A DNA stretch of 64,000 nucleotides, from positions 3,313 to 67,312 of the forward strand of contig VXLY01000028.1 in the NCBI GenBank assembly GCA_009841335.1, in the 5' to 3' direction. The notes beneath the pieces were generated by a model, which did no database searches, had not been told where the DNA came from, and was given only the letters and a program-made list of their open reading frames with translations. Origin of the DNA: Rhodothermaceae bacterium. GTDB taxonomy: Bacteria; Bacteroidota; Rhodothermia; Rhodothermales; Bin80. The translations under genes were made by a program, and so were the position numbers. Below, piece by piece: positions 1 through 64,000 of this stretch (within the stretch, counting starts at the first letter, position 1; each line of letters starts with the position of its first letter).

Positions 1-248
1 AAGTCAAAGGAAAAGGCGATCATCCCACGAATCGCCAATTCGCGTGCGTAGGTACCAGCCATCTGCTTTTTTACCGTTGTCCATGCTCCAGTGACCACGA
101 CAGCGGGAAGACGGCAATGGCCATTCATTCTTGATTGAGCCGGCTTGTATAGAATCCCTTTGAGGGCGTTATCGGCACTTTTGAATGTCACCGATTCGGC
201 CTCAACTGAATCTGGTGTGGGCGTGTTTTGCAAATTTATCAATTCCAT
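1..248 (-). CDS. alpha/beta-hydrolase-fold protein, N-terminal part (gene runs off the left edge)
   Basis: Own translation of the minus strand from the ATG (rc of cat at 246-248): MELINLQNTPTPDSVEAESVTFKSADNALKGILYKPAQSRMNGHCRLPAVVVTGAWTTVKKQMAGTYARELAIRGMIAFSFD, open to position 1. The VVVTGAW..K.Q...YA..LA..G...FSFD pattern resembles dienelactone-hydrolase-like alpha/beta hydrolases. It is absent from the ORF track because it is truncated. Confidence 0.5.
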   Translation of the reverse strand, partial: MELINLQNTPTPDSVEAESVTFKSADNALKGILYKPAQSRMNGHCRLPAVVVTGAWTTVKKQMAGTYARELAIRGMIAFSFD

Positions 249-606
249 AGATTTCGCATCTGTTGATGGTTGTCAAGCAGTATTTCGGCCCAATTCAATG
301 CAATGTTGATGTGATTGATTCGCCATTCGTCAGATCAAGAATTATGACTCTGATCAATCGCCCCGTATACCAACAGTATCGACTGTCCTATAAACTTTGA
401 TCTTTTCCCTCCACGCCTTCCGACAAAAATTGGACTAGAAAACCTCAGCGATAAAGTCCAATGACGTGGCAATAGGTCTTCCCGATGGAAGAAATAGGGT
501 GGGTGCCCAGTGTTGATCCTACACGACCGAGCCGTTACACTTATTGCTAAATCCACTAAATTCACAATCAGCTGTATCGGAATGACCTTTACTTGCATTA
601 TTGACC

Positions 607-1581
607 ATGATCACCCGAAGGGACTTTATCAAATTAGGAGCTGCAATGCCTGTTGGCATTGCACTCAGGACACCACCCGTACGCCCGGACCGAACCCAAT
701 CGCAGATTGAACGTGTAGGCGTGGGGTTGTTTACGATTCCGAAGTTGCTCGAAGAGGATTTTTCGGGCACTATGGCACGGCTGGCCACCATTGGCTATAA
801 GGAAGTCGAATTGTTTGGCCCCTACCCCTATACCGTACCTGAGGTAGTAGCTACTTGGGAGCCAATAGCCCAATCCATCGGTCTCTCCCAGAGCGGCTAT
901 TATGGACATACCCCTCGGGAGGTCCGTGACATTTTGGATGCCAACGGCCTTTCGTCGCCTTCTATGCATATTGATCTCGGGACCCTCCAAACTCGGCTGG
1001 ATGAAGTGGCCGAGGCTTCTCAGGTGTTGGGACACCGATACGCCGGTATCGCGGCTATCCCCCCGGAACTGCGCACCAACCTGGATGATTACCGCCGAAT
1101 TGCCGATATCTTCAATGAAGTTGGCCTGGCCATGAAGGAAGTGGGGCTCCAGTTTCTCTACCACAACCATGGCTACGGGCTTGTGGAGATGGAAGGCAGT
1201 ATTCCGTTCAATCTGATCCTGGACCGTACGGACCCAGACCTGGTCGTCATGGAAATGGATGTCTTCTGGATGACGGCGGGAAGAGCCGATCCGGTGGAAT
1301 ATCTGAATGCCTATCCCGGTCGCGTTAAGCTTATGCACATCAAGGATATGACCGAGCTGGTTCGATTTGAAGGAGACGGAGGCGATCCGTCCCAGTGGAT
1401 ACCGCTTTTTCCCAAAATGGCGGATGCCGGTGAAGGAGTGCTGGATCTTGACGAGATCCTAAAAGTGGCATCCATGACCGGAGCGGAGCACTTCTATCTG
1501 GAGCGTGATCTGGCTCCCGACCCCGATCAGACGCTCAAAGGCAGTTATCAGTTCCTGTCGTCAATCGCTCCTGCAGAATGA
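607..1581 (+). CDS. sugar phosphate isomerase/epimerase (xylose-isomerase-like TIM barrel) with Tat-type signal
   Basis: ORF 601..1581; the first ATG is at 607, giving MITRRDFIKLGAAMPVGIAL (twin-arginine motif RRDFIK). The body (GYKEVELFGPY, LYHNHGYG, DVFW, MHIKD) is typical of the AP-endonuclease-2/xylose-isomerase-like TIM barrel family. Confidence 0.8.
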   Translation: MITRRDFIKLGAAMPVGIALRTPPVRPDRTQSQIERVGVGLFTIPKLLEEDFSGTMARLATIGYKEVELFGPYPYTVPEVVATWEPIAQSIGLSQSGYYGHTPREVRDILDANGLSSPSMHIDLGTLQTRLDEVAEASQVLGHRYAGIAAIPPELRTNLDDYRRIADIFNEVGLAMKEVGLQFLYHNHGYGLVEMEGSIPFNLILDRTDPDLVVMEMDVFWMTAGRADPVEYLNAYPGRVKLMHIKDMTELVRFEGDGGDPSQWIPLFPKMADAGEGVLDLDEILKVASMTGAEHFYLERDLAPDPDQTLKGSYQFLSSIAPAE

Positions 1582-1808
1582 CCGCCGACCTTTGACGTCC
1601 AAGGAGATGGGTGCCCAATACTGCATCGTGTGCACCCCTTGAGCATGAATCGGCATACCAGAATAACCCGGCTGGATTTCGGTGGCCAAAGACCGGCTGC
1701 CATTGTGACAGCTCCTAGCGACCAAGGACAGGGTTTTGCGGCCCCCCGATAAAGCGGCATGTCTCCACAGATCATTGCGCTGCAATCGGTGGCCGTTTTT
1801 AACTAGGG

Positions 1809-3131
1809 CTATGAAGCGCCAGCAATTCGTTGGTCATCGGGGGTCTGCACCCGGCTGCCCCGCATGCCATAGTACAGAATTATCAGGAAGCAGCCCAGCG
1901 GTACCAGATACGCCACATGAATACCTGCCAGATCGGACACTTGACCCTGCAGGGCGGTCAACACAGCTCCTCCCAGAATAGCCATCACGAGTCCAGAAGC
2001 GCCAATCTTGGCGTCTTCTCCCAATCCTTCCACGGCGATGCCGTAAATGGTCGGAAACATCAACGACATGCATCCAGAAACCCCTACCAGTGCAACGGCA
2101 CCGACCTGCCCTCCAACCAGGACCACCAGCAGCGTGAACCCGCACGCACCGGCAGCCATTATGCTCAGTAGACGCTGCGGCGAAAGTATCTTCATCAGTG
2201 CGGTGCACACAAATCGGGACGCCGAAAACAACAGAATAGAGGCCAGATAGTAGTTGGCGGCTGACGCTTCGTTCATATCCAGTTCGTTCATCACGTAGCG
2301 GATCGTAAATGACCATACGCCAATCTGCGCGCCTACATAAAAAAACTGGGCAATCACACCCTTGACGTAATGCGGGCGGCCCAGCAGCCGCCTAAGTGTC
2401 GGCAACAAATCTACCGACGTTTCTTGGTCTGAGGCCCGTGGGAATTTGGTAACGGCAAACAGAATCCACACCCCAACAATGATGAAGGCAATGGTCACAT
2501 ACGGCCCCATGACCGCCGCCAGCTCCGCCTCTTGCATTTGTTGCAGTTGCTCTGGAGCCATCTGCGCCCGTTCCTCGGTGGATGCCTCATTGAGACCGGA
2601 GAGGATGAAAAACTTCCCCAGAATCACGCCCGTTATAGAGCCCAGTGGATTAAAGGACTGAGCCAGATTCAGTCGGCGGGTAGCACTGGCCTCCGGCCCC
2701 ATGGCGATCGCGTACGGATTGGCGCTTGTTTCAAGTATCGATAGACCGCCCGCCAGAATAAACAACGCTACCAGAAAATGTCCGTATACCATTGTCTGGC
2801 TGGCGGGAAAAAAGAGCAACGCCCCAGCCGCAAACAGACCGAGCCCCAGCATCACCCCCGACTTGTAACTGAAGCGTCGAATAAAAACAGCCGCCGGCAG
2901 CGCCAGACAGAAATAGGACCCGTAGAAGGCAATCTGAATCCAGCTGGTCTGGAAATCAGACATGCTCATGATCTTCTTGAAGGTGGCCAGTAGCACATCC
3001 GTCATGTTGTTTGCCAGACCCCAGAAGGCAAACAGACTGGTCAGTAGTATGAACGGCCACAGATACTCACGGGGAACCAACGTGCCATGCAATTTCCGGC
3101 CGGGTTCCGTTTTGCTAGCTATGTTCTGCAT
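1809..3131 (-). CDS. fucP: L-fucose:H+ symporter permease (MFS)
   Basis: 440-aa polytopic ORF. The N-terminal region FAFWGLANNMTDVLLATFKKIMSMSDFQTSWIQIAFYGSYFCLALPAAVFIRRFSYKSG matches the conserved FucP/glucose-galactose transporter signature region. Confidence 0.85.
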   Translation of the reverse strand: MQNIASKTEPGRKLHGTLVPREYLWPFILLTSLFAFWGLANNMTDVLLATFKKIMSMSDFQTSWIQIAFYGSYFCLALPAAVFIRRFSYKSGVMLGLGLFAAGALLFFPASQTMVYGHFLVALFILAGGLSILETSANPYAIAMGPEASATRRLNLAQSFNPLGSITGVILGKFFILSGLNEASTEERAQMAPEQLQQMQEAELAAVMGPYVTIAFIIVGVWILFAVTKFPRASDQETSVDLLPTLRRLLGRPHYVKGVIAQFFYVGAQIGVWSFTIRYVMNELDMNEASAANYYLASILLFSASRFVCTALMKILSPQRLLSIMAAGACGFTLLVVLVGGQVGAVALVGVSGCMSLMFPTIYGIAVEGLGEDAKIGASGLVMAILGGAVLTALQGQVSDLAGIHVAYLVPLGCFLIILYYGMRGSRVQTPDDQRIAGAS

Positions 3132-3542
3132 TCAAAGCGCATTATTGATGAAAGTGGAATATATCTGTCAACTGTTGGACTAAACTGTTCAAGGAGAAAC
3201 ACCTCGGGGCCCGCGCGATGCTGGCATTCACGCAAAACCGGCGCAGGCCTGATGGGGACACTACCGTAGCCCGGGTCCCAGCGTGTCTCCGTCGGCTCCC
3301 ACGGCCCAGAGCTACGCCACCCTGCACGCGGCTGCATCCCGGTCTGGCAACTGTTCACCTCGTCAGTACATGTGAACACATCAGGCGTAACCGCTCCATC
3401 GGACGGGAGAATCTTCTTCCCCGCATTGCGGCCCATTGCCCTTTGGCCAGATCGCAGGACTACTTGCAGGGCATGTGATCTTGGCTGGCAATCCCGTTTA
3501 TCAGCCATCGTCTCAGATCACTTGTGTAGAATTCGCCTTCAA

Positions 3543-4778
3543 CTACTCGCCGAATATGGACCGGATTGTATCCAATGATTTGCCGAGCACCGCTACGGCC
3601 GTGCGATCAAGCGCTTCCTCATCTCCCTGCAAATGGATCGTGCGATGAACATGTGTATGCGCTTCACCTGGTGCCAGGGCCATTGCTGGAGAAGAGGTTT
3701 CCAGTTCATAAAAGGGACCCAATGGGGGTACGCCTTCCTCCGGGGGGCCATCATTGTAGCTGTTGACCACATCGCCGCTGAACGGGTCTTCCTGGAGTTC
3801 CCACATGGAGTTGACGTATTGATCGTCTTCATTCGGCAGGGTATACTGCACCAGCGTCAGCACCCCGTTGGCCGCGTCATAGCTTCCGAATGTCGGCATG
3901 CTGCGGGCCTTCGAAAACCCGATCTTGCTGCGGAATTCGCCGTCACCCTTGAAATAAACCACCTCGTCGTCGTGCGTTAGCCGGTCCGCGGGTACCTCTC
4001 CAAAATAGGCCGCATTCACCACTGGGCCAGCATCCTCTTCACTGCCAGCCGCATACGGTACCACCACAGTTGTTGTCGGCGACGGATTGTACATCCCCAG
4101 AATCCAGATGGACAGAAGTCCGGTCTCTACAGTCCAGGCTTCACTCCCAGTGTTGGTTACCGTGTTGACGGATTCGAACGCCACCGTGTGGATACCTGGG
4201 TCAATTTCCAGCCCCAGGAGTACATTTACAGTGTCCACAGACAGCAACCGCACCGCGCGATCCACCTTCAGATCAAAGACCGTCCCGGAATAGTTCTGAA
4301 GCCGCATGTCCTTTTCAAATGTGACCTGCTCGGCAGACTGGGACACGATCGCCCACGGCCCCCAGTCAATTTCCTCCGGTACATGCCAGTGATCCAGATC
4401 GAAAGGATCCCCCTCCTTGAAGTATATCGAGAACTGTCCACCCTCGGGGCCGAGCCAGAAGCGGTCCTCCCCGCCAAACACATTGATGTGTTCCTGCCGT
4501 TGACCGGAAGCAATCACGGTCCTGTTAATCCAGCCGAAGCTGGTGCCTTCGCTGCCCTGGGCCGTACTGGTCAACACACGCCCCTGCATTTCAGGGCTGA
4601 CGGCAACCTGTGCCTGCCCTCCAGCGTCTGTGAGCACCACCAGGCTGGTGTGCTCCTGCAGAAATTCAAGGTCTGAACCAAAAGTGGCGGTCTCGGCGGG
4701 TGGCTCCATGGTGGTTGCGGGCGGATTGCAGGCTGCGAGCAAAATTAGCGCAGTCACAATAGCGCATTCAGTCGTCAT
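3543..4778 (-). CDS. exported lipoprotein of unknown function, last gene of the sulfatase operon
   Basis: ORF 3543..4838 begins with a TTG overlapping the upstream stop. The more likely start is the ATG at 4778, giving MTTECAIVTALILLAAC (lipobox LAAC). I recognise no catalytic motif. The protein is beta-rich and Trp/Asp-rich. Confidence 0.6.
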   Translation of the reverse strand: MTTECAIVTALILLAACNPPATTMEPPAETATFGSDLEFLQEHTSLVVLTDAGGQAQVAVSPEMQGRVLTSTAQGSEGTSFGWINRTVIASGQRQEHINVFGGEDRFWLGPEGGQFSIYFKEGDPFDLDHWHVPEEIDWGPWAIVSQSAEQVTFEKDMRLQNYSGTVFDLKVDRAVRLLSVDTVNVLLGLEIDPGIHTVAFESVNTVTNTGSEAWTVETGLLSIWILGMYNPSPTTTVVVPYAAGSEEDAGPVVNAAYFGEVPADRLTHDDEVVYFKGDGEFRSKIGFSKARSMPTFGSYDAANGVLTLVQYTLPNEDDQYVNSMWELQEDPFSGDVVNSYNDGPPEEGVPPLGPFYELETSSPAMALAPGEAHTHVHRTIHLQGDEEALDRTAVAVLGKSLDTIRSIFGE

Positions 4779-4834
4779 CAGCGCGTCAGTTTGTTGATCC
4801 CAGACTGTGGTTCGTTGAATATACGACCTGAGAT

Positions 4835-7651
4835 TCAAGGCATTATGGTAATTGAATAGCTTGTCAGATCCTCGGCGTATAGTCCCGGGTAGGTCTGACC
4901 ATCAATCGTCAGGTCATAGGGCCCCGCATCGGGCAGTCCTTCGATACGTATCACCGCTGGATAGGGCTCCTCATACGGCGAGGGCAGTTCGGACATCAAC
5001 TTTGTGATATCTATGGTGAGCGAGTGACCTTCCAGATCAAAGCCGTCAACGGCCAGTCCGTCCACGCCCACGGCGATATCACGAGCTACATCAATGTAGA
5101 CGCTTCCCAGCTGTTTAAGCACATCAGCTGCGGCCATGAGACCGCCCACCTCTGCCCAACTCGGGCCTGAACGTAGCGGGGTCTGAGGAAAGCCTTCATG
5201 GTCAATATTCTCCGGCCCCAATCCGAAGGGAAACGTAGGTGCATTGTAGATTCCGTTGGCTGTATGGCGAGGGTGCGTAACCAGTGTCAGGGATGAGCGG
5301 GCCGCCGCGACGCCGCGTTCAATGAAATCCTGGCGACCGGTCAGCAATCCCAGACGTACCAGAATGCCTGCGAATCGGTGATCCCGCTGGTCAAGCCATT
5401 CGGCATCCCCAATCTGCGACGTGAAACCGCCAAAAGGATAGGCCGTGATGATGTAATGCGGCGCCCAAACCGTCTGGAGCAGCACTGCGTAGTCCGCAAC
5501 CGCCTCCGCTGCATCCAAGTAATCGGGCTCTCCAGTTGTTTCGTACATTGAAACGAAGCCCTGTAGCGCCCATGACATAGCCATAGCATTGCGTGGCGGC
5601 TGCCCGGTCCGTTCATCATGGAAGGTTTCGGCCTTCACTGCGCAAGAGTAAAGCGCCTCAAAGTCAATCCAACGCTGCGTGGGCAGCACCTCCGTTAAGA
5701 GAAACGCCGCCGCTCGCCTGGCCGCATCCAGGTAAAGGGTATTACCCGTTGCGCGAAAAAGCTCACTGAGTACCCATACATTCGCCCCTCCTTCCGCATT
5801 CCATCGCATGGGCAACCGTGGCTCTAGATTGGCATCAAACCAGGCGGGCACGGTGCCGTCGGGAGCCATGCGCTCAATCAAAAAATCCCCAAATCGCTGC
5901 GCAAATGCCAGAATGTGCGGATCTTCCCGTCCGAGACGATAGAATTCCATCAGGTAGCCTACCGTAACAGCTGCCGCGGCTGTGTGGTAATCCGACGTCT
6001 CCCAGTCCCAGTAGTTGCGTGTCTCATTCGGATTATAATCCTCCCCGGGAAACCGCCAGAGGCTGCGCTGCCAGGACTTCTTGTCCAGGTCATACAGGGA
6101 CGGAAACATCCCCTGTTGCTGCGGGGCATCCAGAACTAGGTTGATAATCCGGTCAACCTTCGCCCCGAATGATGCATCAGACAACGTCTCCCCCCAATAA
6201 GACAACCCCAGCGCATCGGCGACATTGTTCCACCAGGCTGTGATGTAGGTCAGATGAAACCATTGGGGCGCTGTCAGCCGCAACATGCCCATTTCCTGCC
6301 CGTCCGTCTCCCACTCCTGCCAGGACGTCCAAGCCTGTGGCCCGTCCTGGGATCTTTGAACCATTACCGGCTGATTGTTCTCAAATTCCACCGTATATCC
6401 CTTGTAGTTAAAGCTCGCCGGATAGAGGGCTCTGGCATATTCGGCAAATGGAAGTGCCTGTGGTCGTGGCTTCCGAAAATAGTGCTGACCATAGTGTTCC
6501 CACAGGAATTGGGAAACGCGCTGGTAGCCGCGGTGCGAGGGTGCATCGGAAGCTAGGAGGAGATCCATGCCGTACTGCAACTCATGGCCGGAAAGAGTGC
6601 GTACAAACGTGCCTCCGGCGTTAACATGGCGCCAATACACGTGCTGCTCCGCGATTACATCCATCAGGCCGTAGGCCAACAGGGGTTGACTGGTCATCCC
6701 GGAGACAAGCTCGAGGTCCAGTACGGCTGGCAATGTTATTCTGGACGAATCAATCGGCACTCCAAAAATCCAACGATGCCACTGTGGGCGTGCCCGTTCC
6801 GCATAGACCCTGTGCTCATTAATCAGATTCAGGTCCGGTACGATGGCGGCGACCTGACCGCCGGTCTGCACCATTACTGTCGGCGCAAAAAAGACACGGT
6901 CCGCAATGACATCACCAGGAGAACGCTTGTATGCTGGCGCATGACTGAATTCCGGAGTACCTCCTTCTGCAAATGCGATGGGGGAAAGCAGGTATTCCAA
7001 TTGTGGCGGGTCACCCTTGAGCTCTGCCCGCACATTGATGTGCACCGAAGCCGCACCGCTGCGCAGTGTCAATGACTGCTCTATGTCAGCGATCGGTGTA
7101 CTTCCCGACAGTGTCACAGTCACCTGATCATCGTCCTGTCCTGCAATTGCAAACGTACTAAGTACTTCTGGAACGATGATACGGTAGTCATCCGCCACTT
7201 CGAGCGCCCGACCGTGCTCATTGGACCGATCCAAATACAGCTCGGTCGTGTTCACAGGTCGCGGGGATGGCGGCCTGAAGGCCTCGGCCACCTCCACCCA
7301 TATCCCGTCCCTAGCGGCAAAAAAGTGCTGACTGACTCCAAACTCATCTTTCTCAATGACAACCCTTACCTGCTGGTTGGAGAATTCCAATCCGTTTTCG
7401 GTGTGATGTACACTGACCTGTGCCGATGACCCTGTAGCCAGGATGATCATCCACAGTAGGATTATGGCGCAGCGCACGGGGGTACAAATCCTACCGGTTT
7501 TGGCACGAATGATGGTGACTATCGCCCGACCCATTGCGGAGAGTTGAGGCGTGTAGGCAGCCCCGGCAGGCCTGCCTAGCGGGCTGATCAGGGGTATTGT
7601 AGCGTTAGTTCCCATTGTTCTCTTAAGTCTTAATTGACCGATCGTTGGCAC
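4835..7651 (-). CDS. large exported protein with C-terminal six-hairpin (alpha/alpha)6-glycosidase-like region; family unassigned
   Basis: 938-aa ORF. The probable true start is an internal Met giving MGRAIVTIIRAKTGRICTPVRCAIILLWMIILATGSSAQ (signal peptide). The C-terminal half has repeated helix-pair segments (AAAAVTVGYLMEFYRLG, GANVWVLSELFRATGNTLYLDAARRAAAFL, AMSWALQGFVSMYETTGEPDYLDAAEAVADYAV) of the kind seen in (alpha/alpha)6 barrels. Its stop overlaps the next gene. Confidence 0.55.
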   Translation of the reverse strand: MPTIGQLRLKRTMGTNATIPLISPLGRPAGAAYTPQLSAMGRAIVTIIRAKTGRICTPVRCAIILLWMIILATGSSAQVSVHHTENGLEFSNQQVRVVIEKDEFGVSQHFFAARDGIWVEVAEAFRPPSPRPVNTTELYLDRSNEHGRALEVADDYRIIVPEVLSTFAIAGQDDDQVTVTLSGSTPIADIEQSLTLRSGAASVHINVRAELKGDPPQLEYLLSPIAFAEGGTPEFSHAPAYKRSPGDVIADRVFFAPTVMVQTGGQVAAIVPDLNLINEHRVYAERARPQWHRWIFGVPIDSSRITLPAVLDLELVSGMTSQPLLAYGLMDVIAEQHVYWRHVNAGGTFVRTLSGHELQYGMDLLLASDAPSHRGYQRVSQFLWEHYGQHYFRKPRPQALPFAEYARALYPASFNYKGYTVEFENNQPVMVQRSQDGPQAWTSWQEWETDGQEMGMLRLTAPQWFHLTYITAWWNNVADALGLSYWGETLSDASFGAKVDRIINLVLDAPQQQGMFPSLYDLDKKSWQRSLWRFPGEDYNPNETRNYWDWETSDYHTAAAAVTVGYLMEFYRLGREDPHILAFAQRFGDFLIERMAPDGTVPAWFDANLEPRLPMRWNAEGGANVWVLSELFRATGNTLYLDAARRAAAFLLTEVLPTQRWIDFEALYSCAVKAETFHDERTGQPPRNAMAMSWALQGFVSMYETTGEPDYLDAAEAVADYAVLLQTVWAPHYIITAYPFGGFTSQIGDAEWLDQRDHRFAGILVRLGLLTGRQDFIERGVAAARSSLTLVTHPRHTANGIYNAPTFPFGLGPENIDHEGFPQTPLRSGPSWAEVGGLMAAADVLKQLGSVYIDVARDIAVGVDGLAVDGFDLEGHSLTIDITKLMSELPSPYEEPYPAVIRIEGLPDAGPYDLTIDGQTYPGLYAEDLTSYSITIMP

Positions 7652-7669
7652 CTCACCCTTCGAATGGAC

Positions 7670-9163
7670 CTATTCTTTTGGGAGATCACGACCCATTGCC
7701 TGGTGATCCTGTTGTGAACGCAGATGCCGTAGGCTTCGGCGATCGTCCATCAAGTGCGTGATCGGGAGTTGATCTGTCCCGGTCTTATCCCATGAGCCCA
7801 ACTCGGCCCGTGCACGCGCAGCCTCCGCCATCAATCGTTCCACTATTTCCGGATGGGCGGAAGCGAGATCCTGAGTTTCTCCGGGGTCTGCTTGCAAGTC
7901 ATACAGCAGCGGTTGTTCAAGTTCACGAAGCCCCGACTCCCACCAGACTAGCATCTGCGAACTGCGAGGGAGGTGCAGCTTCCAGCGACCCTCGCGGACT
8001 GCCTGCAAGTTCACACCGTTATAGTAGTAGAATACGCGATCGTCTAACCCTTGAACCCCTTCTCCGAATAGAAGAGGGGACAAATCTCTGCCATCCACTT
8101 TGCGATCGGTAGGCAGAGCGGCCCCAGCAAGACTGGAAATTGTAGGGAGCAGGTCCATAGCATTGACCATCGCGCCGCTTACGGTTCCCGCCTCAATACG
8201 AACAGGCCAGCGCATGATGCAGGGCACCCGCATACCCCCTTCAAATGTGCTTCCCTTCCCCCCTCTAAAAGGCCCGCTGGAACCGTTGGGTCCAGGTCCA
8301 TTATCTGAGGTGAATACAACCAGTGTATCGTCTGCCAGACCAGATTCGTCAAGTGCGTCCAGGATCTGGCCGGTGCTCCAGTCCATCTCCTCAACCATGT
8401 CACCGTACACGCCTGCAGGCGATTGTCCTGCGAATCTTGGATTAGGCATCCAGGGTGCATGGACACGTGTGTGTGACAGGTATAACAGGAACGGATGGCG
8501 ACGATCCGCCAGCATAAACTCGACCGCTCGTTGCGTAAAGTGCTCCGTAATCGTGGTTAAATGGGCATCTGGATCCACCACTCCATCGTTTTCCAGCAAT
8601 GGCGTAGAGCCATCTGGGCTTGAATTTCCGACCATTCCATAGAACAGGTCGAACCCGTGGCGGGCAGGGTGAAATTCCGATCGCGCCGTGAACCCTTCAT
8701 GCGTCTTAAAGTCAAAATCACTCGGAATGCCCAGGTGCCATTTGCCCACGCAGGCCGTCCTGTAGCCTTGAGCTCTGACCAGTTCGGCAACGGTCACTTC
8801 ACTTTCCTGAAGCCCTAGATCGCTGTAGACCCCGCCCAGTGCGAATGGTACCCCGCATCGCGAGGGATACCGCCCTGTCAGCAATGCGGCACGTGAGGGG
8901 CTGCAAACCGAACAGAGGGACCGGAAATCGGTGAATCGAATGCCTTCTGCGGCGAGGCGATCCAGATAAGGCGTTCTGATCGTTTCGGATCCATAGCAGC
9001 CAAGGTCACCGTATCCCAGATCATCGGCAAAGATGAGGACTATATTGGGACCCTTGGCATTCGTATTCCGACAGCCAGTTCCATGGATGGCCGCAGCAAG
9101 GGTGGTCAGCAGGATGAATTCCCGCCTTGTCAAAGCAATATTGTCAGAAGCGGACTGCATCAT
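7670..9163 (-). CDS. arylsulfatase-family (S1, formylglycine-dependent) sulfatase, Tat/lipoprotein signal
   Basis: The formylglycine motif CSPSRAALLTGRYPSR is present. The N-terminus ALTRREFILLTTLAAAIHGTGC looks like a Tat signal plus lipobox. GKWHLG and FTSDNGP sulfatase motifs are also present. Confidence 0.9.
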   Translation of the reverse strand: MMQSASDNIALTRREFILLTTLAAAIHGTGCRNTNAKGPNIVLIFADDLGYGDLGCYGSETIRTPYLDRLAAEGIRFTDFRSLCSVCSPSRAALLTGRYPSRCGVPFALGGVYSDLGLQESEVTVAELVRAQGYRTACVGKWHLGIPSDFDFKTHEGFTARSEFHPARHGFDLFYGMVGNSSPDGSTPLLENDGVVDPDAHLTTITEHFTQRAVEFMLADRRHPFLLYLSHTRVHAPWMPNPRFAGQSPAGVYGDMVEEMDWSTGQILDALDESGLADDTLVVFTSDNGPGPNGSSGPFRGGKGSTFEGGMRVPCIMRWPVRIEAGTVSGAMVNAMDLLPTISSLAGAALPTDRKVDGRDLSPLLFGEGVQGLDDRVFYYYNGVNLQAVREGRWKLHLPRSSQMLVWWESGLRELEQPLLYDLQADPGETQDLASAHPEIVERLMAEAARARAELGSWDKTGTDQLPITHLMDDRRSLRHLRSQQDHQAMGRDLPKE

Positions 9164-9765
9164 TCGCCTGATTTTTCCAAGTGTGCATCCAACAACTCCA
9201 CGATGTGGTCGTGACCGTAATGCATTGCCAAACCCTTTGGGTCCAATCCACCTCCCGGATTAGCCTCTGCATCCGCCCCGGCCAAAAGAAGGGCCTCAGC
9301 GAGCGCGTGGCTGCCGCTGAATGCTGCCCAATGCAAGGGGGTCCATTTCTGAGCACCATTGGCTGTGCTGAGATTTGCGCCTGCGGCAATCAGTAGTCGG
9401 CCCGTGCCTTCCTGGCCCAGCATGGCGGCCCGCATAAGCGGTGTCCACCCGTCAATGCCTACCGCCTCGACATTGGCGCCCCATTCTAGGAGCAGTGTCG
9501 TAACCGCCTCGTGGCCAAGTTTAGCGGCACGGTGCAGCGGGGTCCAGCCGCCTGCCCCGATTTGTTCTAATTCCGCTCCAGCCTCCAACAGTATCCGTAC
9601 CATCGTGCTGTCACCTGTTGCTGCGGCACGGTGCAACGGCGCCCAATCGCCGTGCATACCATTTACGTCGGCTCCTGCAGTCAGTGCAGCTTGGACGGCC
9701 GCCAGATCTCCTGCCTCAATGGCGCGGTGCAACTCGCCGGTGGACTGCTGTATGGTGCTGTTCAT
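9160..9765 (-). CDS. ankyrin-repeat protein (about 6 ANK repeats), no signal peptide
   Basis: Repeated G-(W)TPLH-(R/W)AA-x-G-H-x-x-(V/L)-x-LL-x-x-GA motifs: WAPLHRAAATGD, WTPLHRAAKLGH, WTPLMRAAMLGQ, WTPLHWAAFSGS. The N-terminus MNSTIQQSTGELHRAIEAGD has no hydrophobic leader. There is a 4-nt overlap with the downstream sulfatase start. Confidence 0.85.
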   Translation of the reverse strand: MNSTIQQSTGELHRAIEAGDLAAVQAALTAGADVNGMHGDWAPLHRAAATGDSTMVRILLEAGAELEQIGAGGWTPLHRAAKLGHEAVTTLLLEWGANVEAVGIDGWTPLMRAAMLGQEGTGRLLIAAGANLSTANGAQKWTPLHWAAFSGSHALAEALLLAGADAEANPGGGLDPKGLAMHYGHDHIVELLDAHLEKSGE

Positions 9766-9768
9766 TAT

Positions 9769-11463
9769 CTACTCAAATACCTGGTCAGGGTGATCCATAT
9801 ACCACTGCCATTCAAGCCTTTCGCGCGCGTCAAGTGTGTCTTCGCGACTCAGCAGCTGGAAGCGGTACTTTCGAAAAGCGCGCATATCCTCCTGCATGGC
9901 GCTAGTCGTCGCCTCCCAGTGCGGACTGCCGAGCCATTCGTGGGGCACTGGGTAGCTAGGATGGGCTGATCCAGTGGGGCGAACGCCTCGACCGGGCTGG
10001 CCGTAGTCACCAAGTTCAGAACGTGCCTCTTCCGCCAGTTCTGACAGGCGGGCCACAATGTCGGGGTGCTGGGCGGCCACATCCGTAGTCTCACCTGGAT
10101 CCTCCTGCAGATTGTAGAGCTCCGGCTGATCCATAATGGTCGTATTGACCGCAAGCCACGGTGCACATTCACCGTAGATGCCCTCGCGCGACTCTGGGCG
10201 CGCAAGATGCAGCTTCCATGGCCCGGCCCGTAGGGCCTGCAGCCAAGTCCCGGCGTAGTAGTAGTACACTTCGTGCGGACTCTTTGCTTCCTCAGATGCC
10301 TGCATAAGAGGCCACAGGCTTTTGCCATCTATGGCGCGGTCGTGCGGTAGGGAAGCGCCTGAAAGGTCTGCGATTGTCGGCATGATATCCATTATGGTAG
10401 CCAACTCGCTACAGATCGTGCCGGCCGGGATTTGGTTCGGCCATCGCATGATGCAGGGCACGCGCACACCCCCTTCCCATGTGGTCAGTTTTCCGCCTCG
10501 GAGTGGTTCCGCCGAACCGGACTGATCTTCGAAGCCCAGCCATGGCCCGTTGTCCGAGGTGTAAATGACCAGGGTGTTTTCGTCCAGGCCTAGCGACAGC
10601 AATTGATCCAGAATCAGCCCCGTACACCAGTCAATCTCTTCCACTGCATCTCCGTATAGTCCGGCATCGGAAACACCTTGGAACTCCTTGCCCGGATATA
10701 TGGGGATATGCGGCATCGGATGCGCCAGATACAGCAAAAATGGCTGATGCTGACTGCGCTCAATAAACTGCATGGATTCACGCGTGAAATCCTGCGTGAA
10801 CCGGAAATGGTTGGGACGTTCAGTGATCTTGCGATCGTTGTAATAAAGCGGCACTGCAAAATTTTCAAATGGCTGCGTGCCATTAACGATGCGAATTCCA
10901 TAGAAATAGTCAAAACCCTGGCGGTTTGGAGCAAATATGTCATCCTGTCCCAAATGCCATTTGCCTATGCAGGCGGTGGTATAGCCCAAGGGCTTGAGCA
11001 TATCCGCAATCGTAATCTCGTCAGGACTGAGTCCGAAGGGGGCATCGTATAAATGCACATCGGGCATGCCTGCCCGTACGGGATAGCTTCCGGTCAGCAG
11101 CGCCGCACGCGAGGGACTACAGATCGGGCTCACATAAAAGTCCGTAAAGCGCATGCCTTCGGCCGCCATACGATCAATGCGCGGAGTCCGAATATTAGGC
11201 GATCCATAGATTCCTAGGTCATTGTAGCCCTGGTCGTCGGTAAAAATGATCACGAAATTCGGTAACTTCCCATGCGCCGTCCGGCAGGCGGGCAGTCCAC
11301 CGGCCATTCCGAATAACGCCGCTGCTTGACCCACCACCTGCAGGAAATGTCGTCGATGCCAGGATCCACACCGCCGCCACGCATCAGTCCTGCATGTAGG
11401 GCCCGGTTTGGCGCAACAACTGCAGGGAAAATGCATGAGACCACCAATGTCTGCGACGCCCAA
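9769..11463 (-). CDS. sulfatase (S1 family) with Tat-type signal and about 90-aa C-terminal extension
   Basis: The motif CSPSRAALLTGSYPVR is present, with GKWHLG and YTSDNGPW. The N-terminus contains HRRHFLQVVGQAAALFGMAGGLPAC. The true start may be the Met at 11436. Confidence 0.9.
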   Translation of the reverse strand: MGVADIGGLMHFPCSCCAKPGPTCRTDAWRRCGSWHRRHFLQVVGQAAALFGMAGGLPACRTAHGKLPNFVIIFTDDQGYNDLGIYGSPNIRTPRIDRMAAEGMRFTDFYVSPICSPSRAALLTGSYPVRAGMPDVHLYDAPFGLSPDEITIADMLKPLGYTTACIGKWHLGQDDIFAPNRQGFDYFYGIRIVNGTQPFENFAVPLYYNDRKITERPNHFRFTQDFTRESMQFIERSQHQPFLLYLAHPMPHIPIYPGKEFQGVSDAGLYGDAVEEIDWCTGLILDQLLSLGLDENTLVIYTSDNGPWLGFEDQSGSAEPLRGGKLTTWEGGVRVPCIMRWPNQIPAGTICSELATIMDIMPTIADLSGASLPHDRAIDGKSLWPLMQASEEAKSPHEVYYYYAGTWLQALRAGPWKLHLARPESREGIYGECAPWLAVNTTIMDQPELYNLQEDPGETTDVAAQHPDIVARLSELAEEARSELGDYGQPGRGVRPTGSAHPSYPVPHEWLGSPHWEATTSAMQEDMRAFRKYRFQLLSREDTLDARERLEWQWYMDHPDQVFE

Positions 11464-11468
11464 ACAGT

Positions 11469-12560
11469 CTACAGCCCGAATGCCACGGAGACGACATGCA
11501 CCGACCCAAGCAAGCCGAATTCCCAGAATGCGTACCCCAGATTGAGCGTGTAGTCACTGAGGCCTACATTGACACCGCTGCCCAGAGTAAATCCTTCCTC
11601 GTCGTAATTGAAGCGATATCCGCCACGGATCGACAACAGGTTGCGAAAGGTGTACTCGGTGCCGAAGTTCACCTTCTCGGCGCCATCATTGGGGTGTACA
11701 AACTCTGCAGCTATTGTCAAGTGATGCAGACCGCCGGCATCGCCTTCAATAAGGTCATAGGCCGCACCGAAGCTGAAATTGACCGGCATACGGACATCCG
11801 CCGGTTCGTACCCGATGCGCTCGTCAAAAGCAGCAAGCTGCGTATCGGGGCCGATGTTGCGACCCACCATGGTGACACGCAGACTTCGAATGCCCGTATG
11901 GAACACCGTGCCGATGTCCACCGCCCAGGCGCCCACAGTTGCGTCGTCAAGGGTTTCCGAAATGTATTTGATGTTGACGCCGAAGTGCAGCTGCTCTGTC
12001 ACCCTGCGGGCATAGCTGACCCCCACCGCAAGGTCCCGAGCGGTCACGGTCCCAAGATCCGTAAGCACCTCCGAGCGTCCGGTGGGAATGCCATCCAGTA
12101 GGATCGGTCTGTTTTCGGTACGCGACATGTCGCCGTAGTCCAAAAACAGCAGGTTTACACCGATGACGCCGATGCCCTCAAAGTGGCGGGCGGCAGCCGC
12201 GCTGTAGTAGTTGATGTCGGCAATCCAGCGCACGTTTGAGAGCCCGACATTGAGATTGGTCACATCCACCAGCGAGGCAGGATTAGTGAGCGACGATGCC
12301 GCTTCGCCACGCCCCAATGATGAGATGACTCCGCCCATAGCAGCCTGGCGTGCGTTGGTCGGCAGTTTAAGGAACTGAAATCCCGACTGCCCTACGCGGT
12401 TGAAGTCTGTTGGAGGAAGCCCGGCACCAGGGTCCGGGGTGAATTGAGCATGCGCGGGGGCCAGACTGGCGGTCAGGAATGCCAGGTAGGCCAATAGGAA
12501 AGTCAGTCGCTTCATGAGATTTCTCGGAAAGTGGGTACGGGCAGGATTAAATACCATCAT
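11469..12560 (-). CDS. PorV/PorQ-family outer-membrane beta-barrel protein
   Basis: Signal peptide MKRLTFLLAYLAFLTASLAPAHAQ (likely start 12515). This is followed by GQSGFQFLKLPTNARQAAMGGVISSLGRGEAASSLTNPASL, the characteristic N-terminal PorV/PorQ motif (FL.i...AR..AMGG....... NPA.L). The C-terminal residues end in an aromatic beta-strand pattern (VSVAFGL). Confidence 0.7.
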   Translation of the reverse strand: MMVFNPARTHFPRNLMKRLTFLLAYLAFLTASLAPAHAQFTPDPGAGLPPTDFNRVGQSGFQFLKLPTNARQAAMGGVISSLGRGEAASSLTNPASLVDVTNLNVGLSNVRWIADINYYSAAAARHFEGIGVIGVNLLFLDYGDMSRTENRPILLDGIPTGRSEVLTDLGTVTARDLAVGVSYARRVTEQLHFGVNIKYISETLDDATVGAWAVDIGTVFHTGIRSLRVTMVGRNIGPDTQLAAFDERIGYEPADVRMPVNFSFGAAYDLIEGDAGGLHHLTIAAEFVHPNDGAEKVNFGTEYTFRNLLSIRGGYRFNYDEEGFTLGSGVNVGLSDYTLNLGYAFWEFGLLGSVHVVSVAFGL

Positions 12561-14533
12561 TTGACGATCATGAACTTGCCTATGCTTGACTCTCCTTCAT
12601 GTCCTTGCACATGCGATTCGATATGGTAGATATAAACACCCGGTTGGACGTTTTGGAAGAAGCGCGTCAGCAGGTAATCCCCGTGCATCGCAGAGCCCCA
12701 GGCCTCTTCTCCGAAGCCATCGTTGTGCTCAATGGTGCGCACGAGCTCCCCGGCAACAGTGAAAATGCGGATGGTGCATTGGCCAGGGATGTTCAGAAAG
12801 CTGATTCGCTTCTCCTCGGATGGATCAGCAAGCCCGCTAACCTGACGGAACGGATTCGGGATCACCAGCACCTCGGACAGATCGTTGCTCGGTGCTGGCT
12901 TGGCCGCCAGAGCATGGTACGTATAGGCGGTGAATCCGCTTTCATTGCCATCCAAATCGTAAGAGGTAACCCAATGACGGTACGGAATTCCTGGCTCGGC
13001 AGGAAGGCGGAAGGTCACCTTCCCCCCGGCAGTGAGCCCCTCGGCTTCAGCGCGTGTCAGGTCAGCGGCTTCGATCCATGGCCCTTCAATCCTTGACTCA
13101 GACCGGTATACTTTGTATCCGGCAAAGTCATTGGTGCCCGTGATGGGATCACGGTAGTTGGGAGGCACCGCTGTCCACATGAGCTCAAATCCCTGTGTAC
13201 CCTGTTCTATGTCAACGTAGAGATCAACCTGCAACTCGTCGTCATTGCTGGCAAACGGAGCGTCGCCGACCGTCGGAGGCGGAAACGCTGAGATGCCCTC
13301 ATTCCAGTTGCCTGTCCGTCTGAATCCGTCTACAATATCTAGCGCCGCCTGCCAATTCGCCTTCAGATTGGCCAGTCCCTGCGACAGATAGTTTTGGGTG
13401 GCATTGAGTCCCCCTAACTCACTGACATTGCGGTCCATTTCGCCAAGCGCAACGACACGAATGAGCTCAACTGACTCCCCCGGTGCAATGTCATAGGGTC
13501 CGATCCCCAGGTTAAACGACGGTACACGTTCATGCTGGTTTCCATCTAAGGTGCCCCCATCCGCATTGGCGTCCCGCCAGCCCATGCGGGCCTGCTGCGC
13601 CGTCATGCGAGTAAAGACGTACGTCGGATCCTGGTTGGTCGGCTGCCAGAATTCTTCATCAGGTGCGCCGGGGTTTTCATTCAGGATGCGGTGAAAAATA
13701 CCTTGGTAGACCGTCGTCTCACCATGCTTGTTGGGCGTGACATAGACAATGTTGTCCGTAAAAAGCTGCGGAGAGTACAGGCGCCGGTCAATCGAATTCT
13801 GAATTGTGATATTGCCGGGATCGCCGCGGTCACCGGTCTGATCGCCTGGGGAAATATCATAGGCCACCGGCGCCTGGTTGGGCGGCATTGAGGTATCGTC
13901 GTAGAACACGAAATTGCCCTGCTCCATACGAAAATTGCCGAACCCCGGATCCCACAGGTATTCGTCGTCAAAGGTCACGCCGTACGGAATGCCCAGGCTG
14001 ATATTGATGCCGTAGGCGACGCTGTAGTACCAGTTGGTGACTTGGACACTGCTCTCGTTGGTGATCACTTCCCGCTGTATAATAAAGTCGTCATATTTCG
14101 GCAGGCTCCATACCATGCGCTTGCGCGAAACTGTCAGCGGAATGACCGGGACTGAAGACCCGGATGGGTCCACAGACGTAACGGTCTCGAACGAGTATTC
14201 TTCTGCCTCAGTCAGGCTTTCTGTGAAATTGTAGTTCTTTACCAGCGTGTGATTGACGATGTTGAAGCCGGGAAAGCCAGCGGTAACCTGCTGCGTGCCA
14301 TCCACATCGCCCGCCCAGTAGCTTAAGGTATTGAACCAGTTGGATGGCGCTTCAAAATAGCCGGGATACGAGGCCAGCCAGATCGGCGGATGAGGCACCG
14401 ATTCACTAATGACCGTCCAGAATTTGCCCCGCGTAAAGGTGTGATTCGTGCTGCTTTGGCCGTTGACTGCCGTGCAGGGCAGAACCACCATCAGGACCGC
14501 GATCAGGGTGCTGTGAATTGTATGAGATTTCAT
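12557..14533 (-). CDS. secreted protein with FN3-like domain and T9SS C-terminal sorting domain (CTD)
   Basis: Signal peptide MKSHTIHSTLIAVLMVVLPCTAVNGQ. An FN3-like segment is present (GYKVYRSESRIEGPW...YRHWVTSYDLDGNESG). The last 90 aa or so (VIPNPFRQ...ISFLNIPGQCTIRIFTVAGELVRTIEH...GVYIYHIES...GKFMIVK) match the Por secretion tail / FlgD-Ig-like CTD pattern. Confidence 0.65.
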   Translation of the reverse strand: MKSHTIHSTLIAVLMVVLPCTAVNGQSSTNHTFTRGKFWTVISESVPHPPIWLASYPGYFEAPSNWFNTLSYWAGDVDGTQQVTAGFPGFNIVNHTLVKNYNFTESLTEAEEYSFETVTSVDPSGSSVPVIPLTVSRKRMVWSLPKYDDFIIQREVITNESSVQVTNWYYSVAYGINISLGIPYGVTFDDEYLWDPGFGNFRMEQGNFVFYDDTSMPPNQAPVAYDISPGDQTGDRGDPGNITIQNSIDRRLYSPQLFTDNIVYVTPNKHGETTVYQGIFHRILNENPGAPDEEFWQPTNQDPTYVFTRMTAQQARMGWRDANADGGTLDGNQHERVPSFNLGIGPYDIAPGESVELIRVVALGEMDRNVSELGGLNATQNYLSQGLANLKANWQAALDIVDGFRRTGNWNEGISAFPPPTVGDAPFASNDDELQVDLYVDIEQGTQGFELMWTAVPPNYRDPITGTNDFAGYKVYRSESRIEGPWIEAADLTRAEAEGLTAGGKVTFRLPAEPGIPYRHWVTSYDLDGNESGFTAYTYHALAAKPAPSNDLSEVLVIPNPFRQVSGLADPSEEKRISFLNIPGQCTIRIFTVAGELVRTIEHNDGFGEEAWGSAMHGDYLLTRFFQNVQPGVYIYHIESHVQGHEGESSIGKFMIVK

Positions 14534-14583
14534 CTGTTCAGACTCCTCCAGTTTATTGGTTGACTAAATGATTCCGGGTGTTC

Positions 14584-17500
14584 CTAGAAGGTCACCTGGA
14601 GTCCGAAATAAACCTGCCTTGGCAGGAGACCTTGATTGTACCAGTCCCACTCGCTCTCCTCCCCCGTGGTCGGATTGACCGGCAGCATTCCTTCTTCGTG
14701 ATAGGTCTCTAAAGCATTGCCGGTCAGGAAGTTGAGCCGCTTGGAGTTGAACACATTGTGGACATCAATGCTGAATTCCATTTCTGCAACACCAGGCATA
14801 TTAATCCCTTTGGAAAGGCGCAGATTTGTATTGCGGTGGGGCTTCCAGCGCCGGTTGTTGGGTTCGGTGGAGAAATCTCCCGGCGAGTGATAGGTATAGC
14901 GGTGCCCACTTGCGTATACGTAGTATGCATTGAGGCGCCAGTCGCCCAGAGGATGAAAGAAGCCAAGTGCCGGCCCAAATTCCGGTGGCGAAAAGAGGTC
15001 CAAGATCAGCTTCACACTGGTGGTTGGATTCCAGGTGTCGCTGTTGGTGCCCGACAGCCCCTTATCGCCCAGGCTCACGCCATGCAGCGTATTGGGTCGA
15101 ACCGGGTTGCCCTCCTCATCCGTGATGAAGACCTGCCGGAAGCCGTACTGCCCGGAGCGGACGAATGACCTGTTGAAAATGATTCGTGCACGAGCATGCT
15201 CCAGGAACAGGGAGTGCAGGGACAGCTCCAGGCCGCGTACGTCCACATACCCCCCATTGGAAGTGACGCGGCTACGGCCGCCGCCCGGCGCAAATCCGAG
15301 TGGGTTCGCCGCATCAAAATGCACTTCCGTGGTTACCGCCCCACCTACACCGAAGAGGTTATCGCCGATATTGTTGGGCGACTGCCGTACACCCAGCGAG
15401 GTCAGGCTCTTTCCATCCCTGTAATAAACCGTGACATCCAGATTTGCAACGCCCGGAATATGTTGGTCAAATCCGAGCTCGTACTGGATAATCTTTTCAA
15501 AACTGAGGTCTGGATTGCCCGTACTGGTGTTCGGGTGATAGAACACAAACACGTAACTCGTCGTGTCCGGCGAGGCATGCGGAGCACCGGCGGACGAGCC
15601 AAAGACGTGAAAAATGGTGGGGCCGCCACCAATAAGCTGCCAGGCTGGACGCTGGTTGAAGTGCCCATAGGAAAAATGGAGCACTGTATTTTCGGTGACT
15701 GGGTGAGAAATACCGAAACGCGGTGAGAGGACGGCCTTGGTTTCAGTATCCACGCCGTGTTCTTCATCAGAATACGTGACTATTTCGTCGGGCGGTACGC
15801 CGACCATGTTGGTGATCAGTGCAGGATCGAATATAGACGGCGCCACTTTCGTGTTGGCATTGAACGCATCAAGGCGCAGTCCAGCGTTGATCACCATACC
15901 ATTGACCTCAATTTTTCCTTGCGCGTACGCGGCGGCGTCCCAGGGATTGAAGTCGGGGCGGGTCGCATGGTTGGAGTAAACGGCACCGGGCATGGCGCCT
16001 GCCTTGAACCGCTTGGAGACGTACTGCGGCGAATACATCGCCCCAGTCTTAACCTGGAAAAAACGGTTGATCTGATTGGTGTAAGCGGCCTTGAACAACC
16101 AGGCATCTGCCTCCGCGGTGAGCTGAAAAATGCCGGGGTGTCCCCGGTGAAAAATCGGCGGCAGCAGAAATAGCGGATTGCCGGGAATCATGGTCTCGTC
16201 CCATTGCGTTCCGAATTCCTCGGAGTTTGGATCGTACGTGTCGCTGGCTTCCAGCTGCCTGAAGTTGTTGCGGTCCAGGTCCATTGATGTGTAGCTCGCC
16301 TGGACATCCAGGAAGGAGGCAGGATTGAATACGTGCGTCCATTTCAGCTGCCCGCTCTTGAGTCGCATGTATTCCGGGGGCGAGGGCAACTGAAAAATAT
16401 GCGAAGTACCGTACGGCCAATACTTGAAGGTGGAGTAGCCCGAATAGTAGAACGGCGCCGGACCCCAGAGGCCGGCAATAAACGAATCTTCACTGGACCA
16501 ATAACTCAGCCGGGGACCCTCGGTATTGTTGAACCCCTGAACCATCCCCGACAATTCCAGTCGGTTGCTGCGGGATAGCTGATAGTCAAACTTTCCCTGA
16601 TAATTCCAATCTCTAGAATAGGTTAGATAGGCCGGAAATTCCGGGGCATCCTTGAGATACTTTCCGGACAGCAAGAAGCCGAGTTTGTCGGTGATCGGTC
16701 CGTAGATGGTTGCTTCGGTTTCCCAAGTCGCGCGCTCGGCGTATTGCTGCATTCGCCTGGACGGTTCTCCGAAAAGATCTCCGGAAATAAAGTTCCTCCA
16801 AGCATCCAGTCGTTCTTGGGGTGTTCTGTTGACCCACTCGCCTCCTCCCGTATTCTCCGTCCAGTAATCCAGGGTCGCCATGGTTGCCCATTCGTAATTC
16901 TCCTGACTGTAGATATTTCGGCCCCAGTGGTACTTGCCAGCGGGCCGCAGACGCGCGCGAACCGTTCCCTGAATGCGATCCATCGCCGACTTGGTAACGA
17001 TGTTGATGATGGCCCCCATTGCTCGGCCGTATTCCGCATTCCATCCCCCAGTGAGCACTTCAAGCTCAGAAATGGCCGTGGTGTTGACACTTGTCAGATT
17101 GCCGCCAGAAACATTATCCCGCAGGCTGAGCCCATCCATGTAGTAATTGTCCTCCAGACCGAAGCCGCCGCGAATGCCTCCGTTAATGTTGGTAGCTGCC
17201 TGGGTTTCGATAGCCTCCAGGACTGTGTTGGCCCAGCTGTTGGCTATTTCTTCGCCACTCATGCGCTCCTTGCTGCCGGTCAGGTCGACCTCCACGGGCG
17301 GACGCTCGGCAGTAACCACGAGTTCGTCGGTCTCGAGAACCGCCTCGGTCAGTTCGAAGTCTACCGGCGTTGTCTGATCTATGAATACCCGGGCGTCCGT
17401 CTTCGTGACAGTCACAAATCCGACGAAAGACGCCTGAACGCTATTTAGGCCGGGTGGCACCCGCAGTATGAAGTAGTTGCCATCCACATCGGTGGCTGTC

Positions 17501-17664
17501 CCAAGGCCCGTCCCGACAACAACGACATTGACCCCCGGCAAGGGCTCGCCAGTGCTGGCATCGGTAACTGTTCCTTGAATTTTGCCCGTCTGGGACTGGG
17601 CCAGTGCCACACCCTGAGAGGCCATAAGCAGGGCGAAAAGGAGGGTAGATAGTCGAGTAGGCAT
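14584..17664 (-). CDS. TonB-dependent receptor with N-terminal carboxypeptidase-regulatory-like domain (no cognate SusD)
   Basis: Signal peptide MPTRLSTLLFALLMASQGVALAQ. CarboxypepD_reg-like segment GKIQGTVTDASTGEPLPGVNVVVVGTGLGTATDVDGNYFILRVPPG. Plug region (VVTAERP...) and a terminal aromatic barrel strand (YFGLQVTF). Confidence 0.85.
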   Translation of the reverse strand: MPTRLSTLLFALLMASQGVALAQSQTGKIQGTVTDASTGEPLPGVNVVVVGTGLGTATDVDGNYFILRVPPGLNSVQASFVGFVTVTKTDARVFIDQTTPVDFELTEAVLETDELVVTAERPPVEVDLTGSKERMSGEEIANSWANTVLEAIETQAATNINGGIRGGFGLEDNYYMDGLSLRDNVSGGNLTSVNTTAISELEVLTGGWNAEYGRAMGAIINIVTKSAMDRIQGTVRARLRPAGKYHWGRNIYSQENYEWATMATLDYWTENTGGGEWVNRTPQERLDAWRNFISGDLFGEPSRRMQQYAERATWETEATIYGPITDKLGFLLSGKYLKDAPEFPAYLTYSRDWNYQGKFDYQLSRSNRLELSGMVQGFNNTEGPRLSYWSSEDSFIAGLWGPAPFYYSGYSTFKYWPYGTSHIFQLPSPPEYMRLKSGQLKWTHVFNPASFLDVQASYTSMDLDRNNFRQLEASDTYDPNSEEFGTQWDETMIPGNPLFLLPPIFHRGHPGIFQLTAEADAWLFKAAYTNQINRFFQVKTGAMYSPQYVSKRFKAGAMPGAVYSNHATRPDFNPWDAAAYAQGKIEVNGMVINAGLRLDAFNANTKVAPSIFDPALITNMVGVPPDEIVTYSDEEHGVDTETKAVLSPRFGISHPVTENTVLHFSYGHFNQRPAWQLIGGGPTIFHVFGSSAGAPHASPDTTSYVFVFYHPNTSTGNPDLSFEKIIQYELGFDQHIPGVANLDVTVYYRDGKSLTSLGVRQSPNNIGDNLFGVGGAVTTEVHFDAANPLGFAPGGGRSRVTSNGGYVDVRGLELSLHSLFLEHARARIIFNRSFVRSGQYGFRQVFITDEEGNPVRPNTLHGVSLGDKGLSGTNSDTWNPTTSVKLILDLFSPPEFGPALGFFHPLGDWRLNAYYVYASGHRYTYHSPGDFSTEPNNRRWKPHRNTNLRLSKGINMPGVAEMEFSIDVHNVFNSKRLNFLTGNALETYHEEGMLPVNPTTGEESEWDWYNQGLLPRQVYFGLQVTF

Positions 17665-17800
17665 GATTTACCTTGTTCTGCTGACAGGATTATCCCAATG
17701 GGAGCACGAGGCGCCATGAGAGTCTGCACAGCAGATACCTACATCATCATTAAGCCCTACAACTGTCTGCCACCACCGGACTACCCAAGCCGCCTGTCCT

Positions 17801-17829
17801 ATATTAAACAACTACTTAACAATTGTCAA
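17801..17829 (-). promoter_or_regulatory. sigma-70-type promoter candidate for the TBDR-sulfatase operon
   Basis: The minus strand reads TTGACA (17829-17824), a 17-nt spacer, then TAATAT (17806-17801). This lies about 137 nt upstream of the TBDR ATG at 17664. An 8-bp palindrome ACAATTGT (17819-17826) overlaps the -35. Confidence 0.4.
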
Positions 17830-18330
17830 GAGGGTCGGTACAAAGCCCCCACGCGACATAATTCACTCGCAATCATGAATTGTTGCGTGTTTGTCCTTGG
17901 TTAAAGACTGAGTTGAACCCACGGGGCAAGGTATCTAATTGGTGAGCCAATCAGCGCATCTAATTTGAGTCCATTGTGCAGAGTCAGCCAGCTCTGGAGG
18001 ATCCTCATACTTGTGGCATCATTGTCAGCCTGAATTCCAATTTTATTTGAGACCTTCATACCGATACTGTCAAGATTTTGTGAAATTTATAGACCGATTG
18101 TTCTCGCCGCAGTACTGCACAGTGATGACTAGAATTGAGGGGTGATGCAGTGAGGGCGTCGAAGGCCTTTTCTGTTTGACACCCACTCCTCCGGTGCAGT
18201 TGCGGTGCGGACTGGTCGAAAACGAGTCTCTGCACTTCCCCGGGCTTGAATCCGCAATGCTAATCTCTTGAACCCTGTCTGGCCGTACCAAATGGCGACA
18301 TGCCAGCGTGCCAAGCCTTGACAGACCCTA

Positions 18331-18501
18331 CTACATTTCCTGCCGCTCCACAACGACCGTGGAGGCTTCGTGGTAAGGAAATTTTCGCCTATCAGCGGAC
18401 TCCGCCCATCCATAGCCGCGCAGCACAAACTGCTTTAGCTCAACGGGGGCATTTGCCGGGTACGATTCAACTGCCGAGTGCACTTCGCCACCGATAATCG
18501 T
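18331..18501 (-). pseudogene. relic of the 3' end of a GH116 paralogue (last 56 codons plus stop)
   Basis: Own translation: TIIGGEVHSAVESYPANAPVELKQFVLRGYGWAESADRRKFPYHEASTVVVERQEM*. It aligns without gaps to the last 56 aa of the GH116 at 26631..29231 ([56 protein letters not shown]), 34/56 identical by hand count. An in-frame TAA sits immediately upstream and there is no start codon. Confidence 0.55.
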
Positions 18502-18550
18502 TTATCCAGGAACCTGGACCGTTGCATTACGCAATTCACAGCGGGTTCTG

Positions 18551-20101
18551 CTAATGTCCGGGGTTCTGCGTCACCACGCCACCGGAAATATCAATTTCCA
18601 ATTGCGGAATCGGATACACGAGACGTTCCGGCGTTAAGCTGAAGCTTGTCGGCCCATTGTAATTGGTGATCCTCTGGAACGTGGTCTGCTGGGCCCCCAA
18701 TTGCGCGTTCATTATTGCGATAGTCTGAGCCTCTGGAAGTCTGACCAGATCGAACCAACGGTGCATTTCAAAGGCAAACTCCAGCCTACGCTCCTTCATC
18801 AGCTTTTCCATGAAGCTGCCGGGCGTGTCGGGGCCAATATCCGCAAGACCCGCACGGCTCCGAACCTCGTTAATTAGGGCATAGGCCTCGCCACCCTCTC
18901 CCAGCGACTCCGCAAGCGACAACAGCACATCGGCATGGCGCAAAAGGACAAGATTGACGTCAGCTCCGTCCGACTCCGCGCTTGTATCTATAAACTTGGT
19001 GATATACCCCCCGGGCTCACGGCCCTCGACAGTGCCAAACGTGTGCGGAATCCGCAGATCATTCGGATCATCAAAGGCATCAATCAAGTCCTGAGTGACA
19101 AACGGGAAGAGAATCTCGCGTGTTGAGCCTCCAGCAACAATGCCCAGTTCGACAGCAACACTCTGAGGAATAAAGTGCTGGCGGAACAACCCCGTCTGAT
19201 TCGCTGGGTTAAAACTGACTTCAAAAATGGACTCAGCCGAATTGTCATTGCCGGGGCTATGGATCATCCCATAGTCGCTAAGGAGCGAATGCCTGCTGAC
19301 TACCTGACGTAGAGCGGCTGTCGCGGCCCCCGCATTTCCCCGCTGCAATTCTACTTTTCCCAGCAACGTCAGAGCGGCTGAGTTGGTAGCCCTGCCGACT
19401 TCATGGCCGGAACTGCCATCGTAGGTTTCGGGAAGCACGGCGGCAGCCTCCGTCAGATCTCGTACTATCTGATCGTAGACCTCCGCCTCCGAGGACCGCG
19501 CTATGGCAGTTTCCTCAAAATCTTCCGTAGGGGCTACCCTCAGCGGTGTGCCTCCCCAGAGATTGACCATATGGTAGTAAGTGAACGCGCGCACGAATTT
19601 GGCTTCTCCCACAATACGCGCAATCAGTGCTGCATCTCCGTCGGCATCGGGACCTCGGACGATGACCGTGTTGGCGAGATTAATGCAGTTGTACATCGCG
19701 GCCCACGTGATATCCAACAGCAGATTACCCGGTACCTCCGCAAATATATCTATCTCGACACGCTCCGCTTGGTCCGTATGGTCCAAGCCGGTATTATCTG
19801 ATCTTCCCTCAATAATGTTGTAAATAGTCCCGCTCCCGTAGATGGATCTCTGCGCGGCGTACACGCCGTTCATCCCGATCAGGAGCTCCTGATCCGTTGA
19901 GAAAAATGACGGAGCATCAATCCGGTCAACGGGTTCCACATCCAGGAAACTGTCACACGATAACCCGGCTAGCGAAGACAGCAGCACAAACATCACGACC
20001 CTAAACCCTCTTGCCGTGAAGCATTGCCAGTAGTTTTTCCGTAAGGGAGCACCTCCGTCCGCGGGCCCCGATAGCAATTTTTCGTTGTTCGACGATTTCA
20101 T
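18551..20101 (-). CDS. SusD/RagB-family nutrient-binding outer-membrane lipoprotein
   Basis: Follows susC by 11 nt if the start is the Met at 20101 (the ORF extends to 20143). Lipobox LSSLAGLSCDSFLDVEP. TPR-like SusD features are present (AYALINEVRSRAGL, ERRLEFAFEMHRWFDLVR). Confidence 0.85.
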   Translation of the reverse strand: MKSSNNEKLLSGPADGGAPLRKNYWQCFTARGFRVVMFVLLSSLAGLSCDSFLDVEPVDRIDAPSFFSTDQELLIGMNGVYAAQRSIYGSGTIYNIIEGRSDNTGLDHTDQAERVEIDIFAEVPGNLLLDITWAAMYNCINLANTVIVRGPDADGDAALIARIVGEAKFVRAFTYYHMVNLWGGTPLRVAPTEDFEETAIARSSEAEVYDQIVRDLTEAAAVLPETYDGSSGHEVGRATNSAALTLLGKVELQRGNAGAATAALRQVVSRHSLLSDYGMIHSPGNDNSAESIFEVSFNPANQTGLFRQHFIPQSVAVELGIVAGGSTREILFPFVTQDLIDAFDDPNDLRIPHTFGTVEGREPGGYITKFIDTSAESDGADVNLVLLRHADVLLSLAESLGEGGEAYALINEVRSRAGLADIGPDTPGSFMEKLMKERRLEFAFEMHRWFDLVRLPEAQTIAIMNAQLGAQQTTFQRITNYNGPTSFSLTPERLVYPIPQLEIDISGGVVTQNPGH

Positions 20102-20112
20102 TGTTCTAGGGA

Positions 20113-23100
20113 TCAATAGGTTAGGTGGATGCCGAAGGTCCATATGCGCGGCAGGGGCAGGTGCGGTGGACTCGTCAGTCCAATTTCCCTGCCATCGGCT
20201 ACGCCTGGAATCCTGGATCCGCCGAACAGCGACGGGCCGCCGGCCGAATTCCGTCGCCCTTCAGGATTGCCGCCAATGAAGCTGGTCCACATGTGGACGT
20301 TCTCCATAGACGTATAGATTCTCCCGCGCGCACCCCGGACGCCGATGCCCTGAAGCAGCCTCTGGGGCAGGTTGTAGGTCAGCGTTATGTTGCGGAGTCT
20401 GAGAAAATCTGTATCCTGAATACCAAGGCTGGAAACGGCTCCAATCCCGGTATCAAACCCTGAGGCGCTCGGCGTCTTGCCATCGCCAGGCTCACTTTCC
20501 GAAATGTACCGGCCATCGTACCAGAATTCCCTCGACAGATTGACACGACGGAACGGTGCGCCGATCTGAATGATGTATAGATCCAAAACAGAGGCACCGG
20601 CCTGTCCGTTGAACCGGACACTGAGCTCAAAGTCCTTGTAGCGAACATCCGTGTGGAATCCGTAAATGTAGTCCAGATTCGTTCCCTCCAGATTAACGCC
20701 ATCAGGTCCCAGGAAATTACTGATCGATCCATCGCCATCGGCATCTCTGTAGACCATCGTGCCCGGTGCCGCCCCCGGCTGCGCCGGATGCGTTTCCCCT
20801 TCCCGTACGATGCCCACATGCTCAACGACATGAATGTTCTGCAATTCTCCACCCACCGTGCGGCGTAACGCGCCGAAGAAATTTCTAATCTCTTCGTCGC
20901 CGCCCAAATCCAGAATCTCCTGATTGTTGTTCGTCACATTGCCGCCCACAACCAACTCGAAATCATTTGTCTCCATCACGGCGACGCTCGCGGACAGCTC
21001 AATGCCATCGTTGCGCATGCTGCCAATATTGGTCAGGAAGCCCCCATAGCCAGACGACGCCACGATATTCCGCGATAAGAGCAGGCTGGTAGTGACATTA
21101 TTGTAGTAATCCAGCACCACGCTGTAGCGGCCATCAAAGAGAATCAGATCGAGTCCAATATCAAGTTGCTCCGATGTCTCCCAGGTCAGTCCAGGGTTAC
21201 CCGGATCACCAATGGCTACTCCAGTCAATTGCACGGCTCCGAGCGAATGATTGACAGGTCTCAAGCTCGGCCGTGCAATGAAGTCGGGAATTGCATTGCT
21301 GCCTGTGGAGCCGTACGACACCCGAAGCTTTGCGTCGTTGACAAAACCCAGCTCTTTGACAAAGTCCTCTTCCGAGAGGCGCCAGCCGAGAGCGAACGAA
21401 CCGAACGTTTGATAGCGATTATTGGCCCCGAACCTTGAACTCCCGTCCCGCCGTACTGTGGCTGTTAGCAGGTATCGGTCCTTAAAGGAATAGTTGAGCC
21501 GTCCGAGAACAGAGGCCAGTGCGTTTTCGCCAAATCCGTTTCTAGAGGTAAGGGTCTCCGAGTCACCAATAGACAGAATCCGCGCTCCCGGAATCTGTAG
21601 CCCTGCTACGTTTGAGGACACGAATTCGACTCTGTCCCGCTGCAGGGTAAAGCCGGCCAGTACATCAAAGAAGTGATCCTGCCTAAATTGCCTACGGAAG
21701 TTGACCGTGTTTTCGTTCAGCCATCCCCGCTGCCACACCTGCCCCACATTCAGAGTGCTGACTGACGGATAGGAAAATCGGGGAGTGCCAGGGGGAGCGT
21801 CGTAGAGCGATTCATTCTTGTCAGATCCGATATTGGTAGACAGAATCGACTTGAACGTAATGCCGGGAAACGCCTCCACCGCCAAACTTACTCCTCCCAG
21901 CATCCTAAACAGATCATGCGTGCGCTTGTAGTGGTTGACGGTCTGCAGGGGGTTCCCAATTGGAAAGTTGCCTGGGACATAACTACCGATGGCATATTCG
22001 CCATCGGAATCAAAGATCGGGATAATGGGTGGCAAGAGAATGGCCTGCGCCCACGCAGATCTCCAGTCACTGCCATCTTCGCTGGGCCGACTGGACTTCG
22101 TGATCTTGGACACACTCGGAGCCACATTCAGCCCGAAAGTGATTCTGTTGTTGGGGCGATAATCCAGTTTGACGCGGGCACCAACCTTGTTGAATCCCTC
22201 GCCGGGTATGACCCCAGATTCCTGTGTATAGCTGCTTGAAAGCAGATAGGAGACTTTTTCGGTTCCCCCGTGTGCGGAAAGGGACCAGCTGTGGAAAGGA
22301 GCAGTCTCATAAAGCTCATCCTGCCAGTCCGTGTTCGTGGACCCATCCCAAACGCTGGAAATCCACTCGGGCGTCGTACCGCCATTTTTCTCAGTATGAA
22401 ATTGAACGTACTCCTGGGCATTCAGCATCTTAAAGCGTGAAGCCTGCGTGATGTTTGATACCCCAGCATTCATAGCTAAATTAATCTGAGCGGTCCCGAT
22501 AAGTCCAGACTTTGTGGTGACGATAATCACGCCGTTGGCTCCCCGAGACCCGTAAATGGCTGTTGCAGAGGCGTCCTTGAGCACATCAATCGATTCAATA
22601 TCCGCGGGGTTAAGCATTTGGGCATTCCGCTGGTCGGTCGGAAACCCATCGATTACCCAGAGGGGCTCGTAGCCGGCGGACAGGGAACCGATTGCGCGGA
22701 TAGAGATCTGAGCCAGATCCCCTGGGTTGGCACTGCGATCAGCTACATTGATGCCCGGCATCAGACCCTGCAATGTTTTTTCTACCGAAGCAACCGGCCG
22801 CGAAGCTATATCCGCAGCCGAAACTGAGGCAATGGATCCGGTGACATCTTTGCGCAACTGGGTACCGTAACCCGTAACGATAATTTCCTCAAGCCCCGCC
22901 ATGTCCTCCTCCATCATCACATCAATGACCGTCCGTCCTTCGATAGCCACTTCCTGCGTAACGAAGCCTACGAACGAGAATACGAGAATCGTTGCGTCGT
23001 CGGGGACGGTAAGCTCATAGTTGCCATCTATATCAGTAGCCGCCCCGATGAAGGTTTCCGGAACGCGTACCGTCGCACCGGCCAAGGGGTCTCCATCGAC

Positions 23101-23262
23101 ATCGGTTACGGTGCCCGTGATGGTCACGTCTTGTTGCAAGCCAATCGAGCTCCACGAACCAGGATGCGCTCCCGAGTTGGGGGCTATCTGGGACTGGGCC
23201 AGCGCTACGCCCAGGAAGGCTAGTAGCGGTGCAATGGGGAGAGTGGGCAGTCGAGTAAGCAT
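20113..23262 (-). CDS. SusC/RagA-family TonB-linked outer-membrane transporter
   Basis: 1049 aa. N-terminal CarboxypepD_reg-like domain (VTITGTVTDVDGDPLAGATVRVPETFIGAATDIDGNYEL). SusC signature IIVTGYGTQLRKDVTGSIASVSAADI, plug region (DIESIDVLKDASATAIYGSRGANGVIIVTTK) and terminal strand WTFGIHLTY. Confidence 0.9.
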   Translation of the reverse strand: MLTRLPTLPIAPLLAFLGVALAQSQIAPNSGAHPGSWSSIGLQQDVTITGTVTDVDGDPLAGATVRVPETFIGAATDIDGNYELTVPDDATILVFSFVGFVTQEVAIEGRTVIDVMMEEDMAGLEEIIVTGYGTQLRKDVTGSIASVSAADIASRPVASVEKTLQGLMPGINVADRSANPGDLAQISIRAIGSLSAGYEPLWVIDGFPTDQRNAQMLNPADIESIDVLKDASATAIYGSRGANGVIIVTTKSGLIGTAQINLAMNAGVSNITQASRFKMLNAQEYVQFHTEKNGGTTPEWISSVWDGSTNTDWQDELYETAPFHSWSLSAHGGTEKVSYLLSSSYTQESGVIPGEGFNKVGARVKLDYRPNNRITFGLNVAPSVSKITKSSRPSEDGSDWRSAWAQAILLPPIIPIFDSDGEYAIGSYVPGNFPIGNPLQTVNHYKRTHDLFRMLGGVSLAVEAFPGITFKSILSTNIGSDKNESLYDAPPGTPRFSYPSVSTLNVGQVWQRGWLNENTVNFRRQFRQDHFFDVLAGFTLQRDRVEFVSSNVAGLQIPGARILSIGDSETLTSRNGFGENALASVLGRLNYSFKDRYLLTATVRRDGSSRFGANNRYQTFGSFALGWRLSEEDFVKELGFVNDAKLRVSYGSTGSNAIPDFIARPSLRPVNHSLGAVQLTGVAIGDPGNPGLTWETSEQLDIGLDLILFDGRYSVVLDYYNNVTTSLLLSRNIVASSGYGGFLTNIGSMRNDGIELSASVAVMETNDFELVVGGNVTNNNQEILDLGGDEEIRNFFGALRRTVGGELQNIHVVEHVGIVREGETHPAQPGAAPGTMVYRDADGDGSISNFLGPDGVNLEGTNLDYIYGFHTDVRYKDFELSVRFNGQAGASVLDLYIIQIGAPFRRVNLSREFWYDGRYISESEPGDGKTPSASGFDTGIGAVSSLGIQDTDFLRLRNITLTYNLPQRLLQGIGVRGARGRIYTSMENVHMWTSFIGGNPEGRRNSAGGPSLFGGSRIPGVADGREIGLTSPPHLPLPRIWTFGIHLTY

Positions 23263-23691
23263 GATTCACCTTGTTCTGGTGGCAGGATCATCCGTGGGAG
23301 CAGCATGTACGGCTTCGCACCAGATGCATACCCCGTCACCAAGTCCTGCTTCCTGCAAACTGGCCGACTGCCGATGCGGCCGTCTTTTAGTATAAAACAG
23401 AATTTGTTAACAATTTTTGAGATTTTCTGGTCTTTTTTGGACGAAATGACAAGTCTGATCACGTCGGGCAAGGTGCAAGCCATCATCGTCCCCATTCAGA
23501 CTCCTCGCCTTCACTTGTATGGCAGTTCGGCATTCTGCACTCTCCAGCGACAGGAATAGCTGGCCCTTACTGGATCTCCGCCGAACGCGATAAAGATGAC
23601 CACCAGAAACATTCAAACGGGGCGCCATTTGCTGCTATCTGGCGCACCGCCCAAGCCGCCGGTTCCGAAATAGAAGCCCGAGCGATTATCC

Positions 23692-23699
23692 TAAAAAAA
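23692..23699. repeat. target-site duplication, left copy (TAAAAAAA)
   Basis: The 8 bp directly abutting the outer end of the inverted repeat at 23700 are identical to the 8 bp at 26362-26369. Confidence 0.8.
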
Positions 23700-23736
23700 G
23701 GGAATTATATACGTGTGTACCCATGAATTTACGAAA
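23700..23736. repeat. terminal inverted repeat of the IS (transposase-distal end)
   Basis: GGGAATTATATACGTGTGTACCCATGAATTTACGAAA. The reverse complement of 26325-26361 is GGGGATTATATACGTGTGTACCCATGAATTTACGAAA, differing only at position 4. Confidence 0.85.
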
Positions 23737-23766
23737 TAAGCTCATAGTACGAGCCTGCAAGAGTTT

Positions 23767-23934
23767 CTAACGTAGCTTGATCTTACCCGGGGGCGTATTC
23801 AGTAGTTTCTTGGCTAACGCTTCCGGTGAACCCAGCTGGATTGACCGCTGTACGTCTGCATAATCCTTTGTCGGACGCCCACGCGGGACTGACGCTTTCT
23901 TGCTCTTGCTTGATCTCCTATTGGTTCGTTTCAT
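23767..23934 (-). CDS. small basic ORF inside the IS (55 aa), function unknown
   Basis: Own translation: MKRTNRRSSKSKKASVPRGRPTKDYADVQRSIQLGSPEALAKKLLNTPPGKIKLR*. The ATG lies 2 nt after the methyltransferase stop. It falls below the ORF-track length cut-off and could be spurious. Confidence 0.3.
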   Translation of the reverse strand: MKRTNRRSSKSKKASVPRGRPTKDYADVQRSIQLGSPEALAKKLLNTPPGKIKLR

Positions 23935-23936
23935 GG

Positions 23937-25262
23937 CTATGCTGCTCTTGGTAATTGGGGAAGTCTATTGGCAAAGAAATCTTCTACGGTGTAAATCTGG
24001 ATCGTTGGAACGTCCATGAATCGGCCTGTACTGGCAGCGGCGTTTCGCATTCCGTTAGTTACACGATCTTCAAAGCAAGTGAAGATTCCCATATCTGCAC
24101 CGGCCTGCTGCCTTGCTCCGTTGAATGCTTGGACATGACCGGGATTCGTATGTCCGCCTTTCACTTGGGAAACCATGTCAGCGAAGTACCCCCTACGCAA
24201 TGGTATCCGGCCCCATCCATCTATCCCTCTATCGCCCCGTTGCTTTTTATTGGCTTCCATCCCGGGAGCCAAAGATGCTGCCCATGTCTCAAAACGGAAC
24301 GGATCAATGCTTGCCATTTCACGGGCTTGGCTTACCGTTTTTGGCATTCCTATGAACTCTACATCATCCCACACGCTGTCAAAGCTTTCTTTGAATCGCT
24401 TTTCAATCACCTGACAGGCTTTCGTGCATATATCAATCCCAATCCATCTGCGATCAAGTTCCTGAGCTGCTTGAAGTGTCGTGCCGCAACCGCAGAATGG
24501 ATCAAGTACCAACTGATTTTCTTGTGTAGATAACTTGATTACCCGTTGTAAGAGTGAGCCCGGTTTTTGAGTCTCAAATCCCTGATGTTCTTTTTGATTA
24601 CCCCTAAGTGCAGGAATATCCCATACGTCACGCATATTCACCATTGTGTACGCCCCTCCGTGATCCTCAAGAATCTCTATATTTTTGAATCCGTATTTGT
24701 GTGCTAGGTAGGACTTTTCCTTTTGTGGATAGAACTGGTGATGTTTTGATTTGGCATACAGGAATATGGTGTCATGCTTTCTGGATAACCAGCGTTTACT
24801 CACTCCCCCAGTCTTGTAATACCACACTATCTCATTTAGAAACGAATCCTTATGGGACGAATAGATGGCATTTAAGACAATGCGCAACAGGTAATTCATT
24901 GTAGGATCACAATGCAGAAACATGGTACCCGTAGGTTTCAGAACCCGAAAGCACTCCAGCAACCGGTTTGCCATGTAGGACAGATAGGCTAAATCTGAGC
25001 CCTCCCCGAGAATCGTTCTTAGCCCCTCCATCGTTGGAGCCATATCATTGCGACTGGCTACTTCGTGGAAATCATCTACAGCTTCATGCCACTGCCACGT
25101 ATCCTTAAATGCTACCCATTGAGCACCCCCCATATTCGCATTGTAAATCCGCTTTGAATTGAACGGAGGGTCAGCATAGATTACGTCCACGGATTCATCG
25201 GGAATAAACTCCCGCATCACGTCCAGACAATCCCCAAAATAGAGCCGGTTGGGCGTACTCAT
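23937..25262 (-). CDS. beta-class N6-adenine/N4-cytosine DNA methyltransferase fused to a C-terminal Mrr-like PD-(D/E)xK domain
   Basis: Motif IV DPPF (aa 31-34, VIYADPPFNS) precedes motif I (aa 254-262, DPFCGCGTT), which is the beta-class order. The C-terminal 120 aa or so have Mrr-catalytic-domain features: FRFETWAASL, GDRGIDGWG, MVSQVKGG, GADMGIFTCF. The ATG overlaps the transposase stop (ATGA at 25259-25262). Confidence 0.8.
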   Translation of the reverse strand: MSTPNRLYFGDCLDVMREFIPDESVDVIYADPPFNSKRIYNANMGGAQWVAFKDTWQWHEAVDDFHEVASRNDMAPTMEGLRTILGEGSDLAYLSYMANRLLECFRVLKPTGTMFLHCDPTMNYLLRIVLNAIYSSHKDSFLNEIVWYYKTGGVSKRWLSRKHDTIFLYAKSKHHQFYPQKEKSYLAHKYGFKNIEILEDHGGAYTMVNMRDVWDIPALRGNQKEHQGFETQKPGSLLQRVIKLSTQENQLVLDPFCGCGTTLQAAQELDRRWIGIDICTKACQVIEKRFKESFDSVWDDVEFIGMPKTVSQAREMASIDPFRFETWAASLAPGMEANKKQRGDRGIDGWGRIPLRRGYFADMVSQVKGGHTNPGHVQAFNGARQQAGADMGIFTCFEDRVTNGMRNAAASTGRFMDVPTIQIYTVEDFFANRLPQLPRAA

Positions 25263-26302
25263 GATCTTGGCAGATCATCCAGTTGCCCAGTGAGCATTTT
25301 GTAGGTAAGTCGTTTTCCGACCAGTCCCTTTGCTGTTTGCTCCATCTGGGTAACGGTGTCCAGGTGTCTGACGTTATGACGCCCCACAAACTCATCTACG
25401 TAACGCTGAAGGTGCTCTGGCGACATCTTGTGATATGTGCCATAGTATCCACGCTTCAACAGCGACCAGAAGGATTCCATGCCGTTGATGTGCGCCATAC
25501 CGTCTACGTACTCTTTGACTGAGTGCTTAACGGTTGCGTGGGCTGCTCTACGTAAAGCCTGGTAGGCTTTCGCGTCGTCAGTATAGGTTTGTGCTTCCTG
25601 ACGCGAAGTGCTGTATACGAAGCCTGTGAGCGTCTGAGCGGTAGTATCTGATACTACTCGTGCCTGTACCTGCTTGGTAGTACGGTCTTTTGTACCTACT
25701 ACGGCTGTTTTACCAACCGGACCGCGCCCCGCATTCAGTTTCTTATGAGCGTGTTTGTTCTTCTCTTTTCCACCTACATAAGTCTCATCCACTTCAACGG
25801 GCCCAGTAAATTGCTCCAGTTCCACATCCCACGTCTTGCGAATCCTGTGGGCTAAGTGCCACGCGGTCTTCTGAGTAATATCTAAGTCCCTGTGCAACTT
25901 CATGGATGATACGCCTTTGATCCCAGTATCTATGATGTAAATGGCTAATGCCCATACTTGATAACTCAATTTGGAATCCTGCATGACCGTTCCCACACGT
26001 ACACTGAACCGCTTACGACAGCCTTTCTCCCTGCACCTGTACGGCATATGATGCTTGGCACCCGTCTGGACGTTTGTGCTTCCACAATGAGGACAGGCAG
26101 GTTCATTTCCCCAACGCTGCTCGGCAAACCATCTTTCTGCCGTGGCATCATCAGGAAACAACTTCATGAGTTTCATCCATGAGATTCCTTTGCGGTACGA
26201 TTTGCCGGGCCCTGTTCTACGCTTTTCCATTGCTGTATTTACGTGTTGCTGTGTACCCAATATACGAAACAAGTTTGATATATGTTGCAATTTATGCAAC
26301 AA
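25259..26302 (-). CDS. IS1595-family transposase (zinc ribbon plus DDE domain)
   Basis: LMKLFPDDATAERWFAEQRWGNEPACPHCGSTNVQ...YRCREKGCRKRFS is the N-terminal transposase zinc ribbon. VEVDETYVGGKEKNKH and the following DDE region are typical of ISXO2/IS1595 transposases. The likely true start is the Met at 26230 (MEKRRTG). Confidence 0.9.
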   Translation of the reverse strand: MLHKLQHISNLFRILGTQQHVNTAMEKRRTGPGKSYRKGISWMKLMKLFPDDATAERWFAEQRWGNEPACPHCGSTNVQTGAKHHMPYRCREKGCRKRFSVRVGTVMQDSKLSYQVWALAIYIIDTGIKGVSSMKLHRDLDITQKTAWHLAHRIRKTWDVELEQFTGPVEVDETYVGGKEKNKHAHKKLNAGRGPVGKTAVVGTKDRTTKQVQARVVSDTTAQTLTGFVYSTSRQEAQTYTDDAKAYQALRRAAHATVKHSVKEYVDGMAHINGMESFWSLLKRGYYGTYHKMSPEHLQRYVDEFVGRHNVRHLDTVTQMEQTAKGLVGKRLTYKMLTGQLDDLPRS

Positions 26303-26324
26303 TTACATACCAATTTGCAACTGT

Positions 26325-26361
26325 TTTCGTAAATTCATGGGTACACACGTATATAATCCCC
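26325..26361. repeat. terminal inverted repeat of the IS (transposase-proximal end)
   Basis: TTTCGTAAATTCATGGGTACACACGTATATAATCCCC, the reverse-complement partner of 23700-23736. Confidence 0.85.
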
Positions 26362-26369
26362 TAAAAAAA
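26362..26369. repeat. target-site duplication, right copy (TAAAAAAA)
   Basis: Identical to 23692-23699 and directly abuts the IS end. Confidence 0.8.
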
Positions 26370-26630
26370 CTCATTGGGTCAATTGCCGTGGCCGCTGCAC
26401 CGTGCCGGGAAAGGCCATGATTGGATGCCGGGACTGCGATGGGCGCACTGTAATCGCACTGGTCCTGGCTTGCCGTTTGCCTAATCGTGTTCCCGCGATT
26501 CCTCTGGCCCAGATTCAGATGCGGGCTGAACGCGAAGGCAATCAGCCCGCCGACTGGTCTCTATCCGCTGTGTTCGTCCGCTCGTTCCCCGGCTGTTTCA
26601 AAGCAACTGGCGGCGCTTTGGGATATTACC

Positions 26631-29231
26631 CTACATTTCCTGCCGGTCCACAATGACTGTGGAGGCTTCTCCCTGCGGAAACGTTCGCCCATCAGCAAAC
26701 TCCGCTTCCCCGTAACCATGTAGTACAAGCCGATTCAACTCAATGGGACCATTGGCCGGATACAATTCAAGGGACATCTGCGATCCGCCACCAGCAATCG
26801 TTACACTTCCATATTGGTATCCGTTTGACCAGAAGTAGGTACCGGGCCTTGGATTGAACCCCATGCGATGTTCTACCGCAGAGTACTGAAAGCCCGTGTA
26901 AGCCAGCAGCCCGGCCCACGCGGCCATAGCCCGTGAATATCGGTGGCCATACTCACCTTCATTGAACGGATTGCGCTTGCGGCCATCATAGCGGTCCCGA
27001 ATGGCCCGAAACACCTTCAGACCCGCATCCTCTTGACCTTCGTAAATCATGTGGGCTGCGGTACTGTACTCAAAGCCAGTCATGATCTCCGTGTAATATG
27101 GGAAGGGGAAATCAAGCAGGTCTCCACGCGGATAGCTGGCCATAAGCAGACCTGCCTCGCTGCCTAGACCAAAGCTCCGAAAGGTGTTGAAGTGTTCATT
27201 GAAGTTGTCAATGTAGTTGTACTTCATTATGCTGCGCAGCGTGGTCTGCACGTTTTCCTTGTTAAGGAGGTGTCCCAGGCCTGCCGTGTGCGCCAAATAT
27301 TGTCCGACCAGTTGGTCAACTAGACACCCCTTGCCCAACTGTGCCACGGTGCTGGTGCCCTCCGGTATATGATGCTCGTAGTATTCACCGTTGAAGATAT
27401 TGTCGTCTATCCAAGCACTGCCCCGCTCAAATAGGTCTCTGGTTTCCTCAGCAAAAGCATCGTCTCCCAGGTATCGCGCCATTTCCTCTGAGGCCCGCAG
27501 TGCACCCAGATACCAGCCGGCCATCTGAGGATTTGGCCCCAGATAGTTGATGTCCATTGTGTTGTGCTGGCTGCCTTCCATCACTCCATCCTTGTCCTGA
27601 TCCCAAATGCCTGTCCAGGCAAAACTCATGGACTTACGGATGTTGGGCCACATCCGACGGAGCATTTCATCATCTCCTGACAGCTGCCAGTCGCGATATA
27701 CCTTGATCAACGTTCCCATCTGCCCGTCGGCCGCCCAGCGTTGGAAGCTCCGGGCCCGAAGTTCAATGGGAAGTCCGACGCGATGGCTCATGGCCCCATC
27801 GTCATTGACCGAATGCACGAATTCCACCTCCCGGAACCGCTTGGACAGGTCCCCAAACAGAAATGGGACGGTGGACTCGTAATTCCACACATGAAAGCAC
27901 GTCCCGAACCCCCATCCAGAACTGCGGGATGCCCCGATCTTCGTCCCGATGATACTCCCGGTTCCCTCAAATCCGTATGGAAGTCCATCGGCAGTTCTGA
28001 AAACCGTCTGGCTCCGCAGGTGGTTGAGATTAAAGAGTCCCGCCTCTTTGAGCACCTCCGGGGCGTCGCTGTTTACGAGCGTACGTACAAAACGCACAGT
28101 TTCTGCTTCCAGACTCTCCAGTGCCGAGGCGGTGCGCACGGCGACATCCCAGGCGTCTTCATACAGCGTCGTGTAGTAATTGCCAACGATTTCGGGGCCG
28201 CCGAATTGTCCGGCGTGATGAACGCCATGATCCCACGCACGCCGATTCGGAAAATGCCAGGTCAGCATGAATGTGATTGCACGTTCCTCGCCCGGCGCGA
28301 GCTCAACTTTAGCGGCAAGGGTTGCCGGCGGCGTCTGAATGATATGGGCCGTGTCGGGATGATCCGTAAGCTCACCATCTTCAATAAAGTCATCCCAGAA
28401 TTCGCGGAACGTCCAATTCCACGCCAGCGGATCCCATGAAGTACGGTAAGTGACCGGACTGGCCGTGGTCGTCAGTGCCATGGTGCCCCAGTTTACATCC
28501 AAGGAATCAACACCATCCGATGTCATGTAGACCCCTCTGATGCCCCCGTCCGTACGAAACGAATTCACATTCCTGTCCGGCGTACCAGTCCAGCCATCAG
28601 CTCCGATGTAATTGGGTACCATACCAACCACGGCCGCCTCCACCGAGTCCTGGGTCGGGTTGGCCAGCACGTACCGAAGAATCGCGACTGGGATACCACT
28701 TTGCTCGGCATCGCCAACAAGCAGCGGGTTGAATGCTTCTAGACGTACGTCCAGTTGTACATTTTGATGCTCAAACGACACCTGCGCCAACGGGTAGGCG
28801 GCCTCAAATGTAGTGGACTCAAAACGGGGGAAACCCGAATTAACGGCATCCGCACCCCAGTCACCGCTGTGCTCCTTAGCCGCTACGGGACCCTCCAGCA
28901 CCCGAACCTGACCCGGGGTGTCCGGCGTCCGATAATAGAGTGCAAAGAACGGCCCGTTGGCAATGGTTGGCTGGACCAACTTAAAGGCAGGCAGGTAACC
29001 CAGCGCGCCGCGATTCATGATTTCCCAGTCCCGCAGGTCTCCGCGCCCTCCGAGGGATACCGTCCCGGTTCCAATACCCCCTAGCGGCATTGCAACTTCG
29101 TCCAGATAGGCCCCTGAATATGTCTTCAGTACGGGCCAGCCGGTCTGAGCATCCGGCCGGGAGCAGGCGGCTACGGTTACCAACAGGAAAAGAGCAATCC
29201 ACGGTGCAGGCTTCATAGTTGTTAAAGGCAT
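26631..29231 (-). CDS. glycoside hydrolase family 116-like (GBA2-type beta-glycosidase), lipoprotein
   Basis: 866 aa. Lipobox LLVTVAAC. The N-terminal-domain hallmark [27 protein letters not shown] is followed by a large (alpha/alpha)6 catalytic region, typical of GH116/non-lysosomal glucosylceramidase-like proteins. Confidence 0.8.
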
Positions 29232-29456
29232 AGCGATGGTAATGTGCTGGTATATTCAAATGCCGGGATCCACGTTACGCGCAGGACTCAGTGTCAAAAC
29301 AGCGCAGGGGCCCGCAATAATTGCAAAGGCGGTGAGTATCGGTACGAACGTCCCATGCAATATAAAGTATTCGCGATCGCGAATTGTTGCATGTTTGTCT
29401 CCGGCTCAGGGCAGAGTTGAACGCGTGGAGAAAGGGATCTAATTGGTGACCGGATC

Positions 29457-29650
29457 ATGATGGCTTCTGCGGAAAAAAAAGCGCAACGTGACGATCTACT
29501 GGGAAACGAAACGCGTGGCGGCGGACAAGTGGGTATAATCCTGGCCGTGCAATTCATCCCGGCGAAAGCGCATGACAGCAAGGGCTTGGTGCCCCTGGTC
29601 AAGAAGGTGCGTAAGCAGCGCAGCCAGGAGGTGTTGGTAGAGAAGGGGCA
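29457..29650 (+). pseudogene. decayed IS4/IS5-family transposase fragment
   Basis: The translation GIILAVQFIPAKAHDSKGLVPLVKKVRKQRSQEVLVEKGHKSEEI resembles the central DDE region of IS4/IS5 transposases (..ilav.vTpAnvhDsk.l..Ll........vlaDKGYdS..). The catalytic DKGY is changed to EKGH. There is no N- or C-terminal domain and no intact ends. Confidence 0.5.
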
Positions 29651-29888
29651 CAAAAGCGAAGAGATTGGCGCGCTACCGCCTCCAGTACTTGCTTTGCACA
29701 TTCAATCTGCGACCCTTTCATTTGCGTACTCCCCGAAGATCTTTCAGGCTGCAGTAACGGCGGAAACGAATCCAAAATCTTCGCAATATTCAATATTGTC
29801 CTCTTGTAGTATTCTTCTCTAATCATTTAAGTGCCATATTTCAACAGTCTCATACTATATTTCCAGACCTTGAATCTCTCAAAACGTT

Positions 29889-31151
29889 TTGATCAGGCTT
29901 CTATGTCTCGGTGACGCACACCTGGGGCGATATCCGTCCAGGGTCCCGTCTGGTGAAAACTCGCTTTCAGTGCGTGCGATCTGGGAGCGGGCGGTCTCAA
30001 CCGCCATTGAAGAGCGCGTTGATGCCGTAATTCTCACTGGGGATATGGCCGACAACAAGAACGCCTATTTCGAAGCCTATGGTGCACTTCGGAAGGGAAT
30101 TACCCAACTCAGTCAAATAGGTATCCCAGTCGTAGCAGTTGCCGGCAATCACGATTATGATGTCTTTCCTCAACTTGCCGAATCAATGCCCGGGGATACT
30201 TTCACGCTTCTTGGGCGTGACGGCATTTGGAATGACACGGTGCTAAAGACGCGTTCTGGCCGCAACCTCCGTTGTGTGGGGTGGTCATTTCCAAGTTCCC
30301 ACTATGATCGTTCCCCCTTGGACTCACTTGGGCTTAGCCAAAGCAACGACTTCACGATTGGTATTGTACATGGTGATTTGGACACGCAAAGCGTGTATGC
30401 TCCACTTGCCTCACAGGACCTGGTTGACCAACCTGTGGATTTATGGCTGCTCGGACATGTGCATGCCCCTAAGTTGTACTGTGATCACAGAGTTCCCATA
30501 CTCTATCCAGGATCACCTCAACCCCTTGATCCTGGAGAGCCCGGCACTCATGGACCCTGGATGATCACAATCAGCGAGGACAATCAAATTAGTCCTGTAC
30601 AACTGCCACTTGCTTCCGTGCGATATGAAACCATTCCGGTTGATGTATCTGCTGCGGTGCAGATCAGCGATGTAAAAACCCTAGTCGCTGAACAGCTTGA
30701 GCAGCGGGGCAGTGAACTGATCGAAAGCCACCCGAACCTTCTATATCTATCGTGCCGCCCTGTTCTAACTGGACAAACACGGCTTCACCGTAGACTCTCT
30801 ATCGAGGGAATCGCTGATGTTTATGATCTTGACGTTCAAGTGAGTGAATGCAGCATCACTGTAGATAAAGTATTTATTGAGACCTCACCAATCCGAGACC
30901 TGAATGAGATCGCACAACTCAATAACGACCCCCCAGGCATTCTTGCTCGGTGGATACTGGAACTAACTGACGGCGGAGATCACATCTTGCTTGATCCTGC
31001 TCGTAAGTCTTCTGCAGCCGTGTATAATAGTGCTGGATTTAAGACTCTCCGCGAAAAGGAACCCGATGCAGCGACGCTCTCCAGATTGGTGATTCAGCAG
31101 AGTATGCTGCTCCTTGACGAACTTCTTGCACAGAAAGAGGAAAATGACTGA
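29889..31151 (+). CDS. Mre11/SbcD-like metallophosphoesterase (YhaO-like DNA repair exonuclease family)
   Basis: All calcineurin-like phosphoesterase motifs are in order: LGDAHLG, ILTGDMADN, VAGNHDY, IVHGDL, LLGHVHAP. These are followed by a 190-aa C-terminal domain. The start is a TTG at 29889 (no in-frame ATG near the motif-I position). The stop overlaps the ATG of the ATPase (ATGACTGA). Confidence 0.8.
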   Translation: MIRLLCLGDAHLGRYPSRVPSGENSLSVRAIWERAVSTAIEERVDAVILTGDMADNKNAYFEAYGALRKGITQLSQIGIPVVAVAGNHDYDVFPQLAESMPGDTFTLLGRDGIWNDTVLKTRSGRNLRCVGWSFPSSHYDRSPLDSLGLSQSNDFTIGIVHGDLDTQSVYAPLASQDLVDQPVDLWLLGHVHAPKLYCDHRVPILYPGSPQPLDPGEPGTHGPWMITISEDNQISPVQLPLASVRYETIPVDVSAAVQISDVKTLVAEQLEQRGSELIESHPNLLYLSCRPVLTGQTRLHRRLSIEGIADVYDLDVQVSECSITVDKVFIETSPIRDLNEIAQLNNDPPGILARWILELTDGGDHILLDPARKSSAAVYNSAGFKTLREKEPDAATLSRLVIQQSMLLLDELLAQKEEND

Positions 31152-33906
31152 GTCTCTTGTCTTCAAGGAGGTCCGGATTGAGCGGATGTACGGCTTACCC
31201 TTTGACCTTTACCTCTCAGAACTGTCCCCACACCTAAATATTGTATTTGGCCCGAATGGGTCAGGAAAGACCACCATCGCCAACGCGCTGAATGGCCTGC
31301 TTCTGCCAAGTACAGGGCGTGCAGTGAAACTGTATGGACAGGCAAACCTGGGCTTCGGTAGTCAGACACTTTATCTGGACGTAAATGGGACGCGTGCAGA
31401 ATGCAGGATCAATGCGAGAACGGTTGATCAAAGCGAACTCTCGCAGTTCCTGCGACCCAAAAGCTATCACCTATCCTTGCAGGAACTGCTCCCCGAAAAA
31501 AATGACGATAATGATCTTGCCCGGGAAATCATCAAGCAAGCCAATGGTGGATTTGACATTGTAGCTGCGGGCAAGAAACTTGGTTTTAACCTCCAGAAAC
31601 GCTACAACAAAACAAATGAAGCCAAAGAGTTCGAATCGATCAGCAAGAAATTGCGATCTGTTGTTCAAGAACAGAACAGTCTTCAACAACAGAAAAATCA
31701 GCGTCAAAACGTCATTCACGAGCTTGGTCTAAGTCTGGAAGCCGGCCGTCGCGCGGAATTGATCGCAAAAATAATTCAATGGCGCAGTGCTGAAGCCGAG
31801 TACCAAAAAGCCCACGCCGATGCAGAATCCTACCCTCGTGTTATCCGATCCAGTCAGAACCTAACTGACGCAGTAAAGAACGCACAGGAGCTAACCAGGT
31901 CTATTGATCGCCTGAAAGGAGAGGCGGATGAAGGACTCCGAACTATTGAACGTGTGCAAAAAAACCTTGAAGGGAACCGTCTCTCACCGGATGGTCTCGA
32001 ACCCGGTGCGCTGCAGCTGCTGATCACTCAGGTTCGTGATTTTTCCGAAAAATCCCGTAAGCTCGAAGAACTGAAAGAAACGCACCAAGCCGCTGAAAAA
32101 CAGGCCATGGATGCCTGGAAAAGGCTGGGAGGCCTCTTGCCTGAAGGATGGCAGCCTGTATTTACCCGAGAAAACCTTGCACAACTGCAAAGCTATGCGA
32201 AAAACCTAGGTTTACACACCCAGGAGAAACAAGCACTGGAAAAGTTAAAGATCTTGCTTGGAGCAGACCATACCACGCATCAAGATGCGGACGGCAACAG
32301 GCTTCGCGATGCGCAGCGGGATATTCTGCAATGGATCCTGGCCCTGAGAGAAGAATCTCCTCAACGAAAGAGGATCCTCTCGATTCTCTTGGGCGCGACC
32401 TTCGCTTCTGTACTTATGTCTGTGGGACTCGGGATTGCGATTCATCCTGGCGGATTTCTGGGACTGATTATCAGCCTACTGATCGGGTGGGCATATACCC
32501 TTGTACGTTCAGAGCATCAACCGCAGATATCCTCCCCGCAAAAAGATAATATTAAGCGCTACCTTCCCGAACTGCCCGATAATCCCGACCCGGACACCCT
32601 GCAAGCGGGGCTTGATCAACTGACTGAGCAACGCTCACAGGTACAGTTAGACATGCTCAAACTGAATGAATCCAGTCGGATAGAGCGATCTCTTGAAAGC
32701 ATGTCCGTGCAACAGTCCAAGTTAGAAGCACAGAATGAAGAACTAATAAATCGGATCAATATTGACCCACCAAATGATGTAATCTCCCTGATTGAGCTGG
32801 TTGGCAGCATCCTTAGCTGGCAGGAGTTTGATGATAAAGCAAGAGAACTGACAAACAGATGCGAACAGGTATCTGAGACCTACCGTACCCTTGCGGAAAC
32901 AGTAGGCAACACGTTTGAGCAATACGGATACGAAAAACCCGTCAACCCAAATGATGCCGAGCGATTGCTTGATATCATCAGAAATGACGATGATGCAGCC
33001 AAACGTGACCATGCCCGGCTGACACAGGAAAAAAGAGGAGCGGAAACAACGCAGCGCAACCTGGAACTTCATGAATCCCAGTATGCAAAACTGTTCGATG
33101 ACCTGGAGCTTGAAGTTGGGGATCTATCCGGTCTGGCGGCCAGTGCAAGGCAGTTCTCAGAATGGGAAGAAGCAAACTCCCGTAGGAACAACCTAAAGGT
33201 TAGAGCGAACACGTTACGCCCCTCATCAGAGGATCTGCGTGAACATGAATCACTACTGGAACTCGAAAATATTGAGGATGAACTCGCATCTGCACAGAAA
33301 ATAGCTGCACAAGCAAGGGAGTTGCAAGATCATCTCACCAGGCTTGACGCGGAGATTGAACGCACTGAAAAAGGGCGTTCACTGGAAAATGCCTTGGTAG
33401 AAAAAGAGAACAAACGTGTGGAGCTCGAGAACGTACGGAATCGAAAAGCGGCCAGAGCAGTCGGCCAGGCCATACTGGATACCCTCCGCGACAGTGCAAT
33501 CAGTAATGCACCCCCGGTATTTCAGCGTGCACAAGAGAATTTTGAACGAGTCACCGATAGCCGGTATACCCTCGGTATCCCCGAAGACAATACCTTCAGA
33601 GCAAGGGATCATCAACTTGATCGTGACTTTGATCTAACAAAGTTGTCCAGTGCTACGAGAGTCCAGCTTCTCCTGTCCGTGCGCCTCGCATTCGTAGAGA
33701 CGCAGGAAACCAATTACCGGTTACCACTAACTCTGGACGAAACACTAGCCAATAGTGATGATCCGCGCGCGCAGGCTATCATCAAGACCATGTCAACCCT
33801 GGCAGCCAACCGCCAGGTCTTCTACTTCACGGCCCAGGAAGACGAAGTGAATAAATGGAAAGATTACGTCCCTGCTGACCTATTGCATGTGCACAACATT
33901 GGTTAG
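31144..33906 (+). CDS. Rad50/SbcC/SMC-like ABC ATPase with central two-helix membrane hairpin (YhaN-like)
   Basis: Walker A is FGPNGSGKTT near the N-terminus. There are long heptad-rich Glu/Lys/Gln/Leu stretches. Two hydrophobic helices, ILSILLGATFASVLMSVGLGIAI and GGFLGLIISLLIGWAYTLV (about nt 32374-32505), lie mid-protein. At the C-terminus are the signature-like LSSATRVQLLLSVRLAF, Walker B LPLTLDETLANSD, then VFYFTAQ. The ATG at 31144 is preferred over the ORF-track start at 31114. Confidence 0.8.
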   Translation: MTESLVFKEVRIERMYGLPFDLYLSELSPHLNIVFGPNGSGKTTIANALNGLLLPSTGRAVKLYGQANLGFGSQTLYLDVNGTRAECRINARTVDQSELSQFLRPKSYHLSLQELLPEKNDDNDLAREIIKQANGGFDIVAAGKKLGFNLQKRYNKTNEAKEFESISKKLRSVVQEQNSLQQQKNQRQNVIHELGLSLEAGRRAELIAKIIQWRSAEAEYQKAHADAESYPRVIRSSQNLTDAVKNAQELTRSIDRLKGEADEGLRTIERVQKNLEGNRLSPDGLEPGALQLLITQVRDFSEKSRKLEELKETHQAAEKQAMDAWKRLGGLLPEGWQPVFTRENLAQLQSYAKNLGLHTQEKQALEKLKILLGADHTTHQDADGNRLRDAQRDILQWILALREESPQRKRILSILLGATFASVLMSVGLGIAIHPGGFLGLIISLLIGWAYTLVRSEHQPQISSPQKDNIKRYLPELPDNPDPDTLQAGLDQLTEQRSQVQLDMLKLNESSRIERSLESMSVQQSKLEAQNEELINRINIDPPNDVISLIELVGSILSWQEFDDKARELTNRCEQVSETYRTLAETVGNTFEQYGYEKPVNPNDAERLLDIIRNDDDAAKRDHARLTQEKRGAETTQRNLELHESQYAKLFDDLELEVGDLSGLAASARQFSEWEEANSRRNNLKVRANTLRPSSEDLREHESLLELENIEDELASAQKIAAQARELQDHLTRLDAEIERTEKGRSLENALVEKENKRVELENVRNRKAARAVGQAILDTLRDSAISNAPPVFQRAQENFERVTDSRYTLGIPEDNTFRARDHQLDRDFDLTKLSSATRVQLLLSVRLAFVETQETNYRLPLTLDETLANSDDPRAQAIIKTMSTLAANRQVFYFTAQEDEVNKWKDYVPADLLHVHNIG

Positions 33907-34110
33907 TCCTATCTTGACCATCAGGAACTGCAGCAGACAATCCATTCCGTAGCACATTGGCCTGTAGTATTACTTGACAGACATGGCAGGAAGACTTGAT
34001 TTTGTACCGAGCCCTGATTTGGGCGTTGCAAAATGGTACTGTGTCACAGAACAATCCCGAATTTCGTGTTGGAAGTAAAGAGGCCAATACTATTTGTATG
34101 AATAACCAAG

Positions 34111-36789
34111 ATGATTAGAACTACTACCATTACTCTTCTCGCCGGACTCCTTGTATCCGGCTGCACTTCTCCGTCGACAACTAATGTCACATCGGACCTC
34201 CCTGACGATCTTGAGCGAGTCTGGATCGGATCCGATTTCTATGCTAATCGCCTGATGGATTGGCGCTACGCCAACGGTCGCATTGAATGTATTGAGGGCA
34301 GAAGTGCCAAACCAATGAGAACGCTTCATCTGCTCACTCATTATCTGGGGGCCGAGGCAGGAGAGTTGTCCATGTCAGTTCGGACGGGAGCATTATCACC
34401 GACAGACAGTGCGCATAGTAATACGTGGTCAGGTTTTCTGCTTGGTGCAGGAGGGCCCGATGTGGATTGGAGGATTTCGAGCCTTGTTCACCATTGGCCC
34501 GCCGAAGATGGAGGGCTGATCGTGGGTGTAGACGGTCAGGGACAAATCATTGTCCGGTCCAATACCAATGCGGATGCCCCAAAAGGCCCACGGGCTAATT
34601 TTCCTGTTGAGGCTTGGCCCCTCATTGAACCCGAGACCTCCACAGATAATCTGCCAGCGGGTGATCCTGTGAATTTGAGCATAAAAGCCAGCCCATCAGA
34701 AAACAACTACGATTTATTCGTTACCGCCTCAGATCCAGATACCGAGGAGGTATTGGCCGAGGCACGATACACCGGGTTACCCGATAACTATTTCGTGGGC
34801 AATGTAGCACTGGTGAGCCATAACAGTCCTCTTATGGAAGGGGAAGGCTACTGGTTTGACGACTGGATGATTGAGGGTTCGAAATTCCTGTATGATGACG
34901 CGCGGGCATTCGGCCCCATACTTGCGGCTCTGTATTCCGTGAGCGACGGGACGCTGAAGATGACCGTACAAATGCCTCCGATTGGGGAAAACGATACGCC
35001 TACGGTTGGGCTGGAGCTCATGCTCAACGGAGATTGGGAGCACTCGGCAAGTGCTGCAATCATACCTGGCAGCTATACTGCCCCTCTCCGCGTGGACGAT
35101 TTTGAGGCGAGTACCGATGTACGCTATCGGCTGACCTACGATCTACGCACCGCAAACGGCACAGAGCGCGTACATTTTCCTGGAACGGTGCGTATGGCAC
35201 AGATTGAGGATGATGAATTTGTTCTGGCCTCACTAAACTGCCAGAATATTTCTAGGGGACGGGATCTGGTATGGAATCACAGTACGATCTGGTATCCACA
35301 TAATGAGCTCACGGCTGCTGTGGCCCACCATGATCCTGACTTACTCTTTTTCGCCGGGGATCAGATCTACGAAGGCGGGCTTGCAGGAATAATTCGTTCC
35401 CCCCTTGACAAGACATACCTGGACTATCACTACCACTGGTACAGGTTCCTTTGGGCTTTCAGAGATTTGATGCGTGATCGCCCCACCGTGACGATCCCGG
35501 ACGACCATGATGTATATCATGGAAATATCTGGGGGCATGGTGGCAAAAAGGCCGAGGGACCCTGGAGGCCACAGTCCGATAACGGTGGCTACATCATGGA
35601 TGCCCGTTTTGTCAACGCTGTCCACGAAACACAGGTCTCCCATTTGCCCGATCCCTTTGACCCCACCCCTATTGAACAGGATATCAGCGTCTACTATACG
35701 AATCTGAACTATGGTGATATCAGCTTCGCCATCGTGGCAGACCGTATGTGGAAATCAGCCCCCCGCCTAGTCCTTCCAGAGGCTCAGGTGCGCAATGGTT
35801 GGCCAGAAAACCGAGATTACGACGCAACCTCAGTCACAGAAGCACAACTCCTAGGGCCGCGACAACTCAAGTTCCTGAACCAGTGGGCCCACCAGTTCCC
35901 TGATAATGTCTGGATGAAAGTGATGCTATCTCAGACCTTGTTCAGCAACCTGGCTACGCTACCCAGTGGATCATTTGACGATCGCGTCGTTCCACAGATG
36001 AGATACGCCGAGCCAGGCGAATACATCGGTGACGACCATAAAGGCACAGACATGGACTCAAATGGTTGGCCACAAAGCGGGCGTAACCGTGCGTTAACGG
36101 CCATTCGGAAAGGGTTCGCATTTCACGTCGCTGGCGATCAGCATCTGGGTAGTTTCGTGCAGTATGGCATTGATGAATTTGGGGATGGCCCTAATGCGTT
36201 CATATCGCCCGCGATCGCCAATGTGTGGCCTCGGCGCTGGTTTCCGCCGGAGCCCGGCGGTAATCGTAAACCGGGAGCTCCGGCCTACACCGGTGACCAC
36301 CTGGATGGATTCGGTAATCACATGACCGTTCATGCCGTAGCCAATCCGGTCAAGAGCGGCCGCGCACCAGAAGCACTCTATGATCGTGTACCCGGCTATG
36401 GAATTATTCGTTTTAATCGAGATTCCCGTACAATTACTGCAGAGGCATGGCCACGCTGGGTTGATCCGGCGAGTGAGGAAGCCTATCAGTATTCAGACTG
36501 GCCCGTGACTGTCACTCAGGAGAGCAATTACGGCCGACAGGCTGCCGGGCATTTGCCCCCGATCTATGTCGAGGGACTAACCGAGCCAGTATTAACACTG
36601 ATTGATGAAACCACAATGGATACGCTTTACACGCTCCGCCTGTCGACACTGCCGTTCAGAGCAAAAGTTTTTGATTCCGGCAGCTCATATACTGCTGTAG
36701 TCGGAGATCAATCCATACATGAAACGCGTCTGACCGGACTGCGTGTAGATGCAGCGGAAAACCCCGAAACATTGGTGATCACATTTTGA
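34111..36789 (+). CDS. PhoD-like metallophosphatase lipoprotein with about 330-aa N-terminal domain of unknown function
   Basis: Lipobox LLAGLLVSGC. The C-terminal two-thirds carries FFAGDQIYEGG and IPDDHDVYHGNIWGHGG motifs, resembling the PhoD/metallophosphatase superfamily. The stop overlaps the TTG start of the next sulfatase. Confidence 0.55.
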   Translation: MIRTTTITLLAGLLVSGCTSPSTTNVTSDLPDDLERVWIGSDFYANRLMDWRYANGRIECIEGRSAKPMRTLHLLTHYLGAEAGELSMSVRTGALSPTDSAHSNTWSGFLLGAGGPDVDWRISSLVHHWPAEDGGLIVGVDGQGQIIVRSNTNADAPKGPRANFPVEAWPLIEPETSTDNLPAGDPVNLSIKASPSENNYDLFVTASDPDTEEVLAEARYTGLPDNYFVGNVALVSHNSPLMEGEGYWFDDWMIEGSKFLYDDARAFGPILAALYSVSDGTLKMTVQMPPIGENDTPTVGLELMLNGDWEHSASAAIIPGSYTAPLRVDDFEASTDVRYRLTYDLRTANGTERVHFPGTVRMAQIEDDEFVLASLNCQNISRGRDLVWNHSTIWYPHNELTAAVAHHDPDLLFFAGDQIYEGGLAGIIRSPLDKTYLDYHYHWYRFLWAFRDLMRDRPTVTIPDDHDVYHGNIWGHGGKKAEGPWRPQSDNGGYIMDARFVNAVHETQVSHLPDPFDPTPIEQDISVYYTNLNYGDISFAIVADRMWKSAPRLVLPEAQVRNGWPENRDYDATSVTEAQLLGPRQLKFLNQWAHQFPDNVWMKVMLSQTLFSNLATLPSGSFDDRVVPQMRYAEPGEYIGDDHKGTDMDSNGWPQSGRNRALTAIRKGFAFHVAGDQHLGSFVQYGIDEFGDGPNAFISPAIANVWPRRWFPPEPGGNRKPGAPAYTGDHLDGFGNHMTVHAVANPVKSGRAPEALYDRVPGYGIIRFNRDSRTITAEAWPRWVDPASEEAYQYSDWPVTVTQESNYGRQAAGHLPPIYVEGLTEPVLTLIDETTMDTLYTLRLSTLPFRAKVFDSGSSYTAVVGDQSIHETRLTGLRVDAAENPETLVITF

Positions 36790-38195
36790 AGTTTAGCCCA
36801 CTCTTACTGCTCCCGCTCCTCCTGGCGGCCTGCCGGCCAGCTCAGCCGAACGTAGTGCTGATTCTGATTGATGATCTGGGATGGATCGATACCGGCGTCT
36901 ACGGGAGCACATTCTATGAAACTCCCAATATCGATCGTCTGGCGGCATCGGGCATCCGATTTACGCAGTTTTACTCATCAGGCTCAGTCTGCTCGCCCAC
37001 GCGTGCCAGTATTATGACAGGAAAGCATCCGGCCAGGCTTCAGATCACCAACTGGATTGGAGGATCCGCGAACGGGCAAATTCTTCAGGCTGAGTACCGC
37101 CGTGCACTTCCACTCGAAGAAACCACGCTTGGAGAAATATTCGCACAGGCTGGATACAGTACTGCGTACATCGGCAAATGGCATTTGGGGACCGGCCTCT
37201 TTCGTCCTGACAATCAGGGATTTGAGGAGGTGTTCGCATCCAATGATGCTGGAGCACCTGGATCTTATTTCGCACCCTATATCAACTCGAATTTTCCGGC
37301 TTCAAATGTGCCCGGACTGGAAGCGGATGCGGACAGTACCTACTTGACCGATCGCCTAGCCGACCTTGCTGTAGACTATATTGAAACCAATCGTGAAACC
37401 CCGTTTCTCCTCGTACTCTCTCATTATAGTGTCCATACACCACTGCAGGCCAAAAAACAGGACATCGAACGCTTCAGGACAACCGAGACCGCTACGATGT
37501 TTGAAGAGGAGCAGTTTGGAGGCACAACTCGCCTTACGCAAGATCATGCAGTCTATGCGGCTATGGTCGCCTCGGTGGATAAGAGTGTGGGACGTGTGTT
37601 GCAGGCATTGGAAGCTGCTGAACTTCAGGATAACACCATTGTCGTGTTTACTTCTGACAACGGCGGGCTATCAACGCTCAGTCGAGGACGCGCCTGGGCA
37701 CCGACTTCTAATCAGCCATTCCGTGCAGGTAAGGGCTGGCTGTATGAGGGAGGAATTCGGATACCTCTCATCGTGAGTGGAGCACAACGTGATCCGACAA
37801 TCTTGGATGTGCCTGGTACAACGGATGATCTGGTACCGACCATAACTTCATTGGCGGGCCTGCCTGATCCTGTTGATGTTGATGGTCTTGACTTATTTGC
37901 AGAACCGGCACCCGAAAGAGAACTTTACTGGCATTTTCCCCACTACCACGGCTCCGCCAATCGTCCGTCTGGAGCCGTGCGCCAAGGGCGATACAAGGCT
38001 ATCGAATGGTTCGAGACGAACTCAGCAGAACTCTACGACCTAGAATCAGATCCAGGCGAAACCACCGATATCAGTACTTTCGAACCCGCCAAGACCCAGG
38101 AACTCTTGCGTAAAATGCAATCCTGGCGGGACGAGGTCGGTGCACGTATGCCCAGTCCTAATCCTGACTATTCTGCCCCACCAAGCGATAGCTGA
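36786..38195 (+). CDS. sulfatase (S1 family), lipoprotein
   Basis: Lipobox LLLAAC. Formylglycine motif CSPTRASIMTGKHPAR, with GKWHLG and FTSDNGG. Confidence 0.9.
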   Translation: MKFSPLLLLPLLLAACRPAQPNVVLILIDDLGWIDTGVYGSTFYETPNIDRLAASGIRFTQFYSSGSVCSPTRASIMTGKHPARLQITNWIGGSANGQILQAEYRRALPLEETTLGEIFAQAGYSTAYIGKWHLGTGLFRPDNQGFEEVFASNDAGAPGSYFAPYINSNFPASNVPGLEADADSTYLTDRLADLAVDYIETNRETPFLLVLSHYSVHTPLQAKKQDIERFRTTETATMFEEEQFGGTTRLTQDHAVYAAMVASVDKSVGRVLQALEAAELQDNTIVVFTSDNGGLSTLSRGRAWAPTSNQPFRAGKGWLYEGGIRIPLIVSGAQRDPTILDVPGTTDDLVPTITSLAGLPDPVDVDGLDLFAEPAPERELYWHFPHYHGSANRPSGAVRQGRYKAIEWFETNSAELYDLESDPGETTDISTFEPAKTQELLRKMQSWRDEVGARMPSPNPDYSAPPSDS

Positions 38196-39666
38196 CAAAA
38201 GCAAAATGACGGCTATCTGGACTCCAGGATGGTACATTAATCGTCCCCTGTCCGCCAAACAAATGGGCGATTATTCTTGGATCTTCGGTTTCATCTGCGG
38301 GCATGATCCGTAATTTTACGTCCCTGTTCGGAGGGTGCCCCTCTACGGATTTATCGTAAGACAGAAATACAATCCAGCGACCGTCAGGAGACGGGTGTGG
38401 GAACCAGTCCCCAAATTCATCATGTTGCGTAACCTGGGTCTGATTACCGCCGTCCGCATCCATTCGCCAGATTTTCATTTGCCCCGTACGCACAGAGTTA
38501 AAATATATCGTCTGACCATCCGGTGAATATTCCGGCCCATCATCAAGGCCCTCTGCATCCGTCAACCTGACCTCCTCTCCCCCGTCCCGTCCAATTGCAT
38601 AAACGTCAAAATTATCACCACGACGGGCGCAGTAAACAAGCTTCTGCCCATCCGGTGACCAGCCATGCCAGTAGGAGGGACCAAGTTCAGTCACCAATCG
38701 GGGTTCTCCGCCCGTAGCGGGCATGATATAGATCAATGATCCTTTGTCTTCCGTGTTGTGGCTGATAGCGAGCTCTGTACCATCAGGGGAGTACCCATGG
38801 TCGTTGTTGCATCGATCAGCAAACTGCGTGTCAAGCATTACGGCTTCACCCCCGATAGAAGGCATATGATACAGGCGTCCACCACTGTTATAGAGCAGTG
38901 TCAGCGAATCCGGTGACCAGTTGGGAGCTTCGAAATGCTCCTGAGCCTGACGGATAACCTGGCGTTCACCAGTCTGGCTGTCAATGATCTCGAGGGTGCT
39001 CTCTACTACCCGCTCCTCAGTCACAATCTTCTCCTGCAAATGAACATTGGTGAAAATTGCCGTCTCCCGAACTTCTGCATCATGAGCACAAACAACGAGA
39101 CCTGCATAGGCCGAATCAGGCAGCTCCACCGTAATGTTTCCCACAACCGTTGTTCGCTCCCCCGGTCTGTCCAGATAGAGTGTGAACAGGTTTTCTGTAC
39201 GTTCAAGTCGAAGAGAGGCAGGGGCGCGAACGGGGGTCGTCACCTCGCGGGTCAGACCTCCTGTTTCTGAGCGCCATTGCAGTGCGATAAGCCCATCTGC
39301 ATGAATCAGGGCGTCCACATAAGCAGCATCTGCATCCAAACTCTCTCGAACCATCCACCCCGCCTTGCGATACTGATGGCCCGTGGTATCTTCAAATTCA
39401 ACATCTGCCTGTAGCACCAGATCACCGGCTACCTCCTTCCAGACGAAGAAGAATTCGTCGCTGGCTCCATAGATATCCGCTCCACTACCGGTAACAATGT
39501 ACGTATTCGTAAACCGCTCAAACAACATACCTCCCCCCAGCGGGGCGTCACCCACATTGGTAGTTCCTTCAAAAATCCCCAGCGGATCGGATGTTGTACA
39601 GGACATCGGAAAAGTAATCGCAACTAACACGAACCAACTAAGTCTATGCGGTATGTAGTAACTCAT
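38158..39666 (-). CDS. TolB-like WD40/PD40 beta-propeller protein with N-terminal concanavalin/LamG-like domain
   Basis: Repeated PD40-type motifs (WSPDS, YSPDGTELA, WSPDGQKLVY, YSPDGQTIYF, PSPDGRWIVF, WSPDSRHFAF). The likely start is the Met at 39666 (MSYYIPHRLSWFVLVAITFPMSC); the ORF extends to 39774. The 3' end overlaps the convergent sulfatase by 38 nt. Confidence 0.7.
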   Translation of the reverse strand: MSYYIPHRLSWFVLVAITFPMSCTTSDPLGIFEGTTNVGDAPLGGGMLFERFTNTYIVTGSGADIYGASDEFFFVWKEVAGDLVLQADVEFEDTTGHQYRKAGWMVRESLDADAAYVDALIHADGLIALQWRSETGGLTREVTTPVRAPASLRLERTENLFTLYLDRPGERTTVVGNITVELPDSAYAGLVVCAHDAEVRETAIFTNVHLQEKIVTEERVVESTLEIIDSQTGERQVIRQAQEHFEAPNWSPDSLTLLYNSGGRLYHMPSIGGEAVMLDTQFADRCNNDHGYSPDGTELAISHNTEDKGSLIYIMPATGGEPRLVTELGPSYWHGWSPDGQKLVYCARRGDNFDVYAIGRDGGEEVRLTDAEGLDDGPEYSPDGQTIYFNSVRTGQMKIWRMDADGGNQTQVTQHDEFGDWFPHPSPDGRWIVFLSYDKSVEGHPPNRDVKLRIMPADETEDPRIIAHLFGGQGTINVPSWSPDSRHFAFVSYRLVGQNSQD

Positions 39667-40159
39667 CGGAAATTTTAAAAGATGACCATAACTGAAAGGT
39701 AAACCTGCGCTACGAGAAAACATAATCACGGAGGTTGTCTTGCTTCCATTTCCTTGGCACGCATTCCTGAACAATCACACCGGATAACTCTTGGGATCAG
39801 GGATTAAAACACGCCCCTTGCGAAAGATTTTCAGAAGCGGTCTGATTATATGCACTACGAAAATGAAAATGTTTCGAAGAAAAGTTCTATCACCGCCTAA
39901 TATGCCCTTGACCTCTGGTCAGCAAAAGGGACTAAGGCTGGGTACCATCAACCTACCGACGGGAGTATTGCTACATCAAGTAGCCACGGGATCAAACGAC
40001 AACTCGTTGTCCCTTGAGTCGTTTTCCCTCAACTCTCCCATCAGTGGCCTAATCATCTAGTGTATCCCGAATCCTACTAGCCAACCCTCGGTGCTTCTTA
40101 CCTAGCTTCTTGAGTCCTCGTGAGAATTCACGAGTTTCCTTTATCGTCCGTCGACTCAT

Positions 40160-40591
40160 TCATTGAGTTATGTAGTGATTTATTAATGTTTTGATCATTT
40201 TGTTGAATTCTTCATCTACCGCCAATTCCCAAACCTCTGCAACATCTTCAATCTCATTTGCAAGATCTACCAGTTTGTCATATATCTTTTGTTTCCAAAG
40301 CACACTTTCAGGAAGAGACCTAACCGATTCGATGAGCTGATCAATTTTATTGACCAGTACAAACAGCATGATCGATGACTCCTTAAGGAATTTGCGATCT
40401 ACGTCAGAAAGTGGCTCCTCCATCTCGTCCACAAAATCAGAGAATCTTTCCAGAGAGATCAAATATTCATCTATGAATTGAGAATCGGGCTCTGGTATTT
40501 CTTCCGGAAATTCCAGAAACTCTGGAACAACCGCCGCTTCAAGATGACACCTTAACTGGCCATTGACAGCGTCAATTTGAGATGGTGACAT
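40160..40591 (-). CDS. acidic hypothetical protein encoded in an AT-rich stretch
   Basis: ORF 40160..40798; an internal Met at 40591 (MSPSQIDAVNGQ...) avoids overlap with the upstream NIF3-like gene. The protein is very Glu/Asp-rich (FLEFPEEIPEPDSQFIDEYLISLERFSDFVDEMEEPLSDVD). I recognise no motif. The first 120 nt counted by hand are about 34% GC, well below neighbouring genes. Confidence 0.4.
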   Translation of the reverse strand: MSPSQIDAVNGQLRCHLEAAVVPEFLEFPEEIPEPDSQFIDEYLISLERFSDFVDEMEEPLSDVDRKFLKESSIMLFVLVNKIDQLIESVRSLPESVLWKQKIYDKLVDLANEIEDVAEVWELAVDEEFNKMIKTLINHYITQ

Positions 40592-40754
40592 AGTTCCAGC
40601 CAAAATCGATTTAGCCCCTCCCGGCATTTGGTTAGTGAATGCTCCCTGCGAAAACACGCCCCAATCCGGTCTGTCCCCACGAAAGCCGGAATGAAGCGTA
40701 CGCGCAACTAAGTATATAATTCTAGAAAAATACAGTCCAAATGGATCTCCCCTA

Positions 40755-41609
40755 CTACACAAAATAGAATGGATCCCCGCTTTCCTGGTGCACCACAATA
40801 ATACCAGGCAGCCTGGGCTTCAACCATTCAGCAAGCCACTCCATACCCGGCTCTTCACTCAGTGCATGCCCAATTACAATCAAGCCTACTTGCCTGTCTC
40901 CCTGCCAGTTCGCGTCACGAACATACTCGGTCGTTTCCCATTCTCGAACTTCACCTACGACAAGAACATCAACCTCAGACAGCGTCTCAATTTGACGCTG
41001 TCCGCCTACCGCTCCAACTAAAAGGCCTACCCGACTGCAAGGCATACCCGCACTTCCCATAACACGGACCCGCTGCGCACCAAAGCGATCTTTCATGAAT
41101 CGCGAAAGCTCGCCTAGCGGTACGGGAGGGATCTGGCATATCTGGGGTTGATCCGGTTGTGCATACGCTTCCCAACCAAGACGCTTAAGAACCCCCGTCG
41201 CTACGCCATCCGGCTCGTGAGCATGCCAGTAGTCGTGAAAACGCCACACCACAATTCCGTTGTCTTCCAGCGTCTTTCGCTTCTTCTGGTAAACCGGATT
41301 GTTTTCGAGCCACGAGGTTTCATCCAAATGATTATAGTAGGTAGGTTCATGCGTGATGATGAGATTCACTCCGTGACGCGCAGCATAATCAATGGTTCGT
41401 TGTGTAGCCAAAAAGGTTGTGAGCACAGCCCGTACCGGCTGCGTTACGTCTCCCGATTTAACCGTGTCAACCGTTGGTTCCCACGGGGCACCAGGAATCT
41501 CCTCCATGATCAGATTGATGACATCCTGGATTGTGGGAATCCTTTTATGCAAGCCTGCCAAAAGGACACTTCCCCCGGACTGCGCAAGAAATGCTCTTCG
41601 TGTAACCAT
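40755..41609 (-). CDS. NIF3-like dinuclear-metal-centre protein (YbgI/DUF34 family) with Tat-like N-terminus
   Basis: GVNLIITHEPTYYNH corresponds to the family HHP motif region. The C-terminal part reads VDVLVVGEVREWETTEYVRD...LIVIGHALSEEPGMEWL. The N-terminus is MVTRRAFLAQSGGSVLLAGL. Confidence 0.7.
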   Translation of the reverse strand: MVTRRAFLAQSGGSVLLAGLHKRIPTIQDVINLIMEEIPGAPWEPTVDTVKSGDVTQPVRAVLTTFLATQRTIDYAARHGVNLIITHEPTYYNHLDETSWLENNPVYQKKRKTLEDNGIVVWRFHDYWHAHEPDGVATGVLKRLGWEAYAQPDQPQICQIPPVPLGELSRFMKDRFGAQRVRVMGSAGMPCSRVGLLVGAVGGQRQIETLSEVDVLVVGEVREWETTEYVRDANWQGDRQVGLIVIGHALSEEPGMEWLAEWLKPRLPGIIVVHQESGDPFYFV

Positions 41610-41708
41610 GAATTAATCTGCCTATGATGCTGTTAAAGATAACATAGACGCTCGCGACGGCGCATTGATTATCTTATACTCCTCTACTCAACCAAGCGCC
41701 TTGTTACT

Positions 41709-43109
41709 ATGCTGCGTGCAATTTTGCTCACACTCCTTACGTTCGGACTTACAGCCACCAGCTTTGGTCAGGAATGGAAGTTTCTCGTTGAAGGGGACGA
41801 CCTCTCCGAATGGGAGCGACTGGGAGGAGAAGCAACCTATACGGCCTCTAACGGCGAGGTTATCGGTACTACGGTTGCTAATACCCCAAATACGTTTTTA
41901 GCCACAAAACGACCCTACGGCGATTTTGCCCTCAATCTTGAAGTACGGGTAGACCCCGCAATCAATTCCGGTATTCAGATTCGGAGTGAATCCAAACCGG
42001 ATTACTTGAATGGCAGGGTGCACGGATATCAGATTGAGATAGATCCCAGCGCTCGCGCCTGGAGTGGAGGAGTCTACGACGAGGCCCGCAGAGGCTGGTT
42101 GTATCCCCTGTCTGCGAATGAAGATTGCCGCGTGGCCTTCAACCCCAACGGCTGGAATCATTATTACATAGAAGCGATCGGACCATCAATCCGCACTTGG
42201 GTTAACGATGTAGCCTGTGCTGCCCTTTACGATGAAATGACAGCCTCTGGCTTCATTGCACTTCAGGTACATAGCGTACCTGGGGAAGATCTGGCTAACC
42301 GCAATGTTCGCTGGCGCAACATCCGGGTTTGGGAGGAAAATGTAACCCCGCGTGAGTGGACCAGCCAGTATGTCATCAATCTCGTTCCCAACTCGCTCAG
42401 CCAGCAGGAAATCGCTCAGGGATTCTCCCTTCTCTTTGATGGAAAAACTACCCAGGGCTGGCGTGGGGCAGGCAAGGAGTCTTTCCCCGAAAAAGGATGG
42501 CGCGTTGAGGACGGAATACTTATGGTTGAATCCTCTGGAGGAGCTGAGGCGGCTTATGGTGGAGATATCGTGACCGTAGATGAATATTCGACTTTCGAAT
42601 TCAGCCTGGACTTCAAACTCACGGAGGGAGCGAACAGTGGTATTAAATACTTTATAACGGAGTCCTACGGCAGCGACGCATCAGCCATCGGGCTGGAATA
42701 CCAATTACTGGATGATGACCGTCATCCCGATGCAACTCAAGGCGCAGCCGGCAACCGGACTGTAGGATCGCTCTATGACCTTGTCCCTGCAGACAAGGGA
42801 AAAACTGTTCGAGAACCAGGTCAGTGGAATCGTGCCCGTATCGTCGTAACTGGCAAGCGGTTGGACGAGCGTGTCTTAGGCAGCCGCATGGAGCACTCTG
42901 AGTTCTCTGGGGCACATGTTGAGCATTGGCTCAACGATCGCAAGGTGCTGGAATATGAGCGCGGCACTCCTGTCTTTGACGCACTGGTAGCCCGCAGCAA
43001 GTACGTTGTATGGGAAGGGTTTGGACACTGGCCTCAAGGCCATATTCTACTGCAGGATCATGGCGACGAGGTACATTTTCGCAGTATCAAGGTCCGGCGG
43101 ATTGATTAG
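41709..43109 (+). CDS. tandem DUF1080 (3-keto-disaccharide hydrolase-like, concanavalin-type) domain protein
   Basis: Signal peptide MLRAILLTLLTFGLTATSFGQ. Two repeats each contain a GW..Y..G.L motif, NSGI(Q/K) and end with a RNIR/FRSIKV strand (VRWRNIRVWE; VHFRSIKVRRI), as in DUF1080 proteins. Confidence 0.75.
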   Translation: MLRAILLTLLTFGLTATSFGQEWKFLVEGDDLSEWERLGGEATYTASNGEVIGTTVANTPNTFLATKRPYGDFALNLEVRVDPAINSGIQIRSESKPDYLNGRVHGYQIEIDPSARAWSGGVYDEARRGWLYPLSANEDCRVAFNPNGWNHYYIEAIGPSIRTWVNDVACAALYDEMTASGFIALQVHSVPGEDLANRNVRWRNIRVWEENVTPREWTSQYVINLVPNSLSQQEIAQGFSLLFDGKTTQGWRGAGKESFPEKGWRVEDGILMVESSGGAEAAYGGDIVTVDEYSTFEFSLDFKLTEGANSGIKYFITESYGSDASAIGLEYQLLDDDRHPDATQGAAGNRTVGSLYDLVPADKGKTVREPGQWNRARIVVTGKRLDERVLGSRMEHSEFSGAHVEHWLNDRKVLEYERGTPVFDALVARSKYVVWEGFGHWPQGHILLQDHGDEVHFRSIKVRRID

Positions 43110-44529
43110 GCTGAAACGTTTCTGTCTGCACACTGGCCGCAGACACTTCGCGAATTGAGCAGTCTGCTGGCAAACGGCTCATTGCTCTGGCCTGAATCAG
43201 CAGGTTTCCGAGTGCCGTCGCCTCGGAAGGACCCGCAATGACTGGTACGCCGCAGCGGTCTGCCGTCCATTGATTGAGCAATCTGTTGCGGCTCCCTCCA
43301 CCGACGACATGCAGACAATCGAAACGCTTCCCCCGCAAAGTTGAGAGTGACTCAAGCGTGGCACGAGATGCTTCAGCCAGACTTTCCAATATGAGTCGTA
43401 CGATGCCCCCGCGTTCTTGTACTTCAGGCTGCCCGTGCTCTCTGCACCAAGCAGCAATGCGCTGGGGCATATTTCCTGGCGTGGCAAATCTCGGGTCATT
43501 GAAGTCAATAGTGAACACAGGAGGCTCTGCCCTGCTTGCCTCATCAAGCAGTCCGGTGTAGTCGAAGTTCATTCCTGCCTCCCGCCAGACACGCTCACAT
43601 TCCTGCAGCACCCAGAGTCCAGTCAGGTTTTTCAGGAATCGAATAGTCCCTCCATACCCTACCTCGTTTGTAAAACCAGCTTCCATTGCAGCGGGGGTGC
43701 AGATTGGTGTGGAGATTTCTGCACCAAGAAGCGACCAGGTCCCACTACTGAGAAAAGCCCAGGATGAACCCTCATCCGCTGGAATCGCCGCAACTGCACA
43801 AGCCGTATCGTGCGAACAGCTAGCAATAACAGCCACGTTGGGATTGTCTGGTACAGGACCAAGTACCGTGCCCGATGGAACGACCCGCGGCCATGTAACT
43901 GGATCAATCTGTAAAGCCTGCATCGCCTCAATAGACCATGAACGCGAGTTCGCACTCAGCAGCTGCGTCGTGCTTGCCAAGGATGCCTCTGCTACGGGGC
44001 GATCACAAAAGCGCCAGTTCATGTAGTCGGCAATAAGTAGCCTACAACACGTAGCGGAATAGCTCTGAGAGGTCATCTGCTCATCCGCCAGAACTTGAAA
44101 CAGCGTGTTGATGGGATGTGAAGCCACACCTGTCATGCCGTACAAATCCTCCCGCGCAATTCGTTGCCAGGCAAGTGCTTCCCCCAAAGCTGACCTCGGA
44201 TCCCTGTAGGCATGTGCACGCCGCAGAGGCTGCATTGCACTGTCCATGGGTACGTAATCAACACCCCACGAGTCAACACTCAGGCTACACAAATCAGGAG
44301 CCTTCTCAAGAGCAATCGCCAACCCCTCCTGCATAGAGCTCCACACCGTATCCAGATCCCAATAGAGCCGCTCTTCCTCGACTTCGATTGGCGTGGCCCA
44401 ACGATGCACTTCCTGCATTTCCATACGACTTCCGTCAAACCTGCCTATTACTGCGCGACCGCTAGACGCACCCAAGTCAATAGCTAGATGTACAGATTTC
44501 GGCATATGTGTCATCTTTTTGGTTAGCAA
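43087..44529 (-). CDS. rhaB: rhamnulokinase-like FGGY carbohydrate kinase
   Basis: LAIDLGASSGRAVIGRFDGSRMEMQEVHRWATPIEVEEERLYWDL matches the rhamnulokinase N-terminal pattern (AvDlGASSGRvi.g......l.l.EvhRF.N......g...WD). FGGY C-terminal region VVGGGSRNRLLNQWTADRCGVPVIAGPSEATALGN. Confidence 0.7.
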   Translation of the reverse strand: MLTKKMTHMPKSVHLAIDLGASSGRAVIGRFDGSRMEMQEVHRWATPIEVEEERLYWDLDTVWSSMQEGLAIALEKAPDLCSLSVDSWGVDYVPMDSAMQPLRRAHAYRDPRSALGEALAWQRIAREDLYGMTGVASHPINTLFQVLADEQMTSQSYSATCCRLLIADYMNWRFCDRPVAEASLASTTQLLSANSRSWSIEAMQALQIDPVTWPRVVPSGTVLGPVPDNPNVAVIASCSHDTACAVAAIPADEGSSWAFLSSGTWSLLGAEISTPICTPAAMEAGFTNEVGYGGTIRFLKNLTGLWVLQECERVWREAGMNFDYTGLLDEASRAEPPVFTIDFNDPRFATPGNMPQRIAAWCREHGQPEVQERGGIVRLILESLAEASRATLESLSTLRGKRFDCLHVVGGGSRNRLLNQWTADRCGVPVIAGPSEATALGNLLIQARAMSRLPADCSIREVSAASVQTETFQPNQSAGP

Positions 44530-44535
44530 CGCGCA

Positions 44536-45294
44536 TCAACCACAAATCCAACCATCCAGGTTTGCGTCCAGTCTAGTCTCGTATGCACAGTGATGATGCG
44601 ATACCCCGTTTGGATAGACTTTTCGAAGTTCAGTACAGTTTGCAAAAGGTCCACATCCCGCCGTACTGTCCGTAAGAAAATTTGGATAGAGCGCAGATGT
44701 AATCTCCATTTCAAATGTATCACACGCATTGATTTTTTCTGCGAGGGAGTCCTTCTCTTTGGGGTCAATCGATAGTTGATAAGCTTTACGCACCTCTATG
44801 ATCTGTCGCGCAAACCAGCACTGATTATGACGTGGCCACCACTGCCCAGCATCCTGTCCTCCCTTGCTTCGATTGATTGAGCTGTTTACCAAAACCAGAT
44901 TGAGTGTGTCGTTGGCAAATTGCGCGCGAATATCCCCGTCTATGGTATCACCGCACAACCCGCTGGCATGAGCTTCTCGTATTCCCACGATGTGTTCTAA
45001 GTCTACAGAGTCTCTCGACCCGTACCAGCGCAACTCATAAGGATCATATATGCCACCATACCTCAGAATCAATCTGTTTTCGAGAGATTGGGAATGCGGA
45101 TAATCGCCGCGATCATAAGCACATTGTTGCAGTTCAGGTGCGACTCTGAGGCCATCCAATGCCCTAAGAACCCTGTCACGGGAAGATTCTGTAGTCGATT
45201 CTTTTGCGTAGTTGGTTGTCATGGTTGGTGCACATCCTTGCGATACCAAGACAGTAAGTAGACCAAAAACAAGACCCGCTCTTACGTTGGCCAT
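44536..45294 (-). CDS. secreted DUF1524/HNH-type nuclease-like lipoprotein with C-terminal excalibur-like Ca-binding motif
   Basis: Lipobox LVSQGC. DLEHIVGIREAHASG, FANDTLNLVLVNSSINRSKGGQDAGQWWP and CWFARQIIEVRKAYQLSIDPKEKDSL match the conserved DUF1524 (GmrSD C-terminal) core. The tail NCTELRKVYPNGV...LDANLDGWICG resembles excalibur domains. Confidence 0.7.
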   Translation of the reverse strand: MANVRAGLVFGLLTVLVSQGCAPTMTTNYAKESTTESSRDRVLRALDGLRVAPELQQCAYDRGDYPHSQSLENRLILRYGGIYDPYELRWYGSRDSVDLEHIVGIREAHASGLCGDTIDGDIRAQFANDTLNLVLVNSSINRSKGGQDAGQWWPRHNQCWFARQIIEVRKAYQLSIDPKEKDSLAEKINACDTFEMEITSALYPNFLTDSTAGCGPFANCTELRKVYPNGVSHHHCAYETRLDANLDGWICG

Positions 45295-45842
45295 GTCTTC
45301 ATGCCGTCATTGAAGAATTCTCTATCGCCTTAAACTATGGCTGATCAGCTTAACTGCGGTTTCTTCGCAGGCAACTCACCAGATTGATATGTGTCTGGCA
45401 AACAATGATTGGGTATAGCGAACTTCCCTCTATGCAATCATTGGACATGCAGAACACCTGTTCAAGACAGTTGATAGCCTGTATGATTCCCCGGCACAGT
45501 TGGACTCTCCATAGCTTGGAAGAGCTTATAAGGGTCTACATTGACGCAATTTACATCAGAACGTACAGCTTAGCTTGTGAAGAGCGACTTGGCGGATTAG
45601 ACGGCTAGTCAGTCTGGTATTCGCGTATTGTTGACCCTGGAGATTGTGCAAAGCCAGAGGAGCTATGTAGATATTGCAGTTCTCGCCGAAGCGACTTGTT
45701 TTTGGGGTCATAGCCTTGGACACTCGTGACAGGGCTGTGTAGGAGGGGGTAACTCCAAAGACACAGGATTGAATTATTCTTGGATTCGACGTTTTTAAGG
45801 GAGCTTTCATGTCTGTTGACGACGGGACACATAATTAATCCC

Positions 45843-48800
45843 TCAGACTCTCGTCATTGAATCCACCTTTGTCTGCCGCCTTATTGAGTGACTTTTCCAC
45901 AGGTAGTAGATCACCGGGATAACGATGAGTGTCAATACTGTCGAAGAAATCATTCCTCCCACCATTGGAGCCACGATACGCTTCATCACCTCTGAACCTG
46001 TGCCAGTGCCCCATAGGATGGGCAACAGCCCGGCCATGATGGTGAGGACAGTCATCATCTTGGGCCGCACACGGTCAACGGCGCCAGCAATGATCGCGTC
46101 GTAGAGGTCCTTTAACGAATTCATCTGTCCCTGTGACAGCTTTTCCGCATATGCCTGGTTCAGGTAGATCAACATAATCACTCCCGTCTCAGCGGCGACA
46201 CCTGCCAGGGCGATAAAGCCTACGCCAACTGCCACACTGAGATGATAGCCTAGTACATAAAGCAACCAGATTCCGCCAACGACCGAAAACGGTAAGGTCA
46301 GCATCACGATCATACTTTCGGTGACACTTCTAAAATTCAAGTAAAGTAGCACAAAGATGACGAGCAGGGTGATCGGCACGACCACCTGAAGGCGCTGTCG
46401 GGCGCGTTCGATATACTCATATTGACCACTCCAGACAACGCTGTATCCCTCAGGGAAGGTCACCTGCTCATTGATGGCCGTACGGGCATTGTTCACATAA
46501 GTGCCCACGTCGGTATCTCGAATGTCAACGTAAACCCAAGACGTCTTGCGTGCATTCTCGCTCTTGATCGCCGGTGGCCCCTTAACAATATTGAAATCAG
46601 CCACATAACTAAGGGGAATCTGGGCTCCTGTGGGCGTTGGAATCAGAACTCGGTTCAGCGCTGGCAAGTTGTCGCGCAGTTCCCGACTGTAGCGAACGTT
46701 GACCGGGTACCGCTCCAGGCCCTCAACGGTCTGCGTAATGTTCATACCCCCGATGGCCGACATGATCACATCCTGTACGTCACCTACGGTGAGCCCGTAT
46801 CGAGCGGCCTCTTCTCGATTGATCTTATAATCAAGAAAGTTGCCCCCGACGGCTTTATCCGGGAACGCGCTCAGCGTACCAGGAATTGTCTGCACAACTG
46901 CTGCGACCTGTTCACTGAGGTTTGAAAGTACCGTCAAGTCCGGACCCATGAGCTTGATGCCCACGGGGGTCTTGATTCCCGTTGAGAGCATGTCAATGCG
47001 GGTCTTGATGGGCATCGTCCATGCGTTTGTCAAACCGGGAAAGTTGATTGCACCGTCAAGTTCACGGATGAGCTGGTCCATCGTCATGCCTTCGCGCCAT
47101 TCATGCTCCGGTTTTAGTGTAATGGTGGTCTCAAGCATCGACAGCGGGGCCGGATCGGTCGCAGTTTCAGCCCGCCCGGCCTTGCCCATGACGTTTTCAA
47201 CCTCGGGAAAACTCTTGATGATCTTGTCGGTCTGCTGCAGAATTTCCTTGGCCTTGGTAATGCTGATACCGGGATCTGTTGTGGGCATGTAGAGAAGGTC
47301 TCCTTCATTCAAAGGTGGCATGAATTCACTGCCGAGTTTTCCAAGCGGGTAAATCGTGGCTCCGAGGATCACCAGCGCGGCTGCAATCGTCAGCCACTTG
47401 AAACGAAGGACACCCTGAATCACGGGGCGGTAAGCCCCAATCAACAGGCGGCTAAGTGGATTCTTTTTTTCGGGCAGGATTCGGCCACGAACAAAATATC
47501 CCATCAGAACAGGGACGATCGTGATGGACAAAAGGGCTGAAGCAGCCATCACATATGTTTTCGTAAAAGCCAGGGGTTTAAAAAGCCGCCCCTCCTGCGC
47601 CTGCAGCGTGAAAACAGGCAGAAAAGAAAGTGCGATAATTAAAAGCGAATAGAAAAGTGCCGGGCCAACCTCTTTAGTCGCATCCACAACAATGCGCCAG
47701 CGATCTTTCTTGCCCTTGTGATACTCAAGATGCTTATGGGCATTTTCTACCATTACGATAGCAGCGTCCACCATGGCCCCGATGGCGATCGCAATCCCGC
47801 TGAGTGACATAATATTGGCATTCAGACCCTGAATTTGCATGACGAAAAATGCAATAAGAATGCCCAGAGGCAGCGTGATTATAACCACAAAGGCACTTCG
47901 GACATGCAGTAGGAACAGCATGATCACTAGTGCGACGATAATGCTTTCTTCCAACAGCTTTTCTTTGAGGTTGGTAATGGCCCGTTTGATCAGGCTACTG
48001 CGGTCGTAGGCGGTCTGAATTGTGATCCCTACCGGTAATCCCCGCTTTAATTCTTCCAATTTTTCCTTTACGGCATCAATAGTCTTCAGCGCGTTTTCTC
48101 CATACCGCATCACGACAATACCGCCTACGGTTTCCCCCTCACCGTTCCAGTCAATTAGTCCGCGCCGCAGTTCGGGACCCAGGTGTACATGAGCGATGTT
48201 ACGGATGAGTATCGGGGTGCCATTCTCGTCCACCCCGACGGATGTATTCTCCACATCCTCTATAGATTGGATGTACCCTAGGCCACGTACCATAAATTCG
48301 GTTTCGCCCATCTCAATCAGGCGACCACCCACATCACTGTTACTTCGCTGCAGAGCCATGCGAACTCTGGACAACGGCACGTTGTAAGCAATGAGCTTGT
48401 TGGGATCAACCTCTACCTGGTACTGCTTCACATAGCCCCCAATGGAGGCTACCTCGGCCACGCCCGGTACACTCATCAGTTCGTAGCGAAGAAACCAGTC
48501 CTGGATAGAGCGTAGCTGCTGGAGATCGTGACGGTTGTCGCTGTTAAGCACGTATTCAAATACCCACCCGACACCGGTAGCGTCTGGCCCCAGTGCAGGG
48601 GTTACGTCGCTTGGCAGCCGGTCACCCACATAGTTCAGATATTCTAATACGCGGCTTCGAGCCCAGTACGGGTCTGTACCATCCTCGAATATGATATAGA
48701 CGAACGACGAGCCGAAATATGAATAGCCACGCACAACCTTTGCGAACGGCACTGCGAGCATAGCTGTCGTCAGAGGATAGGTAACCTGATCTTCAACGAC

Positions 48801-48977
48801 CTGTGGAGCTTGCCCTGGATACTCGGTATAAACAATAACCTGAATGTCGCTCAGGTCAGGGATAGCATCTACTGGCGTCCGAAAAAGTGCATACACACCG
48901 GCGGAGCCGATCAATAGGGTTAGCAGGACGACCAGAAAGCGGTTTTTTACCGATCCCTCAATGATTCTTTCTAACAT
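45843..48977 (-). CDS. cusA: CusA/CzcA-family heavy-metal efflux RND permease
   Basis: 1044 aa, 12-TM RND architecture. The N-terminus MLERIIEGSVKNRFLVVLLTLL and the segment SEFMPPLNEGDLLYMPTTDPGISI are typical of the CusA/CzcA (HME-RND) family. Confidence 0.9.
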   Translation of the reverse strand: MLERIIEGSVKNRFLVVLLTLLIGSAGVYALFRTPVDAIPDLSDIQVIVYTEYPGQAPQVVEDQVTYPLTTAMLAVPFAKVVRGYSYFGSSFVYIIFEDGTDPYWARSRVLEYLNYVGDRLPSDVTPALGPDATGVGWVFEYVLNSDNRHDLQQLRSIQDWFLRYELMSVPGVAEVASIGGYVKQYQVEVDPNKLIAYNVPLSRVRMALQRSNSDVGGRLIEMGETEFMVRGLGYIQSIEDVENTSVGVDENGTPILIRNIAHVHLGPELRRGLIDWNGEGETVGGIVVMRYGENALKTIDAVKEKLEELKRGLPVGITIQTAYDRSSLIKRAITNLKEKLLEESIIVALVIMLFLLHVRSAFVVIITLPLGILIAFFVMQIQGLNANIMSLSGIAIAIGAMVDAAIVMVENAHKHLEYHKGKKDRWRIVVDATKEVGPALFYSLLIIALSFLPVFTLQAQEGRLFKPLAFTKTYVMAASALLSITIVPVLMGYFVRGRILPEKKNPLSRLLIGAYRPVIQGVLRFKWLTIAAALVILGATIYPLGKLGSEFMPPLNEGDLLYMPTTDPGISITKAKEILQQTDKIIKSFPEVENVMGKAGRAETATDPAPLSMLETTITLKPEHEWREGMTMDQLIRELDGAINFPGLTNAWTMPIKTRIDMLSTGIKTPVGIKLMGPDLTVLSNLSEQVAAVVQTIPGTLSAFPDKAVGGNFLDYKINREEAARYGLTVGDVQDVIMSAIGGMNITQTVEGLERYPVNVRYSRELRDNLPALNRVLIPTPTGAQIPLSYVADFNIVKGPPAIKSENARKTSWVYVDIRDTDVGTYVNNARTAINEQVTFPEGYSVVWSGQYEYIERARQRLQVVVPITLLVIFVLLYLNFRSVTESMIVMLTLPFSVVGGIWLLYVLGYHLSVAVGVGFIALAGVAAETGVIMLIYLNQAYAEKLSQGQMNSLKDLYDAIIAGAVDRVRPKMMTVLTIMAGLLPILWGTGTGSEVMKRIVAPMVGGMISSTVLTLIVIPVIYYLWKSHSIRRQTKVDSMTRV

Positions 48978-49043
48978 GATTGTCTTGATTGAGCGTCCAG
49001 GATTGCCTGTTCAGGTTTGACGAGGTATTTACCACGATCCATC

Positions 49044-50396
49044 TCAATGATGCATATGTTCTCCCGGCTCGGTTACCCCGGAAGGCATCCCTGCTTCAGC
49101 TTCTTCCGGGGATGTCTGTCCATGAAGCATCTTGCGAATCGCTTCCTGCAAGCGGCTCTCGCTGTCCAGCATGAACTGGGCGGAGGTTACAATCTCCTCA
49201 CTTCCCTCCAGCCCTCGCAGGATTCGGATATAGTTGTTGTTAGGCCCACCTTCCTCGCCAAGCGAGACTTCGCGGGGCTCAAATCGACCCTCTCCATGGA
49301 CAACAAATACAATAGCGCGCGCCCCAGACCGAATTACAGCCTCGGAGGGTACGACGACCGCATCAGGAATGACTTTGCCTTGGAGCTGCACATTGGCATA
49401 CATGCCCGGTTTCAGGTCCAGATCTGGGTTGGAAAAGATCAGACGAACGTGGACATCACGGGCCCTTTCTCTCAGATAAGGGTACACATAGGATACCCTG
49501 CCGGCATAGGTCTTGCCTGGCAGATAGGACAATTCCATTTCGACTGGCTGCCCATCACTGATCCACGGCACTTCATTGTCATAGAAGCTGGCATGCACCC
49601 AAACCGTCCGCAGATCTGCGATCCTAAACAGATCTTCTCCGACATCAACATATGCACCTTCAATTGCATTTCTTTCTACAACGATTCCTGTTGCCGGAGC
49701 TGTGAGTATAATTGTTTTCCTGACTTCGCCGGTTAGTGCCAAATGCTCGATCTCTGATGCAGGAATGTCCCAGTATTCAAGGCGCGTACGGGCTGATGCC
49801 AATAGTTTCTCAGCATCCTCTACGACTGAGGCTACCGTGCTCTGGGAAACCTGTTGAAAGTTTTTCAGCGCCAGCACGTATTCTTGCTGCGTCGCGACCA
49901 ATTCCGGTGAATAGATCTCAAGGATCGGATCTCCCGCCTGGACTTGTTCTCCCACAAAATGGACATGTAGGTTTTCGATCCATCCAGAGATCTTTGTATT
50001 GACCACATAGAGCCGTTCTTCGTCGTATTGAACCTCACCGACTGTACGGATAGTGCGCGTAAAATCCAATCGCTGGACATGTCCGGTTCGGACCCCCATA
50101 TTCTGCACTACAGCAGGATCGATGGATACGGTACTGTCAGACTCTAATTGGTCCTCGTCTGCGTAGACGGGAACCAGGTCCATTCCCATCTTCGACTTGC
50201 CAGGACGGTCATAGATCTCCTCCGGATCCATGGGGGCCTGCCAATAAAGAACCTGCCTCTGGTCAGGCAGAGCTGATTCCTGAGATTCCGATACTCCTTC
50301 GTCAATCGACATGCGGCCGAGGAAAAAGCCACAGACGAGAATAAGTACGAGAAGCGGAAGAATCCATATAGGTTTGAATTGTTGTTTCAAGTTCAT
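49044..50396 (-). CDS. cusB: HME-RND periplasmic adaptor (CusB/CzcB-like)
   Basis: YWQAPMDPEEIYDRPGKSKMGMDLVPVY is the characteristic CusB-type N-terminal metal-binding region. The rest is a barrel-sandwich hybrid/beta-barrel adaptor body, with a His/Met-containing tail (GEHMHH). Confidence 0.8.
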   Translation of the reverse strand: MNLKQQFKPIWILPLLVLILVCGFFLGRMSIDEGVSESQESALPDQRQVLYWQAPMDPEEIYDRPGKSKMGMDLVPVYADEDQLESDSTVSIDPAVVQNMGVRTGHVQRLDFTRTIRTVGEVQYDEERLYVVNTKISGWIENLHVHFVGEQVQAGDPILEIYSPELVATQQEYVLALKNFQQVSQSTVASVVEDAEKLLASARTRLEYWDIPASEIEHLALTGEVRKTIILTAPATGIVVERNAIEGAYVDVGEDLFRIADLRTVWVHASFYDNEVPWISDGQPVEMELSYLPGKTYAGRVSYVYPYLRERARDVHVRLIFSNPDLDLKPGMYANVQLQGKVIPDAVVVPSEAVIRSGARAIVFVVHGEGRFEPREVSLGEEGGPNNNYIRILRGLEGSEEIVTSAQFMLDSESRLQEAIRKMLHGQTSPEEAEAGMPSGVTEPGEHMHH

Positions 50397-50431
50397 GGCA
50401 ATTCAGGTTAAACTGATGCTTGTACAGACAT

Positions 50432-51748
50432 CTAGTAATTGATCAGATCGGCGAGAGAGTCCACACCGAGAGCCCGTTCGAGTGCGGCAGCCGCTCGGAG
50501 GTAGCGGGCAAGCGTATTGTCGAAACTCATGCCTAGTGAGAACAGTGTGCGTTCCGAATCAAGCAGGTCAAGGAAATCAGTGCGTCCCGTCGCGTAAGAG
50601 TTGAGGGTGGCTTGGAGTGCAGTTTCAGCCTGAGGGATCAGGGCTTCCTCAAAGAGCTCCAGCTGTCGCGCTTCCCCGCGTAATTGATGCATCAGGTCTG
50701 CCACTTGAGTCGCTATGGAGGTAGTGATAGCCTCCTGGCGGACATGGACATGGCTGCGGCGCACACGGGCTTCTTCCAACTGAGCCCGCAATCGGTTGCG
50801 CTGAAGGGGTATGCTTATCGTTGCATTGATTCCGAGAGCATCACGGCCCGAAGCCGTCGGTGGCACATCAGCACGGCCGACATCGAAATAAGTGATACCG
50901 AACCGGAGGTTCGGCTTGAACTGTTTGCGCGCAAGTTCAATTTCTTTGTCAGCACGTTTTGCGGCCGTACCCAGCGCATTGATCTCAGGACGTTGACTGA
51001 GAGCTACTTCAAGTAGGTCGATTGCGTCAAACTCAACATGAGATGGGGCCTCGACAGTTACAGCGACTCTGGATTCGGCGGATACGGGACGATTAAGCAA
51101 ACGGGCCAAAGCCTCAGTAGCCGTGCGTCGTTCTATGGATAACTCAAGTTGCAAGCGGGACAGGGAATTCTTCTCCAGTTGCGTCTTCAGAATTGCCTGT
51201 TGAACACCGGCACCCACTTCGTATCGCGTTGCGGCGGCTTCTTCAAAGTTTCGGAGTCTGTCCGTGAAGGCAAGAATACGTAATTCCTGCTGTTGGATGC
51301 GATAGAGTTCAATGTAGGATTGCTTGACCTGGAGTAAAAGGGCTTCTTCAAGGTCCGCGGTTGCAAAGCGTTTAATTTCCGCGGTTAGATCTGCGATGGA
51401 TCCCTGAAGTCCCAACTTGCCGGGATAGGGGATTTCTTGCTCTATACTCCACTGACTACGTATGGTACCGCGCGCGGTCAGGATGGGCACAGGCCGGTAG
51501 GCGATTGTCACAGATGGATCCGGGAGCGCGGATATCTGTGCGCTTCGTGTAGCCAGTGCTTTTGCCTCCAGATTTGAAGCTTGTAGCAACGGATTATGTG
51601 TCCGAACTTCTGCCAGTAGATCTCCAAGCCTTAGCAATGAGTCGGCCGGTGTATCAGATGGATCCTGGCCACGGACTTGGATTGGCGATAAGAGTAAGAG
51701 TAGTAGTAGGCTGACGCAGGTTACGCCAGCGAATTGGATTAATTTCAT
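50432..51748 (-). CDS. TolC-family outer-membrane efflux protein (CusC/CzcC-like)
   Basis: 438 aa with a signal peptide and two repeats of the TolC coiled-coil/barrel pattern (NPLLQASNLEAKA...; RPEINALGTAAKRADKEIELARK...). It is located directly upstream of cusB and cusA. Confidence 0.8.
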   Translation of the reverse strand: MKLIQFAGVTCVSLLLLLLLSPIQVRGQDPSDTPADSLLRLGDLLAEVRTHNPLLQASNLEAKALATRSAQISALPDPSVTIAYRPVPILTARGTIRSQWSIEQEIPYPGKLGLQGSIADLTAEIKRFATADLEEALLLQVKQSYIELYRIQQQELRILAFTDRLRNFEEAAATRYEVGAGVQQAILKTQLEKNSLSRLQLELSIERRTATEALARLLNRPVSAESRVAVTVEAPSHVEFDAIDLLEVALSQRPEINALGTAAKRADKEIELARKQFKPNLRFGITYFDVGRADVPPTASGRDALGINATISIPLQRNRLRAQLEEARVRRSHVHVRQEAITTSIATQVADLMHQLRGEARQLELFEEALIPQAETALQATLNSYATGRTDFLDLLDSERTLFSLGMSFDNTLARYLRAAAALERALGVDSLADLINY

Positions 51749-51835
51749 GACTTTCTGAACAATAGATCTAATTGTGCATCAACACGGAGGTGCAGCAAAC
51801 CTACACCCCATGAAACAGGCGCAACCAGAAACCTA

Positions 51836-52291
51836 TCAGATCAGAAACGTACTGTGAATAGCCTGCCTATCGGAGGAAGGAAGGCAGGCAGAACATCGTC
51901 GTGCAGAGCCCGGCCTAAATAAACTTACCCTGGAGCCCACTTCAGATAAGGCATCGGGAATGCGGGATAAGATCTGTTCACCCGATTGGGTTCGAGAAGA
52001 TTCAAACAGTACGGTTGCCATCTTAGCGGCGGGCACGGCTTGAAATGCACAGCAAGCCAAAGTGTGCTGCGGACAAGGCACTGGTTCCGCGGGTGTGGAA
52101 TCGTGGTCGGGTGGACAGGGGAGATCCTGTCCGTGCGTGGAGGTATGGGAATGCATCCCTGTGGAATGATGATCCGCAGGCGGCTGCGAGTTGAGATCAC
52201 CTCGGGAGCAGTTTGTCCGTAATAAAGGTCCCACAGCACTGAGTAGTAGACTCAGACCAAGTACTATAGGCAAGAATCGATGTGTTCGCAT
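51836..52291 (-). CDS. small exported His/Cys-rich protein upstream of cusCBA
   Basis: The likely start is the Met at 52291 (MRTHRFLPIVLGLSLLLSAVGPLL). It contains ADHHSTGMHSHTSTHGQDLPCPPDHD and CPQHTLACCAF. The function is inferred from composition and position only. Confidence 0.4.
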   Translation of the reverse strand: MRTHRFLPIVLGLSLLLSAVGPLLRTNCSRGDLNSQPPADHHSTGMHSHTSTHGQDLPCPPDHDSTPAEPVPCPQHTLACCAFQAVPAAKMATVLFESSRTQSGEQILSRIPDALSEVGSRVSLFRPGSARRCSACLPSSDRQAIHSTFLI

Positions 52292-52724
52292 CGCAGCAAT
52301 CAATACCCAAAACGAGGCCACTCGCTCTGGCAATGGGCTGAGACACTAAAACCACTTGATAAGTTCCAAGCACGTGAGTGAGGTGGAAGCTGCCAAGGAC
52401 CCATGTTTTGTGCTACGCCGTATCCTGACAGGTTTTCGCAGAGCAAACCAAAGTGTACGTTTTTCATTGGGGTGCGAGTCAATGACGCGGCAATTAATTC
52501 GGCCGTGCAGTTATGTTCACGGCATATCGGAGATCGCCATCACTTGAACAAAGCGATTAATTTGGTTAAAGAAGCGATGGCACGGCCGGAAGCAGAGATT
52601 GACTCCCTTTCCAAGGAGCAGGGTACAACGGAGCGTAAGATCAGGCAACAGGGATTGAACGTGAAGCACTCTGGTCCAAGGAGGCCAAGAATATACTTGC
52701 TACACCTGAGGATTAAATCGAGAA

Positions 52725-53720
52725 ATGAATAACAACAAACTACGCTGGGGGATATTGTCGAGCGCGCGCATAGCCCGGCAAAAGGTCATACCCGCCATTC
52801 AAAGGAGTCTACGGGGCACAGTTACGGCCATTGCCTCAAGAGATGTTGCTGTGGCACGCCAGGTTGCCCAGATACATCAAATCCCCGTTGTCTGCCCTTC
52901 ATACGAGGATCTGATTAGTTCGAGAGAAATTGATGCCGTCTATATCCCGTTACCCAACCATCTGCATGTTGAATGGGCTTCCCTTGCTTTGAAAGCAGGG
53001 AAACATGTACTCTGCGAAAAACCCTTGGGGATGAATGAGATGGAGGTAACAAAACTTGAACGTATCTCCAGGCTGTATCCAGAGCAATTGGTTTCAGAGG
53101 CCTTCATGTATCGATACCATCCTCAGTGGAAGCGGACACGCCATCTCATTCGCTCAAAAAGTATCGGAGATCTTCAAAGCATCCACGTACATTTTTCCTA
53201 TGACAACAAAGACCCAGGCAATATTCGGAACAAGCTGGCGTTTGGAGGAGGTGCCTTGATGGATATTGGCTGTTACGGAATCTCCGTTGCACGCTGGTTA
53301 TTTGAAAGCGAACCACGGCGAGTTTGCGCACGCATGGTGCGGCATACCGAATTCGGAACAGACACCTATACTACAATCCTTATGGATTTCCCGGAAGGGA
53401 GTGCTACTGTCATGTGTGCCACACAAATGCAGCGCTACCAGCGTGTCACACTAGTGGGTAGCCATGGTCAAATCACCCTTCACACACCTTTCAATGCACC
53501 ACCAGACGAAACTGTGCGTATGGAGCACCAGAATGGCGACGAGCACAGCATCCATGAAATTGGACCAGTAGATCAGTATACGGTGCAGTGTGATCACTTC
53601 GCCGCAGAAGCGATTGATGGCGAACCCCTTCTCACACCCATTTCTGACGCACTGTGCAACATGCGTGTAATTGACGCGTGTTTCCAGAGCGAGCAAAAAG
53701 ATGCCTGGATGGACTGCTGA
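52725..53720 (+). CDS. Gfo/Idh/MocA-family NAD(P)-dependent oxidoreductase
   Basis: LRWGILSSARIARQKVIPAI forms the Rossmann N-terminus. EKPL is present in GKHVLCEKPLGMN, followed by the C-terminal alpha/beta dimerisation domain. Confidence 0.85.
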   Translation: MNNNKLRWGILSSARIARQKVIPAIQRSLRGTVTAIASRDVAVARQVAQIHQIPVVCPSYEDLISSREIDAVYIPLPNHLHVEWASLALKAGKHVLCEKPLGMNEMEVTKLERISRLYPEQLVSEAFMYRYHPQWKRTRHLIRSKSIGDLQSIHVHFSYDNKDPGNIRNKLAFGGGALMDIGCYGISVARWLFESEPRRVCARMVRHTEFGTDTYTTILMDFPEGSATVMCATQMQRYQRVTLVGSHGQITLHTPFNAPPDETVRMEHQNGDEHSIHEIGPVDQYTVQCDHFAAEAIDGEPLLTPISDALCNMRVIDACFQSEQKDAWMDC

Positions 53721-53857
53721 AGGCGATAGCTGGATAACTGGCTCGGTCTTTTTGCCCCAGCCTTCGGCCGCTTGGGTCGTCACATTCCGTATAGACAACC
53801 GTTTTTATATGAGAACAGCTATTCGTAGATTGTAGACCACCATTATCCCAATCCGAA

Positions 53858-54964
53858 ATGTCTATCAGCCGCCGCGACTGGCTTCGCCTCAGTGCCGTTG
53901 GTGCAGCACTGCCATTCTTACCCATACCTGGTTTTGCAACGCACAGGAGGGATGACCCGATTCGTCTACACAGCAATGAAAATCCGTACGCACCGGCACA
54001 GTCCGCACGTACAGCCGTACTTGAAGCCCTGAACGAAACCAATCTGTACGCAGGATCCGCCGTCGCTCAGAACCTGGAAGCTATGATTGCAGCTCGCGAA
54101 GGGTTGAGGCCTGAACATGTAGTCCTTGGAGCTGGATCTACCGAAGTCCTTCGCATGGCGGCGCTGGCTTATGGGCTCAGTGGCGGTGAGGTCGTGACAG
54201 GCTATCCGACCTACGAGGGCATGGAGACGTCGGCGAAATCCATTGATGCACGAGTGCATCGTGTGCCTCTTAAGTCCGACAAAAGCCTTGACCTGTCCGC
54301 CATGGACATGCGGACAACCAAGGATGTGAAACTGGTTTTCGTGTGCAATCCCAATAATCCAACAGGTAGTATCTGTGACAAGGAGGAGCTGAATGACTTC
54401 TGTTTAGAAGTCTCCAAACGATGCACAATTCTGGTTGATGAAGCCTATTACGAGCTGGTCAATCACCCCAGATACAGCACTGCAGTGCCCCTTGTTAAAG
54501 CAGGCGCAAATGTCATTGTCTCAAGAACATTCTCAAAAGTGTACGGCTTGGCCGGACTGCGTGTAGGATACGCAATTGCGCGCCCAGATATCGCGGAGCG
54601 ACTTCGTACACATCGTACCCCCATGGCCGTCAATATTCTGGGACTACGGGCTGCAATCGCATCTCTAAATGACGAACGCTTTTTGCATTACAGTAAAACA
54701 CAACTTGAAGCCGGTCGCAACCAAATCACGGCTGCGCTTCGCGGCTGGGGACACGAAGTCATTGAGTCGCACACAAACTTTGTATTCTTCCATCTTGGCC
54801 GAGAGATCGAGGAATTCCAAAGATCCATGGCTTCCCAGGGTATCCTGGTTGGACGGCCATTCCCTCCGTTTCTGGACTGGTGTCGCCTCAGTATTGGGAA
54901 TGAGGAGGAGATGGCACGATTTATGGAGGTCTTCCCGAAGGTTATGAATTCACCAACACGTTAA
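53858..54964 (+). CDS. class I/II PLP-dependent aminotransferase (HisC-like) with Tat-type signal
   Basis: The N-terminus MSISRRDWLRLSAVGAALPFL carries a twin-arginine motif. The body matches histidinol-phosphate aminotransferase-like proteins (LHSNENPYAP, NPNNPTG, SRTFSKVYGLAGLRVGY with the PLP lysine context SKxxGLAGLR). Confidence 0.8.
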   Translation: MSISRRDWLRLSAVGAALPFLPIPGFATHRRDDPIRLHSNENPYAPAQSARTAVLEALNETNLYAGSAVAQNLEAMIAAREGLRPEHVVLGAGSTEVLRMAALAYGLSGGEVVTGYPTYEGMETSAKSIDARVHRVPLKSDKSLDLSAMDMRTTKDVKLVFVCNPNNPTGSICDKEELNDFCLEVSKRCTILVDEAYYELVNHPRYSTAVPLVKAGANVIVSRTFSKVYGLAGLRVGYAIARPDIAERLRTHRTPMAVNILGLRAAIASLNDERFLHYSKTQLEAGRNQITAALRGWGHEVIESHTNFVFFHLGREIEEFQRSMASQGILVGRPFPPFLDWCRLSIGNEEEMARFMEVFPKVMNSPTR

Positions 54965-54984
54965 CAGCAAATACCTTGGGCAAT

Positions 54985-55734
54985 ATGTTCAACCGGACCC
55001 TGACGGTATCATCGGCCCTGCTGCTGCTGAGCACTATCTGGTTGACACAGGCACGTGGACAGGATTCGGGCTTTCAATTTGCAAGAGTCTGGTACGAAAG
55101 TCATCCTGGATATAGAAACAATGCCTGGGCCACAGACTATCCAACTGCAGAATACAACCTGCACGAAGCAATCAGCCGGACAACCGGGCTTCGATTGGAG
55201 GGACCGCCGGTCGTAGTCGCACTTACGGACGACCGAATATTCGAATATGCCGTGCTGTACTTGACTGAACCTGGATATTGGCGCACGAACGAAGAAGAAG
55301 TGGCCAACCTCCGCCGCTACCTTGATCGGGGTGGATTTCTCATTATTGATGATTTCCATGACTATGGCCGCGGGTATGTCGGACCACAGTGGAATAACAT
55401 GTATGACAACATCAAGCGGGTGTATCCGGATCGTGAGCCGGTGGAATTAACCGCCGATCATCCAATCTGGCAGATCTACTACGATGTCGACCCGGATGCC
55501 GCGATTTCAACAAAGAATGGCGGTAACTGGCGATGGGGCGAGACGCGCTTTGCCCCGGAAGATGACATCTACTATGCCATATTTGACGATGCAGGTCGGC
55601 CCGCAATCGTCATTTGCTACAACCAGGACATTGGTGATGGATGGGAATGGCCTGGCGGCCGCAATCTGGGATCTGCGTCAACCGTGAGTTTCCAGATGGC
55701 TATAAACTTCATCTTCTATACACTCACGCATTAG
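54985..55734 (+). CDS. DUF4159-like exported protein
   Basis: Signal peptide MFNRTLTVSSALLLLSTIWLTQARGQ. FEYAVLYLTEPGYW...EEVANLRRYLDRGGFLIIDDFH and ADHPIWQIYYDV fit my recollection of the DUF4159 pattern. Confidence 0.55.
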   Translation: MFNRTLTVSSALLLLSTIWLTQARGQDSGFQFARVWYESHPGYRNNAWATDYPTAEYNLHEAISRTTGLRLEGPPVVVALTDDRIFEYAVLYLTEPGYWRTNEEEVANLRRYLDRGGFLIIDDFHDYGRGYVGPQWNNMYDNIKRVYPDREPVELTADHPIWQIYYDVDPDAAISTKNGGNWRWGETRFAPEDDIYYAIFDDAGRPAIVICYNQDIGDGWEWPGGRNLGSASTVSFQMAINFIFYTLTH

Positions 55735-56229
55735 AGCCTGATCTCAATCAGATTCGCTGCCCCGTGCAACCCTGCTCAGTGAGACCAATCGCGTCACGGA
55801 AATGAACCCCACTGCGTCACGCTGTTATTCGACCATCCTGATTCTTTTAATGGATACTGGGGAAACATTCCCCAAATAGAAAACATTCCAACAGTAGCCT
55901 GACCGGTGGATAAATGCAAGATGCAATACTGATCCTGGTTTTTTTCTCCTTCTGGGCGCTCTCGCTTGGCACGGTGGCCGTGGTTTATGGACTCAAAGGA
56001 ATTCCCCAAAATCCAAGCTCTATTACACCATGGCAGCTGGTTTGGGTTTTGGTTTGCTTTGGGCCATGGAATTGGCCAGATCTCCCGAAATATCGATTGA
56101 GCCTTTCTTTATTTTTGCAGTGATTATTGCGAGTGGTTTATACCGTCGCTACCAAATGTACCTGCAACAAAATCCAGTCTGAGCCTGCTTTACCGGGCTA
56201 GTCTGCCGTGCGAGTGGGAACAGCAGGTA

Positions 56230-57678
56230 TCATCTATTCCTATACTCGCTGTAAGCCTCTAGTGCCCGCTGCCTCCCGGTACTCAGGTCAATGATCGGGC
56301 GAGGGTACTCTTGATCCGGAGTCAGGTCCCAGGACTTGGGTACAGCCTCAAAATAATCCAATGCGTTCGGATGAGGTGGTCTGCGACCCTCGGCAAGAAA
56401 CCTGTCCCTGTACCGCTTATCCGCATCAAACTTCTCGGCCTGGAGCCCAGGATTGAAAATCCTGAAGTAAGGGGCAGCATCAGGACCTGACCCGGCAACC
56501 CACTGCCACCCCATAGCATTGGAAGCAATATCCCAGTCGATCAAACACTCGCGGAACCAAGCCTCTCCAACCCACCACCCGGTCACTAGATGTTTAGTTA
56601 AGAAGCTGGCTACTAACATACGGCCCCGATTATGCATGGTGCCTGTCGTATACATTTCACGCATAGCGGCATCCACGATCTCAATACCAGTCATTCCGCG
56701 TCGCCAAGCTTCCGCATCCTCGTTATCATTCCGCCACGGGAAATTATCCCACGCGGAACGCCAGTTCTCTTTGATAATGTGTGGGGTATAATAGAGAAGG
56801 TGATATGCGAATTCCCTCCAAGCTATCTCTCGCAGGAAATACTTGACTTCTGCGGTGCGTGTGCCCGTGCCCTCCATGGCATTTTTCGCAGCATACCAGA
56901 GCCTGTGCGGTGATATTTCACCATAGGTCAGATTTTCTGACAGCCTTGAAGTTGAATCCAGCCCCAAATAGTCCCTCTCGGATTTGTAGCACCCAATTGT
57001 GTCTACGATAAATCGATCAAGCCGCTCAGAGGCCGCATGCTCTCCCACCTTAGCATAGCGAGAAACAATGGCCGCTCCGCGATCCATTCCAGCACCAAGG
57101 CACCAATCAGAAAGCTTATCGCTCGCGGGCCAATTGTCGGGAGGAGAAAGATCACTTGGGGAGCCTAATGGCTGCCCAATGTCCCTGTGCTGCACTGCTT
57201 TCCAAAAAGGAGTGAAGACCCTGTAGAACCGCCCCCGCTGCGTCTGAACCGTCCAGGGCTCAAATAACAGACTGGAGTTGACTTCTAGGACCTCAATACC
57301 CTGGTCATCCAGTTCCGATTTTATTTCATTGTCCCTGTCAATTGACATAGGATCGTAGAGTCTGGACCACACAACGCGCCGTGCTCCAGTCTCCGCAATC
57401 AAGGACTTCAAGATCTTCAACGGATCTCCGCGTCGAAGCAGCAGCTGGCTCTTATGCTTTCTGAGACTACTTGCCAGTGACCGCAAGCTTTCTCCCAATC
57501 TCCACTTAGGTGCTGCTCCGTAGGTCTCTTCAATGAGAGAATCAAGAATAAAAACCGGCCAAACAGGGCCACCTTCTTCAAGTGCCGCCCTCCATGCAGG
57601 CTGATCCCGCAGTCGGAGATCTCGACGCAGCCATAAAACGGTTCCTCCTGCTAGAGTATGGTGCATACTCCGTGCCAT
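56230..57678 (-). CDS. phrB: deoxyribodipyrimidine photolyase (CPD class I / cryptochrome family)
   Basis: N-terminal LWLRRDLRLRDQPAW. FAD-binding region REFAYHLLYYTPH, TGIEIVDAAMREMYTTGTMHNRGRMLVASFLTKHL, DWDIASNAMGWQWVAGSGPDAAPYFRIFNP. Confidence 0.9.
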   Translation of the reverse strand: MARSMHHTLAGGTVLWLRRDLRLRDQPAWRAALEEGGPVWPVFILDSLIEETYGAAPKWRLGESLRSLASSLRKHKSQLLLRRGDPLKILKSLIAETGARRVVWSRLYDPMSIDRDNEIKSELDDQGIEVLEVNSSLLFEPWTVQTQRGRFYRVFTPFWKAVQHRDIGQPLGSPSDLSPPDNWPASDKLSDWCLGAGMDRGAAIVSRYAKVGEHAASERLDRFIVDTIGCYKSERDYLGLDSTSRLSENLTYGEISPHRLWYAAKNAMEGTGTRTAEVKYFLREIAWREFAYHLLYYTPHIIKENWRSAWDNFPWRNDNEDAEAWRRGMTGIEIVDAAMREMYTTGTMHNRGRMLVASFLTKHLVTGWWVGEAWFRECLIDWDIASNAMGWQWVAGSGPDAAPYFRIFNPGLQAEKFDADKRYRDRFLAEGRRPPHPNALDYFEAVPKSWDLTPDQEYPRPIIDLSTGRQRALEAYSEYRNR

Positions 57679-57846
57679 GCCTTTTGAAGTGTCTCAATCG
57701 TCCGGTTCAACAAATAGACCCGTCAATACGGTTAACGACCGGATATTCGAGGCAAAAATATCAAATCTCGCCCGGACGAGCATTTGGGGCTGAGTACATA
57801 ATCCGCAAAAATATGCTCCAGTCTGGCAGAGCAACCGATTGTAATG

Positions 57847-58314
57847 CTACTCAACCGTTATCGTAACCGGGTCTGATACTACAGGAGGATCGTGTGGTAT
57901 GTGTGCATAATCCCCCAAAACTAGTTGAAGTGTGTACGTACCCGGGCCGAGGTCCAATGTGGTTTCCGTCTGACCAAGGCCAAAGTGGAGGTGTACCGAG
58001 TCCGTAGGGATGGGCATATCCATAGGCGGTAGCTCTTCGGCATTAATCAATAGATGATGATGTCCCGAATTGTCAAATTCTATACCCGCCGGTGCAACCC
58101 CCATGCCAGATAGTCCAAACTTAACCGTAACCGCACCACTCTGCACAACAGATTCATCCTCCGGTGCGATGATGTACACAGCCGCCCCCTCCGCGGATGT
58201 AGACGGCATGTAAGCCTCCGTCTGTGTAGATTCCGCGGGAGGTTCAACCTCTGTCTGGCAAGCGGCAAATATCAATAAGGCTATAATCCAATTCCACTTC
58301 ATCGAAATATGCAT
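57847..58314 (-). CDS. DUF4399-like lipoprotein
   Basis: Lipobox LLIFAAC. SGHHHLLINAEELPPMDMPIPTDSVHLHFGLGQTETTLDLGPGTYTLQLVLGDYAH matches the DUF4399 core as I recall it. Confidence 0.65.
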   Translation of the reverse strand: MHISMKWNWIIALLIFAACQTEVEPPAESTQTEAYMPSTSAEGAAVYIIAPEDESVVQSGAVTVKFGLSGMGVAPAGIEFDNSGHHHLLINAEELPPMDMPIPTDSVHLHFGLGQTETTLDLGPGTYTLQLVLGDYAHIPHDPPVVSDPVTITVE

Positions 58315-58463
58315 TCGTAATGGTTGTCTGCTAAGATACGCCAGTCAACCCAATCTCACTAACCGAACTGGCAACCGCACATAATCATCAGCGTTGCACA
58401 GTTGCTCAGAATTCTGTACGGCTGGTTACTCTTCTAACTTTTGGCCCCAAAGAAACCCACGCT

Positions 58464-58910
58464 TTGGGTCAGTGGATTGGCGCACGATTGCCCGACGATG
58501 CTGTCGTTGGTCTGGACGGCACCTTGGGGACAGGCAAAACCTGTTTCGTTCAAGGACTAGCCCACGGACTCGGCGTCCCTGCAGATACCCACGTAACCAG
58601 CCCTGCTTATAATCTGATTCAAACGTACATGATCGATCAGCAAAAACTCACACATATTGATTTTTACAGACTCCCAAGCCTATCTGTGGACGATTTTATG
58701 CTGTTTGAGGAGGCGTTCTTGGGACCGCGAAATATCGTGGTTGCCGAATGGGCATCAGGGTTTATAGAAAACTTTGCACCGGAGCCCCTGCACATTATGA
58801 TCTCAAAGGAGCCCGAGGAAAATACGCGGCGTATCAAGGTGTCTTCCTCCTCTTCAACCTACGCACAGTTGCTCAATAAACTGTCCGACTATGCGAACAT
58901 TGATAATTGA
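58464..58910 (+). CDS. tsaE: tRNA t6A37 biosynthesis ATPase TsaE
   Basis: P-loop GLDGTLGTGKTCFVQGLAHGLG, followed by TSPAYNLIQTY and HIDFYRL, which are TsaE hallmarks. The start is uncertain. The only canonical start in frame is the TTG at 58464, which truncates the usual N-terminal 10-15 aa; the frame is open back to 58335. Confidence 0.8.
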   Translation: MGQWIGARLPDDAVVGLDGTLGTGKTCFVQGLAHGLGVPADTHVTSPAYNLIQTYMIDQQKLTHIDFYRLPSLSVDDFMLFEEAFLGPRNIVVAEWASGFIENFAPEPLHIMISKEPEENTRRIKVSSSSSTYAQLLNKLSDYANIDN

Positions 58911-59538
58911 TACATCAGGTCAATTCACAACCGTTCTGGTTGCAAAAGAGACCAATCTTAGTACCGCCTCCATTCTACAAGGACGCCCCGCTGAACATTT
59001 GCATGAGCAAGTTCAGACCTCTCTTTCCAGTTTGCATATTAAACCCTCAGACCTGGATCGCATCGCAGTCGTCGTAGGGCCTGGTTCGTGGACTGGCCTC
59101 AACATTGGAGTAACCGCTGCAAAGACATTCGCACAGGTATTGGATATACCCCTCTCACCGATAAGTACGCTGGATGCGTTGGTCGCCGGCCATTCAAAGC
59201 CTACCTGGGCCATCATGAACGCAGGGCGGGGGCAATGCTATTATGTGCGCTGCACGTGTTTTACACACGACGTACAACCGGCAATGGCCGTGGCTCCACT
59301 GGATACAGTTTTCAACCAAATTCGGACCGACACCAGCGCGGTCACAGTCCTTGAGTATGGCAATACGTTCGAGAACCAGTTGTGCGGAGACCACAGGTAC
59401 CAATCCGCAGCACGCTTACTGCCTGAATCACTGATCTCCATAATGAATCAATCCCCCCTCCTAGAAGGAGATGCAATCAAGCTACTCAAACCGGTCTACC
59501 TCCAGCCTGCCCTGGCGGAGCGTGGTACAATCAGTTAA
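58891..59538 (+). CDS. tsaB: tRNA t6A37 biosynthesis protein TsaB
   Basis: MRTLIIDTSGQ...IAVVVGPGSWTGLNIGVTAAKTFAQVLDIPLSPISTLDAL is the TsaB/YeaZ N-terminal pattern. It sits between tsaE and tsaD. Confidence 0.75.
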   Translation: MRTLIIDTSGQFTTVLVAKETNLSTASILQGRPAEHLHEQVQTSLSSLHIKPSDLDRIAVVVGPGSWTGLNIGVTAAKTFAQVLDIPLSPISTLDALVAGHSKPTWAIMNAGRGQCYYVRCTCFTHDVQPAMAVAPLDTVFNQIRTDTSAVTVLEYGNTFENQLCGDHRYQSAARLLPESLISIMNQSPLLEGDAIKLLKPVYLQPALAERGTIS

Positions 59539-59547
59539 TGGTCTTCG

Positions 59548-60582
59548 ATGCTGATCCTTGGTATAGATACTTCCTGTGACGATACTGGTGCGGCTGTGGT
59601 GCGCGATGGGCATGAAGTATTGTCAAATGTTATTGCATCACAATACAAAGCTCATGACCGATTTGGGGGTGTCGTACCTGTGATTGCAGCACGGGAACAC
59701 ACCGCCAAGATCAGTTTTATCCTTGAGTCCGCATTGGAAGAAGCTGGTATCTCATTTACGGACCTTGATGCAGTCGCTGTTTCACATCATCAAGGGCTTC
59801 TCCTTGCGCTTGTCGTTGGAGTTTCAGCTGCAAAATCAATAGCACTGGCCTGCAACATTCCTTTGATTGGCATCCATCACCTGGAAGGACATATCTATTC
59901 CAACCTGATGGGACGCTCCAAAGTGCTCAAGTTTCCGTTTCTTTGCCTCACAGTTGCAGGAGGTCACACTCTCCTGCTGAAAGTAGCCTCTCACGGTACG
60001 TATGAACTACTCGGCCATACGCGCGATGACGCTGCGGGTGAAGTATTCGACAAGGTCGCGCGCCATCTCGGATTAGGGCATCCGGGAGGCGCAGCCATTG
60101 AAAAACTGGCCGAGAATGGCGATCCAGAAGCCTATAACTTCCCCCGGCCCCTTATCAATCGTACCGATGGTGAGTTCAGCTTCAGTGGCCTCAAAACTGC
60201 AGTAATCGCAGCAATTGACCGAGATCCCAACCTCAACAAGGCCGACCTGTGCGCCAGCTTCCAACAGGCCGTCGTGGACCTGCTTGTTTCAAAAACCATA
60301 CGCATGGCCGGCGAACATCAACTGCGGCAGATTACATTGGCAGGGGGTGTAGCGCTTAACTCCCCCCTGCGAACGGCGCTTAGGCACGCTGCCGATGATT
60401 ACGGGTATCAAATCTTTACGCCGCGTGATGATCTGTGCATGGATAATGGCGCTATGGTAGCTGGCGCAGCCTATTTTCTTTATAAGGAGCGCGGTCCAAA
60501 CCCAATTGGTATTGATACACGTGCCAACGCTCCACTCGGATCTAAGGGTATTCGCTATCGCCACGACAGCAAGTACAGGTAA
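59548..60582 (+). CDS. tsaD: tRNA N6-adenosine threonylcarbamoyltransferase TsaD
   Basis: MLILGIDTSCDDTGAAVV, GIHHLEGHIYS, VAGGHTLL and GHPGGAAIEKLA are Kae1/TsaD signature regions. Confidence 0.9.
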   Translation: MLILGIDTSCDDTGAAVVRDGHEVLSNVIASQYKAHDRFGGVVPVIAAREHTAKISFILESALEEAGISFTDLDAVAVSHHQGLLLALVVGVSAAKSIALACNIPLIGIHHLEGHIYSNLMGRSKVLKFPFLCLTVAGGHTLLLKVASHGTYELLGHTRDDAAGEVFDKVARHLGLGHPGGAAIEKLAENGDPEAYNFPRPLINRTDGEFSFSGLKTAVIAAIDRDPNLNKADLCASFQQAVVDLLVSKTIRMAGEHQLRQITLAGGVALNSPLRTALRHAADDYGYQIFTPRDDLCMDNGAMVAGAAYFLYKERGPNPIGIDTRANAPLGSKGIRYRHDSKYR

Positions 60583-60586
60583 CCAG

Positions 60587-62077
60587 CTACGCGTAGTAAA
60601 AGTCCTTCAACCTTGGATACAACCCCGTGAACTGTTCATATAATTCCAAATACCTTGATTCGTGCTTCCCCGGCTCGGACAGTTCACGCATACATACCGT
60701 TGCATCGCACGCTTCCTGCACGGAAGACCAAATGCCACTCCCAGTTCCTGCAAGCAGCGCAGCGCCCATCGCCGCTCCTTCGGTTACCTCAACCACGTTC
60801 AGGGGATATCCCATTATATCTGCCAGTATCTGTCTCCACAGTGGACTCTTCGCACCTCCGCCGGAAATCCTGATCCTCTCGGGTGCAGGCAGTCCCGAGG
60901 CACGGAGCAGAAGAAGATTATCTCTCAATCCATAAGCAACGCCTTCCAGTACAGCCCTCGTAAGATGGCCCCGGCCATGACGGGAGGTGAGTCCGATAAA
61001 ACTGCCTCGAACGAGTGGATCGGCATGTGGGGTACGCTCACCGCTGAGGTACGGCGAAAAGAATAAACCCTCGCTGCCAGGTTCGACATCCGCCGCCTCT
61101 GAGAGCAGTTTGGCATAAGAAGTGTTGCCCGCAAACGTATCGCGATACCACTGGAGACTGCCTGCTGCACTCAACATGACCCCCATCATGTGCCAGGTCT
61201 CAGGAAGCGCATGCGGAAATGCATGCGCCCGCCCAAGCGAGTCTGTGCGTGGATGATCGCACGGCGCGAACACAACCCCTGAGGTTCCCAGCGTAACCGC
61301 CCACGTACTGGGATGTATGGCCCCTACCCCGACTGCTTGCGCTGCCTGATCTCCGCCCCCTGCGTAAATAGGCACCGCCTTTGGAAGCCCGGTTTCTGAT
61401 GCACAGGTACGGCTCACTGTACCTGTGGCTGCGGTGCCCTCATATGTAGGGGGTAGCCATGCCTCTGGAATATTCAGTTCCTTGAGTAAATCTGAGGCCC
61501 ATGTACGCGATGCTAAATCCAACATCAGAGTTCCGCCTGCACCTGCCTTGTCCGCAGCATATTCTCCGCTCAGCTGCCAACGGATGTAGTCCTTCGGCAA
61601 TAAAACCTGGGCGATCCTGTCGAAATTATCCGGCTCATGATCACGAACCCACAAGAGCTTGGGGGCTGTGAAGCCGGTGAATGCGTCATTGCCTGTAGTC
61701 GCGACTAGACGCTTTAGTCCGATCTGCGCGCGAATGGCTTCGCACTGCGCCCCGGCCCTTCCATCATTCCACAACATAGCCGGTCGCAAAACCTTGCCAT
61801 CTGAATCCAGGATCACCAGGCCATGCATTTGTCCAGTTAGCCCAATCGCCTGCACAGCTTTTGCATCCACCGACGGCAACGCCAAAACGCCTTGAATACT
61901 CTTGCTCATTGCACTCCACCAATCCTCAGGAGCCTGTTCGCGCCAAAGCGGATAAGGACTTGACAGCGTATGATCCGTCGCAAATTGTCCAAGTACGCTG
62001 CCCTCTGCGTCTATACAAACAGCTTTGGAGGCTGTTGTGGATACATCAAGTCCGAGAATGCAGGGGGCAGATGTCAT
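60587..62077 (-). CDS. xylB: xylulokinase (FGGY family)
   Basis: ILGLDVSTTASKAVCID, GLTGQMHGLVILD, LGTSGVVF and ISGGGAKSPLWRQILADIMG give the typical XylB motif order. Confidence 0.8.
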   Translation of the reverse strand: MTSAPCILGLDVSTTASKAVCIDAEGSVLGQFATDHTLSSPYPLWREQAPEDWWSAMSKSIQGVLALPSVDAKAVQAIGLTGQMHGLVILDSDGKVLRPAMLWNDGRAGAQCEAIRAQIGLKRLVATTGNDAFTGFTAPKLLWVRDHEPDNFDRIAQVLLPKDYIRWQLSGEYAADKAGAGGTLMLDLASRTWASDLLKELNIPEAWLPPTYEGTAATGTVSRTCASETGLPKAVPIYAGGGDQAAQAVGVGAIHPSTWAVTLGTSGVVFAPCDHPRTDSLGRAHAFPHALPETWHMMGVMLSAAGSLQWYRDTFAGNTSYAKLLSEAADVEPGSEGLFFSPYLSGERTPHADPLVRGSFIGLTSRHGRGHLTRAVLEGVAYGLRDNLLLLRASGLPAPERIRISGGGAKSPLWRQILADIMGYPLNVVEVTEGAAMGAALLAGTGSGIWSSVQEACDATVCMRELSEPGKHESRYLELYEQFTGLYPRLKDFYYA

Positions 62078-62126
62078 AAGAGTCGAGTGACGTTAACTGT
62101 TTGTAATGCATTAATTTTGTTCAATC

Positions 62127-63623
62127 ATGAAGATAGCACCGCCATACGGATTACGACAACGCGTGGGCCTTTTCCTGGGTCCAATTTGGCTGTTGGCGGT
62201 GCTTATGCTTCCTCCCCCGAGTGGAATGGAAATTGAAGCCTGGTACACAGCGGGCGCAGCCCTGTTGATGGCCACGTGGTGGATTGCCGAATCCATCCCA
62301 ATTCCCGCAACTTCCCTTCTCCCGCTGATTCTGTTCCCAATCATGGGAGTGAACACCATGCAGGAAACCGCAGCGCCCTATGCACATCCTATCATATTTC
62401 TGTTCATGGGAGGCTTTATCATCGCACTGGGAATGATGCGATGGGATTTACACCGGCGCATTGCAATCTGGATTATTTCTCGTGCGGGTACGGGACCCCG
62501 GGCCCTGATTGCCGGGTTCATGGTAGCAACCGCAGGACTTAGCATGTGGGTCAGCAATACTGCAACGACCCTGATGATGCTGCCCGTTGCCCTCTCTGTC
62601 ATCACGCTGGCCGATACTGAGGGAACAGTAGAGCGATTTAAGCACCATTTTGCAGTTGCTCTACTCCTAGGCGTTGCATATGCTGCCAACATAGGAGGAA
62701 TGGGTACCCTCATCGGCACAATTCCAAACGCATTTATCAGTGCATTCTTCGAAAGTGAGTACGGCTACACCATAACGTTTATTAAATGGCTATCGGTTGG
62801 TGTACCGGTTGTGATAGTTGGTGTGCCCTTGGTATTCTTTGCGATTACCCGACTGCTCTACAAATTTGACAAACAGGATCTGATAGGAAGTAAATCAATC
62901 ATCGCAAGGGAAAAACAAAAACTCGGCCCAATGAAGAAGGGCGAGAAAATCGTTGCCGTAGTGTTCACTATTACCGCATTGCTCTGGATCACACGTCCAT
63001 TACTTGCTCCCATAATCCCCGGGTTGACCGATGCAAATATCGCGATGATCGGAGGATTATCACTGTTCGTAATCCCGGTGGATTTCAAGCGCGGCATCTT
63101 CGCACAGGATTGGGATACTGCCAAGAAGCTTCCATGGGGGGCACTCATCCTGATTGGAGGCGGCCTGAGCCTCGCGGGTGCTGTTTCCAGTAGTGGCCTC
63201 GCTGCGTGGCTCGGCGAATCACTCCAACCACTTCAACAGTATCCCACGATCCTTATTGTCCTTGTCACAACGGGTGTTATTGTTTTTCTTACAGAGATTA
63301 CCAGCAATACCGCTACAACAGCAACTTTCCTGCCGGTGCTTGCTGCTCTTGCTCTGGCCGTTGGAGAGAGCCCCCTGCTTCTGGCGGTGCCAGCCGCCCT
63401 AGGAGCCAGTTGTGCATTCATGCTACCGGTTGCTACGCCCCCAAATGCTATCGTTTATGGGAGTGGACGCGTTACGGTCTTCGAAATGGCACGGGCAGGC
63501 TTTTTGCTCAACTTTGCTTTTCTTTTACTGATCACTATTGCTGCATACTCTATTATACTCTGGGTATTTGGGATCGATGTTGGAACTATTCCGGCCTGGG
63601 TCGCACAAAGCCCTCCACCATGA
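62127..63623 (+). CDS. DASS/SLC13-family anion (sulfate/di-tricarboxylate):Na+ symporter
   Basis: 498-aa polytopic protein with the two SNT hairpin motifs of the family (MWVSNTATTLMMLPV and EITSNTATTATFLPV). Confidence 0.8.
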   Translation: MKIAPPYGLRQRVGLFLGPIWLLAVLMLPPPSGMEIEAWYTAGAALLMATWWIAESIPIPATSLLPLILFPIMGVNTMQETAAPYAHPIIFLFMGGFIIALGMMRWDLHRRIAIWIISRAGTGPRALIAGFMVATAGLSMWVSNTATTLMMLPVALSVITLADTEGTVERFKHHFAVALLLGVAYAANIGGMGTLIGTIPNAFISAFFESEYGYTITFIKWLSVGVPVVIVGVPLVFFAITRLLYKFDKQDLIGSKSIIAREKQKLGPMKKGEKIVAVVFTITALLWITRPLLAPIIPGLTDANIAMIGGLSLFVIPVDFKRGIFAQDWDTAKKLPWGALILIGGGLSLAGAVSSSGLAAWLGESLQPLQQYPTILIVLVTTGVIVFLTEITSNTATTATFLPVLAALALAVGESPLLLAVPAALGASCAFMLPVATPPNAIVYGSGRVTVFEMARAGFLLNFAFLLLITIAAYSIILWVFGIDVGTIPAWVAQSPPP

Positions 63624-63670
63624 CAGTAAACGTACATACGTGTCAATATCAGAACAACATCAGATCATAA

Positions 63671-64000
63671 ATGAACCATTGCGTTACATTCGGCGAAATC
63701 ATGCTGCGGCTTTCTCCGCCTGGGTTCCAGCGATTCGTGCAGGCCTCCTCATTTGACGTGCGCTATGGCGGGGCCGAAGCAAATGTTGCCGCCTCACTGG
63801 CCGGATTTGGGATCCCCGTTCAGTTCGTCTCACGCGTGCCCTCGAACGAGTTGGGCACCAGCGCGGTGCAAGCTGTACGTGCACTCGGTATCGGAACACA
63901 ATTTATCCAGCGCGGAGGCGAGCGCCTGGGGATCTACTTCCTGGAAACCGGCGCATCTGCACGTGCAAGCAAGGTTGTTTATGACCGCGCATACTCGGGC
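63671..64000 (+). CDS. kdgK: 2-dehydro-3-deoxygluconokinase-like PfkB sugar kinase, N-terminal part (runs off the right edge)
   Basis: Own translation from the ATG at 63671: MNHCVTFGEIMLRLSPPGFQRFVQASSFDVRYGGAEANVAASLAGFGIPVQFVSRVPSNELGTSAVQAVRALGIGTQFIQRGGERLGIYFLETGASARASKVVYDRAYSG. The FGEIMLRLSP...YGGAEANVA pattern is typical of KdgK. Confidence 0.7.
   Translation, partial: MNHCVTFGEIMLRLSPPGFQRFVQASSFDVRYGGAEANVAASLAGFGIPVQFVSRVPSNELGTSAVQAVRALGIGTQFIQRGGERLGIYFLETGASARASKVVYDRAYSG

Follow-up and report, generated by a model that had tools for sequence, protein, structure and literature searches.

A conserved chromosomal operon for an Mre11–Rad50 relative with a predicted membrane hairpin in a Rhodothermaceae bacterium

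The pair of genes considered here invites comparison with SbcF/SbcE (YhaO/YhaN) of Bacillus subtilis, which has roles in double-strand-break repair and transformation and forms polar foci, and whose ATPase, SbcE (YhaN), has a hydrophobic, proline-containing and insoluble central domain devoid of CxxC (PMC2811018). Lamassu and Wadjet, which are Rad50-like relatives, are defence systems (PMC10586767). We have analysed a nuclease–ATPase pair in a window of 64,000 nucleotides (the whole stretch of DNA under study; contig VXLY01000028.1) from a Rhodothermaceae bacterium. An earlier note on this DNA had likened the pair to YhaO/YhaN and the general resemblance stands: in both systems a gene for an SbcD-like nuclease of about 420 residues precedes that of a long SMC-like ABC ATPase, and neither ATPase has a CxxC hook, the hydrophobic central domain being found in the B. 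subtilis protein too (PMC2811018). Both reading frames of the pair are intact in the window, where the following features were delineated.

29232..29888, + strand: intergenic region upstream of the operon, containing a weak transposase-like ORF (29457-29822)
29889..31151, + strand: nuclease gene (ORF1), 420 aa, TTG start, stop TGA at 31149-31151
31095..31136, + strand: nuclease C-terminal helix QQSMLLLDELLAQK, candidate ATPase-binding helix
31144..31151, + strand: ORF1/ORF2 overlap ATGACTGA, 8 nt, holding the ORF1 stop TGA
31144..33906, + strand: ATPase gene (ORF2), 920 aa, ATG start
31249..31272, + strand: Walker A GPNGSGKT, aa 36-43
32374..32505, + strand: predicted two-helix membrane hairpin with HPGG turn, aa 411-454
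33643..33666, + strand: signature-like LSSATRVQ, aa 834-841
33727..33762, + strand: Walker B LTLDE (aa 862-866) and D-loop NSDD (aa 870-873)
33817..33837, + strand: H-loop strand VFYFTAQ, without histidine, aa 892-898

The nuclease and the ATPase head

The overlap between the two genes, already pointed out in the earlier note, indicates translational coupling; the usual junction in the family is an overlap of 4 nucleotides. The TTG start of the nuclease gene is kept in two other loci (L001 and L003), and the final ~90 nucleotides before the operon are highly conserved and probably form its promoter region. A scan of the + strand of 29232..29888 for sigma-70-type promoters, which does not cover those of Bacteroidota, returned none.

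The first product has an Mre11/SbcD fold; its di-metal site is intact and its C-terminal helix conserved. All five metal-binding motifs of the calcineurin/Mre11 set attributed to it were located, i.e., GDAHLG (aa 8-13), GDMADN (aa 51-56), GNHDY (aa 86-90), HGD (aa 161-163) and GHVH (aa 189-192), and the ligands D9, H11, D52, N87, H88, H161, H190 and H192 are invariant among 27 homologues. The protein is matched by Pfam Metallophos (E 4.7e-12), and, over residues 2-263, its family profile aligns with Thermotoga maritima Mre11 (3qg5; E 1.9e-16). The equivalog models of SbcD and of Mre11 fall well short of their cut-offs. The top Foldseek matches of the AlphaFold2 model (pLDDT 91.3) are all Mre11/SbcD, the best one being 3tho_B (6.6e-13), the Mre11 of an Mre11:Rad50 complex, aligned over 449 columns. 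The C-terminal helix lies within residues modelled as helical (394-419) and is kept in 27/27 aligned homologues; we infer that it may bind the ATPase.

In the second product ~790 mostly helical residues separate the two halves of an ABC ATPase head of Rad50 type, and the reading of a 920-residue ABC ATPase with Walker A, signature-like and Walker B motifs is thus borne out. Among 34 diverse family members G36, N38, G41 and K42 of Walker A do not vary, nor do D865 and D872, and the family consensus of the signature-like motif is LSS[GA]T. Among solved structures Pyrococcus furiosus Rad50 comes closest to both head halves (family profile versus 3qku, E 1.5e-7; C-terminal profile versus 1f2t_B, E 5.5e-9), and the alignment takes in the FxxxTxGxY segment, the signature, Walker B and the D-loop: LSSATRVQ pairs with LSGGERIA, and the Walker B/D-loop stretch with LILDEPTPYLDEE. 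In the AlphaFold2 model (pLDDT 80.7) residues 158-803 are almost wholly helical, and Foldseek, which recovers Smc5/6, condensin, Rad50, MukB, JetC and LmuB, gives an SMC-like overall fold.

The pair is a member of a large uncharacterised family, with 1,827 or more clusters (50% identity) matched at E<1e-30 and a length of ~1,160 aa in most members. Across this very large family nuclease and ATPase are strictly co-encoded, the nuclease gene lying almost always directly 5' of the ATPase gene in metagenome loci with sufficient contig. One cluster carries the IMG label "YhaN". We nevertheless rejected membership of the YhaN family: Pfam AAA_27 reaches 16.4 bits on the window ATPase (16-20 on the N-terminal domain of the family; cut-off 22), as against 223 bits on a plasmid ATPase of the kind annotated by NCBI, in neighbouring records, as "YhaN family protein", and the Walker A, Walker B and H-loop motifs differ. 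The family has GPNG[SA]GKTT, LDE and TAQ where the AAA_27 type has G-x-NEAGK[ST]T, DD and THH, and three proteobacterial plasmid ATPases examined lack the hydrophobic hairpin. The two types are otherwise alike, with hhalign aligning the C-terminal half to an AAA_27-type ATPase (97.8% probability, E 1e-12) and with nucleases that share ~27% identity, across 93% of their length, with an AAA_27-adjacent "DNA repair exonuclease". The family therefore appears to be a sister of SbcF/SbcE rather than a member, the AAA_27 side of this comparison being the Pfam model and the three plasmid ATPases.

With SbcCD/Mre11-Rad50 the family shares the nuclease fold and catalytic motifs, a head alignable at signature motif, Walker B and D-loop, long helical arms and the gene order nuclease then ATPase, but its ATPase has neither the zinc hook, where a membrane hairpin is predicted, nor the switch histidine. 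Lamassu LmuB, Wadjet JetC, PARIS AriA, Septu PtuA and MADS share the SMC-like or ABC fold (Foldseek E 1e-4 to 1e-8 for LmuB and JetC) and PADLOC matches at the level of the P-loop; however, these systems have other partner genes and none combines an Mre11-type partner with a membrane hairpin.

The central hairpin and the H-loop

An uncharged hairpin of ~42 residues in the middle of the helical region, at the apex of the coiled coil, replaces the CxxC zinc hook, in keeping with what the earlier note had proposed. In the window protein it reads ILSILLGATFASVLMSVGLGIAI-HPGG-FLGLIISLLIGWAYTLV, i.e., 44 residues without a charge, whose helices are the only two hydrophobic segments of the nuclease and the ATPase on the Kyte-Doolittle scale (19-residue maxima of 2.15 and 2.05). 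AlphaFold2 places helices at 406-432 and 435-455, with a confidence of 54-69 within the hairpin. A hydrophobic uncharged span occupies the same position in all 157-158 family ATPases examined (median 42 aa, as against a median of 16 aa for the longest uncharged run elsewhere), and CxxC occurs in the central region of 0/157. The span varies much in sequence but stays hydrophobic, and it has a central Pro/Gly turn and a net positive charge on the flanks. From hydropathy, the conserved uncharged span and the flanking charge, the hairpin is predicted to insert in the membrane.

One may object that the zinc hook so replaced is itself a dimerisation module, and that the hairpin could be a buried hinge, a four-helix bundle of two ATPase subunits within a soluble complex like SbcCD; the central domain of B. 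subtilis SbcE was shown to be insoluble only, not membrane-inserted (PMC2811018), and AlphaFold2 confidence is low at this point. We hold this possibility to be quite improbable, because some 42 residues without any charge in all 158 members examined, a hydrophobicity kept while the sequence varies, a central Pro/Gly turn and positive flanks are features of a membrane hairpin and not of a soluble interface.

The earlier note had also read a glutamine in place of the H-loop histidine. The absence of histidine holds, but HMMER sets RQVFYLTAQ opposite PQVILVSHD of P. furiosus Rad50, so that the Rad50 histidine aligns with Ala897 and Gln898 stands one residue on, while hhalign sets VFYFTAQ opposite LLFTHH of the AAA_27-type ATPase. 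Owing to a one-residue deletion in the window ATPase, Gln898 comes to lie at +32 relative to the Walker B glutamate, which we take to be the Rad50 spacing (E823/H855). Among 152 family proteins with a readable motif none has a histidine; the motif is TAQ in 133, TAR in 10, SAQ in 5 and something else in 4.

It could be argued that such a loss betrays a degenerate SbcCD paralogue, with an inactive ATPase and a pair that is passively carried, the more so as the signature LSSAT is non-canonical and the dN/dS of the pair is above that of neighbouring genes. This is highly improbable in our opinion: the two ORFs are intact, with an overall dN/dS of 0.16-0.20 that drops to 0.05-0.10 in the segments of the ATPase head; the family conserves every nuclease ligand as well as Walker A, the Walker B glutamate and the D-loop; and the retention of TAQ in most members indicates a selected variant of the H-loop, not decay.

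Locus, inheritance and probable role

The genes around the pair encode SusC/SusD, GH116, PhoD-like and sulfatase proteins, and an IS1595 and methyltransferase unit lies 3.6 kb upstream, which agrees with the original description of a pair among PUL genes and less than 4 kb from a methyltransferase-carrying insertion sequence. The IS4/IS5 transposase debris reported beside it is far less convincing. The transposase-like ORF matches Pfam DDE_Tnp_1 at E 0.0059, under the cut-off, the region has no plasmid match, and 29232..29888 shares 80-84% nucleotide identity with its equivalents in L001 and L027.

According to the earlier note, universal presence and synteny in the clade would speak for a core repair gene. 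As to synteny, two related genomes, L001 and L027, have GH116-nuclease-ATPase-PhoD-sulfatase in the same order as the window. The dS of the pair (0.45-0.58) lies inside the range of flanking genes (0.30-0.62). Because of this collinearity and the similar dS, the pair is seen to be vertically inherited at the window locus, under purifying selection; it is an old chromosomal operon and not recently acquired defence cargo. The pair nonetheless evolves faster than its neighbours, with an amino-acid identity to L001 of 83% compared with 89-96% for the flanks.

The proposal of an acquired accessory or defence module at this locus accordingly finds no support, given collinearity, dS, the conserved "debris" and the outcome of database searches. 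PADLOC models matched the pair nowhere outside the P-loop/Walker A region and never with a convincing score, and neither a tblastn search of 50,697 phage records nor a scan of IMG/VR contigs with two peptide patterns recovered the family. It is absent from bacterial plasmids, only ten plasmids carrying the family ATPase, all of them non-mobilizable haloarchaeal replicons.

A foreign-DNA role for the family is a distinct matter, which we keep as a rival because some members adjoin defence genes. The tethered clamp-nuclease might detect and degrade the linear ends of entering phage, plasmid or transforming DNA at the envelope, where the tether would put the nuclease at the site of entry. BREX genes adjoin the pair (L026; in a Rhodocaloribacter contig they lie immediately before it in the same orientation), Hma-like genes immediately precede it in L056, and restriction-modification and IS cargo has been inserted next to it in L027 (a methyltransferase/type IIG insert adjoining the pair), L002 and the window; the faster evolution of the pair and the defence functions of Lamassu and Wadjet (PMC10586767) point the same way. 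Against this stand the PADLOC, phage, IMG/VR and plasmid results, the backbone position of the pair at the window locus, with its dS and purifying selection, and the fact that ~30 of 35 surveyed family neighbourhoods are metabolic or housekeeping. Envelope defence thus seems unlikely to us. A link to repair is suggested by one metagenome locus (L039), in which the pair is directly followed by AddB-like and AddA genes, and by the part of SbcE/SbcF in B. subtilis double-strand-break repair (PMC2811018).

On balance, we consider it fairly probable that this conserved chromosomal operon encodes a membrane-anchored relative of Mre11-Rad50 (SbcCD), sister of SbcF/SbcE, devoted to DNA-end processing. 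In such a complex the hairpin would enter the cytoplasmic membrane from inside, leaving both ends cytoplasmic, and would assume the dimerising role that the zinc hook has at the apex, with two ATPase arms thus suspended from the membrane. ATP binding would bring the heads together as a DNA clamp, by which the nuclease dimer would be positioned at the ends or hairpins of DNA in the manner of SbcCD. Since the whole family has Ala-Gln (sometimes Arg) instead of the switch histidine, hydrolysis would probably be slow and the ATP-bound clamp long-lived. The tether may limit the nuclease to DNA near the membrane, be it chromosomal DNA that is broken or trapped, or incoming DNA, and the most likely role of the pair in the lineage of the window is housekeeping DNA-end processing and repair rather than mobile defence.

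The nuclease and the ATPase head

The pair consists of two genes, encoding an Mre11/SbcD-like nuclease (ORF1) and a Rad50-like ATPase with a predicted membrane hairpin (ORF2):

29889..31151, + strand: ORF1, nuclease, 420 aa, TTG start
31144 (ATG) to 33906, + strand: ORF2, ATPase, 920 aa

The stop codon of ORF1 falls within ATGACTGA, giving an 8-nt overlap between the two genes; the TTG start of the nuclease is kept in homologous loci and the ATG start of the ATPase matches the N-termini of its homologues. This overlapping pair is real and organized as the earlier note had described it, and every nuclease and ATPase motif listed there was found in its place.

All five calcineurin-type phosphoesterase motifs with their di-metal ligands are present in the nuclease (GDAHLG, GDMADN, GNHDY, HGD and GHVH), and the ligands D9, H11, D52, N87, H88, H161, H190 and H192 are invariant across 27 homologues. 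The profile of these 27 homologues matched Mre11 of T. maritima (3qg5) over residues 2-263 with an E value of 1.9e-16. The protein has the fold of Mre11, with a phosphoesterase and a capping domain; its AlphaFold2 model is of high confidence (pLDDT 91.3, pTM 0.85), and the 50 top Foldseek matches in the PDB are without exception Mre11 or SbcD, the best being Mre11 in the Mre11:Rad50 complex 3tho_B (6.6e-13). Pfam recognized the generic Metallophos domain alone (E 4.7e-12), and the SbcD and Mre11 equivalog models of NCBIfam gave weak matches far under their cut-offs (for TIGR00619, 42 bits against 77.65). Judged by its sequence, the nuclease is a divergent branch of Mre11/SbcD and not an SbcD orthologue. 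Its C-terminal helix (QQSMLLLDELLAQK) is conserved family-wide and may be regarded as a candidate ATPase-binding element.

The ATPase carries four head motifs:

aa 36-43: GPNGSGKT (Walker A)
aa 834-841: LSSATRVQ (signature)
aa 862-866: LTLDE (Walker B)
aa 892-898: VFYFTAQ (H-loop)

With the family profile, the best solved relative is Rad50 of P. furiosus, both halves of the head being matched (3qku, E 1.5e-7), and the C-terminal ATPase profile retrieved 1f2t_B (E 5.5e-9) in an alignment that pairs the F..(F/V)T.G.Y segment, LSSAT with LSGGE, LDE with LDE and NSDD with YLDE. The protein therefore displays the head of Rad50/SbcC, namely Walker A, signature, Walker B and D-loop, with a long helical insert dividing the two halves. 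The AlphaFold2 model (pLDDT 80.7) is helical over residues 158-803, and its Foldseek matches (Smc5/6, condensin, Rad50, MukB, JetC and LmuB) describe a generic SMC-like fold. Scans with Pfam, NCBIfam and PADLOC recognized little past the P-loop, no dedicated Pfam or NCBIfam model was matched, and public annotation of family ATPases says nothing more specific than "AAA/SMC family ATPase". Gln113, which comes after a strand in the segment LSLQELL (ATPase aa 110-116, window 31471-31491), likely occupies the Q-loop position; short forms of the family have Gln here, and the majority of long forms have His (consensus L.LH.LL).

Hairpin, H-loop and relation to SbcE/SbcF

Apart from ILSILLGATFASVLMSVGLGIAI and FLGLIISLLIGWAYTLV, which are joined by HPGG, neither protein has a hydrophobic segment:

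aa 411-454, nt 32374-32505: hydrophobic hairpin of the ATPase, 19-residue Kyte-Doolittle maxima 2.15 and 2.05

In the AlphaFold2 model this hairpin is made up of helices 406-432 and 435-455. An uncharged span stands at the same position in all 158 family proteins with a median length of 42 aa, the longest uncharged run elsewhere in these proteins having a median of 16 aa; the span is poorly conserved in sequence, has Pro or Gly near its centre in 129/158 and is flanked by net positive charge. CxxC was absent from the central region, where the hairpin sits in the window protein, in each of 157 family proteins. Hydropathy, the conserved uncharged span, its flanking charge and the absence of CxxC support the earlier suggestion of a predicted membrane hairpin at the apex instead of a zinc hook.

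The H-loop histidine had also been reported missing, and so it is, with a correction of one residue. HMMER aligned RQVFYLTAQ to PQVILVSHD of Rad50, so that in strand register the Rad50 histidine stands opposite Ala897, with Gln898 next to it; in an hhalign comparison with the AAA_27-type ATPase, FYFTAQ stands opposite LLFTHH. Of 152 diverse family members, 133 have TAQ, 10 have TAR and 5 have SAQ, and none has a switch histidine at this position. Loss of the H-loop histidine in ABC ATPases usually slows hydrolysis far more than ATP binding suffers, and a natural Gln at the switch-histidine site marks degenerate sites such as that of TAP1. On these two grounds it seems reasonable to argue, by analogy, that the tethered clamp-nuclease probably hydrolyses ATP slowly.

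SbcE, the YhaN protein of B. subtilis, is SbcC-like and devoid of CxxC; its unique central domain is insoluble, with a hydrophobic first half and a conserved proline, it is encoded beside the SbcD-like YhaO (SbcF), and it acts in double-strand-break repair and transformation and forms polar foci (PMC2811018). Measured against this published description alone, the window ATPase resembles SbcE in its central hydrophobic domain, in the proline of its HPGG turn and in its lack of CxxC. In addition, an SbcD-like nuclease gene adjoins the ATPase gene, as it does at plasmid genes annotated "YhaN family protein". Membership is another matter. The Pfam domain AAA_27 scores 223 bits on an AAA_27-type ATPase from a Sphingobium plasmid and 16.4 bits, below its cut-off of 22, on the window ATPase, and it matches weakly in 25/34 family members (best E 6.5e-6). 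The Walker A of the family reads GPNG[SA]GKTT and that of the AAA_27 type G-x-NEAGK[ST]T; Walker B is LDE in the former and DD in the latter; the H-loop is TAQ as opposed to THH; and the hydrophobic hairpin, present in the family, is absent from the three AAA_27-type ATPases examined, two of which NCBI annotates as "YhaN family protein" and the Sphingobium one as "AAA family ATPase". Profile comparison between the family and the AAA_27 type gave 97.8% probability (E 1e-12) over the C-terminal half, and the partner nucleases are approximately 27% identical. Neither the AAA_27-type ATPase of the plasmid locus L024 nor two family members drew a match to a YhaN model of NCBIfam, and we suspect that the NCBI name "YhaN family" rests on Pfam AAA_27.

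Because the AAA_27 score stays under the cut-off and the motifs differ, we place the family, on its sequences, beside SbcE/SbcF as a sister group among Mre11-Rad50-like systems and not as a member, SbcE/SbcF itself being compared by description only. The likeness to YhaO/YhaN that had been noticed earlier consequently survives in the architecture, which agrees with the description of SbcE, and fails as regards AAA_27 membership. With respect to SbcCD/Rad50, nuclease and ATPase head are retained in the family, but a predicted membrane hairpin stands in place of the zinc hook and the histidine is missing throughout.

Distribution of the family and history of the locus

The window ATPase is identical to a recorded "AAA family ATPase [Rhodothermaceae bacterium]". 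Forty-eight full-length relatives share 52-92% identity with it and range from 905 to 929 aa; beyond them, identity falls to 22-28% and the proteins reach about 1,150 aa. An exhaustive profile search retrieved at least 1,827 representatives (clusters at 50% identity) at E<1e-30, and the best 150 of these matched over their full length with a median of 1,161 aa. The 920-aa protein of the window is a short variant that lacks some 230 aa at the C-terminus. This C-terminal extension (e.g., residues ~930-1164 of the member P0065) is conserved in most members, with motifs HLWY, WG.L, GRG.PVDR and SGAVS, has no Pfam match, and is absent from the clade of the window and a few other short forms. Fourteen loci listed from a genome scan with the ATPase alignment were discarded as ordinary ABC-transporter ATPases, found via a generic Walker A pattern.

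The pairing of the ATPase with the nuclease is obligate. In 80 metagenome loci retrieved via the nuclease, the ATPase lies directly 3' of it in essentially all those with enough contig, usually with a 4-nt overlap at the junction, and the hairpin and TAQ-type loop are found there too; the same gene order occurs in loci L001-L003, L018-L022, L025 and L026. The family occurs in bacteria and haloarchaea and has crossed between the two. A Haloarcula replicon carries the pair under the annotations "DNA repair exonuclease" and "SMC family ATPase". On the plasmid of Haloarcula sp. CBA1115 (L023, NZ_CP010531.1), the gene next upstream (5989-7842) has the helix-bundle domain of NrS-1 polymerase, a domain typical of plasmid/viral primase-polymerases.

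At the locus itself, Megablast found the window collinear with two related loci, L001 and L027, over 18.5-39.8 kb with two exceptions. The order in L001, which comes from a 2.8-Mb contig and whose ATPase is 83% identical to ours, is that of the window: SusD-SusC-GH116-nuclease-ATPase-PhoD-sulfatase-Tricorn-like gene. The first exception is a 2.66-kb insertion at window 23700-26363, absent from L001 and L027, which contains two genes:

23937..25262, - strand: N6/N4 DNA methyltransferase fused to an Mrr_cat/NA-iREase1-like C-terminal domain
25259..26302, - strand: IS1595-family transposase

This methyltransferase looks like cargo carried by the IS. The second exception is a 4.2-kb insertion between the ATPase and PhoD genes of L027 (14038-18279), with two DNA methyltransferase genes, one of them Eco57I/type IIG-like by Pfam; the PADLOC match to REase_MTase_IIG (2e-238) probably belongs to this type IIG-like gene. 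A more distant locus, L002 (ATPase 60% identical), holds at the same ATPase/PhoD position (12821-18239) an insertion of about 6 kb that differs from that of L027 and includes an SLFN_AlbA_2/HATPase_c_4 gene, one for a ParA-like ATPase and others that are unknown. Integration appears to recur at this junction of the ATPase and PhoD-like genes. In L003 (53% identical) the pair is retained amid other neighbours. Some 7 kb beyond the pair, on its downstream side in L001 (19350-22763), a DDE_Tnp_1 insertion sequence apparently interrupts an SMC_N/AAA_23 ATPase gene, of which the window showed no counterpart.

Divergence of the window from L001
Nuclease: dS 0.58, dN/dS 0.16
ATPase: dS 0.45, dN/dS 0.20
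ATPase head segments (codons 1-100, 801-900): dS 0.53-0.71, dN/dS 0.05-0.10
Five flanking genes: dS 0.30-0.62, dN/dS 0.05-0.10

Since its dS equals that of the flanks and its dN/dS is low, the pair was inherited together with its flanking genes under purifying selection, and it evolves faster than they do. Its G+C (0.50-0.51, against 0.51-0.56 in the flanks) might have been taken as a sign of horizontal transfer; it was rejected as such evidence in view of the equal dS and the collinearity of the pair in three genomes. As for the "transposase debris" described immediately upstream, the ORF has a sub-threshold Pfam match to DDE_Tnp_1 as its sole support and no plasmid match, and the region is 80-84% identical in L001 and L027, so that it is old and uninformative on recent acquisition. 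This ORF is unrelated to the DDE_Tnp_1 insertion sequence of L001. The pair is here an ancestral chromosomal operon around which mobile cargo inserts; in other words, it belongs to the conserved backbone, and the mobile parts are the IS and methyltransferase elements nearby.

Defence neighbours and a possible function

A defence role could be envisaged for such a nuclease-ATPase couple. PADLOC 2.0 (including Lamassu, Wadjet, PARIS, Septu, Gabija and MADS) returned no model matching over most of the length: the best match of the ATPase is mad8 (E 2.7e-8), in the N-terminal part alone, AriA, PtuA and LmuB match at the P-loop alone, and the best match of the nuclease covers 50 residues (E 1e-4). 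The proposal that the pair is an acquired accessory or defence module at this locus is accordingly not borne out, given the collinear backbone in L001 and L027 and the lack of a convincing PADLOC match. No relative was detected in IMG/VR by a scan with two peptide patterns or in 50,697 phage records searched by tblastn, and the ATPase was found on 10 of 72,556 plasmids, all of them non-mobilizable haloarchaeal replicons.

A few neighbourhoods do speak for defence. In a Rhodocaloribacter contig (L026, 1-7649 and 12859-16902) BREX genes (PglX, PglZ, BrxL) lie directly 5' of the pair on the same strand, with SWIM and SNF2-helicase genes on its 3' side, and in L056 (1231-9942) the genes directly 5' of it, again on the same strand, are Hma-like and encode a DprA-DUF1156 fusion and a DUF499 protein. 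A PADLOC comparison of 235 ORFs flanking the pair at 35 family loci, L026 among them, showed clear defence neighbours in 3 to 5 loci, and most neighbourhoods were metabolic. The matches comprised BREX (PglX, BrxL), an SNF2 helicase and PsyrT, together with Hma and type IIG restriction-modification matches that Pfam assigned to L056 and L027, respectively. This crude 35-locus survey, which gives raw counts, reveals no consistent association with defence, and a modest enrichment near defence genes may exist. For the whole family, defence is a minority possibility. In L039 (5234-11686), the pair is followed immediately by genes for an AddB-like protein and AddA (UvrD helicase and PD-(D/E)XK nuclease), which ties this member of the family to genes of double-strand-break resection.

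The family is uncharacterised: in the literature searched we found no relevant paper on a membrane-anchored or transmembrane Rad50-like protein, and a single, unrelated one on COG4717. The most likely function would be the processing of DNA ends by a membrane-tethered Mre11/Rad50-like clamp-nuclease. It is tempting to go further, although we hold this to be improbable as it stands, and to propose that the family is a distinct and widespread Mre11-Rad50-like machine, permanently membrane-tethered and with a slow ATP clamp, which would provide an undescribed envelope surveillance of DNA ends by inspecting and cutting DNA. The hairpin replacing the zinc hook would tether the machine permanently to the cytoplasmic membrane, and the change of the switch histidine to Ala-Gln would leave an ATP clamp with slow hydrolysis. 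Its targets at the envelope might be DNA entering via transformation, conjugation or phage injection, or else chromosomal DNA trapped at the septum.

Mre11-Rad50/SbcCD is among the best-studied DNA-repair machines, and its core features are held to include the zinc hook and the switch histidine. If the tether is real, the family would offer a natural system for what the apex of the coiled coil contributes and for how a Rad50-type clamp works while fixed to a surface, and the tether may account for the polar, competence-linked behaviour of SbcE in B. subtilis.
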